The notes beneath the pieces were generated by a model. The model was not told where the DNA came from, ran no database searches, and saw only the letters and a list, made by a program, of their open reading frames with translations. A stretch of 64,000 bases of DNA from contig NW_027117339.1 of the NCBI RefSeq assembly GCF_038025025.1, positions 496,001-560,000 on the forward strand, given 5' to 3'. Position numbers and translations under genes: made by a program. The stretch is from Phyllosticta citribraziliensis (taxonomy: Eukaryota). Positions 1-64,000 of the stretch are shown piece after piece. Numbering within the stretch: the first letter of the stretch is position 1; each line of letters opens with the position of its first letter.

Positions 1-1835
1 TCCATCTCCCACTTGTCAATCTCGGCAAACTTCTGTGCCACCTTTGTCAGTTCTTGTCCGACATCACCGCCCTCATCACTGTTGTTCCGCCGATCCGCGT
101 CTTGGCCATCGGCGTTCTGATTTTCCTTGTCTGACGATACTCGAGAGCGCCCATACGTCATGCTCGGCCGGCCCGCTCCACGCTGCCTTTGTGCCGCTGC
201 GTCGTTGTTTGCCTTCCCCTTTCGCCTTGTGGAGTCTGCTGGCTGCTTTCCCTTGCCCCTGGCAGTCGATTTGCCTCGTTGACGCGGCGGGGGGTCGTGC
301 AGAAGCTCATCTTCGTCTGAGCTTAGCTCCTGGACTTCGACATTATCCTGGCGATTTGTATTGACATCGTTCGACTCTGAGCTTGGGATTTCAAACGGGT
401 CTTCAGTATTGCCGCGATTTCGTTGGGCTCTACGGCGGCGAGGAAGGAGAGATGCGAGGGCTGAGGTGGTGAGAGCTCGTTGGTTGTTGGATTTGGATTT
501 AGGTTTGGACGATTTGCTTCTTGTTGTGCGCTTGCGAGTGCGGACTGTGGTTTCAATGTCGTTGTCACTGTCTGATGACGAAGAATCCGGATCGTCCTGT
601 GTAGCTTTGACGCGCTGAGGTTGTCTACGAGAGCGACGGTTGGGTATAGCTTCTGGGCGATCTTCAGGATTCTCTCTATGAGATACAGAGCTTGTCGACT
701 TGGGTGGAGCTTGGGTTTCGCTGTAGATTTCCGGCGTTGCTTCCCGGAGAGGTTCGTCTTCGTGGCCGGGGGCTTGTTCCTGGGTATCCGGGACGCGCTC
801 TGGCAGCTCGTCGGGCTCACTGTACAAGTGCTCTGAGCTTGAGTCGCTCTCCATCAGGTAGGTTTGGGACAGCACTGGTGGGGAGGACGCAGGCACCTGA
901 ACCTCAGACGTTTCATTCTGCTCAAAATCCAGCTCTTGGAATTTGCGTTTTCTTGAACTGCCCGTCCTTGCCTCACTGCTCTGTCCCTGGCTCTTCCGGC
1001 TCTTTTGCAAATGAAGCGGTGTGGATTCATGGTCTGGCTCAAAATCTCCGAGGCTGTAGTTGAGCGTGAGGTCCTCCGTGTCATCGTCATCGTTGTCGTT
1101 GTTCTCGACGTCGCTTGTCGCCCCAACCATTCGCAGGATGCTGGGCTGGCGCGGTCTACGCTTGAATTTGGAGAGCGCAAGTACCGAGTTCTCAGCCATT
1201 GGCGTGCCCTGCGCCTTGACCGCGGACGAAGGCACCACTTGGCGTTGTCTACCACGCGGGGGAGAGACTGGCGCGACCGCAGGCGACGATTCTTCGGTCT
1301 GGCCAACTCGCTGGACAGGACCGGGAGCTGGAGATTCCACAGCAACTGAGTCGTCTGTTGACGCGCCACTTGTCCGCTTCTTCTTCCTCGCTGCAAGAGC
1401 AGCAGCGGCGCTAATCGGCGCGCTAGGTTTTTCACCAGTCTTCTTCACTTGCTCCTCTGCCATTCGTCTCTTCAGTGCTTCTAGTGCCTGCGTCTGAGTG
1501 TCGTTGCGCACAACCTTCCTCCCGAGTCTCCCTCTTGGCCGCGCAGGCGCCGGCGTCTTTTGCGCGGGGGGCGATGTCTTATGAGCTGGCGCATACTCTA
1601 TTCCCAACGCGCCTGTCATTGTGAAATCCAACTCCTCCTCCTGACCGCGAGCTGTCCTGCCGTTGCGCGCGGCAGCTCGGACGCGGCGCGCATCACCATC
1701 ACTGGCGCCGTCAATTTGAGCGACGCTATGACGCGCATGAGTGCCAGAGCGCTTGTCGGTGGTGGAAGTCGCGTCAGAAGCAGTTGTGGCGCGCGAGTTG
1801 CGGGTTTGCGCTGCGCGTGTGCGCTTGGGTGGCAT
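1..1835 (-). CDS. Sororin-domain (Sor1-like) cohesion regulator, low-complexity protein; 3' end runs off the window
   Basis: ATG at 1835 (MPPKRTRAAQ...). The same frame gives ENSVLALSKFKRRPRQPSILRMVG and DFEPDHESTPL, and at the window edge ELTKVAQKFAEIDKWEM(D/E), which resembles the Sororin C-terminal motif. The ORF track lists no ORF ending in this frame, consistent with it staying open to the edge. Confidence 0.7.
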   Translation of the reverse strand, partial: MPPKRTRAAQTRNSRATTASDATSTTDKRSGTHARHSVAQIDGASDGDARRVRAAARNGRTARGQEEELDFTMTGALGIEYAPAHKTSPPAQKTPAPARPRGRLGRKVVRNDTQTQALEALKRRMAEEQVKKTGEKPSAPISAAAALAARKKKRTSGASTDDSVAVESPAPGPVQRVGQTEESSPAVAPVSPPRGRQRQVVPSSAVKAQGTPMAENSVLALSKFKRRPRQPSILRMVGATSDVENNDNDDDDTEDLTLNYSLGDFEPDHESTPLHLQKSRKSQGQSSEARTGSSRKRKFQELDFEQNETSEVQVPASSPPVLSQTYLMESDSSSEHLYSEPDELPERVPDTQEQAPGHEDEPLREATPEIYSETQAPPKSTSSVSHRENPEDRPEAIPNRRSRRQPQRVKATQDDPDSSSSDSDNDIETTVRTRKRTTRSKSSKPKSKSNNQRALTTSALASLLPRRRRAQRNRGNTEDPFEIPSSESNDVNTNRQDNVEVQELSSDEDELLHDPPPRQRGKSTARGKGKQPADSTRRKGKANNDAAAQRQRGAGRPSMTYGRSRVSSDKENQNADGQDADRRNNSDEGGDVGQELTKVAQKFAEIDKWEM

Positions 1836-2186
1836 TTCTGCAAGTGATGCGAGCGCGTTGCTCAAAGGTGTATGCGAAAAAAAATCCGAAATGCTATCGG
1901 GCTAGTCGTTTGGTGGAATTGGGATGCGGTCGTGCAAGGTGGCGGAGGTGGTAGGATGCGGTTGAGGTTGAGGTAGCGTTGTTGTGATGGTTGACGCGCA
2001 CAAAGGACGAGCTCGGATTCGCCAACCTAACGCCCGTCACGTGTCAAATACAACACGAGCTCTGATTGGTCGAAACAAATACATTGACGCTTTGATACCA
2101 ATGGGACGAGTATCATGCAACTTTCGCATCCGATTTGAATGCAACTATAGAATGCTCCTGAAAACGCTGCTGACGAGAAACGCACC

Positions 2187-4449
2187 CTACTTCTCCCCAA
2201 ACAAGTCCTTCTCGACCATCGCCCTGCAAATCGGATGGTAAAAGTCCTTATTCCGCTCAAAGGTCTGCACCGCCAACTCCCTGTCGGCCTCGTTGAGTCC
2301 CCTATACAGCGGTCTCACAAACTTCATACGGCCCACGCGTCCCAGCAGGTCCGAGGTCGGCTGATACACGCTCTGGGCGCGCGCCTTCAGGCCAATGACA
2401 AAGTAGCGGCTGACGAGCTCAACGTTCTGGCTGCGGGAAAAGGCGTACTTTTCGCCCATGAGATCCACAAGATGGATGGGAAGCGGCTTGTCCCACGTTT
2501 GGATCTTCTCAAGAAACACGACGCATTGGTTGCCCGTCCAGGACGCAATGTCGTCGGCGTTAGGGGTGAAGTCGGGGCTGGAGCCCGAAGCGAGCGCGTG
2601 CCAGCGGTCGGCAAGATCGTAGCAGACGCGGACGAGGGAGTCGTCGAAGTCAGGCTTGGGCGGGTAGCCGGGGGCGTAGAACCACTTGTCCCAGTCGAGA
2701 CTGGCGAGCTTCTTGCTGGCATCGGCGTCTGAGGAGAAGAAGTCGAGGAGCGTGCTCTTAAAGTCGTACGAGTCCAGCGACTTGAACTTGTAGGTTTTGA
2801 AGTACTGCAAATCGTTAGCTTCCTGTCAAATGAGGGATGATGGAACTTGCGTGAGGAATGAACTTGTCCCACTTCTCCTTGCCCACAAGCTTCTCGAGGT
2901 AGTAGAGGAACACGAAGCCCTTCTCGTAGGGAACCGAGGAGAAGGCATCATCAGGATCCTTGCCCTTCAAGTCAACGACTAGCTTTGTGAACTCGTGCTC
3001 GGTGCCCATCCTTTCAACCGAATCCTGCAGCGCCTTCCAACCGATAATGGCAGAAAAGTCGCGGTGCGCTTCTCCATGGACAGCGGCTTGGATTCGTCGC
3101 TCGAGATAGACTGTCCAACCCTCGTTCAGCCAAAAGTGCTCCCAGCTGGCGTTGCTAACCAGGTTGCCACTCCAGCTGTGAGCCAACTCGTGTGCAATGA
3201 CATCAATGTTTTGCTTGTCTCCACTGATGATCGTGGGAGTAGCAAATGTGTAGATGGGATTCTCCATGCCACCGTACGGGAAGGAGCCTGGCAAAACAAG
3301 GACATTGTAAGTCGTCCATGCATAGTCATAGACGATCTTCTCGGCGGCCTCGAGAAACTTTTCCATGTCATTCTCCAGCTCCCACTTGCAACCACCAAGC
3401 TCCTCAGGACCAGTCCAAACGGTGCTTCGAGGGCCAATGGAGGCGCTAGCAAGATCTCCAGCAGCAACTGCAAAGAGATAGCTGGGAATGGGGATTTCCT
3501 GCTTGAACGTGTACAGCATAGTGGCAGGGGATCCCTGCTGAGCGTGCTGGAATTCCTTGGTACCCGTAGGCAAACCGCTGGCAAGAACAGGGAGAGGCGA
3601 GCGAATGTTGAAGTCCACCGTCGACTTGACGTCGGGAGTGTCCTGGCAGGGGAAGATGGACCTGGCGTGGATAGCTTGACACTGCGAGAACATGTACGGG
3701 TGCTTCTTGTTCGATGTTTGCTCCGGCGTCAACCATTGCAGAGCGGTGCATTCCTCGGTCGTGCTTAGAGCAATGTCGACTTCGACCTGCTTGTTCTTTT
3801 CGACGCCCTTGTTGAGCTTGATGGAAAGCGGGCTACCGTAAGGCTCGGTGCGGGCTGCGATGTCCCACTTGGCCTTTTCTCCGTCAACTTTGACATCTTG
3901 GACGTCAATGAAGCTGTGTCAGGGTTAGAATCATGGCGAACAAATCTCAAGTACAACAGATGCTTGCTACTCAAGAGCGATGGGAAGTTGAGATTACCTT
4001 GTATCCAATACAATCTCCTGAGACTCCCCATTCGTCAGGCTCTTCAAATGCAACACGACATTACCAAACAACCTCTTCTTAGCGAAATCAATCTCCAGAT
4101 TCGCAATAGTATGCGTAGTTATGAAGCTAGTTTCTCAATAAGCATTTGATCAATACTCACTCAGAACCCAACGTAGAAAAGGCAATCTCAATCAAGAGAC
4201 TCACTTGTGGTAGTTTGCCAACGTGTTCGGATCCCTCACTTTCCCCACCGTGATGCCCTCAAGGCCGTTCTTGCTTTCGGTGACCATTGCTGCAGGAGAC
4301 TTGCTTTGGCTACTTGAAGAGGATGTCGAAAAAGATTTGAGAGATGCAGAAGTGCTCCGCGGTTGCTGAGTGGTGGCAGGGCTAGATGGTCGTGATGCTG
4401 GCTTGAAGAAGCGGATGCGAGGAAGGATGGAGGTGCGAAACCGGTGCAT
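2187..4449 (-). CDS. LAP2: Leukotriene A4 hydrolase / M1 zinc aminopeptidase, 4 exons
   Basis: GGMEN and HELAHSW...WLNEG M1 motifs, YEKGF, C-terminal GRMKFVRPLY, N-terminal RDPNTLANY. Introns at approx 4127-4204, 3919-3997 and 2806-2850. Second in-frame ATG at 4287. Confidence 0.93.
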
Positions 4450-5000
4450 TGACTCCACTGCCCTTGTAGAGTCGCTTACTTAGACAACGAAGTGGCACAG
4501 CAAGACAAGTACTCTCAAATCGCTTGCAGGGAGACTCAAGTGCGCTTTGTTGTGACTGGCAGCGTGTTGCGTCTGCAGCTGTGACCAGTGGAGGTAAACG
4601 ATAGCGGGCCGGGGCAAGACGTCCTCTGATTGGTCAGCGTGTACGGGCACCTCCGCTGGTGGCAGCCCTCAACACCCTCACGTGAGACGACGAGAGGAGA
4701 TTCCGGTTTTCTTCTAGGCAAAGGTCAATTGAAGATGATTTACTTCACCGAGAAAATAAACAAATACCACAGATCCAGAACGGAGGAGATCAGTCCAAGA
4801 AGTCTCAAAATTACTATTTACATCCACAGTCTTCTTCTGCTGGACCCGCCGTTCTATCCCATGCAAGGGTTTCCTTTGACATCGAACAATGCTTTGCGCA
4901 CCGAAGACGCTTCTAACATGTTTCGAAACCAACGTTGCTCCTCACGATTCGCTAGAGCCCCTTTGTCCAAGATGATCCCAAGAAGTTGCGGAAACGACGT

Positions 5001-6819
5001 CTACATTTCCTCTTGAAGAGTACTAACCTGGTACCACAGAGCCTCGGCGTTGGCCTGCTTCATCTACGACATGGTCAGAAAATCCGGGGCGTAAAGTCGG
5101 AAAACATCAGACAAACCTTGACCTGAAGAAGCTCGATTCCATTTCCTTCCAGGGTACCCATGAAGAAGACGTACCCGTTGGTAGGCTTGCTACCGTTGGG
5201 GATGCCACCAAACTTGAGCTCTTTCTGGATCGGGGAATTCAACACAACGCGATGAGATCCGTCGGCACGCATAACGAAACGAGCCTTCTTTGGGACCTTG
5301 GCCTCTTGATCCGCACGGGATTGCTTCCAGACGTTCAGCTTCAGGTTGCCGATTCCCCGCTCCTTCCACTCCTTCTTGTCGTCGTTCACCGTGACGAAGT
5401 TGAAAAGCTTGGCGCGGCAGCTGAAAACGGTCTCCTCATTTTCCTCTCCAGTTTTGACTTGATGTGGTTGTGAGATTGCTGTTCCGTGGTCCTTCTGCTT
5501 TGGCGACTTACCGTCTTGCTCGAAAAATCTTTCGTCCTTCGGTTCTTCCTCAGAGGTATTGAGAACCTTGTCCTTTTCCGCAGAGCTCTCGTTCTCTGAG
5601 TGTGCTTCATCGTCGCCCTCTCCAGGAGCGCCAAAAGCTTTGGGTTTCTCGCTCAGGCCAACGATCTTGGGACCACTGCCGCCGCCAAAGCCACTCAGCT
5701 TTGGTCCACCCAGAGTGCCAAAAGCTGAGGCAGCAGGTGCGGCAGATCCGAAAGCTGACTTGCCTTCCGAGGACAAGCCACCAAAGGCAGAAGCAGTGCC
5801 ACCCGATAGCCCTGTAATGGAGGGTTTGGCAGGAGATACGCCTCCACCAAAGACAGTCGATGTCGGCTTGGTAGTGGCACCCAGAGCGCCGAATCCTGAG
5901 GTAGAAGATGAAGCCAAGGCACCAAATCCAGATGCCTTGAAGGCACTTTCAGAGGTTTGAGGTTGCGGGGAGGATGTCGACGACTTGCTTGCGGCCAGCG
6001 CGGCAAAAGGGGATGTAGCGGATGTGTTGGAGAAACCGCTCGATTTGGAAATCTGAACATATCAGCGTTCAAATTCTTCTTGATTTCTCGCAGTACTTTT
6101 CCAATGTTACTTACATCAGTCTCAACCTTCTTTTGTGGCTCTGAGTGTTTGGGAACGTCGGCCTCAGGACTGTTGCTCTCGCGATGCTTCTTCAACTTTG
6201 GCTGCTCATCAGCCATAACTTTGTCCTTGGGTTCTTTCTCTGGAGGAACGACAGAGACCTTGGACTGCTCGTCCTCGAATTCCTCACGATTGCGCTTTCC
6301 CTTGGGACTCATAAGGGGCTTCCGGTCCGAGTTTTCAGAGGAGCTGGGGGTTCTGGAGTTCATCTCAGCTCCGTTCGATTCCGTCGTGGTTTCGTCCTTT
6401 TCGCCTGATGTCTTCCTGCGCTGAACCTCGGGTTTGTCAACTACGTTTGAGTCGCGTGAGCGTTTCCGGCTTGGCTTTTCGACCTTTAAGTCCCTAGACT
6501 CCTCACCAATGTCATCGAAGCTCCTCTTCCTGCGATTGCGGCCTCTACGGTCTCCGTCGGAATCGTTGGGCGACTCGGATGGGGCGTCCTTGGAGGGTTG
6601 CTGAGGTTCTGTCATGGGCTCATCGGTATCCGTCGATCGCGCTGGAGGTGCGGTGATGGTGGTGGTTCTCAGTTTTTCTCGAACAGGGCGCTCGGAGCCT
6701 TCATTGTCGCTGTTGACTGCGGGAGTCTCGCCTGTCGTGATGGGAGATGGCTTCCCCTCCGCAGCAGGCGGGTTGTCGTGGTCCTCTGACGGACGCGCCG
6801 TTTCTGCCTTTGTCACCAT
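5001..6819 (-). CDS. RanBD1-domain, FG-like nucleoporin (Yrb2/Nup2/NUP56-like), spliced
   Basis: Charged N-terminus, repeated GFG/AFG motifs, RanBP1 domain (TGEENEETVFSCRAKLF...EWKERGIGNLKLN...RFVMRADGSHRVVLN). Last exon MKQANAEALWYQVSTLQEEM* has its stop at 5001-5003. Confidence 0.8.
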
Positions 6820-6922
6820 GGTGTTGACTGTTTCCTAGTCGATGAATGGTCGACGAATGAATTCTACGTCTAGAGTTGATCTGCAGTCAAAATGGATGCT
6901 TTTCGAGCCGTTCCCGTGGGTG

Positions 6923-6943
6923 CGGCGGCGGCGGCGGCGGCGG
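6923..6943. repeat. (CGG)7 microsatellite upstream of the nucleoporin ATG
   Basis: Seen directly in the sequence. Confidence 0.9.
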
Positions 6944-7820
6944 CGCAAACGAGAGAGGTGGCGGAGAATGGCGCAAAGTCCTGGCGTCGACGCGTTAGAC
7001 AGCGATATCCTGACAGAGAAAGACAGTTTACGTCTCCAGCCGTCGCGGGGGTGTAGCCACGGTGGTGGGAGAGAGGCTCACTTGGAAAAGCAGGTGACGA
7101 AGCCGCGGATAGCCCATGCGATAAGATCTGCAATCAATAATGTGGGGATCGGGTGCGTCTGTCCGAGAGCTTGGGACGACCAAAAGAAAACCGAAAGGCG
7201 CTCAGGGTCTGGCACCAGGCGGCCTGTTCAGAGCGCGCAGTCGGATTTGCGGTAGAGTGAGGCGTAGGGAGCGTCGCCGGGGCGGTGTTTGGAAGGACTT
7301 GGAGCCAGCGACGGCGACGAGGGTCAATTTCAAGAGGCGCACAGTCGAGTCGGCAAGGTCAAGTAGCACAGGACCGAAAAGACGTGTCGGAGAAACGCCA
7401 ACTCAGAGATCAAAGCCGTGGCGGCAGTGGAGGATGAGAGTGTGTTGTGTCACAGAGCTGGCGGTGGGGTCGATGTTACTCGACCGGGGGACCGCCTCTT
7501 GAGCGAGCCGCCGTACCGCACACCACGGGCTCTGCCAATGGCTACCAGTCGGTCATCGCACACATGTATATTCCAGTATCTACCCGCATATCGGATTCGC
7601 ATTTGTCGATTGGTTTTCCGCACCGCGTGGCGCCAGCGCAGTTTGCCTGCAGCTCTACCCAGCTCAGTACAGAATCCCCATGGCCATTACCTGCCATTTC
7701 CCAATGCACCCCTACCCCGGCCAGTGGTCCCCAATCCTCAGCTCAAGAGTCCTGCTCCTCAAACAACGTAGGGTATTTATAGTACAGCTCGCGTAACAAA
7801 CAACAGAAATTCTAAGCCCA

Positions 7821-8808
7821 TCAGCTAATAAAACACAAGCAGCCGAGACTGACGTAGAAGACGAAGAGCGGGTACACAGCTATTCCCACGCGGTTTCGCA
7901 CCACGCCAGAGCCTCCAAGAATACTGATGCCGGCTGCCAGCGACCATACCACTAGAACAATGTAGACTGGTATGCGAATGATGACGGGCGCGTGGAAAGC
8001 GCTCAAAATGGAGGCGATGACGAGCGGGAAGAGCGTGTAGCCGATGATGCAGACGGACTGCAAGAAGGAGCTAGAGAAGGTCAGAAGTGCCGCTGGCTAG
8101 AGAGTTTGTGTACGCACATGCTGCCACCCAGGAGCTTGATCTGCAAAGTCACGGCAGCCTCTCCTAACCAGACCATGGCGAAAACACCAGAGAACACCAG
8201 GGACTTTTGTTCGTCGCGGGCGGGCCGAGAGAGGAAGAAGCTGAGCAGGAGACAAAAGACCAAGGGGCCCCAAAGGTCCCAGTCGCGGAGACCCTCACTC
8301 AAACTGCCGTGCAGCACAGCGTCGGCATCTGGCCAGCGCCCCAAGACGTTTCGCACACCGTTGGCTGGTGCACCGGCCTCCCCTCGCTCTTCAACCCCCA
8401 TGCCGCTGCCTTGTTGCAACATGCCGCCCAAGAGGTACTTGGGCCACAGAACCTGCTTCATCTTGTCCCATACTGCAACCAAGTCTCTCGACAGCGTCTG
8501 CCATACTGATTCGTCGATGGTGTTGGTAGGAGCGCGGCGGTCTTCGCCAGGGATGCTGGAGGTGAGGTAGGATTGCGTGTTTTGGCTGGATTGGGATTGG
8601 ATATTGCCAGTCAGAGGAGCGCGGTCAGATGTGGATTGGATAGGGTCGTCGAGATCGTCGAGAGTGGCTGTAGAGCAATTGAGCTAGCTTTCGACCATGT
8701 TTCCGGATGCGGATACCCACCATCGTCAGGGTCTATCATGTGGTCGCGCTCGACAGCATCATTGTCGAAGTTGTCGTAAGGGTTAGCTGAGGCGTGAGGA
8801 GCCGCCAT
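7821..8808 (-). CDS. Yip1-family Golgi membrane protein (Yip4/YIPF6-like), spliced
   Basis: LRDWDLWGPLVFCLLLS, VTLQIKLLGG and QSVCIIGYTLFPL motifs across ORFs 8611-8808, 8081-8482 and 7821-8063. Confidence 0.88.
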
Positions 8809-9472
8809 GGTGGCCTTTTTGGACAGTCAAGGGGAGTTATGACAGGTGAAATGGAAACGCGCAACCAAGGTGCTTCAGCACACGTAACTGTCGGGCTGAT
8901 CGGGACGAGGAAGCTGCCAAGGCCGATGCCGCGGCGGAACGATTGGCCGGGCGGAGCGGAACACCGAGCGGAACTCACCCAACCTCAAAAGCTTGGCGTA
9001 CATCCGGGGGAGGGGGTGGAGCCGGGCGGTTGGGCTGCCCCTCGCACGTCATGACGGAAGCAGCACTGAGGTGGGCTGGGCTGCAGCTCTACTGGAGCTT
9101 GAGGTGGATTTTGGGTTGCCTGGGTCTGTTTGTCCCGTTTGCTCCCAAGAATGCAACACCACTCCAAAAGCAGCACGGTCTCAATGCGCAGGATGTCAAT
9201 TGACCAGCGGCCTGCTCCTTTCGTCCTGTTTGTCCGCTCTGCAACTCGGCCGTCCAATCAACCCCGCACCCCGTCCGAGTCCCGCCGATCACGCGGTGCT
9301 AGTGGCTTTTCGATGCGATTCAACGGCCTTCGTACGCCTCTTCCCCATAATTGTCTGACCATATAAACCCCACGGCACCGGGGCATCCTCTCTCTACGCG
9401 AGTCTCGCCCTTCTTTACGTCTTCATCGCCGATATCAAGCCCGCCACGCTCTCAGCGGTCACAGTTCGCGCA

Positions 9473-10685
<1,213 letters not shown>

Positions 10686-10867
10686 AACGCTGTTCGAACA
10701 ATTTTGGGTAGACAACGTTGCCATAGATTCCGTCAAGACTTGCCATCATGAGCGTCTAGACTCGTAAGAGCCTCCAACTTGTATGTCCTAGCGACAAAAT
10801 ATGTACAATCGAAGTGGAATTTGTCCCCTGCAATCTTTCCCGCATGTTATCCCTCAAGCCCTCAGCT

Positions 10868-11370
10868 TCAAGCCCTTACGTATTCGCCATACTGGACCAA
10901 CATCCAAACCGTTGTCGACACACTAACGATGACCGGCGCCGCCAAGCCCTTATTCCACTTCACACTGCCAAACAGCAGCCACTCGCTGCCAAAATGCCAC
11001 ATGGCCACAACATTGGTTATGAGCGCCAATTGATACCAGCTGGCTTCGTGGACGTGGTAGCTGGCATACAGGCGCACAAGACCCTGCAGCAGCGTCCAGG
11101 TGCCAAACGTGCGCGAGTGCAGCGGCGTCGTGAGAGACGGGTGTGCGGCGCCGGGCGGCGGCTTAACGCGCGCGTCGGGCGACAGGTAGACTTGCGCGGT
11201 GAAGTGGAGCGTACGGTAGGCTTGGACTAGATTGCCGACGGCTGTGATGCCTATCTGAGAGGCGTGGGTTAGCGGTGGAGGGTGAAACGGGCGCGGGAGG
11301 TCTGTACGAAGAAGAGCCATTTGGGGAGGAGGCCTTCGGCTTGTGGGAGGTAGGAGAGAAGGGAGGACAT
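10868..11370 (-). CDS. ERG28: Ergosterol biosynthesis scaffold protein Erg28
   Basis: MSSLLSYLPQAEGLLPKWLFF, one intron, then VGNLVQAY...TPLHSRTFGTWT...HFGSEWLLF. Confidence 0.9.
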
Positions 11371-11789
11371 TGTCGTTTGTGTGCGATTGAGACGGTGTTG
11401 GCGATGCTGGCGAGGGTTGAGGAATGCGGATCAGGAACAGTGGAAAAGACGGACGCCTATAGGAAGCGTGTCGGGAGGAGAAGGTAAATGTGAGGCGGAA
11501 TACCTAGTCATGAGTGGTGAGAGCTTTCGGGTGGTCAAAGCTTCGTGGAGGTGAGCACGGAAGACGCAGACGGCACGATTTGGGTACTCTATTAGGGTTG
11601 ATTAGCATGTGAGGAGCTCGGGAAGCCTTAGATACGTCGAATGGAAAAGAATCCGAGTTGGAATTTTGTAACATTGCCAGTCTGAAGGTGCTGGCGTTCT
11701 CAGAGCTGGACCCTGGCCCGAAAAGTTCCCAACCTATCCCGGAGCTTCCAGGGCAGCATCTCTCAACACCTCCTCCACTGCAACCCGTC

Positions 11790-12832
11790 ATGGCCGCTCT
11801 CGACCACGTTCCGCAGCCTGCTGTCCTTGGCCTGGCTGCCATTGGCGCTGGCTATGCTCTCTTCAAGTTCGGCAGCTTCGTGCGGCTTCTGCTCAGTCTT
11901 TTCGTTCTGCCTGGCGCCTCTGTAAGCTGCTCAACAGCTTCCCCGCTGCCAATCCATCTAACCTCCCCCAAAAGCTCTCCAAGTTCGGCGACAAGGGCTC
12001 CTGGGCCGTCATTACCGGCGCCTCTGATGGCATTGGCAAAGAATATGCGCTCCAGCTAGCCCGCAAAGGCTTCAACGTCGTCCTAGTCTCCCGCACCGAG
12101 AGCAAGCTGCGCTCCCTGGCCGCCGAAATCGAGGCCACGCACAAAGTTCAGACTCGCATCCACGCAATGGACTTTGCGGCGAACAACGATGCAGACTTTA
12201 CTGCCCTCTCCCAGCTCATTGCCGACCTCGACGTAGCCATTCTCATCAACAACGTTGGTTTCTCGCACAGCATCCCCGTGCCTTTCCTGCAGACTCCCGC
12301 GGACGAGATGCGCGACATCATCAACATCAACTGCCTCGGAACACTCAAGGCCACTCGCGCCGTCGCCCCCAAGCTCGTCGCCCGCCGCCGCGGCCTCGTC
12401 CTCACCATGGCCTCCTTCGGTGGCGTCATGCCCACCCCGCTGCTGGCCACTTACTCGGGCAGCAAGGCCTTCTTGCAACACTGGTCGACGGCGCTGGGCG
12501 CTGAGCTTGCTCCCGCCGGCGTCACCGTCCAGCTCGTCCAGTCATATCTCGTCACTTCGGCCATGTCCAAGATTCGTCGTGCCAGTGCGACCATCCCGAC
12601 TCCCAAGGCGTTTGTCAAGGCGGCGTTGAGCAAGATTGGCCGTTCTGGTGGTGCGCAGGGCGTTGCTTATACCAGTACCCCTTTCTGGAGTCATGGTATT
12701 ATGCACTGGGCTATTGGCAGCTTTGTGGGCATCATGAACGGTGTGACGCTCAAGTTCAACCGAGACATGCACGAATCGATTAGGAAGAGGGCGCTGAGGA
12801 AGGCGGAGAGAGAGGGCAAGAAGGTTGCTTAA
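11790..12832 (+). CDS. IFA38: Very-long-chain 3-oxoacyl-CoA reductase (SDR)
   Basis: [37 protein letters not shown]-terminal TM helix; C-terminal KKxx-like end; one intron near 11922-11974. Confidence 0.92.
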
Positions 12833-13403
12833 GGAGCAAACCTCAGACATTCTGAATGGTGGAAGAGCATCCATCAGGTGTGATCTTTGTACTCGGCATC
12901 TGTCTTAAGACGAACCTGGAGTTGAGGTAGAGCCCAAGAATTTCGAGAAAGCAACGATTAATTCGGAAGGCTTCTAGTAAGTGAATGAAAATGTCACAAA
13001 GAAAACATGAGCATTCCGTCTGCCCTGGTGGTTGGTATCTCAGGAAATTAGTCGGTTGGGCAGGAAATGAAACAACACTGGTTTCGCAGACGAGTTGTAT
13101 GAGATTGTCGGATAAATTGCAGGCTGGGAGCAGAGACCACGGGCCGCGTAGCATGAATTTTTACACAAAGGACCAATCCGCGCGACAGGATGTGACGGCA
13201 AAGGAGGTTGTGATGGGAAACTCACGGCATGCCTACCGCATAGCATGGCTGGAGGCGGAGCAGCTGACTCTGACTAGCCGAAGTGGGAACGTGCCGTCCT
13301 GCCCCAGGTGCCGGGCTGCAGTGGGTTGCTTCCCACATGCTGAACGCCAACACCACCCATCGTCAACAAGATACCCCCTCGAGCTCCTAATCCCAGCCTC
13401 AAA

Positions 13404-14696
13404 ATGGACAAATTCCAGTCTTTCGGCAAGAACTTCTCGTACGTCACCTGTGCGCGCCCTCACTGCCGATCACTCCGACCACCTATGCCAGTATCGACGA
13501 CTGACAGACTGGTGCCTACAGTGCCTCCTTCTCCCCCTTCGCTGCGCGCACTCAGCAATATGTGAGGGAACAGCTGGGACAGGCGGATGACAAGGTACGA
13601 TGGCTCTGTGACGCAGGAACAGCGCTGCAGGGTCCGAGCTAGCTGACGCGACGTCAGACCCAGCTTCCGCCCGACTACATTGAGTTGGAGAAGCGCGTCG
13701 ACGCTCTGAAGCAGGTCCACCAGAAGATGCTTCAGGTCACGTAAGTTGTTCCGAATCATATCAAATCGCCGAGTCCTGCTAATCCCCCGCAGCTCGCAGT
13801 ACACGAACGAGGGCTACGACTACCCTACGAACCTCCGCGAATCCTTCAACGACCTGGGCCGCACCGTTTCTGAGAAGGTCACCCTCCTCTCCTCCGCCAC
13901 CTCCCCCGCTGAAGCTCAGGCGGCCCTCACTGCTCCCCCCTCGGCGAAGCCGCAGCCCAAGACCTTCAACCACGCAATCGCCCGCGCTGCCCTCGCCAGC
14001 TCGACGACCCTGACTCAGGACCATGGCAGCAGCGGTGAGGACCCGCTGGCCACGGCCCTTGAGAAGTATGCACTTTCCATGGAGAAGGTCGGCGAGGCGC
14101 GCTTGGCCCAGGACATGCAGATCCAGAGCCGCTTCCTGGCTGGCTGGAGCACCACCTTGAACACGAATCTCATGTTTGCGGCTCGTGCCCGCAAGGCTGT
14201 CGAGAACGCCAGGCTGAACCTGGATGCTACGAAAGCAAAGGCGAAGGCTGGCGGTGGTTTTGCTCTGCCGGGCCAGAAGAAGCAACCGGGTGAGGAGGAG
14301 CACATTAGCGAGGAGGCTAGGGCCCAGATTGAGCAGGCTGAGGACGAATTTGTCGGCCAGACTGAGGAGGCCGTGGGCGTCATGAAGAATGTAGGTCATG
14401 GTGTAGATGGATTGTTCTACGATTGTGCTGACGCGGCATCTCCAGGTCCTGGACACCCCCGAGCCCCTTCGCAACCTTGCAGACCTCATTGCCGCCCAAC
14501 TTGAGTACCACAAGAAGGCATATGAGATTCTGAGCGAGTTGGCTCCCGTTGTTGATCAGTTGCAGGTTGAGCAGGAGGTGCGTCGCCACGATACCTATGA
14601 GGCGTGAAAATGCCGCTCGTAATTGCTCCTGTACACCAATGCTGATCATCGTTTTCCGAACAGGCGAGCTACCGCAAGAGCCGTGAGGGTGCTTAA
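13404..14696 (+). CDS. GVP36: BAR-domain protein Gvp36-like, multi-exon
   Basis: MDKFQSFGKNF start; TQLPPDYIELEKRVDALK, YTNEGYDYPTNLRESF, EQAEDEFVGQTEEAVGVMKNVLDTPEPLRNL; several canonical introns. Confidence 0.85.
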
Positions 14697-15425
14697 GCGG
14701 CGAGCCATATACTCAGATTGTCACGGTGCGGCATTGAATGAATTTGCAGTTTCGGTGTGCTTCGATTTGGGCACGAGAGCAACTGTTGGGCCCAAACTCG
14801 TGCTGCTTGGAGCGCTGTGGAAACCGTCGGAAGGAATGGCCTGCAGCCACCAACAACAAACCACTTTTACCCCACCTTGATCACTTTTTGCTTAGATTCC
14901 TTACGAGTAGCAGGGTGACTAGTCTGATTCAAGGCTACACTGCATTTTGGACTGAACTGTCTCTTTGATTGAAGGAGCAATTATTCTCTCTTCATACGAA
15001 CTGTCCTGATTAGGGGTCTTTTCCATTCGTCTGCCTTGACGTGCTGCGTAGGGACAGATGATTTCTGCCATGGATAATTTAATTATCAGACATCTTGCCT
15101 TCCACTGCGTGATTGTGTTTCCAAATCTTCTTGGTCCAGACTGCGTGGCAGACTGGTTTCGACAAAGTACAGCTCGACGAATTGAAACAGCCCAAAGACC
15201 TTTCCGTACTCCCTACACCGCCGCGCCAGACCAGATGAAAACCTGCCGTATGCTTTTGTGCTGTCCTTCTCCAGCTGCCGAGTCACGACTTGACGCGACT
15301 GGCATCTGCTGTAGACGAGTTTCCGACTCGATCGAGTGGAGGGATCGCCGGCGAAGCTGAGATGCTGTATTTTCCAAAAACGGGATATAATGAGTCTCGC
15401 CCCTCTCGCCTACACCCAGCGTTGC

Positions 15426-16515
<1,090 letters not shown>

Positions 16516-16610
16516 TTTGGAGGGTGGTGCTGCGTGTGTCGGTTGGTGCTGTCGACCTGACCGTGGTGTTGCGGCGGCGGCTTGGAAACTTTTGGATGGG
16601 CCAGCACCGG

Positions 16611-16838
16611 CGCGTCGCGTAAAAATGCCGCTTTCGCCTAAAGCTACCCTTTCTGTGGAGCTGCCCCAGACTCGATTTCCATTGGCCAACGCGACAGACG
16701 CGCTGACACTACGACTTTCGCGTCAAGCAAGCCCGCATACATCCATCCGCAACCTACCTTACCTACCGCTCTCCCTAGCTACGACAAATTTTCTCCCATG
16801 TCCTATTGAATATCCAGATACTCCCATCCACACACGCG
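16611..16838. promoter_or_regulatory. Cluster of MCB-like (ACGCG/CGCGT) cores in the divergent KRR1-MRC1 promoter
   Basis: Cores at 16611, 16616, 16689, 16698, 16719 and 16834. MRC1 orthologs are known MBF (G1/S) targets in yeasts. Confidence 0.55.
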
Positions 16839-16865
16839 AGCATCGAAAAGCAGACACACGCCACA

Positions 16866-19800
16866 ATGTCTGCCATATCGACTCCCAACCGCTCGCGCGC
16901 CTCGTCCGCGTCGTCCTCGCCCGCTTCACGCGTCGCCAAATCGCCGATGGAGCTCACCCCGCGAAGCAAAGTCAAGGCCATGCTTGCTGCTGCTGGCATG
17001 AGCGACGACTCTGAAGACGACGATATTCCCACGAAACCTGCGAATGCGGCGCACAAGAAATCCACGGCCGATGCCCCGGCAAAGCCTGCGTCTCCGAACG
17101 CGGCCTCGAGCGAGGATGACGATGAAGATGTCGTTCCTGTCAGAAAACCGGCGGGCAAGATGGCTGCGAGGATGATGGCGAGGCGGCAAGAACCGTCTGA
17201 GGGTGAAGAGGAGGAGGAAGAAGACAATTCGTATGCAAGAGTAAAGCGTATGCTTATGTCTGGCAAGGACAAGCAGAAGGAGGCTGCGTCATCACCGCCA
17301 AAAGACAGCTTAGATGAGGCATCAAGCTCGGAAGAAGATGCGGTGGTCTCCAAGCCGGCCGCAAGGAGACGGGGTGCCCATTCTCCCGTTTCCAGGTCTC
17401 GCGCCTCGTCCCCTGGCCTCTTTGTATCGCCCGCTCGACCTTACGCCGCCGAACCAGACTCCGATGCCGAGAACCCTAGCACAACGGCCAAATCTAAGCT
17501 GGACGAGCTTGTTGCTCGAAAACGTGCTGAGCGCAAGGAACGCGAAGCTGCCAGTAAAACCGCTCGCGAAGCCAATCGCCGCAAATCCAAAGCCAACCAG
17601 CGCGCAGAGCGCGAACTGGCAGGCTCAGAGACCGACAGCAATGACGACGAGGAAGTGGGAAAGAAGCTCACACAGCAGAGTCGGCCAACAAGGAAAGCGA
17701 GCAAGAAGGCCATCGAGGAGATGAATCGGGAAACGCAGAGGATGAGCAGAATGATGCAGTTGACGCATCGGGCCAAGACTAAGAAGAAGTACACGACGAA
17801 AGACCTTTTCGCCAAGTTCAATTATGGTCAGCCCAAACCTGCCGCGGAGGATACGCCGCCATCTAACGACACCCCGAATACGTCCTCGGACTTGGATCAG
17901 AGAGAAAAGGAAACTCCTCCGACTAGCCCACAAAGTCTGGAAGGTACACAGGGAAAGGATCCCACGCAAAACATGGAGATTGATGACAATGGTTTCCGTC
18001 TCGACACCGTTGTAGATATTGGTCAGAATGCAGGCGACGAAGAGGATTTGCCTGATCTCGGGAAGCTTCTGGCGCAGTCCAAGAGAATCGCCAAGGGAAA
18101 AGGAAGGGCAATGTCTGAGAAACCTCCTGAAGCTGGATCTACGACAAAGACTACTGAGGAACAGCCGCTTCCCGAACCAAACGTTGTGGTCCCAAGAAAG
18201 GAGCAAAACCCCAAAGTTTTCCGTGTCGTGCCGCCCAAGAATCCTGTTCAACCCGCCGATGACGAAGACGATGATGATCTCGAAATTGTTCACAGCCGCT
18301 TCCCCGTTTTCGACAACCTACCTCTACGCAATGCCAAAGAGCCTCCAGCCTTTCTTGCACTCCGCCACCTCGCTCATCTCAACTACGACGACAATGTCGA
18401 CCGAAAAGGCCGCAGGTCCCTCACTGCGGGAGAGCTGCAAGCAATGCTAAAAGCAAAGGCTCGCGAGCAAGCGAAGCAGGAGAAGGAAGAGAAGATTGAG
18501 CAGTTGAGAGCAAAGGGCATCTTTGTCCAAACAGAGGAGGAACGCGAAAGGGACCAGCTTGAACTCGAAAACTTGCTTGAGAAGGCGAGGAAAGAGGACG
18601 AAGAGCTGGCAAAGAAGGAAAAGGCCGAGAAGAAAGCTGAAGGTGGAGGTGATGACCTTCCTGACAGCGACGATGACGAGAGCTACGTCGAAGATGGCGA
18701 GGGCGGTGATGAAGAGGAACCGGATCTGGAGATGTCTGGATCTGAGGATGAGATTGAGGAAGAGGAAGAAGAGGCGGCGGACGCTGGCGGTCTACTTGAC
18801 AATGAAGCCGGCGAAGATGAGGACGAGGAGATGGCAGAGGACGAGGCTCCTGTCGAAGCTGAAGTGGATGCCATGGACGAGGGTTCGGATGAAGAAGACT
18901 ACGCTCGCCGCACGTCAGCACCCCGAGGCCGAAGACGCGTCGTTGACGATGACGACGAAGAGGAAACCGGCCCGCAGCCTTCAGCGCCCCAATCTCAGCC
19001 TCCATCGACGCAGGACGAGGCCATGGCTGCCTTCGGCTTTGCTCCTGCCCTTCCGCCCGTGGGCCTCTCACAGATGTTCGCCGGCACCATGGCTGATCCC
19101 GAATCTCAAGCGCCTCCCATTGCGGCTGTTGACTCTCAACAAGATTCTCTGGATTTTCTACGAAACATGCCTGTGTCCACGATCCCGGGGTTCGACATGG
19201 GTATGACGCAAGCATCTCAGCAGAGCATCATTCGGGACAGCCAGCCACCTCCATCTCAAACGGAAGGAGAATCGGGGCAAATTGAGCTCGGTCTGTCCCA
19301 ATTCCCGTCGCAGCCGGTTGACGGTGGCCAGATGCCAAGCACTCAAATGTCGGACATGCCAGACCCGACTCAGGATGGCGGCTTCGATGTCTCTCGTACT
19401 CCGGGCAGATATGCCCACAGGACACCAGCGCCCTCTTCGGCTGGTGCTAACGGTTCTGGCGCCACGATCGACACAGTCATCTTGCCTGGAGAGGAGTCTC
19501 CTGCGCTTCAAAAGAAAAAGGGTCGCCTGCAGCGTGGCAAGCAAGCCACCGTGGAACTTTCTGATGTTGATCAGGACGACCACATGTCCGATGCGGATGA
19601 CAAATCAGCAGTCTCGGAGTCTGAGGTAGAGGACACGAACGGGGACTTCAACATTGATCGTTCCGCCTTTGACGTCCTTCGCAAGGGCGCGAAAAAGGCC
19701 AAAAAGCGCGCAGAGGCTTTTGACAAGAAGAACAGCGCCGCCAAGGACATGGTCTACGAACAAGCCGAGGAATCAGAGGACGAATACGCCGGTCTTGGAG

Positions 19801-21042
19801 GTGTCAGTGATGACGACAGCAATGACGAGCTTGACGAAGACCTCAAGCAGATGGTTGTCGAAGGCAAGGTGGATGTGAATGAGCGCGAATTGGCTGCTTT
19901 CGCGGCCGAGAGAGAGCGAGCTGAGGACGAGAAGCGCATCGACAAACTGTACAAGGACATCACGAACGGAGGTCTGCGCAAAAGAAGGGGAGGCAACTTC
20001 GACCTGAGCGATTCGGATGATGATGGCGATGAGATGAGGCGGAGGAAGCAACGCGAGTTTGCCCGCATGCGCAAAGCGTTGATGGAGGACGAGAGGATTG
20101 GCAAGATTGGTAAGTTGCTCCTCAAGCCTAGATCTTTCGATTACCATGTTTGCTGACTGCCGTGTCCCAGCCGAGAATCCAAAGAAGCAGGCCTTTCTCC
20201 GCGCCATCGAAGACCACGATGATGACGACGACATTGACATCCTTGATGGTCCTGGAGACGACTCTCAGACGCCGGTGATTCCGGATTCCCAGGAGGACAC
20301 GGCAAACGTCGAGCAGCAGAACACTGCCCCAGCAGAAGCTGGCCCTTCCAATCCCCTGAAGCGCAAGTCCCCGTCTGCGCAGGACAGCGAAGACCAGCGT
20401 CCACCTGCCCGTCTCCGTCGCACTGCCGCCACGACCTCGATGCCGCCCCCTCTGCGCAAGCCCACCACGCTTGCCGAGATCCGCGAGTCCGTCTCTTCCC
20501 TCATCGACGATCCGTCGGTCCAAGAGACAGACGTCTCCGACTCCGACTCGGACGCAGGCGACGACGAGCCTAGCAAAACCACCGCAGCTCCTACCAATGG
20601 TGGCAGCGATGCGGGATCCATGGCCTCTCGACGCACCGTCAGGCCCATTGTCGACCGCCTCTCGCTCTCGCGCTCCTCGACCGCCGCGACCTCGGACACT
20701 TCGCAGCCGCTCGCCTTCCACGCGCCGGCCAGCTCGACGCACCGCCCGGGCTTCCGCGTGCCGACGTTGCTGCGCCGCGCCACCACCAACTTGTCCACCA
20801 CCTCGACCACCTCTGACGCTAGCAGCGGCAGCGGTAGTGCTGCCGCCGCCGCCAGCGCGGAGGTCAGGCGCGGTGGCAACAAGAAGAGTAGTATCCACTA
20901 CCAGTCTCGCGAGGCGGAACGCAAGAAGGTGGTCGAGGCGGCAGAGAGGAAGAGGAAGGAGGGGTTGAGAAAGAGAGTCGGCGTGGGACGGAAGAGCGGG
21001 CTGGCTGGGTACTTGGGGGCTGGTAGCGGCGGCTTTGAGTGA
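16866..21042 (+). CDS. MRC1: Replication checkpoint mediator Mrc1/Claspin
   Basis: Large acidic, SQ/TQ-rich protein; RKASKKAIEEMNRETQRMSR; MRC1-like domain (EQAEESEDEYAGLGG...LYKDITNGGLRKRR); intron 20110-20170. Confidence 0.9.
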
Positions 21043-21576
21043 GGGTGATGCTGCGGAGTATGCGATGTTGTCTTCGTCACGTCCCTTGTTTTCTAGACGT
21101 AGTTTTGGATCTTTGCGTTGCGACATGGCATGGTTGCATGGTGGCATAGGGAGGTGTTACTGGCTGGCGCTCTTTTCGGGGCTCGGGCATCAGGGAGTTT
21201 GTGGAGATACCATTTATCATCAATGCATAACTTTTCGGCTTCGCCTTTTGTGTCAAGAGGGTATGTCTGTGTGAGCTCATTTTCGTCCTTTGGAACTCGA
21301 CCAAGGCCTTGAGAGATGTGTGAAGATGATGCTTGCTGGACTCTCTCCGCTGTGGCACATCAACCACCACGGCATTGCTCCTCTCGACGAGCCATGCTCG
21401 CCTCGATTGCTGGCTTGAGATTTCTTCCCAACCGCCTGCTCTCGATGCGCTTGCGTCCTTTAGGCAACCGGCAGCGCCCGCAGTCCACCTCGCCCAGCAG
21501 CGCCCGCAGGCGCACACCCACTCCCGCCTTACCCAATCCAGCAACACAACAGCGCCCGCAACCCACCTCGCCCACC

Positions 21577-21862
21577 TATATAAACCCCCCTCCCTCCCAC
21601 CTCTCCACCTCTTCTTCTCTTCCTCTTCATACCGGTCCCCCATTCACGTTTCCACGCCATCTCAGGTCCGGGGCATCCTGGGCACCCTGGCCAGTGCCTG
21701 GTTGAGGCTTCGGACCTTCCTTCCAGTGTTGCCTTCCCTTGCCCACTTCCTAAGTTTCGCGCGCGCGACCGCCCTTGTGCTCGTCGGATGAGGCGCCTGC
21801 GGGAGTGACCCATCTGACCCGGGGCGGCACCACCAATTTTTTGTTCACCTTTGCGAGCTGAA
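21577..21862 (+). ncRNA. Putative unannotated TATA-driven structured RNA
   Basis: TATATAAA at 21577, pyrimidine-rich initiator region, two long GC-rich hairpins, AATTTTTTG and a small terminal hairpin; lies in a 1.9-kb gap between convergent genes. Confidence 0.3.
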
Positions 21863-22919
21863 ATGCTTGTTTGCTTCGTCGAACTGAAATGCTCTTTTGG
21901 ATTTTGTCGGTTGGTGGGTTGTTTGGCTGGGCTGGCCGGCGAGTTCTTGGTTTGGTTGATGTGGGCTGCAGGCGTTGGGATTCACTTGTTTCTTTCTTTT
22001 TGAATCTTGCTTCCACTCATTGACCTGCTGTCGTGGTGCCTTTCTTGATGGACGTGACTCTGAATCTGACTGCAATAGGTACCCATGAATGATATTTACT
22101 TGTTGTCAGCTATGATCCCCAGACATTGAAACAAGTACCTACGCCAAGACCTTGCACGCGGCGACCTGCAAAGCAATACTGATATTCTGCCTGACCAGAG
22201 GACTTGGGCGTGTCGGTCAAGGCAGGAAGCAGCCCCAAGCCGCGCCTCCGTCGTGCATGTCGCACGCTGCGAGGACACCGAACGCCCACCAAACATTTAC
22301 CTTAGCCGCTAGTAGCGCAGCATCGGCAAAAACAAGGCAAATACAATGGTGCGTCCGACCTCAGAGCCAAGGACAATGCAAACGGTGGTTGTCAAGCCTG
22401 ACAAACGCAAGGAAAATGGAACGCCAGCCGACGTCTGTGCTGAACCACGTAGAATGCAGCGTTGGGAAGACAGCAGGCTCGGCGAGATGATTCCTGCAGT
22501 CTTTCAAGTGGCGCTCTTTGTCTGCATCCGTTGGCCCGCCAGGCGCCTTACGGAATGGAGTGCTCACTTAAGGAGCAGAGCAGTGGTTCTGAGAAACACA
22601 TGGGCAATGGAGGGCGTGGGGGCGTTGTGTGCCGAATTTGATCAGTTGGCCATGTAAGATCATGGCATCTGGGTGTCGAAGCTTCAAACCTGTGTTCAAT
22701 GGGGACGTTTCCAAGCAGGGCAGCCTGTTGCCAGAGAGCACTTTGTCAGAGGCGGGCGTGGTTGGCTTGCAATCGTGAACAAGCTGAACGAGACTTTATT
22801 GTCCGCAAAACTTTGAACTCTTCATCAAAAAACTGGGAAGGAAAGATAAGGGAAAAGATCGTGAACACCAATAGCCGATCCAAAACAATCGTGAGACCTG
22901 TCGTTTCCAAAGATCCAGA

Positions 22920-24665
22920 TCAAGCCAAAGCACTATGACCAGTTAGCCAACGGCAATGAAGCAGAGGTTGGAGGGTAACTCACCCCATGGGGTCCCACAG
23001 ATCCAAAACCTTTGGTTCCTGCTTCAAAACATCACGAACCTCCTTACTGACCACGCTCGGGTCCACAACAGCCTGGTAGACAAACTCGTCCATCCACTTG
23101 TCACTCATGACAAAGTACCCATCAGTACCGGCGCTGGCACTCCAGCTATTCTCGACACGCCAGCGGACCGGCTCGTTCGTCTTCTCGTCAAGATGCACGC
23201 CCGTTAATACCATGGCGTGAGTCATGGCGCTCTCGCCGGTCATGAGCCTCTCGGCCTTGCTGAGCGCCAGCTTGGTGTTGAATGCAAGCTCGTAATCGAA
23301 GAGTGCCGTGTCCATGATGCCCTTGGACGAGTCGGAGTACTTGCCCACGTCCGAGCCGAAGAAGACGGGGATGCCGCGCTTCAACGTCTCGACGACTGCC
23401 TTTTTGATGGTCACGTTGTCCACGTTTACGTACGTCACGGGGCGCCCGCCCCACACGTTTCCTAGGCGGTTTACGGTCAACAGCGTGTTGTACGAGTTTC
23501 GCGGGTCGTTGACAAGACTGAACAGGCGGTGGACGTCGGTGCCACCACATGCTTTGACGGTACGCGCGTCTGACAGCTCCTTAGCGAACTCCGTGGGTCG
23601 CGCTTGAATGTTGTGGTAAGCGCCGTCCTTGTCGTAAAATTGCCATTCGAAGGCGCTCTTTGGGGATGGAGGAGGTCCCAGCATGAGGGTGAGGATGAGG
23701 TGGATCTCTTGCATCATTTTCTCCTTGACGGAGCCAAGGGAAGCGCGAGAGCTGAGGGAAGGGGAGGATGCAAGTCTGCGAAGGCGCAAGGCGTGCTCGC
23801 GGAGTTTGGTCGTCACAAGGCGGTTCAAGAGCGAGGAATTCATCGCGTTGTAGGCGTCAGGGTAGAGCGATTGAGGGACCTGCGAGATAAGTGTCCTACT
23901 TCTTCATGGATTCGGGAACGAAAACTTACCAGGCCGTATTTCTCGACGAGGTTGGCCACCATGTCCCACTGGCCGCCGTCTCCAACGGGGCTGGCAAGGA
24001 GGGTTTGGAGCAACCTCCCATCCAGAGGATCTTCCACTGTCTGCAGAATATTTTCCAAGAAGTAGTTTGCCTTTTCTATCTTGTCCCAGTAAAACAGGTA
24101 TGCCTGGCTTAACTCGAACTTTTCCAACTTGTACTTCTTCATGATGGCGACCCGAAAAACGTTTGTGGAGGCAAAGAGCCAGCAACGGCCAGAGGCACGC
24201 TGGTTTGTGACAGGGCTGCCCTCGAATGGAATCTTGACGTTGAAGATTTGTGTGTCGCCGATGACCGTGGAACGCCGCTTGAGGATCGAGTTCGTGTCGT
24301 TGGCCGCAAAGGCGTTCAGAGCCATGAGGTTCTAGCGAAAGAATTAGCATAGTCGACCTTGTGGTGAGAAATTCCCCAGTACCTTGTCATCTTGCAATAC
24401 CTCCCTCTCCCACTGGCTGATCTTGTCGACCGAGAGGGTCTGCTGGTGTTCTGACAGCTTGTACGTCGGAGCTGGCGGGTTCCCTGTTAGCAAGGCCGTG
24501 GTCTGTGACGCGACTCCTGGGATACCTACGAGGCCCATTATCGATGTACACATAGTCCTTCTCAGCGATCTCGCGCTCGCTTCGAAGTTCCAAAGCCCGG
24601 AGAGCCTCGGTCAGCTTCTCTTGAGCGCCAGCCTCGGGCTGCGGCTTCGACTGCGAGATACCCAT
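22920..24665 (-). CDS. LAP3: Bleomycin hydrolase / cysteine aminopeptidase (peptidase C1B), multi-exon
   Basis: NQRASGRCWLFA (catalytic Cys), MTHAM (His), WRVENSW (Asn); spliced C-terminus WDPMG|ALA*. Confidence 0.95.
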
Positions 24666-25300
24666 TTGCAAAGAGACGCGGCGAGAAGATGGTCAACTTG
24701 ATGGAAAGTGCGGAGAGAGGCCTCGTGCGTGTGGAGTTCAGCTGTCGAGGGTCAAGAACTGGACGATGGTGTGGGGAGAGCTGGAGAGCTCGTGATGGGA
24801 GTCGGGCTGCCGCCTGCCACCTGCCACCTACCTTGATGGCTCGAGATAAGCTTATCACGACGACTCCCCTGCCCCGCCCAACCGCTTCATCTCGACGACT
24901 CTCTCCCGTCATCTCTACCGCCCTCCACAACCGCTGCCACCGACTTTTGTTTCATCGTCCTGGACTTCTGACACCCTCGGCCGAAAGTCAAGTAGACTGC
25001 GGCACGGGAAACGACCTGGCGACAGTCTCTTCCCTGGAGGAGCCCTGCCTCCAAAAACAATTTCGAAATTACGATGGCTTTCACTGCTGGCAAGGCAACA
25101 ATGAAGACGGCCTTCCCAGCATTTCAGGCTCAGGGTCATCAAAGTCTGCTTGATTGCATCTAGAGTACAGGTTTTATTTTCTACCGCCTAGTCGCGCCGC
25201 GTACCATTAACCTCAGTAACCATAACATGAGGATCCGCCTCGAGAATTCTTCTTCCAAAATTTCCTTCATCGAGTTGCCCAAAGTTCTGGATCCTTCCCA

Positions 25301-25758
25301 TCAAAGCAACAAGGCGGCAATCCCGATAGCCATGAAGAGACTACCCCCGATGGCAGCGTCCTTTGAGGCTGATCCCTCAAACGAGGAGGGCGAAGGTGTG
25401 GCTGTGGCGGCAACGTTGGTGCCGGCCCCAGTTCCTGCGTCTGCACCAGACGACGCTGCTGGTTTTGGTCCCACGGGTCCTGGAGTAAAAGTTACGGTGC
25501 CATTCGACTTAACGACATAGAGAGTCGGGCATGGTGTTGATGGTCCAGCTGGATCGGTGCGCGAGACGATGTCATTTTCTGTGGTTGTCTTTGCGGCGCA
25601 AGGAGCGACAGTCAAAGTCGTGGAAACGCTTGTCCTTTTCAAAGTCAGCAAAGCCCCCCATCATTGGCTCCATCCAGCGACAAATGCAAGAGAACTTACT
25701 GGGCGTACGCCTGAGAGACCGCAGCGACTATCGTCGCAATGATAAAGGTTGACTTCAT
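25301..25758 (-). CDS. Small secreted Ser/Thr-rich GPI-anchored protein
   Basis: Signal peptide MKSTFIIATIVAAVSQAYAQ, one intron, T/P-rich body, C-terminal FEGSAS followed by a hydrophobic tail. Confidence 0.75.
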
Positions 25759-26664
25759 CGCAGCTATTTACGCTCGTGAAGTTGCGTTCCGACCGAGACG
25801 AGGGGAATTGTGACGTTTGAGAGGTTCAGAATGGCACTTGGGAGAAACAAGGTCGAGATCTTCCTGTGTCTTACTGGCAGTAGGTCGGACTTTTCAACAG
25901 CTCATTGAGAATATCCACGTCGCTTGAAAGAGGACAAGGCTACATTTTTGGGCCCAGAATACGTCTGCTCCCAGCGTCCTGGCTGGCTTCAGGACGAAAG
26001 TCGAGAGCGTGGGCGTTCCCATCTCTTGGCGAAAAGGACTGTCGATGTTCCCATTTGAGCATTCCTCAATCCGCTTCCGGATTAGCTTTCCCCACCACAG
26101 AACGATGACGCCCGCAACGGCCGCTACCAGCGTCTGACCGTAATTGCTCTACTGGATCCACAGAATTCTCTTTCATCAGAAATTACTAACTCCAAGTAGA
26201 CGCGACCTTTCCTCTCGCGTTTAGTACAAAAGCTTGCCAACTATCGTTTGTGCAAAAGCGGCCTGAGAAAGCTCTTTGAACTACCAAAGCCCTTTGTAAC
26301 CCTTTTCTTGTGGACCAATTGTCGGGACCAATTGGCCAGCCCATGCGAGATTTCGAATACAGACTGTTTTGATTTAGTGTACGCACTGCTCAAGTTAGCT
26401 TCGAGCAAGAGAAAAGTCGAGCCTCTGCTAGCGGTCTAATCAGTTACTGTCAACTTGTCATTGTCCACCTTTGCTCGATGATCCTGCAAACAAGCAGAGG
26501 GACGCTTGGGAGGCTTCTGAAAGCGGATCATGGTCCGCCGCTACTTACATTAAAAAGTGATTCGATGCATCAATCTTTGGGCTTTACTGCCATCATTGCT
26601 TCGTTTCCAATTCAGGAAACTTCAACTCTGCTGTTCCTTTAACACACTATCTTTGAAAAAAAAG

Positions 26665-27619
26665 ATGAAGGTTTCAACGGCCATTGCGGCCCTCACCGCT
26701 GGACTTGCATATGCCGTCCCCACCAAGCGTCAGGAGTCTGGACCCACCGACGTCGACATTCTCCAATATGCTCTGACGCTCGAACACGTTGAGGCGGCTT
26801 TCTATGCCCAAGGACTCCAGAACTACACCCAAGCTGATTTCGCAGCGGCTGGTTATGATTCGACTTTCTACGACAACCTTGCCACCGTCGCCAAAGACGA
26901 GGCCGACCATGTTGACTTCCTCACCACGGCAATCAGCGGTGTTGGAAGTACGCCGGTACAGGCATGTACCTATGCATTTGGGGTGACGGATGTTAAGGGC
27001 TTCCTCGCCACCGCGTCTTTGCTCGAAGGTCTGTCTTTCATCAGTTGTACGCTTGAACAATGCTAAAATATTCCCAGGCGTTGGTGTTTCTGCCTACCTC
27101 GGTGTGGCCGCAGACATCATGTCCAAGACTTACCTTACATTGGCCGGCTCGATCCTGACCGTTGAAGCGCGTCACTCGTCCTACCTGCGTGCTGCGCAAA
27201 GGCCAGCCCAGGTGCCCTTTGCTCAACCTTTCGACAACCCGCTCGAGGTCCGATCCGTCTACACTCTTGCCTCTGGCTTTGTCGTGGACTGCCCCAAGGC
27301 AAACAACAAGCCTCCTTTCGGGCCTTTCCCAGCTCTCAAGGCTGCCTCGATTGACGGCTCCGCCGTGACCACTGGCTCAGTCCTTGAGCTGACGACTCCG
27401 GGTGCGGATGTCGTGGCGGTGGGCAATGCAACCGTGTATGCGGCGTTCATCACGGCCACAGGCCCTGTTTCGATTGTCGCGCAGAAGGCGAAGACTGGGT
27501 TCACTGTCACTGTGCCGCAGGGTGTCAAGGGGCAGAGCTACCTTGTGTTGACTGGATGCGCGGACGACGCTAGTGACGACACGATCGTGGCTGGGCCGGC
27601 CGTCATTGAAATTGCGTAA
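26665..27619 (+). CDS. Secreted ferritin-like domain protein (Rds1 family)
   Basis: Signal peptide and KR site; DVDILQYALTLEHVEAAFY, LEGVGVSAYLG, ILTVEARHSS; intron approx 27029-27078. Confidence 0.9.
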
Positions 27620-28788
27620 ACAGTGGGTCAAGAGAGTCGCCAGGTCGATTTGGACGGGGACGCCGGGAGGTTGAAGTAATGTTTGCACGCAATGCAGCTG
27701 TTCGGCTGTGGTTGAATAGCCCAATACTGTGTAGATAGAAAAGTCAGCGTCGACAGCAGGCGCCAGGCCTAAAACCAGCAAAGTTGAGCCAACCATTCAA
27801 CAGAATCATTGAGACGTTCGAAGTTGTGTTCTGTGGCATGTCTCATGCCTCATCTTGCCTAGTCTAACGGCTCCGATTGGTTCCCGCTCAGCCCGCTGCC
27901 AAAAGCATGCATTCCGCGGTTTCTGTCGACGCGTTTTGTGTTTGACGTGCGGAATTTGTTTTTCCTGTCTTTGAGACACATGGAGGCTGGGAATGACATG
28001 ACCGAAGTCTTGTTGGATAGCTGGGCGCGGACCGTGATCGGCGCGACGCACAAGCAACCTACCATTTCTGGAGACCGTCTCGCAAGGGTTTCCTTGCTGG
28101 TGGGATTTGCAAACCCAGGGACTGTGCCCTACCAAAATAAATGGGTGGTTCAGCCTCATGCCCATGGTGGAGTTTTTGACAATCCTGGTTTCGTTGTTCA
28201 ACCGAGGCTCTTGTCGTCGCTCGTCGACTTCAAAAAGGGTCAGCGCGTCACCTTCGCTTATCCCCACAGCTCCACAAACCTTAATTTCACCTCGGACCCG
28301 CCCTCGTCCATTGCAACTTCCCCGCTACCTGACGAATCCCAATGTGAACCTTGAAATGACAGAAACCTTCGTGGGAAGGTCTCAAGAGGTCCAGATCGGT
28401 CGGAGATGCTCCGGGAAAGGCGGCGCGGCCAGGCTACCTTAGCGTCCCTGGGCCGCATTGGCGACGACATGTCGTCATCAAAGCTTGCAGCTTACTGCAA
28501 CTCCAACCTGCTGATTGAGCCCCAGAGGCGGACGGAACACTTGTCTGTCCCTGCATCCGCTTTCCCCAGGACTAAAACAACGACCGACACCACGTGAAGC
28601 TGAAGCGTGACGTCGAGGAATCTCCACTTCCGCAAAGAGCTGTTGGCATTGAAACGTGCAACCACCTGTCCACAAGTGTGAGCCGCACCAGAAGATAGCA
28701 CCGCAGCTCTAACTCAGAGTAACGAACGCTCCACGAGAGTCGCCCACCAAGAGTAACGAACGGTGCATGAGAGTCGTCCATAGTCATC

Positions 28789-30231
28789 ATGGCTTGGAAA
28801 CAACTGGAGCCGACGGCGTCGCACCTCACCTACATGGTCTTGTCGTCTTTCCTAATCATCTACGCGCTTTTCTCCCTCTTCATCCGCAACAGACTCCATC
28901 TGTCAGAACCACCTCTGGCGACTCTTTTCGGCATCATCTTTGGACCTCGAGGCGTCGGCGTCCTGCGCCCCGAGGCCTGGGGCCTCAATGACATCTTCAT
29001 GCAAGAGTTTACCCGAATCATTCTCGGAATCCAGGTCTTTGCTGTGGGAATCGAGTTGCCGGCCCATTATCTCGCAGGCCACTGGAAGAATGTGGCCATG
29101 ATGCTCGGCCCCGTCATGGCGTTTGGATGGATTGTCTGCGCGGCCTTGATATACGGTATCCTCCGGATCGACTTTGCAACGTCCTTGGTTATCGCTGCGT
29201 GCCTGACCCCCACGGATCCGGTTCTCGCGGCCAGCGTCCTGTCGAACTCGCAATTCTCGACGCGGATACCAAGGAGGGTTCGTCATCTGCTGTCAGCCGA
29301 GAGCGGCTGCAACGACGGCGTGTCGTTCCCTTTCATCTACGTTGGCCTCTTCATCATGACCGAGAAGTCTGTCGGGAGTATCCTGGAAAAGTGGTTCTTG
29401 TTGACAATCCTCTGGCAATGCGTCTTTGGAACAATCATCGGCCTCGCAATCGGTGTAACCGCCAACGCTGTCCTGCGCTTCGTGCATGGTCGGCGTATGA
29501 TAGGGCGCGCCTCGTATCTCGTCTTCTATATCCTACTGGCCGTCTTTTGCATCGGCGTGGCCAGTACCCTCGGAACCGATGATTTCCTCGTGGCCTTTGC
29601 AGCTGGTATTGGCTTCGCCCACGACGGATGGTTCCGCAGCAAGATTGCCGAGACGCGCCTGCCCATGATTATCGACTTGCTCTTGAACAGCACCATGTTC
29701 GTATACTTCGGAGCCTCCATTCCCTGGCACATGTTCAACAAGTCCACGCCGGACTTCTCCTTGAAGGCCGGCGTTCTTCTCGGCCTCCTCGCTTGTATCC
29801 TCCTCCTCCGCCGCATCCCCGTCGTCCTCTTGCTGAGTCCGTTCATCTCCGATATTCGAACGTATCGCGAAGCGCTTTTCGCCGGGCATTTCGGGCCCAT
29901 GGGCGTGGCGGCACTCTTTCTAGCCATCGTGGCTCGCGCGCATCTCGAGACTGGCGCTTCGGAACCGCTGCCTCATCCTCCGGGCCATGGCGAGACGCAC
30001 CCTCTTCCTCCAGTCTCGAAGAAGGCTATCGAGATCATTTGGCCCGTTGTTTGCTTTATTGTTCTCGGGAGCGTCATGGTACACGGGCTCAGCACGCTTG
30101 CGATCAGTGTGGGCAGCCATTTTGCGCGAAAGGAGGGCGAAAGGGCGCCTTTGATTGGCGCGGAAACGGGGAGGTTTGATGGCCTGGTGAGCGATGAGAG
30201 CGAGGATGAACTGGATGAGGAGGAACAGTGA
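28789..30231 (+). CDS. CPA1 Na+(K+)/H+ antiporter (Nha1/Sod2 family, short form)
   Basis: Many TM helices; TPTDPVLA, LSAESGCNDG and GHFGPMGV motifs; single exon. Confidence 0.92.
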   Translation: MAWKQLEPTASHLTYMVLSSFLIIYALFSLFIRNRLHLSEPPLATLFGIIFGPRGVGVLRPEAWGLNDIFMQEFTRIILGIQVFAVGIELPAHYLAGHWKNVAMMLGPVMAFGWIVCAALIYGILRIDFATSLVIAACLTPTDPVLAASVLSNSQFSTRIPRRVRHLLSAESGCNDGVSFPFIYVGLFIMTEKSVGSILEKWFLLTILWQCVFGTIIGLAIGVTANAVLRFVHGRRMIGRASYLVFYILLAVFCIGVASTLGTDDFLVAFAAGIGFAHDGWFRSKIAETRLPMIIDLLLNSTMFVYFGASIPWHMFNKSTPDFSLKAGVLLGLLACILLLRRIPVVLLLSPFISDIRTYREALFAGHFGPMGVAALFLAIVARAHLETGASEPLPHPPGHGETHPLPPVSKKAIEIIWPVVCFIVLGSVMVHGLSTLAISVGSHFARKEGERAPLIGAETGRFDGLVSDESEDELDEEEQ

Positions 30232-31483
30232 GGCTTCGGTGTCGTGCCTTCGGCCTGGCTGGCCGTACGTGTTTGTCGGTCGATCTGTTGTGGACTGTCA
30301 GCATTTTTCTCTCTACTCAAGTCTGGATTCGCCTCTGCATCTCTCTTTTTCTACCACCCTGTGTCATGGATTGAAAGAAACACGGAGCGTTCCTGTGTTG
30401 ACGGGAGGCGGGAGCGAAGGGAGATCTTTGGCGTTCGTTGCGCAGCCTGGCGTCGAATATTGAAGAGTGGAGACGAAAAATGTCGACTTCGCTCTGCGAC
30501 TCAACACCAGGACTGCAAGACCCGAACAGCGGCTTGCTTCAATCGAATTCAAGCTCCCACAGGCTGTTGCAAACTCGGATCAGAGGGTCCTCCTTTCTCG
30601 AGTTGACATGTACAACTCTTTGACTTCTTGTTCCCCAATCTTCTTCACAAACGCGACACTGTCACGCAAACGACGCTAGTACGCGGCACCAATCATTGGA
30701 AACATCTGGTACGCCCGACGTGTCTCCCATCAGTCTCCGGAAAATGCCATTAGGATATCTGCCAGCGTGTTCCATCGATCCATGAGACTGCCATCAGAAC
30801 ATCTGGGAGGCTCCGAAATCTGGAGGTAGATCACCTGGAGCATATCAAGCCAACCAGCGCATGAAGACGTGTACCAGTCGGGTTGGGTGACTCCGGAACT
30901 GGTCATCGGTGCCTTGAAACCAAAGCAGGTCTGGAGTGCAAGAGTGAAGATAGCTCCGCTCAGACCAAGCACGAGGAAGGCTGACATGGACCCTGAAAGC
31001 ACGGATATGGAGCACGGACAAGATCCAACCAGTACATCACAATGGATATTAGGCACGTGTGGCGCGTGCTATTTGGCAAGGCATCTGATTCCGATATCGT
31101 CGACGACAATTGGCTGACAGCTGTCCAGCAGACGCGGGCCAGCTCATGCAAAGTCAGAGGGGGTTCTTTCGGCATGGCCACATGGGCGGGAGGGTGACTG
31201 GAGCAGGCCCGGACGACGGTCAGTCGGCACCGCCGGCGCAAGAGACGGGCACCTACAAAAGCTTCTCTGGAGGCTCGCTGCTCGACCTTTTCTCTCCATC
31301 GGATTCCAAGAGCAAACGATTGTCTCCCTACTGAAAGATCGCTCAACCTTCCAATACACTTCGGATTCCCATCTTCTCTCTACACCCTGCATCTGACTCT
31401 CCCTCCACACCAAACATCTCGCCTCCTACGACACCAGCCTTCTTGGTCACCCTCCTGCTGGGGTCTGCTTCAGCGTGGCGAAA

Positions 31484-33064
31484 ATGTCGAGAACTCACGA
31501 TATTCGAGCTAGCATGAGTGTCCAGCGGATTATCACTGACGACCAAGCGATGTACTTTGCTCAACACCAGGCCATCGGAAAAGCCCCTGAGCGGCAACAG
31601 AGCACTCCACACGCAACCCCTGGCCGCGAAGATTCTCGTCAAGCAAGCTCGCTTCAAGCAGCTCAAGCACTCCTCTCCCTGTCCCAAAGCCCGCAGATTG
31701 AGGATGAGGTTCCTGAGGTGAGCGCCGCCACGGATGTCCTTGCACCAGGTCGTCCATCGCCAATCGACCGACGTCCCGTGGCCTCCCCATCGACAGATCA
31801 TGTCCGTGCGCAGGGTCGTTCACTTCTCTTTGACCTACCTGTTGCAAACTTTCCATCGCCCATCGACCAAGGTCCTGTAGCCTCGCCATCGACAGATCAT
31901 GTCCGTGCGCAAGGCCATTCACCTCTTGTCGACCTACCTCCTGCAAACTTTCCATCGACACGCCATGCCCCTGTGCAAGCACGCTCATCTTCCATCGACT
32001 TGCCGACCACCCGCTTTACATCGATGAACCACAGGCCTGCGCAAGCGCGCTCGTTCTCCACCAACCTACGGACCACGGGCTTTACATCGACAAACCACGG
32101 CTTAGTGCAAGCACGCTCACAGTCTACTGGCCTACCACGCATGAATCAGCCATCGACCGACGATGCCCATGTGCTAGGCAGCTCCAATGGGCTTCCTGTC
32201 ATCAGGCCTAACCGGATGCCCGTTGGCAGAGGAAATGGCAGAGCCAGACCAACAGGCATCAGCAAGCGAAAGCCCCCGGTCAAGAAGCCAAAGCCGGATC
32301 CCATGGACTACATTACCGCCGGCACACCTCAAACTCGCGAATTCGAATGCACCTACGGCAACCCCTGCATGCTCGGCCAGTACACACTCAACCTGTCGCG
32401 CAAGATGGTGTCGGACTACTTCGGGCGCAACAAGAAGGCGACGGCCATGATCGAGGGCAAGTGGATCATGTCGTGCCGCAAGCACTACCAGCGCCTGTCG
32501 TATCAAGAGAGCTGGCCGTTCACCAAGGCCGACATCGTGCAATCTCAGCTCTTCGAGATTGACCAAATCGAGCCCAACATGACGTGGGAGATCAAGCTCA
32601 AGAACAGCGAGGAGAAGCGCCTCACGGATTACCTCCACGATTGCTCCCAGAACGGCTCTGCCCCTGTCTGGACCTCGCCCGTCGCCACATTCATTCCCGA
32701 CGGCACCAACGGGAAGAAGCAATCGTCGCTTGCCGTGCTGCATTCGCTCCACAGCTTCTGCGGAAAGTCCAAGACTACCCAGGATTGCAGAGACATCATC
32801 GCGGCGGCCACGGCGGCGCTCCACTCGGGCAAAGCCGTCCAGTTTCCCCTCTTTGAAATGATTCCGCAGTTCACGAGCCTGGCCAAGAGGAAGAGGTCCG
32901 CTTCTTCTGCGTCTGGAAACGAGAACGAGGGCACGGGCAGGCCTCACAAGAGGTCCAGGTCGTCGGACGAGGAGGACGACTTTGTGGAGGCGGATGGCCA
33001 CGAGGATGACAGCGAGGATGAGGACTTTGTCATGGAGGATGTGGAGAGCGAGTCGGAGGCTTGA
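31484..33064 (+). CDS. Uncharacterised ascomycete protein with a conserved Cys/His domain (family usually annotated 'ORP1-like'), internal tandem repeats and acidic tail
   Basis: CTYGNPC...RKMVSDYFGRNKKAT...WIMSCRKHYQR; NLS-like KRKR; D/E-rich tail. First ATG at 31484. Confidence 0.7.
   Translation: MSRTHDIRASMSVQRIITDDQAMYFAQHQAIGKAPERQQSTPHATPGREDSRQASSLQAAQALLSLSQSPQIEDEVPEVSAATDVLAPGRPSPIDRRPVASPSTDHVRAQGRSLLFDLPVANFPSPIDQGPVASPSTDHVRAQGHSPLVDLPPANFPSTRHAPVQARSSSIDLPTTRFTSMNHRPAQARSFSTNLRTTGFTSTNHGLVQARSQSTGLPRMNQPSTDDAHVLGSSNGLPVIRPNRMPVGRGNGRARPTGISKRKPPVKKPKPDPMDYITAGTPQTREFECTYGNPCMLGQYTLNLSRKMVSDYFGRNKKATAMIEGKWIMSCRKHYQRLSYQESWPFTKADIVQSQLFEIDQIEPNMTWEIKLKNSEEKRLTDYLHDCSQNGSAPVWTSPVATFIPDGTNGKKQSSLAVLHSLHSFCGKSKTTQDCRDIIAAATAALHSGKAVQFPLFEMIPQFTSLAKRKRSASSASGNENEGTGRPHKRSRSSDEEDDFVEADGHEDDSEDEDFVMEDVESESEA
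31754..32160 (+). repeat. Coding tandem repeat: 2 x 99 bp followed by about 3 degenerate ~66-bp units
   Basis: PSPIDRRPVASPSTDHVRAQGRSLLFDLPVANF / PSPIDQGPVASPSTDHVRAQGHSPLVDLPPANF, then H.PVQARS.S..L.T..FTS.N units. Confidence 0.85.
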
Positions 33065-33627
33065 TTCATGCACGGCCTGGCCTGTCAGTGGTGTTGAAAT
33101 TGCTGTTTGTGCTTTCGGAGGGATTGACATGGAGTTGTGGAAATGGGATTGATTTTTTTTCTTTTGTCACCTGGGAACACACGGTTATATTCTTGAAATT
33201 CCCAAGCATGCTTGCTCATGGATATACTCATCTGGTTGGCCTCTGGGCCTCTTGGTACTTTTACTCAGTAGGCGATGCCTACAAATAGTCGAGGATAGCA
33301 AATGGAAATTGATTCAAATGTGAGTCTGCCCTCACCCTAATTTGGTGACACTGCTCCCCCGTTGGCTCCATTCTCTCTGCTTGTGACTTCACGCAGGACA
33401 AATTGGAAAGGTTGACGATGAATGGAGTGACGTTCGAGCATTCGAGCCCTGATCCCTGTCAGCCAACGTGCGTGGACCCCGGAAGCGTCGATCGCCTCGG
33501 CAAGGCGGGACCCCCGGACGAGGGTGATGTTCGCCTCTCCGCATTTCTGCTCGCATGCCCTACCTCCCCTCCTGGCTTCGTTTCTCGACGGACGCCCAAT
33601 TGCTGAGATGCCCGCCCTCCAACACCC

Positions 33628-34518
33628 ATGCTATCACTCCCTTGGTCAGCACCAACTCGAGCCACAGCACCACCGACGAATGCCTCGACCACGACAGCTT
33701 CCTCTTCAACAACAACAACCATCCTCGCCAACGCCGCAATGTGCCTCGCGACCGACCCAGCGCTCATAACGCTGGTGGCGCTGCTGCTGCCGCTCCTCGG
33801 CATCCTCATCTACCTCACCCACACGCTGACGACGAACCAACGCGCCTATCTCGCGCGCCTGTCGACGGCGACGACCGCCCTCAACGCCGTCCGCGACACG
33901 CTGACCCAGCAGACGTCGCCCGTCGCCGTCACCCTGACTGACGCCGTCAAGGACCTGCACGCGGCCCTCGCCGACCACGCCTCCAGCCTTACCCACGCCG
34001 CCGTGCTGCAGCGCGAGGTCGCCGACGAGCTCAAACGCGTGCGCCAGCCCAGCGGCGGCGGCACGGCCACAGCACCACATGGGCCGCTACTCCACCCTCA
34101 CCTGGCGCATCTCCAGCATTTCCCGCCCCGCGCCACTCCCTCTACCCGCCCCGGTGACGGCGCCGACGACATCGATCTGTACCGCCGCAAGGTCGAGGCG
34201 CTCGAGGGCCTCAGAGCCATCCTGGAGAGCAACCAGAACCTGCGAGACATACGGCCTGGCGAAGACGAGGCGCTGTACCGCAAGCGCGTCGACGCGCTCG
34301 AGGGCCTGTGGAAAGTGATGGAAAGCCAGCTCGGCGTGGCTGGCGGCGGCAACAACAACAATAACGGCGGCGGGCCGGTGGGACCGACGGCGATGGCGAC
34401 GGCGACGAAGGGCAGGAAAAGCGGCGGCAGGAAGGTGGCGAGGGCGCGGGGCTCGGTCAGTGAGGTGGGCAGTCGTAGGAGCGAGGAGACGCTCGCAGAG
34501 AGCTTGATGGATGTGTAG
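33628..34518 (+). CDS. Hypothetical single-TM, coiled-coil protein with a duplicated LYR(R/K)(K/R)V(E/D)ALEGL motif
   Basis: High GC3 ORF; TM segment ALITLVALLLPLLGILIYL; alternative ATG at about 33739. Confidence 0.6.
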   Translation: MLSLPWSAPTRATAPPTNASTTTASSSTTTTILANAAMCLATDPALITLVALLLPLLGILIYLTHTLTTNQRAYLARLSTATTALNAVRDTLTQQTSPVAVTLTDAVKDLHAALADHASSLTHAAVLQREVADELKRVRQPSGGGTATAPHGPLLHPHLAHLQHFPPRATPSTRPGDGADDIDLYRRKVEALEGLRAILESNQNLRDIRPGEDEALYRKRVDALEGLWKVMESQLGVAGGGNNNNNGGGPVGPTAMATATKGRKSGGRKVARARGSVSEVGSRRSEETLAESLMDV

Positions 34519-34789
34519 GTATGCAGCGTGAAAGCGGAAGTGAAGGCGGGCGGCGGGGCGCGGCGGCTGGCAAAGTCATTCGGTGCTGGGTGGGTGGGTG
34601 GTCAAAAAATGCTGGTTGCGGTGTTGAGGCGTTGGCGCAACTGCGTGGTTTGCAGGGCATGAGGTCGTTTGTCGCCCTTGCCGATTCTTTTTTTGCAAAA
34701 AAATAAGGAAGTCCGTGGGTTGGGTGGTGGTGCTCGCGCCCGGACTCGACCACGCGCTCAAATAATTATTGAGTTGGGAGGTTCGGCAC

Positions 34790-34923
34790 AAAAAAAGATA
34801 TCATTAAGATATTAGTGGGTTGTTCGAGCCTCTTAGAACCTAACCTCTGTTCCCATAGACCAGTGGATGTGCAATTGGTCGGGTCCGATAACGTCCTCGG
34901 TCGGGTTCCAGGTCGAAGATTAG
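34790..34923 (-). ncRNA. Structured small RNA family 1, copy 1 (TATA / T7 / downstream B-box-like motif)
   Basis: 102-nt core (34822-34923) matches 36752-36853 at 98 of 102 positions; terminal stem and four-way junction; T7 run at 34790-34796. Confidence 0.65.
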
Positions 34924-34938
34924 GATGAACTTTTGGCC

Positions 34939-34945
34939 TTATATA
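34939..34945 (-). promoter_or_regulatory. TATA box (TATATAA) of family 1 copy 1
   Basis: Begins 25 nt before ATCTTCGACC; same spacing in copy 2 although the spacer sequence differs. Confidence 0.65.
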
Positions 34946-36715
34946 TTGACTGTTCTTCGTACTTTTTCACAAGAGGAGGCATGAAACGTTTCATACCGCC
35001 GACACTCGCCCAATGGCCCGCACGGCATCACAAAGCAACAAGACTGTCGCAGCCATTTCTTCGTGCTGCTGTGGATCAAACCGCTTGAGGTCTTTCGTGA
35101 AAATGACAACCCGCACCAACACCCCAGATAATCAAGATTTGCAGGATCGTGTCTCTGAGCCTACGCGTCTGCAGTGGAGTCTGGGTAATTTAATTCGTCA
35201 AGGAGCACATTCTCTGCAAGTACTTTTCCTTGCCCGGCCCTCTATGGGCGCGACACCTGCAAAACAGCCTTCCCATCCCTTATCTTCCATTTCCATAATA
35301 TTAGGTGCCAACAAAGATCAGCCTCTGGCGCGCGAATCGATGCCTGATTAAAATTCTGAATGTCCTTTGAAAAGACTTTGAGCAGCGTGCACTCTGCTAC
35401 TGTAACTCCTGTAGTCAATCACTGCTCTGTTGGGTCCATTTGGAATTGAGGACCCGCTTTTACACCCCCTGTAGAGAAACGTAGGTAGTAAAGGCCAGTA
35501 CGTGCCGTGGACGCCTATCTGTATATATGGGCGGCGTCCGCACTGAAGGAAGACAACCCGTGGACTCATCTCTCAGTTTCCTTAGTATCTGGGCCCAACA
35601 ACACTCGCTAAGATACACCAGGGCCATAGGCGCTTGCAGCTTCCAAGGTTGCTCTGTTTGGAGCAAGGCGCATATCTCTGTCGTGCGAGACCTTTCTGAG
35701 CAGCTGTTTTGCAGTCCGTGTACGTGGAGCAGTCAGGCACAAGTACTCTCGTTTGCTTTGTCCCACCATAGATGATCCTGCACCCATTTTCGGCTGTACC
35801 TGCGACCGTCATAGGCGTGAATCTCCCGCCAAATGTTTGTCTCGAGAGCTTCGCCGCTCGACATGGCGAAGTGACGCGTCATTGCCGCCTGCAAGTGTCT
35901 TGCGGAGAAGGCAGTCCGGGCGAGGAGACGCCATGCAAAATCGGCCCCTCAGCCATAGTTTGAATCGTTCCTCGCAGGGCTGCCAACTTCCTTCCGAAAT
36001 TTGAGGTTCTTGTGCGCAGCCTCCAACTTCGCGCGGCTGTCATGCGATGCCGCCTTCGCGCCATACCGCCCATGCTGATAAGTAGACCTGGCCATTATGA
36101 TGTGAGTGAGGTATGAATGCTCCATCCATCTTCTCCACAAACACAATTCTTTACGTGATGCTGGGCGTCGTTGTGGGGGAAGTCTAGAGTGGCGGCGGCG
36201 ACAGCAGTATCAGTGGCGTGGTTGACGGCGGTGATGGCTCGACGGGGGACTCATTGTGAGCCTTGAATGACTGGAAAAATTGGGCGACTTTTATTTGTGA
36301 GGGTGAGAGCGAGAGATGGTTCGAGGGAGAGTTGTTTGCGCAGTGGAGGTCAACATGGTTGAGGTGAATGGTCAAGGTGCGCGAGCACTAACAAAATGCC
36401 GGCATTCTAAGATATCGTAAGCAGTGAATGACAAGATAATGTCAGTAAGAGGAGAGAGGGTGTTAAAATAGAGGCTGGGGTGTCAAAAAAGGTCGCCGCC
36501 GTACTAAGCGCAAGAATGAAATCAGCGTTGCTTTGCTGGGCATGAGTGCAATGACACCGCCCGGCAAAGTTCTTACAACCTGACATGGCGCCGCCGCCGA
36601 CATTGCCAAGCAAAAGTTTGTTGCGGGCGCGACGTTTCTTTTTTGCAAAAGTGATTGTTGCCAACACTGGGACTCGACCGCGAGCTCAAAGGATTACTGA
36701 GTTGGGAAGTTCGGC

Positions 36716-36853
36716 AAAAAAATATCCTTAAGATAAGGATTGTATAAGTGGGTTCGAGCCTCTTGGAACCTAACCTCTGTTCCCATAGACCAGTGGGCGT
36801 GCAATTGGTCGGGCCCGATAACGTCCTCGGTCGGGTTCCAGGTCGAAGATTAG
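36716..36853 (-). ncRNA. Structured small RNA family 1, copy 2
   Basis: Core 36752-36853; T7 run 36716-36722; GGTCGAGTCC B-box-like motif at 36670-36679. Confidence 0.65.
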
Positions 36854-36868
36854 ATCAAAGTTTCCACA

Positions 36869-36875
36869 TTATATA
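36869..36875 (-). promoter_or_regulatory. TATA box (TATATAA) of family 1 copy 2
   Basis: Same 25-nt spacing to the core as in copy 1. Confidence 0.65.
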
Positions 36876-37374
36876 TTGCCATTTTTCCTTGACCCGGACA
36901 CTGCAAGCCGCGCTCTACTGCCCCAGCCACTTTCTAAACATGAGGACATTATGAGTTGGTTGACCTACTCACCCTAACACGTGTACAGCCAGCTTCTGGA
37001 AAAGGCGGCCCCTGGGCCCCCGACATCCAATATTTACCTTGCTTGTCTTACCTGTGGCCGGATTCAGCATTGTTAGAAGAGCAATCATGTTGAAGATGCG
37101 CTTTCGCAACAAGGGAGTGCATTCCAAGACTTTGATGATGGTGGGAGTACCAGATGACATGAATGCTCCCAATGCGCCCACAACACCACACCACACGCAC
37201 AACGAACGAACGAACGCACCACAACGGCAACCCCCACAGTCCATGTTCAAAGGCGAAGGAAATGCCCCAGCGGAAAGTAGACAATAGAGTCGCTTGAGGG
37301 AGCAGACCCTAATAGGCTTGCTGTGCCGGTCCTTTTTTCACGAATACTGAACCACTTGAGTGACTTGATCTTAT

Positions 37375-37641
37375 TGACGAAGTAAGATGAGAGAACTGAA
37401 GACTCTATTTGAGGCTACTCTGAGAGCTATCTATATACTGCTGAAACTGCCAGGGGGAGTAGTAGCTGGTACTAACTGCTGATGAGTCCTGAACTTGTTG
37501 AGATATATAAAGCTAATAGATAAGTGTATCTTGACTAAAGTAGTAAGTTGTTGTCTGGATAAGCTGTAGTTATCTAGGTGAACTGTAGCTAAGATGATGC
37601 GATGGGAGACTGCTTAGTATTATTATATAGGACTACTAATA
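37375..37641. repeat. LTR (3' LTR of the minus-strand element)
   Basis: Direct repeat of 42297-42563; differences seen are transitions. Confidence 0.95.
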
Positions 37642-40600
37642 TACCCCCTAGGATGAGAAAAGAGATAGTTATAGTAGAGTAGATATATAAGTAGTTATAT
37701 TAACTAAATAGAAAACTTACTATATTAGTCTATACCTAATAAGGTTATAAAAGTAGTGGTACTTAACTATTATTAATACTTTAGTAAGCCTATCTATAAT
37801 CATCTTATTAGTAGAGATATAAGAGATGGTTATAGTTCTATCTATAACTACCTACTTAATATACTAGTAGTATAGATTAATATGTTTTATAGTAGTATTA
37901 AACTCTATACTATTAGTAAATTAGATGGTATTCTTATTATTATTATAGAGCTAGATTAGTTAAGTATTAGGGCCCTTATAACCTATTTTAGTAAGAACTT
38001 AAGTCATCTAGATGGCTTATTTAATAGTAGGAGTAAGGTTAATAAACTTAGCTTCTATTATAGATATACTAATAAGCTTCTATCTCCTACTCTTTATATA
38101 TAGTAAACTACCTAAAGCTATAATAATATAGCCTAATAAGGACTAATAAGTATCTAGATTATTAGTAAAAGTAGTATCTATATAGATTTATAAGCTAAGA
38201 GTGCCATTATTACTAGGGTATAGAATGATTCTATAATTATATATACCCTATAAGTATTAAAGGACTTAGTAAGTAGCAGTAAGGTGTTTATTTAATAGGT
38301 TATAGGTATATTATAAGAGATGAGTAGTAGGGAAAAGAATAGCTAGATAGCATCTTATTATATACTATATAAGTAAGCTAATAATCTTATTATAAAGCTA
38401 TTAATAGTCTAGGTTATTCTTACTATTATACACGCGTAATTTATAGGAATCTATTAGTATAAGGACGCGTATAGCATTACTTATACTAAACTATATAAGA
38501 ATATTTTAAATATATCTACCTTAGGATAGTATAATTATGCCGTTTATATATTAATTAATATAAAGACTAAGGAAGTAATATAGTCAGCCTATATCTTTAA
38601 AGTAGATCTTAGTATTAAGTAGTAAGATAATTTTATTAACTTTAGACTTAGTTTTAGTAGTAATATAGAGATTATTAATATAGATAAGGATAAATATAAG
38701 CTTATCCTAGTATCTTATAATATAGGGTTCTAAAGGGAGAGAGTAGAAACCTAGGTAGTATAAGAAATTATAGAGGCACTAAAACTAAGTAAGTAGTAAC
38801 TAGTATAAGCTATATAAGGCTCTTTAGAGACGCTAAACTTATTATAGGACCTAGTATCTAGGAGGTATATAGGTATAGACTAGGTCTTTTAGTAGTATAT
38901 TAAGGAAGGCTGTCTTAATATCCCCTTACTTATAAAATAGGTAATAATAGATGTTGATTACTAAAAATAGTATAAAAGTAGGAAATATAATAACTAGTAA
39001 TAATACTTTAGATATATTAAATCCCTTATATTAAAGATTACCTAAAACTATAATATAGCTCTTATAGACAACCTTCTTACCTAGCTTATTAAGCTTATAG
39101 ACCTAGACCTATTATAGTAGCAGTACCTAAGAGCTATCTAATAGGTAGTTAGTCTCTTTAAAGGTACTAGTATTAGTTAACTCCTATATCTACTTATCTA
39201 TAGAGGGTCTCTAATAGATAGATTTTAGCCCTATAAGGGCCTTATACTATAAGTAAGGTAGAACCTTATTAGTAGGGATAGTATCTTATTAGTAATAAGT
39301 AGTATTTTCTATAGTAGTAAAGGTGCGTATATAGTAAGTAGATAGTTAAGGAGGTTAAGTATTATCTAAACTATATTTCTTATTAAAGAATTATATCTTA
39401 GTGCAAATCTACTAAGGGTATTATAATAGTACTATTAGTAGTAGAGTAGATATAGGTAATAGAGATAGTAAGGGTAGTAGTAGGGTTAAAGTTAGGTTAG
39501 TAAGTACTAAATTATTAGATCTAGTATATTTATTAGCTAGAGAGATATTAATCTAATCTATTTTATCTACTAATAGTATAATATCTATAAATACATCCTC
39601 CTTACCTCTACTACTAATATCTATACTACCTATATTAGACCTCTCTACTACTTTAATTACTTATTCTGCTATATTATAGATTACTTTAGTATTACCTTTA
39701 AGAGCATCTTAAACTATTTTTAATATAAGATATATAATAAGCATCTTATTATTACTATTCTTAACTTTTCTATCTTCTATATTATTTATAGTAGCTATTA
39801 AGTCTAGCTACTAAGGAGGTCTAAAATATATATTCTAAGTATAGATAACCTAGTTTATTTAAGGGAGATATACCTAGAAGATATACTTATAGTTATAGCT
39901 AATAAACTATTCTTTCTCTACTCTTATATTAAATTTAGTGCTCTTAAGACGCTTCTCAGCTAGGATATAAGTATATATAGTAATACTAAAGACTAGTACT
40001 AGTAACTAGATATCCTTATACCTACTAATAGTATCATTAAAAATGTTAACTAGTATCTTGCTATTAAGTATATAAGTAGGAAGATAGTTAAGAAGATATA
40101 CTATATATTAATAGGCTTCTATCTATAATAATTAAGGCATATTTAACGCGATACTTATAGAGCGGGCTATACTAGTAATAAGGTATATAGATAACTTACT
40201 AATACTATTTTACTTAGGTAAGTATAGTGCCGTCTTTTTAACCTTAATACCCTCTATCTTTACCTATACTAGCAGCTTTTAGCCACTAAACTCTATACTA
40301 TTATCTATTTAGAGGGCTTAGATCTTATATTAAAACTAGGTTTTAGTCTATTTACTAAAGTTTTAAATACTATTAAAGGCGTCGCCCTTAGTCTTTATAA
40401 CTAATAAGTATTATAGATATAAGTAGTTATCTATAAATACCACCCCTTAATAGTAGCTATTATAGCTAACTATAAGTAGTCTAAATATATTAATATAGAT
40501 GCGTCTAAAGGGCGCGTCTACTTAAGGTATTAGTTTATATAATACCATCTAGTAGGACTTAGCTATATAGCAGGATTTATAATAGAAGTCTTAGTTACTA

Positions 40601-42296
40601 GTAATAATAAGTTATCCCTAGTACTAGAGCTTATTAAGCATGCTAGTATAGACATGCCCTAATTACTAGTACTATATCTTATATATTACTATAGGAGGAG
40701 TTACTATAGTAAATACTTATACTATATAATTATTATTAATAACTATTAGAATATTTACCCCTAAACTATTAGGGTAAGCTATAATAGCTATTCTATAGTT
40801 TTATATTTATAATATAGAGGTAAGCTAATCTAGGTATAGTCCCTTCTACTTAAGTTTTAAAGCTGAGATAAGACTAACTATTAGTACTAGAATATATAGA
40901 ATACCCTTTATTATGAGAGTGTTAACTATACTATTTATAGGATAGTAGAGTATAGTATTACTATAGCTAATAGCTATTACTATACCTAAACTGCGTACCT
41001 AGACTAGCTGTATAAACTATAAGTAGTTTATTAGCTTAGTTAAATTTAGTATATAGTAGGTATTAGCCCTAGTATTAATAATCTATTTATCCTTTATTAA
41101 AGCTAGATATAGGTATAGGGTAGTAAAGTAGTTTATACCTTATACTAGAGGGTTAGTTATTAATATTATTATTACTATTACTACTATTAGCAGTTTAGAG
41201 ACTTAATTATCTAGTATATAGAATACCCCTAATACTAGCTTCTAATAGGTAGGATAGTATTTAAGGTAAAGATAGCTATACTTAGTCTTAATATACCCCT
41301 TCTTTCTATAGTAATTATAGGTGGTATAGTTAGACTTAGACTGCTTAGTAGACTACTAACTAGTATAAATAGTAAGAGCTATAGTATTATTCTTACTAGT
41401 ATATTTAATCTTATTAGTTATAGTATAGAAGAGATCCTTAAACTTAGGTATCTCCTTCTTATTATACTAATTTATATATTAAGTTATATACTAGATAGGA
41501 ATATTATCCTATAAGTTTTCTAGGAGTAGAATATAGAGAATCTAGTCCTTAATTTACTATTAGATATAGCTAATATAGGCTTACCTTTATTTATATAGGG
41601 TATTATAGAATTCCTTTACTATTATAAAATTACTATATTAATAGAAGATAAAGTCCTTAATAATATTAGCCTTAGAGAGGATACCCTTAGTATTATATAT
41701 ATTATAAAGCTTCTACTATATAGAGTAAGCTAAACTAGTATACCCCTATAGTACTATTATAATAGGAAGTATAATAATTATTATAAACTAGTAGATAATA
41801 TATATATCCTTCTTATAATTAGTAGTATTTTTTAGCTTATCTTTAAGTAGATAGGTATAATAGAATAGACTAAGCCTTATCTTAACTATTATCTTAAAGG
41901 TTACCTAGTTAGTAGGGCCTTTAAGTGGCTAGATATTCTTTAAAGGGATACTAAACTTATTATTATTTATAATTAGGTCTACCTCTTCTTTAGCCTTAGC
42001 CTACTTAGCTAGTATAGAAGATGAGGTGGTGGTAAAGCCTAAACTACTAGATAATAAGGGAGGAAGGGAAGGTAAAGTTATAGTAAAGATAATAACTATT
42101 AGTATATTACTTAGAGTTATAGAGATAGATAATACTAATAAATTTACTAAAGAGTAGGAATTGTATAAGATAATAAGGGATAAAATAATAAAATAATAAA
42201 ATAACTATTAGTAATAATTGTATAGATAGTATTATAGTGTAATACTAAAATAAGCTAGATAAGTAATTTGTGTGTATAATGTGAGGGCTTATAACC

Positions 42297-42563
42297 TAAT
42301 AAAGTAAGATGAGAGAACTGAAGACTCTATTTAAGGCTACTTTAAGAGCTATCTATATACTGCTAAAACTGCTAGGGGGAGTAGTAGCTGGTGCTAACTG
42401 CTAATGAGTCCTAAACTTGTTAAGATGTGTGAAGCTGATAGATAAGTATATCTTGACTGAAGTAGTGAGTTGTTGTCTGGATAAGCTGTAGTTGTCTAGG
42501 CGAACTGTAGCTGAGATGATGCGATAGGAGACTGCTTGGTGTTGTTATATAGGACTACTAACA
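42297..42563. repeat. LTR (5' LTR of the minus-strand element)
   Basis: Direct repeat of 37375-37641; adjacent to the PBS. Confidence 0.95.
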
Positions 42564-43568
42564 CTTATGGCTTAAACGCTCTCACCCAAGGCACACCCGT
42601 CTATGGATAGCATCATGGAGTACGGCGGATGAGGTGGGAAATGTTGAAAAAATCAGAAAGACCACCACACCAAGAAGTGAGTACAATGTTTCCAATTTGG
42701 CAGTCGACATTGGCGGAAGCCGAAGCGCCCAGACAATTTGAGGTGAGGATACATTCTGAGCCTGGCAAGGCAAATGCATCAGCGAGATTCTGGCCAGCCC
42801 GCAAGGCTTCTAAAAAGTGCTTGAATGGAGTGTCCGCCGTGATTGCGGGCAGGCCTTCAATTCCAGGGCTCCATTGCAATATGCCCCAATGAGCACCTTC
42901 ACACGGCAGCCCTGCAGTTGCTCACTCTTTGGCACCGCTGATTCCAGGATATTCAAAATGACGTGTCAGATGCTCAGGATGGCCGGAAAAGTGCTCAAGA
43001 CTGCATGCACCTCTTGGGACGCGGTTCGAAAGAAGACAAGTCTTGCCAGCCAGTCTTGGCCATTGGTCCCCTTCTGACGGTGCATCGTGCAGGAGGATCC
43101 CATGGAGACGGAGGCGTATTCGAGAAATAATAGCAGCGCGGCGAAACCTTGCCCCGAAGGCGCTCGGCGACGAAGTGCGCGCTCCTTCCTTCCCTCTGCA
43201 CCTCAAGCGACTCTCTGCACCGGAAGCGAGCGCCCGTTGGTCGGCTGTGAATAGAGCGCCCGACGCTGCCCTCGGCGACTCTGCGTACGCCTGCGACAAC
43301 ACCTTCGCCCGCCTCCGCCCGTCGCAACTGGCCCGCCGAGTTGAATCCTTTTCAACGACAAGCCTCTTTACTTGCCAAACACACGCTACCCTGATTGAGG
43401 AGTAATTCATGTCCCCCGCCTTGAGCAAACAACGTGACAGGCCGCTGATTCCAACAACGCAGAGACACAACAGGACATCCGAACTTTTCTGGCTGCGCTA
43501 CCCTCTCCGTTGTCACGTTGGCGCGAGAAGTGCCAGAACACCTCGTGCTGCCCACCGCACCAAGCAAA

Positions 43569-45161
43569 ATGGCCCCAACGCCGTCCGCAAAGGCGTCAGA
43601 GTCAAGCACATCCATCAGAAATGCCAGCGGAGCGCCCGAATGCTCCAAAACCTCAACCTTGAGCATCAGCCAGCAAAAGTCACGTCTACTCAAGGTGGTG
43701 AGAAAGTGGCTTGGGCCTGTGGACGAATGGATGCCCCGCTCAGTCGATGTTCCAACCTGTCTCGAGGACTGGTCTTTGTCTCTCCTTCAAGTTCTCTCGC
43801 ACACATGCCGGAACCTGAAAACTCCAGAAGCATGCAGACACTTTGGCCTCCTCTTGCAACGTAGCATGGAAGATACAAACAGAAATCAGCTTGAGGAATC
43901 AGACGTCCGCAAGATTGCACGAAGACTTAAGGAAAGACACTCTTTCGTCAACGCTATCAGGGCGATTTGGGGAACTGATTCGTCCGTTTGGTTGGGCCGT
44001 GAATTCGAATTTCAAGCCAGAGACCCCATGACTTGGCCGACGGACGTTCTCGAGGTGCTCCTCAATCTTGCTCGTCAAGCGCCCACCCCCGGACGGCACC
44101 TCAGAGCCAAACGCATCGTGTACAGAATTGCGGCGACAGACATGGATATGTTGCAAGAGGAGGGATGGAACTTTCTGCCGCTTCATGTCCACCACGTGGA
44201 GCTATCCTGTCAGAGCTTTGAAAAGCTATGGCCTGCCAGCACGAACACCAACCTTGTCGGCACGTTGCGTCACAGGGCAGCCAATTCAGCTCCGGATTCT
44301 ATTGAAGATTTTGGCGCATACGACCAGCTTTCTCCAGAGGATCAAGCAAGTGCTGATCATGCCGTTCTTGCTGCCTATCAGAATGCACTGAACAGAAGGG
44401 GCGCGGGCTACGGCAGTTCTCGGCACGGCCCAACGATTTGCACTTGCGAGTTTGCGGAGACTCCGGGTCTTGGGCGATATACACCCAACAAAGGAAAGCT
44501 CTGGAAGGGCCCGGATGTTGATGGACAAAAGCGAAGCTATGGCAAGGTCTCGCGGAAGCAATCCTACATGAGAATCCTAGAATCGCACTATCGCTGTACG
44601 TTTGCTGAATTCCTCGACATCCCAAGACTCCGCCCCGAGGAGGCTTTCTACTTTGCCGAAGACACCTTGAAGGCCCTGGTCCAGCTCAAGGACGAGTTTC
44701 TCGATCTTCCGCTGGAGACGGTCAGGGAAGCCCTGGAAAAGCAAAACGAGATGGCAAACAATGAGAAAACTTCGAAAAACAAAAGCACCTTCCACAATAT
44801 CACGAGGAGAGTCGTCACCGATACTCGAGCAGTCCTTCGAGCTGAAGCCGAAAGTAAGGCGCCAGAAGCCGCGACTGAGGACCCTACGCACACCGAAGAG
44901 CATGCTCACGCCGGAGAGCATGTTGAAGTCACCGTGGAGCCTGCTGCCACCGAGACTGCTGCCAGGGAGGCTGTTGCTACCGAGTCTGCCGCCACCGAGG
45001 CTGCTGCTGCTGAGGTTACCAAGGCTGCTGAGGCGGCCGTCGAGGTTGCCCAGGACAACTTCGACGACCCTGACAGCTCCCAGTCATCCCTGTTTAACGA
45101 CAGGCCCCGGAAGAGAAAGAGGGTCGACAGTGTGATGAAAATTCAAGAGACGACCGCCTGA
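43569..45161 (+). CDS. Orphan protein A: three W/P helical repeat modules, Ala/Glu-rich tail, NLS-like RPRKRKR
   Basis: Intronless 530-aa ORF from the first ATG; internal repeats; paralogous to 52551-54359. Confidence 0.8.
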   Translation: MAPTPSAKASESSTSIRNASGAPECSKTSTLSISQQKSRLLKVVRKWLGPVDEWMPRSVDVPTCLEDWSLSLLQVLSHTCRNLKTPEACRHFGLLLQRSMEDTNRNQLEESDVRKIARRLKERHSFVNAIRAIWGTDSSVWLGREFEFQARDPMTWPTDVLEVLLNLARQAPTPGRHLRAKRIVYRIAATDMDMLQEEGWNFLPLHVHHVELSCQSFEKLWPASTNTNLVGTLRHRAANSAPDSIEDFGAYDQLSPEDQASADHAVLAAYQNALNRRGAGYGSSRHGPTICTCEFAETPGLGRYTPNKGKLWKGPDVDGQKRSYGKVSRKQSYMRILESHYRCTFAEFLDIPRLRPEEAFYFAEDTLKALVQLKDEFLDLPLETVREALEKQNEMANNEKTSKNKSTFHNITRRVVTDTRAVLRAEAESKAPEAATEDPTHTEEHAHAGEHVEVTVEPAATETAAREAVATESAATEAAAAEVTKAAEAAVEVAQDNFDDPDSSQSSLFNDRPRKRKRVDSVMKIQETTA

Positions 45162-46918
45162 GCTTGGGGAGCGTTCGTGGTGTGATTGCATGGGTTGGGA
45201 GATTTCGTGGAGCTGCGACCAGGGCACGTTCGACATGTGTCGCAAAGGTCGGAAAAGGTGGTGGAGCTGAGCTCGGAGAACGTCAAAAATGTGGTTCGAT
45301 TGGATGAGCGGGTTGAACGAGGTGGAGAGTGGACAAAGCCCGACATGTGGTACGATTCGTCGACTGGGTTGGAAGGAGTGGTCCTGGATCGCGAGGACAG
45401 AGACTTGTAAATCTCTTGTGTTTTGGCTCGCAAGGATGAAGATCATGGGAGGGAAGGAAAAAAACGGGCGTAGATGCCAGGTCCTCGACGGAAAAAGACT
45501 CTGGTAGCTAGAAAGAAGCATACAAGACTTGGTGCTCCTCAAAGATGGCTGCAGGTACGGAACGAGAAGCATCCAAAATCTACTGACAAGAAAAACTCTG
45601 GTTGTAGTCCCGACACACTTACCCCCGGCGACAAATCTGTCTGCTTCTCCCACGCGTCAGGCGGTTGACGCTCCACGGTGTCGAAGCAGCAGCGGCGCTG
45701 CTACCCTACTGCCAACGGCAATCCCCAACCACTGCACACGACTGCCGATCATCTTCCGAAGCCTCAATTCCTTCATCCGATCGTTCTGAAAGAAAGGTCG
45801 AGCGAATTCCGCGCCAGCACAACACCGACCGTCGTCTTTTCACCTTTGTTCTCCTCCAAAAGCGCGCAAGCAGCCCGTCAAAAGACACAGCAGCCCACGT
45901 ATTTCGACAAACAAATGTCCAGCAACCTCCAGAACAATGACAAAGAAAGAGAACAATGCTCAGCCCAAACTGCCGCGGTTTGCGCTCGAAAGCGAAAGGT
46001 TTCGCAGCGAGTGAGGTGCAAATTGAGTTGTCGCCCCGCCCGCCGATCGCGACGGTAAGCCTGATGCAGAAAGGTGGGCCGGCGGACCCGCCAATGATTC
46101 GCGTGGCTCGGGTGAGCTAGCCGCGAGCGGTAATATCGTGGGCAGGGGTGCGACTACCTGCAACACCAAGCTGACGAGATGGTGTACTGCGCGTGGTTTG
46201 GGAGGAGCGTGATGGTTGAGAGAGCGAGAAGCGGAAAACACCATTATTGGGCAGGGTGGGAGTGCAAAAAGCGCAACATTTGGAGGACGAAAGGTAGAAG
46301 CGTACAAAGCGACATGCAGGACGACGGCGGTCAAAACCTTGACGCTGACATTCATTGCATTAGGCTGGAGACGCCATTTTCACTGCATTTCGCCTTTTGA
46401 AAGATGCCGCGGAATCTCCCCTGGGTCGGCCAGCACGGCGAATACGAACTTTTGCTGCAGCTCGCTCTGGCTGTTGATGTCGCGTGGGAAACACTCGTCG
46501 CAAGACTGAAACAATTTTATCGCGCGACAGAACGCATGCAAGGGAGCCAAATGAGTTTTCCAAGTTCAAATCATGGTCGCGGCGATGCATAGTGTTTTTC
46601 TGGCCACCGCTGTCGTCACCAGCGCAGCTACGCAGCCTATGGCTTTTGGCTTTCATTGGCTGGGGCACTGTTGCGAAAATGGGGGCGATGGAGGTAAGAA
46701 AGCCTCTTACCTTGTTATTAATGTGGCGAAACGAAGCATCCGAACTGCCTGGCGAGAATGTAATTTGCGGTTGCTGAAGTCGTGACGCTGCTTTGTCGCC
46801 TTTGTCGAACAACATCGCGGGCGACAGTACACAAACCGAGTGACGGGAGTGGCCTTCAGTCTCATGAGGCAAAAAAAGTAAAGTCGACGAATCTGGGGAA
46901 AGGAAAAAATACGGAGAC

Positions 46919-47095
46919 AAAAGAATTGGTGCCTGCACACCTTGCTGTGCTAAACGAGGGGTAGATATATTGCAGTATCCCAGACTCGAACCTTCAAACT
47001 ACGGCCTACACGTCGGCATCTCACGCCAGGCGCAGATATTCAGTTCTTGATAATATGTGCAGCAACCCACCTGACGCATACGCCTTGGGTGCAAT
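46919..47095 (-). ncRNA. tRNA-like Pol III RNA family 2, copy A
   Basis: B box GGTTCGAG at 46985-46992; D-arm-like hairpin; conserved 3' block at 46927-46952; T runs downstream. Confidence 0.65.
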
Positions 47096-47379
47096 TCGAG
47101 TGTTTCATGGGGTTCTGCCCGTTGATTATGTTTTTAATACTTTCTGGTCACGACGCCGTCGCCGGATGTTGCAATGTAACCTTCTTACCACAACAACACA
47201 CGAGTGGAGACTCCATCACTGCCATCAATTGACTTGGACTTTCTTTGTCAATTGACAGCACAATTCAGTAAAAAGTGTTCGCCGACGGGTGTCAGAGGAA
47301 GTGGGCCAAATGGCAAACATTTCAGCGACTGGAATGTCGGGTGAATGAGGAGCAGGCGCAATACTAAGAATTCAAAGGG

Positions 47380-47545
47380 AAAATGATACCTACACACCAT
47401 GCTGTGCTAGAACGAGGCTACCGCCATCGCCACCGGCAAAGCTCGAACCGTAAACCCACTGCCTATATGCAGCCTATATGCCAGTATCAAACACTAGGCG
47501 CAGAAATAAGTTCTTGATAACGCGTCAAGCAACCCACCTGACATG
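47380..47545 (-). ncRNA. tRNA-like Pol III RNA family 2, copy B (5' end diverged)
   Basis: B box at 47442-47449; 3' block at 47384-47409; compensatory GATAC/GTATC pairing; short internal tandem duplication of GCCTATATGC. Confidence 0.6.
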
Positions 47546-49735
47546 AACTCGTTTTGGTCTTCGGGATTTTCACTACCGAATCATGACCGCCTGCCTCGCT
47601 GATTCAACACTCGCAATGTGGGCTTTTTGGACAGTGGTCCGGAATTCGGTGAAATTGCTCAGACCCCGGCGCCTGCGCCTATCCCAACTAGTGATCCTCT
47701 ATCCAATCGCCTTATGCATCCCATTTTTCGTTCGCTTTTCACGCCGCTTGCCCGCTTTCCCGGATTGCTGACTGCAATCCCCAACATCATCTCTCGCATT
47801 CAGACGTGTGCAAGAGCTTGATCTCGAATTAATCCAGCACTGCACCAGAGAGCCGCTAGCCCCAAGGACGAAAGGCAGAAATAATCGACTATAAGGGAAG
47901 AAAAGGTCTTTACTAACTCCGAGACTCTCCGCCGGTCGCGCACCCGGTCGCGCCGCCATGCATCAGACGTGATGAACAGAGAGAAAGAATTCCGAGAAGC
48001 CGAAATTGAGTATACGAGCAGCGGATGGATGTGTCAACAAAGGTGAGTCGAACGCCGGCCCAGTTGCTGGACTGAACTTAGCGATTGGAAGCGACTCAGG
48101 GACCGACCCAAACACCGATCAGTCATTCTCACATCCCTGTTTGCTCGGTACATCCTTCGGAATGTTTTTCAGTCACCTGCTCGTCGCGCTGTGCTGAGAA
48201 TGCTTCTCATCCCGCGGCCTTCGGCGTTTCGTGCTCAGATCAATGTCCAACAGGCAAAATCCACGCAGAAAGATAGACTCCAAGACGCGGTAGTTTGGAC
48301 ATGCTGACAGATGATTCAAGCCAGACACGCTGTGCAAGTGGCCGGAGAACCTACTGAACAATGCATTGAGCGAGCTTTGGACAACGCGCCGAACAGGACG
48401 TGACGGAAGATGTCCGAAAGAGAAGTGCGAGCCAGAAATTCGGCCGTGATATCTGTTGGCGACGTAGACGCTTGTACATTTGCGTTTGTGTCTGCTTTCG
48501 ATTCTTCAAAGGGTGAAAAATGTCTCCAAAATCGCTGCTGAGAGCCTTCGAGCCGGCCCTCACGCAAAATCTTAGCAAGCCGATCAGCAGGCTTCTCTAG
48601 GCCAAAGGGGACCTTTGACTCCAAGATAAACCAGAGACACTCTGATCTTGCTGTAAATTGAAAGAAAGAATCAAAAGTCAGCGCGGCCATCAATGATGAA
48701 GAGTCTCGCAAACTCTAGGGCGCGCGAGCGGGCAGTTTCGGGTAGCGCCTGTCACCACCAAGAGTTGAATCGATTCGGTGATTCTCATGCTCATAGAATG
48801 GCTCAGGCCTTCCCAAGTCCGGAGTGGGTGCCCAAAATAATTGAAAATTGCGATGTGCAGGCGGTGGTTGGGGTCGTCACGTATTTTTAATCTCTCCGCC
48901 GGCGGTACCACCACGTATTAAACAAAGCAAAAAGAGTGACTACGATTCCAAGACCTGCAGGATGAGCGACTGAGCGGTCAATCTATCTGTTGGCTCATTG
49001 CGTGTATTTTGTCGCGCGTTCCGGCACTTTGTGCTCAGATCATCGCCCAACGAGCGAAATTCTACGGGGAGAGAAGGACTCAACGGCAACGCGGTTTGTT
49101 CAAGGTGCTGGAAGACACTGTGAGCAAGACGCAGTGGGCGAAATGTGGCAAGACATGCTGGGCAAGCGGCAAACAGACTTACCGGACGACGCGCTGAACG
49201 ACATCTTTGAGAAAGCGATGAGCAAAACGTGCTGGACGAAGAGTTGGTGGTACGTAATGGAGTGTCAGTAGCCTAGCTGCACTACCTGCTCGCTCGGATG
49301 TCTGCACAGTTACCAGTCACGATCGTGTCTGCGGGAGTGGTCGAAGGTAATCGCAAACATCAGCGTTGAGCGCTGTCGAGGCAAACATCCACCTCCAGTT
49401 CAGAAAACTGAGCAGGAGGCTTCTCCAACGTAGGCGGGACCTCTAAAGTAAAGAAAAATCAGAAGGCACCTGATCTGGCCAGCGATGAGGAAGATGAGAG
49501 AACAATCTGGGCAGCAAACAGAGATGACGAATCTGGAAGACTATGAGGCCCTCAAGCGGGCCAATGTATTTCGGGCGGTCCTTGTTTGCTTGTCACCTTC
49601 TTGAGCTGAGTCAAGCAGATGTTTCGCTAATCCACAGTGGGTTTGGAGTGCTGAGTGTAACTATCTGATGGGCTTTGTGGTTCGGAAGAAAAGATGCGCA
49701 GCGATGATCGCAACGGCGGCAGGAAATCAGCGGAC

Positions 49736-49921
49736 AAAAAAGTAAAAGGTGATGCCTACACACCATGCTGTGCTAGACAGGAACAGTTTATTGCAGCAAA
49801 CCAGACTCGAACCTTCAACCTGCTTATAACGACCTATACGTCAGCATCTTACGCTAGGCGCAGGTTGAGTTCTTGAAAATGTGTCAATTAACCCACTTGA
49901 CACATACGCCATGGGCGCAAT
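49736..49921 (-). ncRNA. tRNA-like Pol III RNA family 2, copy C
   Basis: A box TGGCGTATGTG; B box at 49806-49813; 3' block at 49750-49775; T4 and T6 terminators. Confidence 0.7.
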
Positions 49922-51152
49922 TTGGATTATGGTTAGAAATTCAGCTGCTTAATTCAATTATGGAGTAGAAATTCGGCAAAGTGGCCTTGGCGACGGCGGT
50001 CTCCATCGCCGGTCTGGCCAGAAGATTTACGCTCGCGAATTTGCATGATCTGGGTAAGTAGACTCATTATTTTCATCTAATCCACTGCCCTAGCATGGCG
50101 GTGCGCCATCTAGAGCTTTGCATGGCGGCCTCAAATCTGGCCCGCGATGCGAAGCGTCTGTGAAACACCGCATTTGCTCAATGAGTCGTCCTGAATATCT
50201 CTCAACCATTTGATTCCCGTCTCTTGATCTACGTGTTTGTCTTGCCGCGTCTCTGGACGCTTCGAGCATAGGTCGTCGACCAACGAGCGAGAGCGACTGG
50301 GGGATTCACTCGACTATGCGAAGAGCTTGCCGTGCTCTGAGAAGTAGTGGGCAAGACGTAGTGAGTGAGATGCGGCAAAATGAGGCCAAAGCTACCAAGA
50401 AATGCTTTCAGCAACGCGTTTAACGCCACGTTGGACGCCGCACTGAGCAAGGTGTGCTGGACGAGAGCCTGATGGAGGACACCTGTACGCGGCTCGCTTC
50501 CAGTGTTGGTGACGTCAGTGGTGGCTGCCAGGGTCTAGGTATGCCCGTGAGAAGTAGTTTTGACGCGTCTTTGCGCTCGTCCTCTCCCACACTACACAAC
50601 GATCACGGTTTTTTATCTTCCTCAGAGCTTGACAGAAAAGGAAGAGTCTGTGATATGGGTGCACTTTCTGCTGACTTGGATTTATTTCAGTTACTTGCGC
50701 ATCTGCTTGAGTGGCTGAAAGCCATTTTCAACGTTGCTGTTGGGCGCTGCGGTCGAGTAAGCCCCTCCCGCAAAGGTTCAGCGATTTGATCAGCATAAAA
50801 TTTGCTCCAAAATTAGCGCAACCTCCAAACCCAAGATTCGTCCAAGAACAGCCCAATTTGCAAGTAGTAAGGAAGAACTTGAGAAAATTGAAGCCGCGAG
50901 GAAATGAGCCATTGAACAAACGTCAGGGCGCTCGGGAGGGTGAATGTTTTCCAGGCGCTGCTTGTCGCCACCAAGAGAAATTCCAGGCAGGTTTTTCGCT
51001 AGATCACAGGCTGCATTTGTCGCGCCTGGTGGTGACAGATTCGAGCGGCAAAACGAAGACCAAAGATGATCAAAGCTGAGGGGTGGTGATTAGAATAAAA
51101 AGTAGATAGGGCTGGGCAAGCCTCATTAGTAAAACACAAAATTCAAAGACTC

Positions 51153-51347
51153 AAAAAAGACAAAAGTGATGCCTCCACACCATGCTGTGCTATACGGGGA
51201 GTAAGAGTCCATTGCTGCCTACGAAGCTCGAACCGGGAACCTGCTTATAATAGAGGCCTATATGCCGACATCAAGCACTAGGCGCAGATACTGAGTCCTT
51301 GATAATGCGTCAAGCAACCCGCCCGACACATACGCTAAGGGAGCAAC
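51153..51347 (-). ncRNA. tRNA-like Pol III RNA family 2, copy D
   Basis: A box TAGCGTATGTG; B box at 51227-51234; 3' block at 51167-51192; T4 and T6 terminators. Confidence 0.7.
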
Positions 51348-52550
51348 TGTCATTACTTCAGCGCTCGCTCAAATAGCACATAACTTGAAGCAAATGCGCC
51401 TGGGCCAAGCGCAGAGAGATGAATTACCGCCAATACCTGTACTCCTCCCCGATGATTGACAAGTCATAAGAGCAGACGAGAAGTCGGAACACGAAGCCGC
51501 ATTATTTCTCCACATCAATCCGTGTCAACTTCCATGACCTTACAGCTTCTTCTTTCGTTACCTAAAAGTAAAGTACTTTGAAGAATCTTAAATTCTACTC
51601 TACTACGCCAGCCCTCGGAAAAGGTTGCATCATGCGATGTAGAGCAAACGGACCTGGCAGCTTCAACCTGTAATTTGGTCTCATGAGATGCAGTATTTTT
51701 AGCGTTTCCTCTAGATTTGGAGCCCTTGATTGAGCTGTGGTGCTGTAAACTATGTTCATCTCCCCATCAAGACGAGCGCCTCGCGGCCCTTGCCACTCGC
51801 ATTGATTCACGTTGGAAACCCAAAAGCCGAAGGATATTCTGAACGCCCTGTTCTGCCCATGCGTAGATCCAAACTTTCGAAATTCGAATTTTGGATGGAC
51901 ACGACGTTCAAGTTGGAAGTGTTAATTTTGACAATGGCACCGAGCGCCCGATGGCCTCAATATCTCTAGTCATACGCGCAACCGTTGAGTAGAGGGTGCC
52001 CAATCGCAGTGCTGATCTGCCTTATTTTCATCTGCCTTAGACCAGAGACTGCGAAACGTAGATATGATCGCATCGTCCGACTCCCTCTGACGACGGTCCT
52101 TCCAACCACAACACTCCTTCCGACCACAATACTCCCTCTACCGCCGACACACCTTTTGCCGCCAAATCACCCTCGATTACGATTTGACGAAAATTCCTTC
52201 TGCGTCGCGACTCTACCCTCCACCGTGTCGTCTCCAGAGCTTTGCGCGGTCTTGCCTGGTCGTCCCGTCAACACCACCTCTCGCTACTTTCCTTCGACGT
52301 GCAGCACTTTCACTCGACCCGCCTCAACTTCTCTAAGTCGTGTTCTATTTCCCTTGCCGGCGCAACACCCACCCTGCGTCAAGACTTCGGCGAGGTTTCT
52401 TCGCCCAATCCTCCTTCATACGACTTTACTTGTTGTCGACGTTTCGCGCCCGCCGGTTTGCGCTCTGACGGATCTACGCACCAGCAACCGCCGCCGCTCG
52501 GCCCTTTACATGTTGATGAGCCTTGGTCAGCCATCAACCTCGGCAGTCTC

Positions 52551-54359
52551 ATGAGAATGTCGCGAAAACAAATTCAAAAGCGTGTGGAGGCCCAGATTGT
52601 CAATCATGAGCATGATGGCTTGAGTCAGAAAGAGATATCTAGACTCATTGAAGATATCAGCTCGCACTGGGGTGATGACTACCAGCATTGGCTTCCACAG
52701 CTTGGCCGACCGCAGGGACGCCCAGAAGTGTGGACATACGGAATAATTGTCGAGTTAGCTCTTATTGCGCCACTCATGCCCGGCGACGACCGTAGGTCTG
52801 CCGCCGCAGCTGCAATCGGACAATCCCGAACCCAGAGATTGGCGAACGCGAACACCACAACAACCGCCGACATCGACATTACTCCAAGAGATACCTGTGA
52901 GGTCAGAGTCAAGGCTCAGCTCATATCGTCAATCACCGAATTCTGGCCTTGCGAATTCTCTCAGTGGTTGCCCAGCGGCGTAACGAACTGCGCTAGCGCT
53001 TTCGACCTCACCATCAGCATACTTTGCGGAATTGCGCTCATGGCACAATCTAGCTCGGTGGGCTCCGTCGACCGCATGCAGGAAGCCAAGGCTATCATAG
53101 CTGCAAAGATCCAGCGGCGGCCGCGATCTAGAAGATGTCTCAACGCCCAGACAGTTTTCGAGGCCCTGGATGAAGGAAAGAGGGCTTGGCTCAACATTCC
53201 GTACCTGAACACTCGCTTTTACAACAAGCTGACTTACATGAGGACGTCTACGGAAAAGCAAGTTCAGCGGGCGCTCAACAATGCTGCTCGAGAATTGGGT
53301 TCGGGACACGGCACACCCGAGTATGGCGTCACAATCTTGCAACAGGATCAGGCCCGCACGGGTGCCTTGATGACAGCCGCCTATGGTGCGTATTGGCGCA
53401 TTGCACCCAGCAGTTCTTCGATGGTTCCTCAGTGGACCGATGAGAAGACAGCGGCCAACGTGGAGGTGATTGCCCAGCTCGAAAGTATCTTCAGTCAGCC
53501 ACTTGCCGTCATCCTGAAGGCACCAAAGCTTGGCACCAGCGAGGCTCTGGCGATACCGACCGAATTGCTCACGAAGATCGTGACCCTGAGCCGACAATTC
53601 GCATTGAGTCTCGCCAGACTGCACAACCTTTTGGATGCGAAGTGGCAAGAAAAGCATTTGAAGAGATACGAGGCCATGGACAACGAATTCCCTAGCCTCA
53701 AATGTTCCGATGTTGAAGAGATCATCCAAGAGACCTTGAAGCCCAACCCTTCACCACTCCTAGCAGCGGACGAGCCTCCCGAAGATTTGTTCGAGAAAAC
53801 AGAGAAGGCTCAAGAAGCTGTTCCTATGGAAAGTGCCTTGGAGGTGGGCGAGGAGGCTATTGAGCGCGAAAATGGAGCGGTTCAAGCAGAGAAGCTCGAA
53901 GATCGACCGCACAAGCGCCTGCGGTTGAGCAACAACAGTTGGAGCCAGACTTTGGGACACGAAGGTCCAGCCGGCGACGGATCTGCTGACAACGAAGTCG
54001 ACGAGAACGCCGCAGGCCTAGACGGTGGCTCCGAGGTCACGCTGAAGGGAGACGCATCGCCGAGGGAGATCGTTAAAGAAAGAGAGGAGGAGCCGACTCA
54101 GGCGATTACAGATACCCCCAAGTCCCAGGGCGCAAGCCTCCAAGTCGTCAGGTCACCTGGAGAGTTCGATGGAGAAGAGCGCAACTTGGAGATCCAGCCG
54201 CCCCAGATGGACAACTTCGACCTCACAATCGCCAAGGAGTTGCAGCGCCAGCTCAACTACGTAGAGAAGCTGGTGCTTGAGACCAGGAAGACACTCCGGC
54301 AGTACGAGCAACGGCGCGAAGACCTCGAGCGCCAGTTGAAGCAACACGAGCAAAAGTAG
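52551..54359 (+). CDS. Orphan protein B: three W/P helical repeat modules, acidic region with NLS-like RPHKRLR, C-terminal coiled coil
   Basis: Intronless 602-aa ORF from the first ATG (frame open back to 52242); paralogous to 43569-45161. Confidence 0.8.
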   Translation: MRMSRKQIQKRVEAQIVNHEHDGLSQKEISRLIEDISSHWGDDYQHWLPQLGRPQGRPEVWTYGIIVELALIAPLMPGDDRRSAAAAAIGQSRTQRLANANTTTTADIDITPRDTCEVRVKAQLISSITEFWPCEFSQWLPSGVTNCASAFDLTISILCGIALMAQSSSVGSVDRMQEAKAIIAAKIQRRPRSRRCLNAQTVFEALDEGKRAWLNIPYLNTRFYNKLTYMRTSTEKQVQRALNNAARELGSGHGTPEYGVTILQQDQARTGALMTAAYGAYWRIAPSSSSMVPQWTDEKTAANVEVIAQLESIFSQPLAVILKAPKLGTSEALAIPTELLTKIVTLSRQFALSLARLHNLLDAKWQEKHLKRYEAMDNEFPSLKCSDVEEIIQETLKPNPSPLLAADEPPEDLFEKTEKAQEAVPMESALEVGEEAIERENGAVQAEKLEDRPHKRLRLSNNSWSQTLGHEGPAGDGSADNEVDENAAGLDGGSEVTLKGDASPREIVKEREEEPTQAITDTPKSQGASLQVVRSPGEFDGEERNLEIQPPQMDNFDLTIAKELQRQLNYVEKLVLETRKTLRQYEQRREDLERQLKQHEQK

Positions 54360-57078
54360 GTACCCCGGTCGACGAATTCGCGCACGCAGCCCAAGAGCAA
54401 GCATCTCGCTGCCTCCAGGACCTTCTCTTCCATCTACGAGAAGCCATCCTGTAATACGTTCTTTGTACGCATACCAAGACTCTTCTCTTTCCACCTTCCA
54501 CTCTCCACTCTTGCAGGCCCCGGATAGTTTGTACGCACACCTACACTCTTCTCTTTCTCTTCTCCACTCTTCCCGGCAGAAACCCTGCTTGTTTTGTCTT
54601 GCTTTGAGAGATCATTGGACGAGGAATTGGGAAACACCGTCGGCGTAATAGTTGGGATTTTGCTTTGTGCGATAGATACCCATTCCGAATTGCGAAATCT
54701 GTTTCTTTGTAAAGCGCGTCCTTTTGGAACATTCAAGCGGCGCCACGAGCGCAAGAGGGCGCCATCCGGTACTTGCTGGAGGTGTCTTGAAGGTTCTGGT
54801 GCTTCGCGTTACTTAGAGTTGTTCGATGAGATCCTTTGACCTTCTTTGATGTGCTCTAGATAGGCGAGAGTTGGTCTTCTGGGAGGTAAGAAAAACAGCT
54901 GATGGCGGTGCACGTGCATCTTACAGCCAGGAAAAACGACAGAGGGGCTGGCTAGGCCGAGAAAGATCCAAAAATCCCTTCCGATGACAGGAGGGAAAGA
55001 TGAGAACATCGGATGGTCGGTGTCTGAACGAAGAAGGTTGCAGTAATTGGTGGCACCTGGGCTTAATGCCATGCAAGGCTCTTTGAAAACAGCGCAACAA
55101 AACAATGCAGAAGCAAAACTCTGCCCATTCGGACCCGGCGCTGATGGCGGATGGCTGCGCAAAAACGACGTATTGCCGCAAAATGATAGCGACACGGCAG
55201 ACAGAGGCCAAGCGAAGCCATCAAAAGCAATCGGTTTCCCAGAAAAGCGAGATGAGCCATGCGGAAAGACTTTCGAGGACGAGTGGCGAACTGGCTGCAG
55301 CGCATGTAAGCCGCAATCCTCGACTCTTGCCATCCTCAGAGAAACACTGACCCAGCGCTACATGGTATGCCATCAATACAGCCGTCCGCGCACATTGCGA
55401 CATGGAAGGCGAAGTTGAAGTAACACCAGGTTGCGGAAAAAAGGCCTCGAGGAAAAGCGCTTCTGTCACAGTCGCAGTGGTCGTGCTTGCTTCCTGCGAA
55501 AGAGACCTCGGAGTTGAAAAGGACACTGCGGCGAGCTGAAGAGCTTGCCAGTCCTGGTCAGGTAACAAGATGAAGCACAGCCTGAAAGACTTCTTTGCAC
55601 AGAGTTGAGGCAGCTGACATAACCCGCTTGCTTGACGGCGTGCCAGCCGAAGCAGTGTCCATTAGTAGAAAACAAGAAGCACCGCCCGACGACGGGGCAT
55701 GGACGTGCCCTCCGCAGCTTTGCTGCTCCGCTACTCCAAAGATAGCGACAGCCAACAGGGTCCAGAAGATTCCAGGCCGGAATAATGCAACAGAAGCACA
55801 CAAAGGGCGACGGTGCTGCAGGGCAAGCGGGAAACTTGCAGTAGACCGGGCAAAGGATTCCAGTCGCCTTTGGAGTAAGTTCTGTGACAATCCTTTGGCT
55901 TTCCCATCGTCTTCCAGAAGCCGTCCGGGTGTTTGGCGACGAGAAGGTCAGGAGCTTCGACGTCCATAGCAGCTGGAAGACCTGCGAAATGATACAAAGC
56001 GAAGTCGTGATACTGTCTTTTCGGCACCTCCCGAATCGTAGCAGAGTGCGAGATGTTCGAGTGCGAGAGTGAATCGGTGTATCGACAGGCTTCTACCACA
56101 CAGAGAAGGCAGCGGAATTGCCAAGACTTTGTCGGGCTTAAACGACTACCGATTTCCAGCCGATTTCGGACAGAAGAGGACGGGAAGATGGTACCGGTAT
56201 TCCAGCGTTTTTTTTCTGAAGTCGTCAGGCTGCTCAGCCTGTCTTGTCGGTCTGACGAGGGTCAGCGATTCAATCAACGACATGTGCACTTGTGTCGATG
56301 ATGAATCAAACCTTTCAATCTGCCATTTTGGATTAAGACGGCAACTTGTTCCGTGAGTCGACGAGCTGGACACAGTCGCAGGGAGCGTTCTTGCGGATGT
56401 TAATCCACAAGAACATCCAGCGGAACCTCTTTCCACGACCTGAATCATCGTACGGCGACTTGGCGCAGCGCAGGAGTTTGGTTATCCCACGTTTTTGACG
56501 TTTGTAGAACGTGAGTTGGCTAGCCAGCAGATCGATTCTGACCGCAGATCTCGCTCTGAAGCGTGAGAGGAGCGACTGGCCGCGGTCGGCAAGGACAAGG
56601 TACTGCCTTCCACGGTAATTGACGAGGCGGAATCCCTCCTCAGAAGACATAGCGACGGGTTTGAGCTCAAGGCAGCCAAAGACCGCTGACACAGGGACTC
56701 CTCTTTTGCAGGCTGACCTGATGTACGTGGCCGGTGACGCCAACGAACCCCTGCTCGTGCTAGACCCCCACCGAGACATTGGCAGAAGACGTGCGGGAGG
56801 TTGTCACACAGGGGGCGGACTTTGGCGCAAAAAGCATGTTCAACCTTGGACTTCCAGAATTGGCAAGCTGAGTATGTGGAAGACGGAGGTTCGAGAGAGC
56901 GCGCTGTAGAACAAGAGGTGAATCGATTCCACAATTGAAAAACATGAAGCTCACAAGGCGATAACATGTCTAGACTGCAGCCGACCAAGCAACGCTGACC
57001 ACTGAAAATGGTACGAGAGGCAAGCACGTCAAGTTTTGCAGTCACTGTGACGGACTTGGAGTACGAGAAAGCAGCTCG

Positions 57079-58056
57079 TTAATCTCTTCCCGGGAGCTCA
57101 GTAGTACACCTCTGCGCCCGCAAGAAATGTTCAGAATGTGGATCGTGCAATTCCATAGATGGCTGTGGAAGTTCCATCATAGCCGATCCTTCATGTGGAA
57201 GCTCTGTTACATGAAAGTTTCCCTGGTCTTTATCCAGGTCCGAGCACTCTTGCTTCTGGGGTCGTGCGCGAAGGAGACGCGCTTTTCGGCGGCGAAGGAA
57301 CCATAGGACTGAACCTATGAGAAGCATCAGTGAGACGATAGGAACAATGACGCTGATTGCTATTTTAGTTGTTGAGCTGAGCCCCTGGCTGCTGTTGCTT
57401 ATTCTGACCGGAGCGGGATTCCTGGACTTGGAGTATGACTCGAGGTCCTTTGAGTTCCAATTGATTTGGATCATTGGGGCTTGGGAGGTCGTAAGGTCGC
57501 CAGGGTTTCGAGAAATTGGGGTACTAGGAACACTACAGTCCAACAGAGTTGCGGGTATTGATATCTCGGTTCTGACGCAGCCTTGAATTTCGTGGAGGCT
57601 ACTTGTAGTCGAGCAATCGAATCCGCTGTAGAGGAAAGAGGTCAGGATATCTCAAGATCTACTCATCTGTACTTACAACGGACAGCACCCAGCAACAGTA
57701 TCCCCTGGTCGCACGGAAAATCCGAATGAAAACATCGAGTACGTCGAGTACGAGATGCCGCTTGCAACGCTTGCACACGCCGTCGTCCAGCCATTAGGAC
57801 AGAAAAATCCTGGGGAGTAATAGCCCCCACCAGAGAGCGCGTCCGCCTGGAGGGCTGATGTGCCAAATGGCCAACACGATACAGCTTCACCTTTTCCACT
57901 TTTCAAACATGTCTTGGCTTGTTGCACCAAAGTGAACGAGGTAGTTGAAGAGACTGTACTGTTGCCGGAAGTGTAGAAGCTTGAGGCGTAAGACACGGAC
58001 AGATAGCCCGTATCGCAATCGAAGGGCATGTAAAAGCTCGTCGTTAAATCCCCCAA
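57079..58056 (-). CDS. Cys-rich ectodomain single-pass membrane protein; start codon not resolved
   Basis: LGDLTTSF..P..C, YYSPGFFCPNGWTTAC, CCP|SGFDC across an intron (approx 57628-57675), IQINWNSKDL, then GLSSTTKIAISVIVPIVSLMLLIGSVLWFLRRRK and ELP motifs. Confidence 0.7.
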
Positions 58057-59612
58057 TGGCGCAGCAGTAGAAATTTTGGATCGCTAACTCGATCAGAAAA
58101 TAACTGAGTGGGTAGAAAAGAGGCTGTCTAACCACCCACGGGGTTGACTATCGTCGTGTTAGTAAGACTTTCTAATTCCGCATCATACGTATGCAACATA
58201 CGTATGCTGAAGTACCAGTATGTATCTCAAAGACGGGCATGGTCGATGCAGCGCGTGGCACCACTCTGAAAGCACCGTAAGGCAGACGAGAATCGGAAGA
58301 TTCGACATTCGTAACTTTGATCTCGCAGCAGGGTCTTTATGGCCGGTTGGCAGATCGTACCAATCGACCTGTGCCCTGGCGCAGCTTACTCGTGGAACGT
58401 AAGCAACCGTGGAAGCCTCAATGATGAGGTGTCGGATCAAATGCATGCTGTTCCAGTGCTTTGTCAGGAGTAACGGGCTTGCGCCGGCGCGAGGCATTGT
58501 CGTCGGCTGTCACTGAAGCCATCAGAGTACCGACAAGATACGTGGAGCGTTGGCAACTTTCAAGATCGACCAGGAGAGATGCCCAAGCAAGAGAGCCAAA
58601 CCAAGGCAGAATCGGATGGGCAGCGCCGAGGAAAGGTGCAGCAAAGAGCACAGCGGGACCCTGTGCCACAAGTGGTGGGACAAACACGAATGCCTGCGGG
58701 GTCAGAAGCACAAGGCTGCTGTTTTGCAGCGGACACTCTTGACGTGGAGCGCAAATGGCAAACAAGAGTCGTACTATCGTGGAGAATCAAAGCTGCTGCT
58801 CTTGCTCGAATCTTATTGCGTGGGCTTGTTTGGCACCTGAAGATTCAGCTTCTCCTACTATCACAGGCGTGAAGACCTGATGCTTGACCGAAGCACAGGA
58901 ATCTCAAGAAACTATGACAGAAGGATAGATACTTACCTGTGCGACCAAACATCATGGACCACTCTCAAGGTCTCGCAAGCCCACGAGCTTGGAGCCCCAT
59001 CCACACCGCAAATGAATGATGCAGGCCCACCGGAAGTCGAGTCGAGTCTCCATGGCCTGTGGGTTTACTGCCAATTTATTGTCTTTCCTCCCGTTCGGCC
59101 CATTTTCCTACAACGTACGAGTAGGGCACCTATTCCTGCGCTTTGGAAGACGAGAGACATCTCGGTAGACGTCGATGAAACACTGCTCGCAGTGGCGATG
59201 CGGGTGCAATGCAGGTGCCGAGACGGAGGCGGCCGGGACGGAACGAGATCGGGAGGGTCCGGAGCGATTCCAAGACGGGAAAGAGCCTGGCTGTCACCGA
59301 CGACGGCACAAGACAGACGGCACGCGACAGCGAAGATGGTCGCGCGACGTGCACACATTTGACTCCAAGCCGTTTGAGTCCTCTGGGCGGAGTCGGGCAA
59401 AGCGGGAGACCATGTCGAAGCGACCATTGTACTGATCTATTCTATTCTATACGGAGCCCCAACCGGGTTGATGGGTATAGGTAGGTATGTGTGCGGCTTG
59501 CGCGCAGTGTCTTCTTTCGTAGAATTCATTGACAGAAAAAGCCGCCCCCATTTGTTCCCCCATCGATTCGATCCTACCTCGATTCGTTATTGACCGTCAT
59601 CTGTACACGTTC

Positions 59613-61023
59613 TTACCGGACAATCATGCTCTCGCGGCCGGGGCCCGTGCCAATGTACTTGACCGGGACGCCGACGAATTCCTCGATGAACTGAATGTAC
59701 TTTTGCGCGTTGGCGGGAAGGTCGTTCCACGTCTTGGCGCCCGTCGTCGGCGTCTTCCAGCCAGGGAACTCTTGGTACTTGACGTCAACCTTGTCCAGAA
59801 CGTCCAGGTTGGCCGGGAAGCTCTCGAGCTCAACACCCTGGTATTCGTATGACACAGCGACCTTGAGGGTGTCAAAGTCGTCGAGGACGTCCAGCTTGGT
59901 CAGGTTGAGCGAGGTGTAGTCGTTGTTGTCGTGCGAGTACCGAACGACGACCAGGTCGAGCCATCCGCAGCGGCGCTTGCGGCCGGTCGTGACGCCAAAC
60001 TCACGGCCAACCGACTGCAGCTTCTCGCCTTCCGCATTGAATTGTTCGGTGGGGAAAGGTCCGCTTCCGACGCGCGTGGTGTAGGCTTTGACGACGCCGA
60101 TGACTTCGCGGATCGCCCGCCAGCCCAGAGAAAGGCCGGTGAGGACACCGCCTTGACCCATAATATCAGCGCAACGTGATTGGTGCGCGAAACCCATCTT
60201 CAAGACGGGTATTCAGCGGGGCTCTCAGAAATGACTCACCGAGACCAGTGTTGGACGAGGTCACGAAAGGATAGCTTCCAGCGTCAATGTCCAGCATGAG
60301 CGCATTAGCACCCTCGACCAGAATGGCAGACTTTTGCTCCTTGGCCGACTTGAGCAGCGGAACTTGGTCGATGACAAACGGCTTCAGCTTCTCGCTGAGG
60401 TCCTATAGGGAATTAGCTGCTGCCCTCTCTTCCTCCGCCAAAGATTGTCTCCCTCAGACCTTGTAGCGCGCAATCTCCTCCTCAACGTCGTACTGTAGGA
60501 GGTCGCCAAAGCGCTTCTTGTATGCGTCGGCGAGCCTGCGGATCTTGCCGGCAAGCTGCTCTTGATCGAACAGATCGCATACCCTCACGCCGCTGCGCGT
60601 CATCTTGGTGCTGTAGGTTGGGCCGATGCCCTTCTTTGTGGTGCCGATGAGCGCATTTCCCAGTTCCACCTCTTCAAGCCCGTCAACCTTTTGATGCAAG
60701 TCGAAGACGACATGAGCCCTGTCGCTGACGAAGATGCGATCCGAGTAATCGAGACCGTGCTTGGCCAGAGCCTCGAGCTCCTTGAAGAAGGACGGGACGT
60801 GGACCACGCAGCCGCTGCCAATCAGGTTGACGCAGGAGGGGTTGACGAGGCCAGAGGGCAGAATGTGGAAATCGTACGTGTTTCCATTGGCGACGATGGT
60901 GTGGCCAGCGTTGTTGCCGCCCTGGGCACGGCAGCAGAGCTGGGCGCTGGAGCAAAGGATGTCGACGAGCTTGCCTTTGCCCTCATCGCCCCACTGAGCG
61001 CCGCAGACGACGGTGGTGGTCAT
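59613..61023 (-). CDS. ADE12: Adenylosuccinate synthetase, 3 exons
   Basis: [12 protein letters not shown]-loop, [43 protein letters not shown]. Confidence 0.98.
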
Positions 61024-64000
61024 GGTGGAGAGGACGCGACCAGAGAGGAGCGGGGAAGCAAGAGAAAGCAAGGAGTGAAAGCCGCAATGGCGGAAGAGCG
61101 GCGTGGGTAGAGGGCGGCGACGCGTGCCAAAGAGCAGCGTAGAGTCAAACTCGGGCTGGCAGACGGCGGCGAAGTTTTGGTGGGGGATCTGTCCCCACCG
61201 CCGTGCCGAGTCCGGGGCAACCAATTTCTTGCTTCTCCTGATGACGACAGACATCGTCCCCGTCAACCGCGCAAAGTCGACCAGAGGCCATGTCGTTTAT
61301 TGAAAGGACATCGAATCCATCTCGACCCCTGACGGAAGCAGCCCCTCGCGACCCCACGCGCCTGCTTGCGGCGGCTCCACGTTTCCTCATGCCACGCCTT
61401 TGTCCCTCGCACCACCACGTCGCCTGCGGAACCAGCAAGGGAGATCCAATGATGCGGCTCGTATAACGAAAGACTGTTGTGGCCGTTGAAAAAATTTGCC
61501 TGCAGACAAATGGTTTGACTGCCTACAACGTTGGCGCAGTTTTCCCTGCCGGGCCAGTACCGCTTCTCGACTTTTCTGCTTCTGCGAGCCATCTCCCGTC
61601 GTTCGCCGAGCTCCTTTTCATGCTCCTCCACGTCGAATTTAAGACCTTTGAGCACATTTCCTGGACCTGGGAAGAGGCTGAAGCTATGAACGCTGGCTTA
61701 CCGCGCAACGCATTCGAAGGCGCCGCCGCGACCTATGCGCGCTGAGACCATCTGGAATATGCAGCCAAGGGCGCTCCAATGGCTCACACACTGTGCATCG
61801 CAAGCGGCTTTTTCAATTCCTGATCAGCCAGGCCACATTGCTCCATGTTATCCCGCCTTGCCGAATCTCTTCGGGGTCTGTAGACAGGAACGATCCGACA
61901 GATGCGCCGCGGCTGGTGTCATCTGTTTACCTGGGCCAGTATTCGAGAATTACTGTCATCCGACCAGACCGTGGCAACAAAACCACCTGGACCTTGCCTT
62001 GCCAACTCGTTAGCAACCCCCAACGTTGTGGCCGTGGCACCACAGCCAGCAATGCAAATGGTGGCGGCGTGTCCATCGGCTCACGCCGTTCACTCTCCTT
62101 ACTCGACTATCATGCTGCGTTCTATCTGTTCTCCTTGATTGTGCGATCATCTCCCAACGGCTGCTCCATTGATTGACTGGCTGTTGGTCGATGGTCGAAG
62201 CATCTTGGCGTGGGCAGAATATCTTCGATCAAACCAGACCAATGCAAGGCGGCTGCGGGAGCGATACGGGCAGATCTCCCGCTCTTGGTCTGCCATTGAC
62301 CCGGTTTAACAAGCGAGTCGGGAGAAGTGCTCTTGCCCAGCAGCCCGGTATCTGGTTCGGGAACGAGAAGCGTGAAATTCAAGAGTTCTACGCGAGGCCT
62401 TGTCTCCCTTTCGGTCTTCTTTGACCCAAGTCCTCTGTAAGGAGTGATATCTGAGTGCAGACTGACTGACTAGAAGTAATAGTAGAGTCGACTGACGGCG
62501 TAGCGCAAGGAAGGGCACCAATGAGGCGCTGTGCGCTAGATTACAGTCTAGACAGGCTCCACAAGATGTATAGCAGCCTTGATCGTCGCTCTACACCGAT
62601 TCAGTCTTTCAAAATAGACACTCAAAAAATTCTGTAGGCGCAGGATGCAACAAAAACAAGGTTCTATCCAGGGGCGCTGTGGTTTCATGAGGATCCCGTG
62701 GTAAATTCACGCTGGACTTGTCGGATGACCACGCCCGAAGTACCATTTGGCCGAGCCATTGAATTCAATCTACTTCAGGATCAAGAGCATTGTCGGATCT
62801 GAAGCCACTACACTTTACAAAGCATGACCAACGTTTTCCGACGATGGACTATTCCCTTCCACAACGTATTTGGAATGCAGCCACCCGCCGGAGAGAGACA
62901 TCAATGTAACGGCAGCATCAACATCGAGTCCTCTTGCCGGCCGGCCGAGTCCATTTATACAAGCCAACCCGAGAGAATCCTGCCGAATGGCCGGATCAAT
63001 GGCTCTCCTGCGGGTACGTGCAGTCAATAAAGCCCCATTCTTCAAGGTAGTGGAAAGGAATCAATCGTCGGGAATCTCCAAGATGCGACTCTCTCGGCAT
63101 CCGGCTCCCTCCAGTTTGCTTATTGAAACATCCGACTTGTGCAACCATAATCATTTAGCGCCACAGTGCCAAGGTTGTCTACAGTCCAGTACTATGCGCT
63201 TCAATTTTCGCTCGGCCGATGCTGTTCAGGCTTTTGATGTGCAAATCAGGCATACAAGTAGGTCATCAAGCCAGATGCCTGCCAAGCTCTGCGGAAAAAG
63301 AATGCTGCGGAGCTCCTCCATTCAGGGCCAATCGAGGGATTGTTTGCTCTCGAGCTACTGCAGTTGCTACGGCGCTAGCAGAAAATACGTTGGAGCACGA
63401 CAGAAGAATGCTACTTGGAGGTTGTTTGAGTCAGTACCTGTCTTGCGAGCCGATGGTCCACGGGCCAGTAAGGATTACGGAAGAGGCTTCCAAGCTCTGC
63501 GCGGGGACCCCGTCATGCTGGAGATATCGAGATCTGATCCCCTCATAACCCAAGCTGGCGGATGAATAAGGGCAATGATCGACTTTGCATGGTCGTCACG
63601 AGGAGTCTGGAGCCAAGGCCATTTCCGAGGGGCTGGTCAGGAATATACCCATGCTCCTACAACAACAGGCTTGGAAGCGTCAACCGCGTCGGCGGGAAAC
63701 TCGAATTAGAGTGGTCTGACATTTGTTGGAGCAATGCCCCTGGGGCTGGCAGTGCAAAGGCTGTCGGTGTGGGATTGCAGTCGGCAAAGGCCGCCGACAT
63801 GTGCAAGGCCGGCGCCGTGTCACTTTCCCGAAAGCTTTCTGCAAAGGTTTTTTCAGTCGCGGCACACGGCATGGGCCGTTATCACGAGCGGCATGGTACG
63901 TAGGCTGTATGCGCTGCGCGGTGGGCGGCAAGCCAAGTTGCGAGAGAGAGGGCGTGGCGGTGACTGGAGGGAGCAGTTGATGATAATGTAAGGTAGGTAG

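Follow-up and report, generated by a model that had tools for sequence, protein, structure and literature searches.

The described systems closest to the locus reported here are the yeast U6 gene SNR6, the U1/Sm-class snRNAs, introner-like elements and fungal MITEs and SINEs; to our knowledge, filamentous-fungal small RNAs beyond the universal set (tRNA, 5S, snRNAs, snoRNAs, SRP, RNase P/MRP) are almost unknown. The consensus of the intragenic box A, which lies near +20, is TRGCNNAGTGG and that of box B is GGTTCGANNCC. U1 snRNA begins with ACUUACCUG, the Sm site has the sequence RAU4–6GR, and an AUUGCAC loop is the type bound by U1A/U2B''-type proteins. Introner-like elements, in a description dating from 2012, reportedly carry GT...AG signals and fold strongly. 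The excerpt of another source presents them as multiplying introns in Dothideomycetes (PMC4457414), and the excerpt of a source on yeast SNR6 places TATA at -30 and an extragenic box B behind the terminator, boxes A and B being 202 bp apart (PMC9136082).

In the window, i.e. the whole 64-kb stretch of DNA that was analysed and that derives from a Phyllosticta-like Dothideomycete, sequence reading, repeat finding and alignment identified two direct copies 1930 bp apart, with cores at 34822–34923 and 36752–36853 (the features are listed in Table 1). The cores are nearly identical: from ATCTTCG to GGCTCGAAC only 4 of 99 columns differ, all four by transitions, and the 102 nt given in the original prediction comprise three further identical bases. 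The rest of the unit has drifted, with 24 mismatches in 94 positions and 10 gap columns compared to 4 mismatches in 99 for the core (Fisher p = 2e-5), corresponding to a divergence of about 26% elsewhere in the unit versus 4% in the core. The observation of a duplicated unit with a conserved core and drifted flanks is confirmed. Transitions and transversions occur in the flanks at a ratio near 1:1, which together with the uneven conservation points to an old duplication whose core has been subject to constraint or conversion; RIP was dropped as the cause of the divergence, since RIP alone is insufficient at such a ratio. The alignment of the two whole units is the sole similarity between the copies that BLAST detected. 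Neither BLAST nor nhmmer found any copy in the window besides these two, and the intervening 1.5 kb is unique, therefore the duplicated unit is the small element itself. Weaker similarity had been proposed to extend to about 34600 and 36480; from this, two further short blocks common to both copies were recovered, TTTTGCAAAAAAGAA and CTCATGCCCWGCAAA.C.ACGC (34663–34643), with an alignment score of 27 versus 15.8 ± 2.3 for shuffled sequences (0 of 300 as high), whereas BLAST limits the similarity to 34742–34948 and 36670–36878.

Both copies carry TATATAA 25 nt (start to start) before ATCTTCGACC (34920 and 36850), across an 18-nt spacer that is unrelated between them (9 of 18 positions identical; 168 of 300 shuffles do at least as well). 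As far as the letters can tell, a fixed TATA distance across a dissimilar spacer is the pattern of a putative position-dependent promoter element. Strong conservation begins where the transcript would begin, and upstream of TATA no clear similarity between the copies was found (15 of 300 shuffles reach the same score), which fits a promoter needing little beyond TATA and internal elements. Behind the core, T7 runs follow after 25 and 29 nt. The trailers of these lengths differ in sequence and each can form a hairpin; the score of their common match TATCTTAA.GA is reached by 9 of 300 shuffles. With a fixed-distance TATA, an unconserved spacer and a T-rich run behind the core, a gene-like layout of the unit is supported at the level of sequence.

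The location of GGTCGAGTCC downstream of the T run was reproduced in both copies as well. This motif is conserved in 10 of 10 positions, is also complementary to the 5′ end of the putative RNA and terminates a 53-nt block of 87% identity (score 71 versus 11.5 ± 2.0; 0 of 300 shuffles as high). Its assignment as an SNR6-type B box was not supported: GGTCGAGTCC has two mismatches to the box B consensus, and the window contains 142 such matches compared to 187 ± 15 in shuffles. TGGTCGAGTCC and CGGTCGAGTCC have two mismatches each to the same consensus. On the minus strand no box A with at most one mismatch was found in either unit, including the region near +20; the sole core match at this threshold lies on the plus strand (34856/36786), and the window holds 30 such matches where 26 are expected. 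Of the proposed U6-type promoter, the TATA distance stood, and a T7 run follows the core in two of the three copies; A- and B-box-like motifs occur at chance frequency. The locus resembles SNR6 in having TATA about 25–30 nt before a conserved start, a T7 run behind the core and a conserved TCGA-containing motif downstream of the T run. In contrast to SNR6, the sequence is not U6 (no Rfam match), box A is missing near +20, and the downstream motif, at chance level with respect to box B, lies only about 45 nt past the T run.

Table 1. Features of the two conserved units and their surroundings in the window (minus strand unless stated)
Feature	Position	Strand	Evidence
Entire conserved unit of copy 1, from TATA to GGTCGAGTCC	34742..34948	-	BLAST 82% over 216 nt (to copy 2); nhmmer E=5e-71
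TATATAA, copy 1	34939..34945	-	Sequence reading; 7/7 identical to copy 2
Core, copy 1 (ATCTTCG...GGCTCGAAC)	34822..34920	-	4/99 mismatches to copy 2; fold prediction
Variable trailer with small hairpin, copy 1	34797..34821	-	TATCTTAA.GA alone common to copy 2
T7 run, copy 1 (candidate Pol III terminator or Sm-like U run)	34790..34796	-	Sequence reading
Conserved block past T run, copy 1, ends in GGTCGAGTCC (34751-34742)	34742..34789	-	87% identity
Two short shared blocks: TTTTTTTGCAAAAAAAGAA 34706-34685; CTCATGCCCTGCAAACCACGC 34663-34643	34643..34706	-	0/300 shuffles
Copy 2, whole conserved unit	36670..36878	-	Repeat finding, BLAST, nhmmer
TATATAA, copy 2	36869..36875	-	Sequence reading
Core, copy 2	36752..36850	-	Sequence reading, alignment
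T7 run, copy 2	36716..36722	-	Sequence reading
GGTCGAGTCC, copy 2	36670..36679	-	Sequence reading
Neighbouring gene for a hypothetical protein of 296 aa, specific to Phyllosticta	33628..34518	+	92% to P. citrichinensis protein

A third paralog exists elsewhere. The expression data consisted of contigs of two runs, X1 and X2, which we guess to derive from RNA, and contigs of both runs contain this copy. Compared to the core of copy 2 (36752–36844) it has 6 other letters over 93 nt, and its flanks are otherwise unlike. In our reading of 30 loose letters, a TATA-like motif is apparently retained in the third paralog at a distance greater by one base, namely ATACAAT 19 nt before ATCTT on the minus-sense upstream side. 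Its core is followed 5 and 17 nt later by T4 runs, with no T7 in the loose contig ends; AUUUUGG is present behind the core, and past the U run the sequence is poorly conserved over the 30 visible letters. The 5′ arm reads CUUCGACCUG in copies 1 and 2 and CUUGACCUG in the third copy. The latter lies in the middle of contigs of 845 and 1114 nt, which extend 621 nt beyond its core.

According to the fold prediction, the core ends can pair (UUCGACCUGGAACC with GGUUC.AAGAGGCUCGAA), and a core hairpin GACCA/UGGUC carries a 13-nt loop starting with AUUGCAC in both copies, the two loop differences between the copies falling behind this heptamer. The block past the T run contains the hairpin CUCAA/UUGAG, and GGUCGAG at its end is complementary to UUCGACC at the 5′ side of the core (7 bp; positions 5–11 with 177–183). 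The description of the RNA as ‘structured’ could not be upheld, as folding was no better than that of shuffled sequences on either strand (z -0.74 to -1.55). RNAalifold counted 4 one-sided pair-keeping changes for the minus strand versus 5 for the plus strand, and the energy slightly favoured plus; in such models, two sequences alone cannot decide the strand by folding.

In agreement with the statement that the sequence is not U6, 5S or SRP RNA, there were no Rfam matches at the gathering threshold and none at E ≤ 10 in 34650–34960 (311 nt), and the only Rfam matches in 34500–37000 were two unrelated weak ones. ARAGORN found no tRNA genes across the window. 5S, U2, U4, U5, Y RNA and vault RNA were rejected, as were H/ACA and C/D snoRNAs, the TPP riboswitch and retrozyme-type self-cleaving ribozymes, in each case for lack of an Rfam match and of the box motifs on reading. 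A protein-coding exon was dismissed as well (no start codon, no homolog). The 93-aa minus-frame translation of copy 2 yielded three matches among 1.84 billion representatives, none of them over core residues; the best of the three is a repetitive protein matching residues 55–87. In a Pfam search with 10 ORFs between the copies, the single match at E ≤ 1 (GH3, E 0.25, 11 bits, below the cut-off of 23.6) is not meaningful. A metagenome 20-mer locus (L001) proved to be a chance match in a reverse-transcriptase-like frame, the similarity being confined to the 20 bases themselves. Two core words had 0 and 0 matches in viral contigs, and prokaryote genome contigs gave no core matches either. Four core strings were absent from the literature full text, and literature listings held nothing relevant on Phyllosticta non-coding RNA or on Pol III small RNA genes of filamentous fungi.

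The contigs did not bear out a discrete RNA of about 110–140 nt; the ends and the strand of a small RNA are not visible in them. Copy 1 and the neighbouring ORF share a continuous contig of 1591 nt (33612–35202, X1) that includes the copy 1 TATA and extends 254 nt beyond TATATA. Judged by presumed adapter sequences, the adapter letters at 33319, 33293 and 35202 are oriented as plus-strand RNA 3′ ends should be, which suggests a plus-strand RNA ending at 35202; the neighbouring gene's apparent transcript continues through copy 1. In run X2, a covered island (34669–34951) nearly coincides with the conserved unit, ending 6 nt after TATATA. No splice joints were reported, and for both copy 1 and the third copy the core is still present in the contigs, in which less frequent spliced forms can go unseen. 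Copy 2 and 35205–36086 are without identical contig cover; neither gap carries evidential weight.

We tentatively interpret the two copies and at least one locus elsewhere as paralogous genes of a lineage-specific minus-strand small non-coding RNA with a TATA promoter, probably transcribed by Pol III; here we infer strand, start, end, polymerase and accumulation as a small RNA. TBP bound to TATA would direct initiation to the A of (A)ATCTTCG, about 25 nt downstream, the constrained core of ~100 nt would be the functional RNA, and the variable trailer and T run would act as 3′ trailer and terminator. Pol III, which would yield a primary transcript of ~130 nt ending in U's, is the most likely polymerase if a small RNA is made, with a modest preference over a Pol II snRNA-type gene. 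That no protein domain or ORF accounts for the core speaks for an RNA gene. The missing Rfam family, the folding at shuffle level on both strands, the chance-level A- and B-box-like motifs, the third copy's T4 runs and its position inside longer contigs count against a small RNA gene; so does the continuous contig across copy 1, as a bound Pol III complex might impede such read-through. The 87% conserved block past the T run is unexplained by a simple core-plus-terminator model. The original prediction, a duplicated structured RNA gene with a U6-type promoter, is partly supported. If the gene family is real, it would represent a new abundant RNA, with a Pol III or snRNA-type promoter, in a genus that includes citrus pathogens, and would offer a short native TATA-plus-terminator cassette of the type used for guide RNA expression; were it no more than a co-transcribed repeat, it would be an ordinary fungal UTR feature. 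The present data do not decide between gene family and co-transcribed repeat.

Somewhat unlikely in our judgement is a dispersed repeat without cellular function, i.e. a mobile-element remnant or non-autonomous element that tends to reside in UTRs and is co-transcribed with host genes, its core being kept by gene conversion and not by selection. There are at least three copies, two of them inside longer transcript-like contigs; an imperfect inverted repeat (UUCGACCUGGAACC/GGUUCUAAGAGGCUCGAA) bounds the core, a GGTYCGA/CGACC-like word is enriched (5 of the 142 matches with up to two mismatches fall into the 207 nt of copy 1), and a RIP-degraded LTR element 500 bp away indicates that the region accepts mobile DNA. 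The lack of an Rfam match and of a thermodynamic signal agrees with such a repeat, and like fungal MITEs and SINEs, which are often found in UTRs, the element is short, non-coding and multi-copy, with inverted-repeat ends of the core and A-/B-box-like words. However, target-site duplications, terminal inverted repeats of the whole unit and an A-rich tail are absent, divergence is uneven along the unit, and an upstream TATA, which a retroposed copy would have left behind, is kept at a constant distance. Rather than being unrelated, the flanks share homologous blocks among all three copies, and no further copy is found in 64 kb. A MITE was rejected on the lack of inverted repeats at the unit ends (repeat finding) and of a duplicated flank on reading; an LTR pair was rejected since the direct copies have no TG...CA ends and diverge very unevenly. 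The shared sequence terminates in ...TATATATTG on the plus strand and CAATATATAA on the minus strand. CAGTGGG..GCAAT in the core, which we take to be a Tc1/impala-like inverted-repeat word, has no inverted partner and was discarded. We likewise consider it unlikely that the element acts in plus-strand Pol II transcripts or as DNA between convergent genes, for example as a 3′-UTR structure or a 3′-end/termination module in which UAUAUA and A/T runs would be processing signals. The continuity of the copy 1 contig with the upstream ORF, the adapter letters (with the presumed adapters) and the near coincidence of the X2 island with the unit fit this explanation, and plus folds are at least as good as minus folds, both AT/GC double-difference changes keeping pairs on plus. 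The fold z-scores are not significant, though, and the overrun of the contigs by 254 nt (X1) and 621 nt (third copy) means that the motif is not the RNA end there; a constant-length unconserved spacer is less expected of an RNA element, and copy 2 is without an evident plus-strand upstream gene. As a multi-copy element of ~100 nt inside Dothideomycete transcripts, with a plus-strand core that starts with GT and ends with AG, the locus is also reminiscent of introner-like elements. This identity was rejected: the contigs retain the core with no joint reported, and the flanks of the unit are homologous, whereas independent insertions would have unrelated ones. As a splice site the 5′ GTTCGA is poor, and copy 1 is located past the stop codon of the gene that hosts it.

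A Pol II-transcribed Sm-class snRNA-like RNA of ~185 nt, reaching from ATCTTCG to GGTCGAGTCC, appears quite improbable to us; in such an RNA, the U run, flanked by hairpins, would serve as an Sm-type site, with the 53-nt block as the 3′ stem-loop and the AUUGCAC loop as the binding site of a U1A/U2B''-type protein. It would account for the constraint on the block past the T run, which the small RNA gene with a simple terminator leaves unexplained. Like U1/Sm-class snRNAs, the locus has a TATA-type promoter, a 5′ end similar to ...CUU.ACCUGG, AUUGCAC at the start of a hairpin loop (both copies), hairpins on either side of a U run, a 3′ hairpin and, when the reading continues past the U run, a length of ~185 nt; the 7-bp pairing of 5′ UUCGACC with the far-end GGUCGAG and the AUUUUGG behind the third copy's core are in line with this. 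However, Rfam gave no match to U1, U2, U4, U5 or any other snRNA even at E ≤ 10 (311-nt search), the 5′ end CUUCGACCUG differs from that of U1 and reads AAUCUUCGACCUGG, so that the 5′ splice-site-binding sequence, invariant in U1, is altered, and neither a U1-70K-type loop on a stem-loop nor a four-way junction is present. The third copy is poorly conserved past the U run over its 30 visible letters, and a single heptamer found post hoc is weak evidence. Highly improbable is the more specific proposal that the family is an orphan Sm-class U1-like snRNA of a Dothideomycete, ~185 nt in length, with an AUUGCAC loop of the U1A type, a U-rich site resembling an Sm site, a 3′ hairpin and a changed 5′ arm, which could pair with something other than the standard 5′ splice site. 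Taken as motif readings only, the U runs of the two copies read AUCU7GU and AUAU7GC.

Strand reading, repeat finding, alignment, BLAST and nhmmer agree on two direct copies of a short unit, 1930 bp apart and 82% identical over 216 nt, and this confirms both the two-copy observation and all coordinates of the original prediction. BLAST and nhmmer yielded no additional copies within the 64-kb window, where the 1.5 kb separating copies 1 and 2 is unique sequence. Read on the minus strand, both copies carry TATATAA, an 18-nt spacer, a core running from ATCTTCG to GGCTCGAAC, a variable trailer of 25 or 29 nt in which a small hairpin is possible, a T run and, as the last part, a 53-nt block (87% identical between copies) with the terminal motif GGTCGAGTCC. 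Beyond the unit, both copies have two further short blocks in common, TTTTGCAAAAAAGAA and CTCATGCCCWGCAAA.C.ACGC (0 of 300 shuffles scored as high).

Coordinates of the duplicated unit and of nearby features in the window
Feature	Position	Strand	Basis or remark
Copy 1, whole unit	34742-34948	minus	BLAST, nhmmer, repeat finding, alignment
Copy 2, whole unit	36670-36878	minus	BLAST, nhmmer, repeat finding, alignment
TATATAA	34945-34939 (copy 1); 36875-36869 (copy 2)	minus	strand reading
Core	34920-34822 (copy 1); 36850-36752 (copy 2)	minus	
T7 run	34796-34790 (copy 1); 36722-36716 (copy 2)	minus	
GGTCGAGTCC	34751-34742 (copy 1); 36679-36670 (copy 2)	minus	
ORF, 296-aa hypothetical protein	33628-34518	plus	just upstream of copy 1
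Second family, four copies	about 46925-47085, 47385-47560, 49735-49915, 51155-51335	minus	
Third short repeat family (48 nt), three copies	48213-48260, 49013-49060, 50246-50293		interleaved with second family
Weak C/D-box snoRNA-like Rfam hits	48286-48335; 50021-50075	plus; minus	near third repeat family

The near-identity of the core against drifted flanks proved to be beyond chance: copies 1 and 2 differ at 4 of 99 core columns, each time by a transition, whereas the remainder of the unit has 24 mismatches over 94 aligned positions and a further 10 columns with gaps (Fisher p = 2e-5). The spacer is identical at 9 of 18 positions (168 of 300 shuffles score as high) and similarity upstream of the TATA is not clear (15 of 300). 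Transitions and transversions are near 1:1 among the flank differences; the duplication is therefore old, with neutral positions near saturation, and RIP alone does not account for the pattern. Selection or gene conversion maintains the core.

Contigs of two sequencing runs, X1 and X2, match parts of the window. Both runs stand under one organism label and neither is on record as RNA; patchy cover, uncovered intergenic gaps and adapter letters at expected gene 3′ ends suggest that they are. Such letters, taken to be adapter from their sequence, occur at 33293/33319, about 230–255 nt past the stop codon that closes the 31397-33064 ORF. A 5404-nt X1 contig ends at 33319 and by inference reaches back to about 27.9 kb (27938-33319); it would cover the Na/H-exchanger ORF as well as the 31397-33064 ORF, suggesting overlapping or read-through transcription. 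A single 1613-nt X1 contig runs unbroken over 33612-35202, including the 296-aa ORF and the whole of copy 1 with its TATA, and terminates with adapter letters at 35202, while a 282-nt X2 contig spans copy 1 at 34669-34951. Copy 1 is therefore apparently transcribed at least within a longer, apparently plus-strand RNA; the contigs show no discrete small RNA and would not be able to reveal one. At position 34688 the X2 contig is one T short in a T run, a strain difference or homopolymer error. Copy 2 has no identical contig in either run, which counts neither for nor against its expression.

Two other contigs (1114 nt in X1, 845 nt in X2) match 36752-36844 with 6 other letters and then continue into different sequence; they represent a third paralog at another genomic location. 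Aligned by eye, the 30 unmatched letters flanking it on either side retain recognizable similarity to the copy 1 and copy 2 flanks. Read on the minus strand, a TATA-like ATACAAT precedes ATCTT by 19 nt, one base more than the TATA spacing of copies 1 and 2. Its 5′ end is ATCTTGACCTGG, with one C fewer, and after the core come AATCC, T4, GCCCA, T4 and then ...CTCAG. The distance from core to T run is 5 nt in this paralog and 25 and 29 nt in copies 1 and 2.

The statement that the unit is not U6, 5S or SRP RNA held: Rfam gave no match in the whole window at gathering scores, none in 34650-34960 at E ≤ 10, and only two weak, irrelevant hits in 34500-37000 at that threshold. We accordingly reject these RNAs along with spliceosomal snRNAs, catalogued snoRNAs and known ribozymes, all within reach of those models. 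ARAGORN found no tRNA genes in the window. A 20-mer of the core had a single chance match in metagenomes, inside a reverse-transcriptase-like frame; two scans of viral sequences and one of prokaryote genomes gave no matches to the core, and its sequence strings were not found in literature full text. Searching protein sequences with the translated open frame of the minus strand returned three hits, all unrelated.

The reading as a U6/SNR6-type promoter with an extragenic B box was not supported by these analyses. The box B consensus is GGTTCGANNCC, to which the downstream motif (T/C)GGTCGAGTCC has 2 mismatches; sites of this quality number 142 in the window versus 187 ± 15 in shuffles, so that the proposed extragenic B box does not stand out. 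With at most 1 mismatch there are 13 sites versus 14.6 expected, and one such pair lies at the 3′ edge of the copy 2 core (minus strand, GGCTCGAACCC; plus strand, GGTTCGAGCCT), with no counterpart in copy 1. Box A (TRGCNNAGTGG, at most 1 mismatch) matches the core only once, as TAGACCAGTGG on the plus strand, and the whole window contains 30 such sites versus 26 expected. Since GGTYCGA/CGACC-like words are unusually dense in the unit (5 of the 142 sites within 207 nt), one box B-like match is uninformative. GGUCGAG can also form 7 pairs with UUCGACC at the 5′ end of the core, a possible alternative reason for conservation of the motif. According to PMC9136082, yeast SNR6 has a TATA at −30, an intragenic box A and, at a distance of 202 bp from the latter, a box B downstream of the terminator; the TATA and T run of the unit fit this layout, whereas its box A and box B candidates do not stand out.

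Folding gave no support to the description of the RNA as structured. A long irregular hairpin is possible in the core, with paired ends (UUCGACCUGGAACC with GGUUC.AAGAGGCUCGAA), where one of the four differences between copies changes G-U to G-C, and a predicted tip of GACCA/UGGUC with a 13-nt loop. Folding energies of the core, the core with trailer and the 185-nt unit are ordinary on both strands (z from −0.74 to −1.55). RNAalifold gives an equally good result for the plus strand (−45.6 versus −42.2 kcal/mol), and both changes of an AT/GC double difference stay inside a helix there; with two sequences, neither structure nor strand is decidable from folding.

A minus-strand small RNA gene family is the reading we favour, tentatively, and its strongest argument is positional; it is reasonable but unproven. 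A perfectly kept TATA at fixed distance, across a freely varying spacer, would serve as promoter; near-invariant sequence begins abruptly where the RNA would begin; and the trailer of variable length would lead into T runs acting as terminator, as expected of small RNA genes copied with promoter and terminator in old DNA-level duplications. For transcription, Pol III is favoured somewhat over a Pol II snRNA-type gene. A Pol II/Sm-like RNA, which we consider improbable, would account for the constraint on the 53-nt block, the block then being a 3′ stem-loop; a loop opening with AUUGCAC and a 5′ end that resembles but does not equal the U1 arm may fit it as well. No snRNA model matches.

A dispersed repeat whose copies are homogenized by conversion is a less likely account than a small RNA gene family, though a better one than a Pol II/Sm-like RNA; slightly behind it comes an element active inside plus-strand transcripts, or a 3′-end module. 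An introner-like element came into view because the core runs from GT to AG on the plus strand in a Dothideomycete; in Dothideomycetes such elements are multiplying introns (PMC4457414). We rejected this reading, since the core is still present in the contigs, the copies have homologous flanks and copy 1 is situated after a stop codon.

The genes of the window are fungal (MRC1 domain, Gal-1-P uridylyltransferase, Na/H exchanger). The 296-aa protein shares 92% identity with a hypothetical protein of Phyllosticta citrichinensis and 64–74% with hypothetical proteins from three further Phyllosticta species, with homologs elsewhere only weakly in Macrophomina and Saccharata; the window thus derives from a Phyllosticta-like Dothideomycete. 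Its ORF contains two 48-nt repeats 96 nt apart (34164-34307) in which the segment ...LYR(R)K(V)(E/D)ALEGL... recurs, and two tandem 99-nt repeats (31753-31950, 85% identical) within the open frame at 31397-33064 (555 codons) code for a recurring segment rich in proline and serine. At 37380-42561, 260-nt direct repeats (91% identical) flank about 4.7 kb of 25–27% GC (about 37.7-42.3 kb); this looks like a RIP-degraded LTR retrotransposon, which starts some 500 bp from the copy 2 TATA, on its upstream side in the minus sense.

A second family, four minus-strand copies of a ~180-nt unit, occupies 46880-51370. It has invariant stretches GGTTCGAG and TAGCACAGCA.GGTGTG.AGG, terminal T runs in two copies and no match in Rfam; in helices predicted by RNAalifold, 3 pairs are changed on both sides yet still paired. 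It looks like another uncatalogued structured RNA or a tRNA-derived repeat. The two snoRNA-like hits nearby (E values 3.3 and 6.3) fall well short of the gathering threshold. The 46.9-51.3 kb region may be a small RNA gene cluster or a tandemly duplicated segment.

Follow-up and report, generated by a model that had tools for sequence, protein, structure and literature searches.

The locus considered here raises the question of whether a row of short, related sequences represents genes for a small RNA, relics of retroposons, former tRNA genes, or DNA sites that are selected as such. The minus strand of the window (the whole stretch of DNA analysed, 64 kb) contains four diverged copies in a row, each of about 190 bases. 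The DNA of the window looks like that of an ascomycete marked by RIP. An initial annotation had proposed these four minus-strand copies, and all of them were recovered in their expected places, with the sequence blocks it listed shared among them.

Organization of the array

The copies, in descending order of coordinates, are the following:

51153-51347, minus strand: copy A, 5'-intact, profile E value 6.2e-57
49736-49924, minus strand: copy C, 5'-intact, profile E value 2.7e-53
47380-47545, minus strand: copy B, 5'-truncated, with T4 at 47383-47380 and lacking both T6 and the AT-rich upstream stretch
46904-47097, minus strand: copy D, 5'-intact, profile E value 4.5e-52

A profile of the four copies run against the 64 kb found only A, B, C and D (E values from 6e-57 to 4.5e-52), the next matches having E values of 5.8 and 9.6; within the 64 kb, the family is confined to a single array of 4.4 kb. 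Copy A consists, in order, of GTTGCTCCC, TAGCGTATGTG, a D-arm-like hairpin, TCAAGGACT, the CTGCGCCTAG hairpin, GGTTCGAG, GCAAT, and a 26-nt block. This block has one mismatch in copy A (T4 at 51165-51162, T6 at 51158-51153), is exact in copy C (T4 at 49747-49744, T6 at 49741-49736), and has three mismatches in copy D (T4 at 46922-46919, T6 at 46909-46904). In copy B, unrelated sequence stands in place of the first ~20 nt, which comprise TTGC.CCC and the TRGCGTATGTG motif; the absence of the 5' TTGC.CCC from B had been noted earlier, and this copy is probably disabled.

The copies belong to an old segmental array of tandem units, ~1.2-1.4 kb each, with decayed spacers in which homology blocks can still be traced:

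50246-50464, no strand assigned: A-unit spacer homology blocks; the collinear C-unit interval is 49013-49239 (62% over 135 nt; 48-nt repeat D6)
49013-49561, no strand assigned: C-unit spacer homology blocks, with matches to the A unit and to the X unit, which has no RNA copy
48213-48733, no strand assigned: spacer homology blocks of the third (X) unit, matching the C unit at 66% over 95 nt and 59% over 211 nt

The RNA copy expected in the X unit near 48900-49010 is missing; a decayed fifth copy in this interval was considered and discarded, the alignment being ambiguous. The array is located ~4.4 kb from the end of a block of 26% GC, a degraded retrotransposon, that has 260-nt direct repeats on either side. 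Between this AT block and the array there is one ORF of gene size (43518-45161).

Conserved blocks

The B-box core GGTTCGAG is exact in all four copies, as is TCAAGRACT, which has six matches in the window against 1.18 expected; both had been listed as conserved in the initial annotation, the former as an invariant B box. GGTTCGAG also occurs in the window at 36318, 36751 and 56888, at sites unrelated to the four-copy family. The CTGCGCCTAG sequence is exact in A, B and C and has one mismatch in D. At no more than three mismatches, the 26-nt 3' block has four matches in the window (with 0, 1, 1 and 3 mismatches), none being expected in 100 shuffles, and no other match in the window, the degraded retrotransposon included. 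Taken alone, TRGCGTATGTG is as frequent in the window as chance predicts (21 matches with two or fewer mismatches, 21.15 expected). This A box had been described as perfect in C and D, which holds for C (49901-49911) but not for D, where it has two mismatches; it is also perfect in A (51327-51337) and is absent from B. The D-arm-like hairpin with GTC and GAC arms, likewise attributed to each copy, differs in D, where the 3' arm is damaged and reads GCAC.

Across the alignment, 84 of the 167 columns are invariant, and these are clustered (state changes, p=0.00035). The best window has 22 of 26 columns invariant (p=0.004); the longest invariant run, of 10 columns, is not significant alone (p=0.06).

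Relation to tRNA genes

Several features of the units are tRNA-like, namely, the D-arm-like hairpin with a GTGGGTT loop, the YU-CAA-GR sequence kept in all four copies, the acceptor-like pairing of 5' and 3' ends, and the T-loop-like GGTTCGAG. Given this resemblance, the units may descend from tRNA-Leu(CAA), and the segment of copy C that follows CTGCGCCTAG may resemble the variable arm of a yeast leucine tRNA. All four copies also share one architecture that is not that of a tRNA: ~12 nt are added between acceptor-like strand and D-arm and ~30 nt ahead of the T-loop, the T-stem is absent, and there is a conserved tail of 55-60 nt. As read from the alignment, the five bases on either side of TTCGAG(Y) form at most two or three pairs, mostly G-U, in A and C. 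Because this architecture is the same in all four copies, the non-tRNA form must have existed in their common ancestor and been retained from then on.

The absence of a canonical cloverleaf, and of matches to Rfam or in tRNA finders, had been anticipated and was borne out. ARAGORN detected no genes in the 64-kb window; with introns allowed (-i) and the default threshold, its sole call was at 7879-8183, on none of the copies; and with loosened thresholds (33-124 calls window-wide), A and D were the only copies to receive calls, which were scattered and disagreed with one another. At the gathering score, Rfam gave no match to tRNA or any other family on the window, with no covariance match to the Y RNA, vault RNA, 7SL, RNase P/MRP, snRNA and snoRNA families. 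At E values up to 10, nothing tRNA-like was found on 6 kb or on segments of ~250 nt that surround C and A. Three sub-threshold snoRNA matches (11-19 bits against gathering scores of 37-50) are located in spacers (two) and on the opposite strand of copy C (one).

The units might, then, be neutral pseudogenes, that is, a decayed tandem array of former class II, Leu-CAA-like tRNA genes, which would account for the GTGGGTT loop in the D-arm-like hairpin, YU-CAA-GR in four of the four copies, the T-loop-like GGTTCGAG and the acceptor-like pairing. We consider this improbable, given that a single non-tRNA architecture is common to all four copies, that the units are better conserved than the spacers (see below), and that the most conserved block, the 26 nt, lies outside any tRNA part.

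Pol III-type anatomy

The internal motifs discussed here are named after the A and B box consensus motifs. The A-box-like D-arm remnant is present in all four copies, and the A box is only partial. T4 directly follows the conserved body in four of the four copies, and a further T6 is found in all but B. A pyrimidine-purine step precedes the first conserved base by 2-3 nt. Upstream of the three 5'-intact copies, the following stretches were detected:

51368-51393, minus strand: AT-rich stretch (0.65) at -45..-20 of copy A, candidate TATA-like upstream element
49944-49969, minus strand: AT-rich stretch (0.65) at -45..-20 of copy C, by AT content
47117-47142, minus strand: AT-rich stretch (0.69) at -45..-20 of copy D, by AT content

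The corresponding positions of copy B have an AT content of 0.54, and only 8.3% of background 26-mers reach 0.65. An internal B box, a partial A box and a T-run terminator fit the anatomy of a type 2 Pol III gene, as judged from these motifs.

Probable constraint on the units

Pairwise identity among the four units is 64-78%. Over aligned positions it is 65-79%, compared with 39-53% for the flanks next to the units (200 nt on the upstream side, 270 nt on the downstream side), where unrelated 270-mers aligned in the same way average 46%; for the six pairs, the difference between unit and flank has Fisher p values from 5.8e-5 to 3e-19. The farther spacers are collinear and barely alignable, with 59-66% identity in three short blocks. 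RIP was ruled out as the cause of divergence in the array by its indices (TpA/ApT 0.62, CpA index 1.34), which carry no RIP signature, in contrast to the 38-42 kb block (TpA/ApT 1.76, CpA index 0.14), which does. The divergence in the array is therefore ordinary and old. Since the spacers have drifted almost to background and the units have not, the units can be read as being under purifying selection as RNA genes, and the arrangement in a tandem array with decayed spacers makes the case for constraint on the units stronger. That the units are far more alike than the surrounding DNA suggests a small RNA that is still used; short-tract gene conversion could mimic this signal.

A protein-coding unit or coding spacers were rejected because the ORFs are short and broken, and spacer-versus-spacer tblastn matches are weak, on both strands, and contain stops. 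An ATG in the 26-nt block was likewise dismissed as a coding start, given that the ORF lengths differ or there is no ORF at all (10 aa in A; no ATG in D).

Copy number, relatives and the question of mobility

In run X1, from the same species, the depth is 3.1-4.0 for contigs over the copies and 2.7-3.9 for contigs over spacers and flanks: the copies are present at single-copy depth and are not a high-copy repeat. Run X1 provided only 13 records on the 5.3 kb, and run X3, from a relative, 11 records. In versions of the locus carried by the relative, a single copy takes the place of C, B and D of the window (joints 46722>49720 and 46959>49803). In one copy from a relative, A replaces G at 47445, changing the C of the B-box core to T. 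The 5' truncation of B, the lower copy number in the relative and this altered B-box core together imply that not every copy is maintained.

No homologs beyond one close relative were found in the runs or in pattern scans of metagenomes, genome contigs and viral sequences. Five metagenome loci and two genome-contig loci, the latter in a PAS-type coding region of a purple sulfur bacterium and in an actinobacterial MAG, were discarded as matching the pattern letters only; all seven score 2.6-7.3 bits against 171-187 bits for true copies. The viral scan returned 0 loci.

These observations bear on the possibility that the units are functionless, decaying relics of a low-copy, tRNA-derived SINE-like retroposon, originating either from one insertion that was segmentally duplicated or from several insertions in one region. 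Such an origin would explain the tRNA-related head with an A/B-box-like promoter and no cloverleaf, the sharp homology boundaries at both unit ends, the truncation of B, the loss of one copy and the different copy number in the relative; the length of ~190 nt and the low copy number also match AfuSINE2, as far as the part of PMC5063351 used here describes it. It does not predict several other features. The initial annotation had pointed to the lack of target-site duplications and simple-repeat tails, and this is what we observe: the longest words shared between the 25 nt upstream and the 43 nt downstream are 6, 5, 5 and 0 nt, no more than chance, shared words of at least 5 nt occurring in 944 of 2000 random pairs (~47%), and the 3' end is a T4/T6 behind the body in place of an A-rich or simple-repeat tail. 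Furthermore, the four copies form one single-strand array of 4.4 kb with collinear, homologous spacers and have no counterparts elsewhere in the 64 kb, the depth in the runs is that of a single-copy sequence, and neutral decay predicts neither units that are better kept than their spacers nor clustered invariant columns. Old target-site duplications could have decayed. On balance, we regard a SINE-like relic as the foremost rival reading, though a rather unlikely one; if correct, it would document the low-copy persistence of such elements in a genome where RIP destroys repeats.

Predicted RNA structure

The RNAalifold consensus of the four copies contains 52 pairs, with 91.3% of the cells paired compared with 25-43% when partners are slid, a consensus derived from the same four sequences on which it was tested. 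Six pairs change on both sides, and at least as many do so in 50 of 500 shuffles; the covariation score, 0.266 compared with 0.207 in shuffles, is attained by 3 of 500. The MFE z-scores are -1.64 for C, +1.05 for A, +0.35 for D and +0.73 for B, that is, A, D and B fold no better than shuffles, and C is somewhat below them. In the consensus fold, GGUUC pairs with GAACU instead of forming a T-stem. Alternative pairings can be found by reading, for example, GGCGU with GCGCC. Of the earlier proposal that block-wise conservation reflects selection on structure, the clustering of invariant columns and some pair-preserving changes are upheld; a specific RNA structure is a prediction from four sequences. 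C/D and H/ACA snoRNAs, an Sm-site snRNA, a Dicer-type hairpin, a plus-strand Helitron 3' end, and a primer-binding-site interpretation of the 26-nt block were each set aside on reading, because each would explain one local feature and not the conserved extent.

Selection could instead act on the DNA. In yeasts, tDNAs and extra-TFIIIC sites serve as boundaries, and the array might be a group of sites bound by TFIIIC, either tDNA-like or 'extra TFIIIC'-like, that delimits or organises chromatin near the retrotransposon block degraded by RIP. The B-box core is indeed exact in all four copies, the truncated B included, and the end of the 26% GC block is ~4.4 kb away. Yet a boundary needs only the B box, whereas ~190 nt are kept, including the 26-nt block, exactly placed terminators and pair-preserving changes, and the ORF at 43518-45161 separates the AT block from the array. 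We accordingly give this explanation little credence.

Proposed transcription unit and product

The reading we favor, to which we assign about an even chance, is that the copies constitute a resident, non-mobile, tRNA-derived family of Pol III RNA genes under purifying selection. In this scheme, the array would comprise paralogous Pol III-type transcription units of ~185-195 nt that originated from a class II tRNA gene and no longer encode a tRNA; three of these (A, C and D) seem intact, and B is 5'-truncated. From the sequence motifs, TFIIIC is expected to bind the B-box core GGTTCGAG and the A-box-like D-arm remnant (TGTCARGTGGG), and TFIIIB, the AT-rich stretch at -45..-20. Pol III would then start at the purine 2-3 nt before TTGC and stop at T4, or at T6 a few bases on. 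Four elements are predicted for the folded RNA: an acceptor-like stem that closes it (TTGC.. with ..GCAA), a D-arm-derived hairpin of 9-11 bp, a long hairpin with GGUUC paired to the GAACU that remains of the anticodon loop, and a 3' tail whose near-invariant 26-nt block forms a 9-bp hairpin and which ends in oligo-U. Oligo-U is the usual La site.

Most likely, such units would yield a stable small structured RNA or else function as a tRNA-like promoter and processing module, in which case RNase Z-type cleavage downstream of the closing stem would deliver the conserved 3' tail. A stricter version of the latter, in which the degenerate tRNA is only a Pol III promoter and RNase P/Z handle and the 26-nt block is the product, a small regulatory RNA, appears unlikely to us; if true, the locus would encode a tandem family of tRNA-trailer or milRNA-like genes, of which no fungal example is known to have been described. 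No description of a fungal tandem tRNA-derived family of this kind was found in the open-access literature searched. To our knowledge, few fungal Pol III transcripts outside yeast are known besides tRNAs, 5S, U6, 7SL and RNase P RNA. A tRNA-derived unit that persists while its duplicated flanks decay would offer an inexpensive and well-defined candidate for a new small RNA of fungi, and also a natural case in which a tRNA gene has become something different.

Comparison with known systems

The four-copy family resembles several known kinds of sequences. With the intron-containing, class II tRNA-Leu(CAA) genes, the units share the D-arm-like hairpin with a GG-containing loop, the YU-CAA-GR loop remnant, the T-loop-like GGTTCGAG, the acceptor-like pairing and the internal promoter logic; they differ in lacking a T-stem, in having extra segments and a tail of 55-60 nt, and in receiving no ARAGORN or Rfam call. 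The snaR genes are tandemly arrayed and derived from a Pol III repeat. Found in African great apes and humans, they are likewise a lineage-restricted family of Pol III small-RNA genes, but, in the portion of PMC3045588 considered here, they stem from Alu/7SL and not from a tRNA, are animal and not fungal, and have known expression and a known protein partner, whereas the units described here are candidates identified from the DNA.

Low-copy fungal tRNA-related SINE-like sequences are a known kind and hence a known kind of rival. According to the part of PMC5063351 available to us, AfuSINE2 of Aspergillus fumigatus is 140-493 bp long and low-copy, with degenerate A and B boxes, and none of its copies has a cloverleaf. 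The likeness extends to the tRNA-related 5' part, the degenerate A box and better-kept B box, the lack of a cloverleaf, the size, the low copy number and the fungal host. By contrast with what that part reports, the units here have neither target-site duplications nor a tRNA-unrelated A/T-rich or trinucleotide tail, and they form a single tandem array with co-duplicated spacers, are conserved above their flanks and end in Pol III terminators.

In Neurospora, non-tRNA precursors of small RNAs are transcribed by Pol III; milR-4 is tRNA-linked and needs RNase Z, and mutation of a TATA-like element of milR-1 reduces binding of a Pol III subunit (PMC3547838, in the sections consulted). A TATA-like upstream element thus matters there, as shown for milR-1; here, such an element is only a candidate. 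As those sections present it, milR-4 has real alanine tRNAs at its flanks and contains a Dicer-type stem, whereas the units here carry a tRNA-like part that is not a tRNA and a 3' hairpin of only 9 bp. The milR-4 locus of Neurospora crassa, also a filamentous ascomycete, nevertheless has the layout of a Pol III unit with a tRNA or tRNA-like part for promotion and processing and a downstream product, which the units here would share judging by sequence. The same logic holds for the tRNA-miRNA units of murine gammaherpesvirus 68, as cited in that portion of PMC3547838, in which a tRNA or tRNA-like part supplies the signals and the downstream piece is the product.

Four diverged copies of a tRNA-like unit

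The initial annotation had described four minus-strand copies of a tRNA-like unit, and each was recovered.

Copies of the unit, from the minus-strand reading of 46500-51800 and an alignment of the four stretches
51347-51153, minus strand, copy A
49924-49736, minus strand, copy C
47545-47380, minus strand, copy B (5'-truncated)
47097-46904, minus strand, copy D

The 26-nt block, a near-invariant segment of the 3' tail, occurs four times at 0-3 mismatches and nowhere else in the window (0 occurrences expected by chance). The motifs GGTTCGAG and TCAAGRACT are exact in all four copies, and CTGCGCCTAG in three, with a single mismatch in D. A four-copy profile run against the 64 kb matched only A-D (171-187 bits; next best E values, 5.8 and 9.6), and pairwise identity among the copies is 64-78%. 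The four copies are a real, non-random family. Parts of the proposed unit plan need amendment: the "A box" TRGCGTATGTG, described as perfect in C and D, is perfect in C and also in A, but carries two mismatches in D and is missing from B; the D-arm-like hairpin is present, but its 3' arm is damaged in D; and the shared plan of 5' segment through oligo-T holds except in B, which lacks the first ~20 nt and the T6 run (a terminator-like run of T).

The unit is neither a tRNA nor a catalogued RNA. ARAGORN found no tRNA in the window; with introns allowed at the default threshold, its sole call, at 7879-8183, reads as coding sequence, and none fell on the copies; with loosened thresholds, it made 33-124 calls window-wide, the few touching A and D being mutually discordant. 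Rfam yielded no match at gathering score in the window and, at E up to 10 over 6 kb and ~250-nt stretches around C and A, no tRNA and only three sub-threshold snoRNA matches. These results support the initial description of the unit as unrecognised and lacking a cloverleaf. Its ancestor may have been a class II tRNA, leucine (CAA) or another, as suggested by a YU-CAA-GR remnant, the D-arm and a possible variable-arm resemblance.

Tandem array and conservation of the units

The 5 kb at 46.9-51.9 kb contain no convincing ORF. Self-comparison of 45500-52500 produced nine off-diagonal alignments, six of which join RNA copies (69-77% identity) and three of which join spacers (66% over 95 nt, 59% over 211 nt and 62% over 135 nt). 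The latter three run collinear with the copies, which sit within larger repeats, in the minus-strand order A and spacer, C and spacer, a third spacer (X), B, and D, ~280 nt beyond B. The RNA copy is missing at spacer X; a remnant of a fifth copy may survive near 48900-49010, where the alignment is ambiguous. The spacers do not look coding, because spacer-versus-spacer tblastn matches were weak, on both strands and with stops. RIP was considered as the source of the array divergence and rejected: because dinucleotide indices are normal and spacer transitions roughly equal transversions (15:16, 32:46 and 19:23), the divergence appears ordinary and old, and the sequence reads as that of an old tandem array.

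Within this array, the units are 65-79% identical over aligned positions, compared with 39-53% in their flanks (200 nt on the upstream side, 270 nt on the downstream side); the flanks are indistinguishable from unrelated 270-mers aligned by the same method (mean identity, 46%). The excess of unit over flanks is significant in all six copy pairs (Fisher p = 5.8e-5 to 3e-19). Invariant columns (84 of 167 within the unit) are clustered, as judged from state changes along the alignment (p=0.00035), which bears out the block-wise conservation noted initially; the best 26-column window holds 22 invariant columns (p=0.004), and the longest invariant run is 10 columns (p=0.06). Neither the excess identity nor the clustering would be predicted by neutral decay of a co-duplicated segment. 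The unit family is apparently constrained, short-tract gene conversion being a possible alternative explanation.

Predicted transcription unit and RNA structure

The B-box core is invariant across the four copies, and an A-box-like TGTCARGTGGG lies within the D-arm-like hairpin; the box labels follow the consensus motifs of A and B boxes. A T4 run directly follows the body in all four copies, with the T6 run 2-12 nt past it in A, C and D. The AT fraction at -45..-20 is 0.65, 0.65 and 0.69 in the three 5'-intact copies (0.54 in B), a level of at least 0.65 being reached by only 8.3% of local 26-mers, and a pyrimidine-purine step stands 2-3 nt ahead of TTGC in every intact copy. Together, these Pol III-type features make a coherent putative transcription unit of ~185-195 nt.

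RNAalifold on the four copies predicts a closing stem of TTGC.. with ..GCAA, lengthened by CCC.GGC pairing to GYYTGG; a hairpin of 9-11 bp formed by the D-arm region; a long hairpin with the pairs GAACU/GGUUC, CUGC/GCAG and GCCUAG../..CUAUAGGC; and a 3' tail in which the 26-nt block contains a hairpin of 9 bp. Under this consensus, derived from the same four sequences on which its pairing was tested, 91.3% of cells are paired versus 25-43% with partners slid. The covariation score is 0.266 versus 0.207 in shuffles (reached by 3 of 500), and six pairs change on both sides versus 3.8±1.3 in shuffles (reached by 50 of 500). Single-sequence MFE z-scores are -1.64 for C, +1.05 for A, +0.35 for D and +0.73 for B, and competing pairings are visible by reading. 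Because the fold comes from the same four sequences, three of the four copies fold no better than shuffles and competing pairings exist, the predicted conserved structure is suggestive only.

Genomic surroundings

The window is eukaryotic and resembles DNA of a filamentous ascomycete; its long ORFs encode MRC1-like, galactose-1-phosphate uridylyltransferase and Na/H-exchanger domains. Outside a block of 26% GC at 38-42 kb, GC content is 50-60%. The block shows a strong signature of RIP (TpA/ApT 1.76; (CpA+TpG)/(ApC+GpT) 0.14) and is flanked by 260-nt direct repeats (37380-37639 and 42302-42561, 91% identical); 37380-42561 most probably represents an LTR retrotransposon degraded by RIP. A ~250-nt element is present twice in direct orientation, at 34650-35000 and 36580-36930 (plus strand); it has a 127-nt core at 90% identity (34822-34948 versus 36752-36878), carries GGGACTCGACC and GGTTCGAGCC motifs and is preceded by an oligo-T/oligo-A run. 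This element, probably "family 1" of the initial annotation, is unrelated in sequence to the A-D family.

Three ORFs without a Pfam match were also noted. A 529-aa ORF (31475-33064) contains six copies of tandem 66-nt and 99-nt repeats (31753-32185; 65-85% identical). The gene-sized 547-aa ORF at 43518-45161, which separates the AT-rich block from the array, contains GAGNCTGCTGCCACC-like 15-nt tandem repeats (44937-45007). A 705-723 aa ORF (52188-54359, plus strand, opposite to copy A) starts ~1 kb past that copy and has the array in its upstream region; just downstream of the ORF is a pair of 43-nt direct repeats that lie 66 nt apart and are 81% identical (54462-54570).

Copy number and relatives

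Six public runs were found, none of them recorded as RNA, and three contig sets were compared with 46500-51800. In a run from the same species, 12 of 13 records matched at 99% or more, with similar depths for copy-covering contigs (3.1-4.0) and for spacer and flank contigs (2.7-3.9). In a run from a relative of roughly 90% likeness, only 11 records matched the region, so the unit is not present in high copy at a likeness of 80% or more. This relative has two versions of the locus, where a single copy stands in for C...B, D, with joints at 46722>49720 and 46959>49803; the second falls within the unit, as unequal recombination would predict. A 1.5 kb contig of this relative carries a further A/B-type copy with the A-like 5' end intact and the C of the B-box core altered (G>A at 47445, plus strand). 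Given these joints and the altered core, copy number is fluid, and some copies are not kept intact. Wider pattern scans returned seven loci matching in pattern letters only (2.6-7.3 bits); the collections are poor in fungal DNA, and the result is therefore uninformative on distribution in fungi.

Comparison with known elements

The family would belong with known tRNA-derived Pol III elements. The main rival reading is that the units are relics of a SINE. No target-site duplications beyond chance surround the copies, which also lack an A-rich or simple-repeat tail, both as stated initially, and they are not dispersed within the 64-kb window. The SINE relic stays the main rival because fungal tRNA-related SINE-like sequences can be low-copy, 140-493 bp long and without a cloverleaf, with degraded duplications (PMC5063351). 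The reading preferred here, at about even odds, is that the units are a family of resident Pol III genes derived from a tRNA.

For such a resident family, the anatomy and general knowledge of Pol III suggest that TFIIIC and TFIIIB would assemble on the unit, with transcription proceeding to termination, and that the RNA would end in La-bound oligo-U. By analogy with Neurospora (below), the acceptor-like closing stem could conceivably guide RNase Z-type cleavage that releases the conserved tail, the boldest reading here and one that we consider improbable. In Neurospora, milRNA precursors are transcribed by Pol III, mutation of a TATA-like element at milR-1 lowers Pol III subunit binding, and the tRNA-linked milR-4 requires RNase Z (PMC3547838). 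The Neurospora Pol III milRNA system is the closest worked example from a filamentous fungus for a candidate function of the units.

Follow-up and report, generated by a model that had tools for sequence, protein, structure and literature searches.

A Clustered Family of Four Probable Structured RNAs with Pol III-Type Signals and a Plausible Loop-to-Tail Pseudoknot in Phyllosticta citribraziliensis

In the fungus Phyllosticta citribraziliensis, a short segment of one contig carries four diverged copies of a unit that, judging from its sequence conservation, is probably a real and new family of strand-specific structured RNAs. The segment at 47384–47500, for which an earlier reading had predicted a pairing between a hairpin loop and the 3′ end, is best explained as copy B of this four-gene tandem family. 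The units are most likely a family of small Pol III transcripts. For the loop-to-tail pairing itself, a pseudoknot is plausible: it is sterically and energetically reasonable, and it accounts for two changes found in copy B. The whole explanation, i.e., a family of four structured RNAs transcribed by Pol III, in which a tail-loop pseudoknot aids termination at a T4 run, is put forward tentatively, as somewhat short of probable. The DNA analysed, here called the window, is the 64-kb stretch at positions 496,001–560,000 of contig NW_027117339.1 (assembly GCF_038025025.1), and all coordinates are those of the window.

The Four-Copy Family

The segment at 47384–47500 makes sense only when read as the minus strand. 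On that strand, a 28-nt hairpin (47499–47472) is followed by GTATCA (47389–47384) and then by TTTT (47383–47380). Four units of this kind, each ~170–180 nt long and all on the minus strand, are found in the window, and their coordinates are collected in Table 1 with those of their parts. Repeat finding had picked up the units as families D4, D6, D9, D10, and D11. A blastn self-comparison of 46001–52500 gave six HSPs at E < 1e-3, every one of them unit-to-unit, with 70–77% identity over 72–195 nt; no similarity between the unit flanks was found in the same comparison. A nhmmer profile of the four units matched the 64-kb window four times (E ≤ 1.7e-53), and the next best match had an E value of 6.3.

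The copies are well diverged. Pairwise identity is 66.5–79.0% over columns 9–187 of the alignment, i.e., a divergence of 21–33%, and 89 of the 161 ungapped columns are invariant. Two subtypes can be told apart, I (copies A and C) and II (copies B and D), which alternate along the chromosome in the order I, II, I, II. The four copies are confined to 4.5 kb and have the same orientation. The single 4.5-kb stretch, the one orientation, and the alternating order fit tandem gene duplication better than insertion. Copy B has the highest private transition rate: B-only transitions are found at 7 of the 60 G/C columns where the other three copies agree.

The units sit in a gap of ~5.4 kb without convincing ORFs, and the stop-to-stop ORFs in 47600–51150 are all short. 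A coding reading of the units was rejected, as the ORFs are short and the indels between copies are not multiples of three.

Table 1. Coordinates of the units and their predicted parts. Columns refer to alignment A2; positions are those of the window.
Feature	Columns	Positions	Strand	Remarks
Unit, copy A		46927–47092	minus	blastn self-comparison; nhmmer E 1.5e-53
Unit, copy B	9–187	47384–47558	minus	holds the flagged pairing; blastn self-comparison; nhmmer E 1.7e-53
Unit, copy C		49750–49918	minus	best-folding copy; blastn self-comparison; nhmmer E 5.2e-55
Unit, copy D		51167–51344	minus	blastn self-comparison; nhmmer E 1.1e-57
P1 (predicted)	9–19 with 127–137	copy B 47549–47558 (5′ strand) with 47432–47442	minus	3′ strand just past the B-box-like word; 29/35 cells paired; 4/9 pairs double-changed; copy B alignment uncertain here
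P2 (predicted), upstream hairpin	22–32 with 38–48	copy B 47520–47546	minus	5′ strand and loop carry the A-box-like word; 38/44 cells paired; 1 double-changed pair
P3 (predicted)	55–59 with 120–124		minus	GAACU with GGUUC of the B-box-like word; RNAalifold
P4 (predicted)	64–69 with 110–115		minus	RNAalifold
P5 (predicted), central hairpin	70–78 with 88–97	copy B 47472–47499	minus	9 bp, one bulged A, 9-nt loop 47482–47490; 36/36 cells paired
3′ hairpin (predicted)	164–179	copy B 47392–47407	minus	GCACA/UGUGU, nearly invariant; 19/20 cells paired; 4/5 pairs never vary
B-box-like word GGTTCGAG		copy B 47442–47449	minus	invariant 4/4; first five bases form the P3 3′ strand, last base opens the P1 3′ strand
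T4 run, putative Pol III terminator		A 46919–46922; B 47380–47383; C 49744–49747; D 51162–51165	minus	same alignment position 4/4
T6 run, putative back-up		A 46904–46909; C 49736–49741; D 51153–51158	minus	none in B
Loop strand of proposed pseudoknot, copy B	80–86	47483–47489	minus	
Tail strand of proposed pseudoknot, copy B	181–187	47384–47390	minus	ends 0–1 nt before the T4 run
Loop/tail words, copy A				GATGCC / GGCACC; one A.C mismatch
Loop/tail words, copy B				(T)GATAC / GTATC(A); 6-nt forms GATACT / GGTATC
Loop/tail words, copy C				GATGCT / GGCATC
Loop/tail words, copy D				(T)GATGTC / GGCATC(A)
11-nt tandem duplication of the P5 end, copy B only		47461–47471	minus	in the P5/P4 internal loop; direct reading of sequence

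The unit did not resemble known families. Rfam gave no match in the whole window at gathering score. At E ≤ 10, no model, those of tRNA and ribozymes included, matched the units (46800–51500 searched), and the only matches were two at chance level to snoRNAs, located off the units (50021–50075 and 48286–48335). Ribozyme activity, which had been suggested earlier, is thus unsupported. A tRNA identity was rejected, as ARAGORN found zero tRNA genes in the window and the Rfam tRNA model was without a match at E ≤ 10.

The scans for homologues outside the window covered metagenome, prokaryote-genome, and viral contigs. A 24-base pattern had no matches in metagenome contigs. A 17-mer was present at no fewer than 115 loci in metagenome contigs, but when compared by blastn or nhmmer, none of the matches listed reached beyond a span of 22–49 positions at the seed word. 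A 19-base pattern had five chance-level matches in bacterial genomes and none in viral contigs. The literature searches turned up nothing that matches the unit, and the invariant 15–17-mers were not found in papers. As far as the accessible part of PMC5640933 goes, its 15 fungal motifs do not include the unit by name or description.

Predicted Fold of the Unit

The consensus-fold tests were done with alignment A2 of the four paralogues from one locus, and the fold was derived and scored on the same alignment. RNAalifold gave a nested fold of the four copies with helixes P1–P5 and a 3′ hairpin. The best explanation of the alignment is that each unit folds as a 5′ three-way junction, in which P1 is the predicted closing helix, P2 a hairpin, and P3-P4-P5 a long arm. 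A variable linker of ~25 nt lies between this 5′ domain and the 3′ hairpin, after which come a tail segment of 6–7 nt and the T4 run. The 17-mer of the 3′ hairpin occurs four times in the window, where 0.6 occurrences are expected.

The fold is specific to one strand. The minus-strand consensus has an MFE of −36.44 kcal/mol, versus −20.70 ± 3.50 kcal/mol for alifoldz-type, class-preserving column shuffles (z −4.50; 0/300 shuffles). The plus-strand consensus energy is −12.89, versus −12.72 in shuffles (z −0.05; 137/300), and a plus-strand RNA was rejected on this ground. The helixes tolerate G.U, with 35 G.U cells versus 4 A.C cells. When the helixes are taken together with the pseudoknot, there are eight double-changed pairs, versus 3.9 ± 1.4 in shuffles (2/500). 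Two of the eight are in P5 (columns 76 and 90, CG in two copies and UA in two; columns 78 and 88, UA, CG, and UG). For the same structure, pairing holds in 92.1% of 203 cells, and the covariation score of 0.301 compares with 0.226 in shuffles (0/500), both being measures that relatedness may inflate. Structures slid by one to three columns are 30–40% paired, although any structure is apt to outperform slid ones on the sequences from which it was obtained.

The consensus signal is strongest in the 5′ domain (columns 9–137), with a z of −4.98 and none of 300 shuffles at or below the real value. By the same count, columns 63–137 give z −2.64 (2/300), columns 9–62 alone z −2.38 (4/300), and columns 63–187 z −2.25 (10/300). 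The local consensus fold of the 3′ part, columns 138–187, is not significant (z −1.60; 21/300). The single-sequence MFEs of the whole units have z values of +0.42 (A), +0.56 (B), −2.03 (C), and +0.91 (D). As these are no better than shuffles except for copy C, the consensus-fold result should be read with caution. For the 5′ domain of copy C, the single-sequence z is −2.9. The four 110–125-nt cores gave +0.46 to +1.51, which does not support stability.

Pol III-Type Signals and a Proposed Role in Termination

The B-box consensus, GGTTCGANNCC, lies inside the transcribed region of type 2 (internal-promoter) Pol III genes. Each unit has a B-box-like word, which is followed by TCT in copies A and C and by CTT in copies B and D. 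The looser pattern GGTTCGANNY is found six times in the window, versus 4.2 expected; four of the six are in the copies. Thus, this pattern is not rare by itself. The A-box consensus is TRGCNNAGTGG, placed 10–20 nt after the start and 30–60 nt before the B-box. A candidate A-box-like word, TGTGTCAGGTGG, lies in P2 (columns 23–34). It is imperfect, is degenerate in copy D, and precedes the B-box-like word by ~95 nt, which is long. A second, poorer A-box-like candidate lies in P5.

The 3′ ends of the units are marked by T-runs. The T4 run starts 1 nt after the tail strand in copy B, 2 nt after it in D, 3 nt in C, and 5 nt in A, and the T6 run follows the T4 run by 2 nt in C and D and by 9 nt in A. 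A Pol III unit whose weak primary terminator is backed up by a stronger one would be laid out in this way. For yeast Pol III, the part of PMC9278858 available to us describes T4 tracts as essentially non-functional in vitro, and states that additional T-tracts are usually nearby. It further states that RNA structure adjoining a T4 makes it a moderately efficient terminator, an effect also ascribed to the acceptor stem of tRNA (PMC9278858). Based on these statements, we propose that a helix formed by the tail, be it the pseudoknot or a local hairpin, may aid termination and shield the 3′ end.

The events may be pictured as follows. Pol III would transcribe each unit from its internal box elements. 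An H-type pseudoknot would then form between the tail segment and the apical loop of P5, and the pseudoknot would stack on the 3′ hairpin, so that the 3′ domain is folded back onto the long arm. The loop-tail helix would take the role of the tRNA acceptor stem, as double-stranded RNA located 0–5 nt from the weak T4. Its formation would help the polymerase to release, and in the mature RNA the 3′ end would be tucked away. What the sequences themselves show is the four copies, their conserved and strand-specific secondary structure, and the loop-tail complementarity with its one double change. From the alignment and its signals we infer transcription, the polymerase, the RNA ends, the pseudoknot, and the role of the pseudoknot.

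The Proposed Loop-to-Tail Pairing

The observations on which the original prediction was built are all present in the alignment. The central hairpin (GCCTAGYGY / RCRTATAGG) is found on the minus strand in all four copies and is fully paired. Each of the quoted loop and tail words is found in its copy on the minus strand. The double change in copy B is likewise there: a pair that is G-C in copies A, C, and D is A-U in B, and the two strands are 100 nt apart.

Columns 81–86 pair with columns 181–186 in 23 of 24 cells, with one double-changed pair, two pairs that are C-G or U-G, and one broken cell. That is, complementarity of loop and tail is kept in 4/4 copies, with the one A.C mismatch in copy A. 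A seventh pair, U-A, is possible in copies B and D. The calculated energies of the cognate loop-tail duplexes are −6.4 (A), −7.4 (B), −8.5 (C), and −9.2 kcal/mol (D), whereas the copy B loop paired with the other three tails gives 0 to −2.6 kcal/mol. Thus, the double change makes the copy B loop specific for its own tail. Loop columns 84–86 vary solely by transitions that keep the pairing, while the unpaired columns 79–80 vary by transversions; the GAU core of the loop is invariant.

The proposed helix would also be feasible in space. The deep groove of a helix of 6–7 bp can be crossed by 1–2 nt, and by this steric rule the loop lengths fit canonical H-type pseudoknot geometry. The topology is like that of H-type pseudoknots, with the 9 bp of P5, 1–2 nt, a second helix of 6–7 bp, 1 nt, and a long third loop. 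It differs in that the third loop, a connector of ~90 nt, contains whole domains, and in that the helix is known here from one double change in four sequences.

How often would such a helix arise by chance? All 6-bp antiparallel column stacks within columns 9–190 were scanned for those with at least 23 of 24 cells paired and at least one double change. Three registers passed in the real alignment, representing two distinct helixes, one of which is the proposed loop-tail helix. The other, columns 23/24–29 with 86–92, is incompatible with the better-supported hairpins P2 and P5, and so is taken to be spurious or an alternative fold. When all columns were shuffled, the mean was 0.58 such helixes per alignment; one or more were found in 32% of 60 trials and three or more in 7%. 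In a null specific to the loop, in which P5 was fixed and the other columns were shuffled, an equally good partner was found in 9/300 cases (3%). The copy B changes in loop and tail are both transitions, and they are in the fastest-evolving copy. Rough arithmetic from the private rates gives a probability near 0.1 that one or another of the helix's four G-C pairs underwent a double transition by chance. With this chance, and with B the fastest-changing copy, the support is nominal and not decisive. The double change had been called the signature of a functional RNA helix, which is too strong for one double transition in four paralogues at a look-elsewhere rate of 32%; the accompanying caveat, that there is one covarying pair in four sequences, agrees with these statistics. 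To summarize, the loop-tail helix has nominal support: a single event underlies it, a local structure competes with it, and it fails a look-elsewhere correction. If the RNA is real, the chances of the pseudoknot appear to be close to even.

The local rival keeps the RNA family and its 5′ domain but does without the pseudoknot. The tail would instead form a local structure by the terminator, and the transitions of copy B would be coincidental. We regard this as possible, though a good deal less than probable. Two forms can be drawn, as follows. In the first, a hairpin of columns 172–177 with 182–187 would abut the T-run, much like an intrinsic terminator. This hairpin, too, is paired in 23/24 cells. 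It turns the copy A mismatch into a G-C pair (a change from G.U to G-C), and it keeps the C-to-U change of copy B as G.U. Its calculated energies are −7.1 in A and −5.2 kcal/mol in both C and D. In copy B, however, the C-to-U change weakens it to −0.3 kcal/mol, i.e., it is nearly unstable, and it would disrupt the invariant GCACA/UGUGU hairpin. In the second form, the 3′ hairpin is extended (columns 159–168 with 175–183). The extension, columns 159–162 with 180–183, competes for the same bases as the pseudoknot and is paired in 13/16 cells. The extended hairpin is predicted by RNAalifold and by the single-sequence MFE in A (−8.9) and C (−9.4 kcal/mol), but the extension is weak in D (−2.3) and is broken in B at columns 159–183. 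Both forms gain from the fact that local helixes are a priori likelier than a tertiary helix at a range of 100 nt, and from the look-elsewhere rate given above. Against both, the 3′ part lacks a significant consensus fold, and neither explains the pairing-compatible transitions of loop columns 84–86 or the invariant GAU core.

Other Readings of the Units

The units might also stem from a low-copy, tRNA-related, SINE-like Pol III retroposon, either as old copies now in decay or as duplicates of one such copy, without present function. The structure they appear to have would then come from a structured master RNA, with subtypes I and II going back to two source genes. A fungal model is AfuSINE2 of Aspergillus fumigatus. 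In the part of PMC5063351 at hand, it is described as low-copy and tRNA-related, 140–493 bp long, with degenerate A and B boxes and no copy folding into a cloverleaf. Its tRNA-unrelated body ends at an oligo-T, and its copies are dispersed and have target-site duplications of 4–14 bp (PMC5063351). By this partial description, the units match AfuSINE2 in size, in their degenerate A- and B-box-like words, in the terminal oligo-T, in low copy number, and in having no cloverleaf; unlike it, they are clustered in one orientation, are without duplications or an A-rich tail, and have a conserved RNA structure.

A SINE-like origin also draws on the observations that only copy C folds better than its shuffles and that further repeats, along with an AT-rich element between LTRs, are present in the region. 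The flanks do not bear it out. When the 45 nt upstream were compared with the 60 nt downstream, the two sides of A, B, and C had no words of at least 6 nt in common, and copy D has just two 6-mers, which are out of register, although old duplications could have decayed. At the 3′ end, the T-runs come directly after the conserved segment, and neither an A-rich tail nor a repeat tail is present. The clustering, the one orientation, and the I, II, I, II order are unlike insertion, and neither ARAGORN nor Rfam at E ≤ 10 showed a likeness to tRNA. Copies that are 21–33% divergent yet have 92% of cells paired, eight double changes, and a z of −4.5 are not expected from neutral decay. A typical SINE insertion was rejected for the lack of target-site duplications and of an A-rich tail and for the clustering of co-oriented copies, and we consider decaying SINE-like copies unlikely.

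Equally doubtful is a transcript of ~120 nt starting from near CTGCGCC (column 63), with the 55–65 nt upstream acting as promoter DNA; the pseudoknot question would be unaffected by it. The promoter would consist of a palindromic factor site and a TATA-like TTATCAAG ~25 nt before the start, as in Pol III genes that depend on upstream elements. Such a start puts the B-box-like word ~55 nt into the transcript, which is the usual B-box spacing of tRNA genes. In addition, TTATCAAG(A/G)ACT is nearly invariant, and the P2 stem is a near-perfect inverted repeat, like the sites of dimeric factors. Nonetheless, P2 has nine G.U cells, each of them a mismatch if the palindrome acted as DNA, and P1 joins columns 9–19 to the segment past the B-box with four double-changed pairs. 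Columns 9–62 are part of the conserved RNA structure: P2 alone has a z of −2.38 (4/300), and the z of the 5′ domain is −4.98 versus −2.25 for columns 63–187. Because the 65 nt upstream of P5 belong to the fold, an RNA of ~170–180 nt starting near column 9 is favored over a 120-nt RNA with an upstream promoter. The ~120-nt frame of the original prediction is therefore probably too short, as these 65 nt join conserved helixes.

That the units are not small RNAs at all, but a repeated cis-acting DNA element (an enhancer, an insulator, or an extra TFIIIC site) or a segment of some long Pol II transcript, would suit their location between two divergently oriented ORFs but is very improbable given the strand asymmetry of the fold (z −4.50 versus −0.05), the tolerance of G.U in the helixes (35 G.U versus 4 A.C cells), and the T-runs at a conserved position on the same strand as the fold.

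Comparison with Known Systems

Vault RNAs, Y RNAs, and the viral VA and EBER RNAs are small Pol III RNAs with internal box promoters and tandem clusters of paralogues. These families are not known to occur in filamentous fungi. The units resemble them in falling in the 100–200 nt class, in having a B-box-like element and diverged neighboring paralogues, and in what would be an oligo-T right after a helix that holds the 3′ end. With VA RNA they would also share a tertiary pairing, which in VA RNA is in the central domain. They differ in that the units lack Rfam similarity and are known here from their sequence. They also differ in the partner of the 3′ end, which in the known RNAs is the 5′ end, the two forming a terminal stem, and in the units is proposed to be a hairpin loop.

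The likeness to tRNA genes is of a different kind. GGTTCGAG resembles the T-loop/B-box, a D-arm-like hairpin carries the A-box-like word, P1 would link the 5′ end with the bases just past the B-box as the acceptor stem does, and a strand predicted to form a helix lies directly before the T4. In contrast to tRNA genes, the units have no cloverleaf or T-stem, their boxes are ~95 nt apart, and a 50-nt 3′ domain follows P1.

We know of few small Pol III RNAs described from filamentous fungi beyond the tRNAs and the 5S, U6, SRP, and RNase P RNAs. A more far-reaching proposal, which we think improbable but offer as a speculation, is that the units are a new class of fungal Pol III ncRNAs, with four genes of two alternating subtypes. 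In this class, the pseudoknot would replace the terminal stem between the 5′ and 3′ ends and would act co-transcriptionally at a weak T4, as a long-range "intrinsic terminator" helix. Each paralogue would have its own loop-tail code, as is suggested by the private G-C to A-U change of copy B.

What the family means depends on the reading. Four diverged copies of a conserved, strand-specific RNA with several helixes would add a new RNA family for characterization. If the loop-tail helix is real, the units would offer a natural test of RNA structure aiding Pol III termination at a short T-tract, as far as this is set out in the available part of PMC9278858, with a long-range tertiary pairing, and not a local stem, as the source of that structure. 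If the units are decaying SINE-like copies, the finding is an ordinary one.

Genomic Surroundings

The stretch of four units is bordered by two divergently oriented ORFs. A search for Pfam families in the four ORFs flanking the cluster found none. The genes of the window include an MRC1-like gene and those of a bleomycin-hydrolase-like peptidase C1, galactose-1-phosphate uridylyltransferase, a Na/H exchanger, and adenylosuccinate synthetase. With these ordinary eukaryotic genes, the window looks like part of a fungal nuclear chromosome. An AT-rich element of 26% GC, flanked by LTRs, is located at 37380–42561 and is bounded by direct repeats of 260 nt; other repeats are found in the region as well.

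A possible pairing and a duplication within the RNA units

For the 5′ strand of P2, the upstream hairpin of the four RNA units, the central hairpin P5 offers a second possible pairing partner, made up of bases at the edge of its loop and in its 3′ strand (columns 23–29 with 86–92 of A2, the four-unit alignment). In this additional helix, 23 of 24 cells are paired, and at most two pairs are changed on both sides among the four units. Either the helix is a chance match, which would show the weakness of covariation counted in four sequences, or it is an alternative conformation. Among the four units, only copy B carries an 11-nt tandem duplication, which makes the internal loop separating P5 from helix P4 larger but leaves both helices intact.

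Features within and around the RNA cluster
Feature	Position	Remarks
Possible P2–P5 helix	49898–49904 with 49837–49843	copy C example
Tandem duplication, 11 nt	47461–47471	copy B; repeats 3′ end of P5
Family 1 repeated block, ~200 nt	48210–48420, 49010–49220, 50240–50450	3 copies
ATG-initiated open frame	from 46815 downward	minus strand
AT-rich element	37380–42561	26% GC; flanked by 260-nt direct repeats
Direct repeats bounding AT-rich element	37380–37639, 42302–42561	91% alike
Direct repeat, ~190 nt	34762–34955, 36692–36885	just upstream of AT-rich element
Tandem repeats, units 99 and 66 nt	31753–32185	within open frame 31397–33064

Neighboring repeats and genes

The family 1 copies, which are interspersed with the RNA units, are 52–62% alike (n = 3, window), and their indel lengths are not multiples of three. 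RNAalifold, run on both strands, gives no sign of a strand-specific fold, as the energies are similar on either strand (−23.0 versus −27.7).

The open frame at 46815 shares its strand with copy A and starts ~100 nt beyond the downstream end of that unit, which places the RNA cluster within the sequence upstream of a minus-strand gene. The frame likely contains a GT...AG intron, and the gene matches no Pfam family. Nor does the 555-codon open frame that holds the tandem repeats.

The AT-rich element looks like an LTR retroelement decayed through RIP-type C-to-T mutation. The two copies of the ~190-nt direct repeat, spaced 1.93 kb apart, are roughly 85–90% identical; both contain GTTCGAGCC, of which the second copy has a longer form, GGTTCGAGCC.
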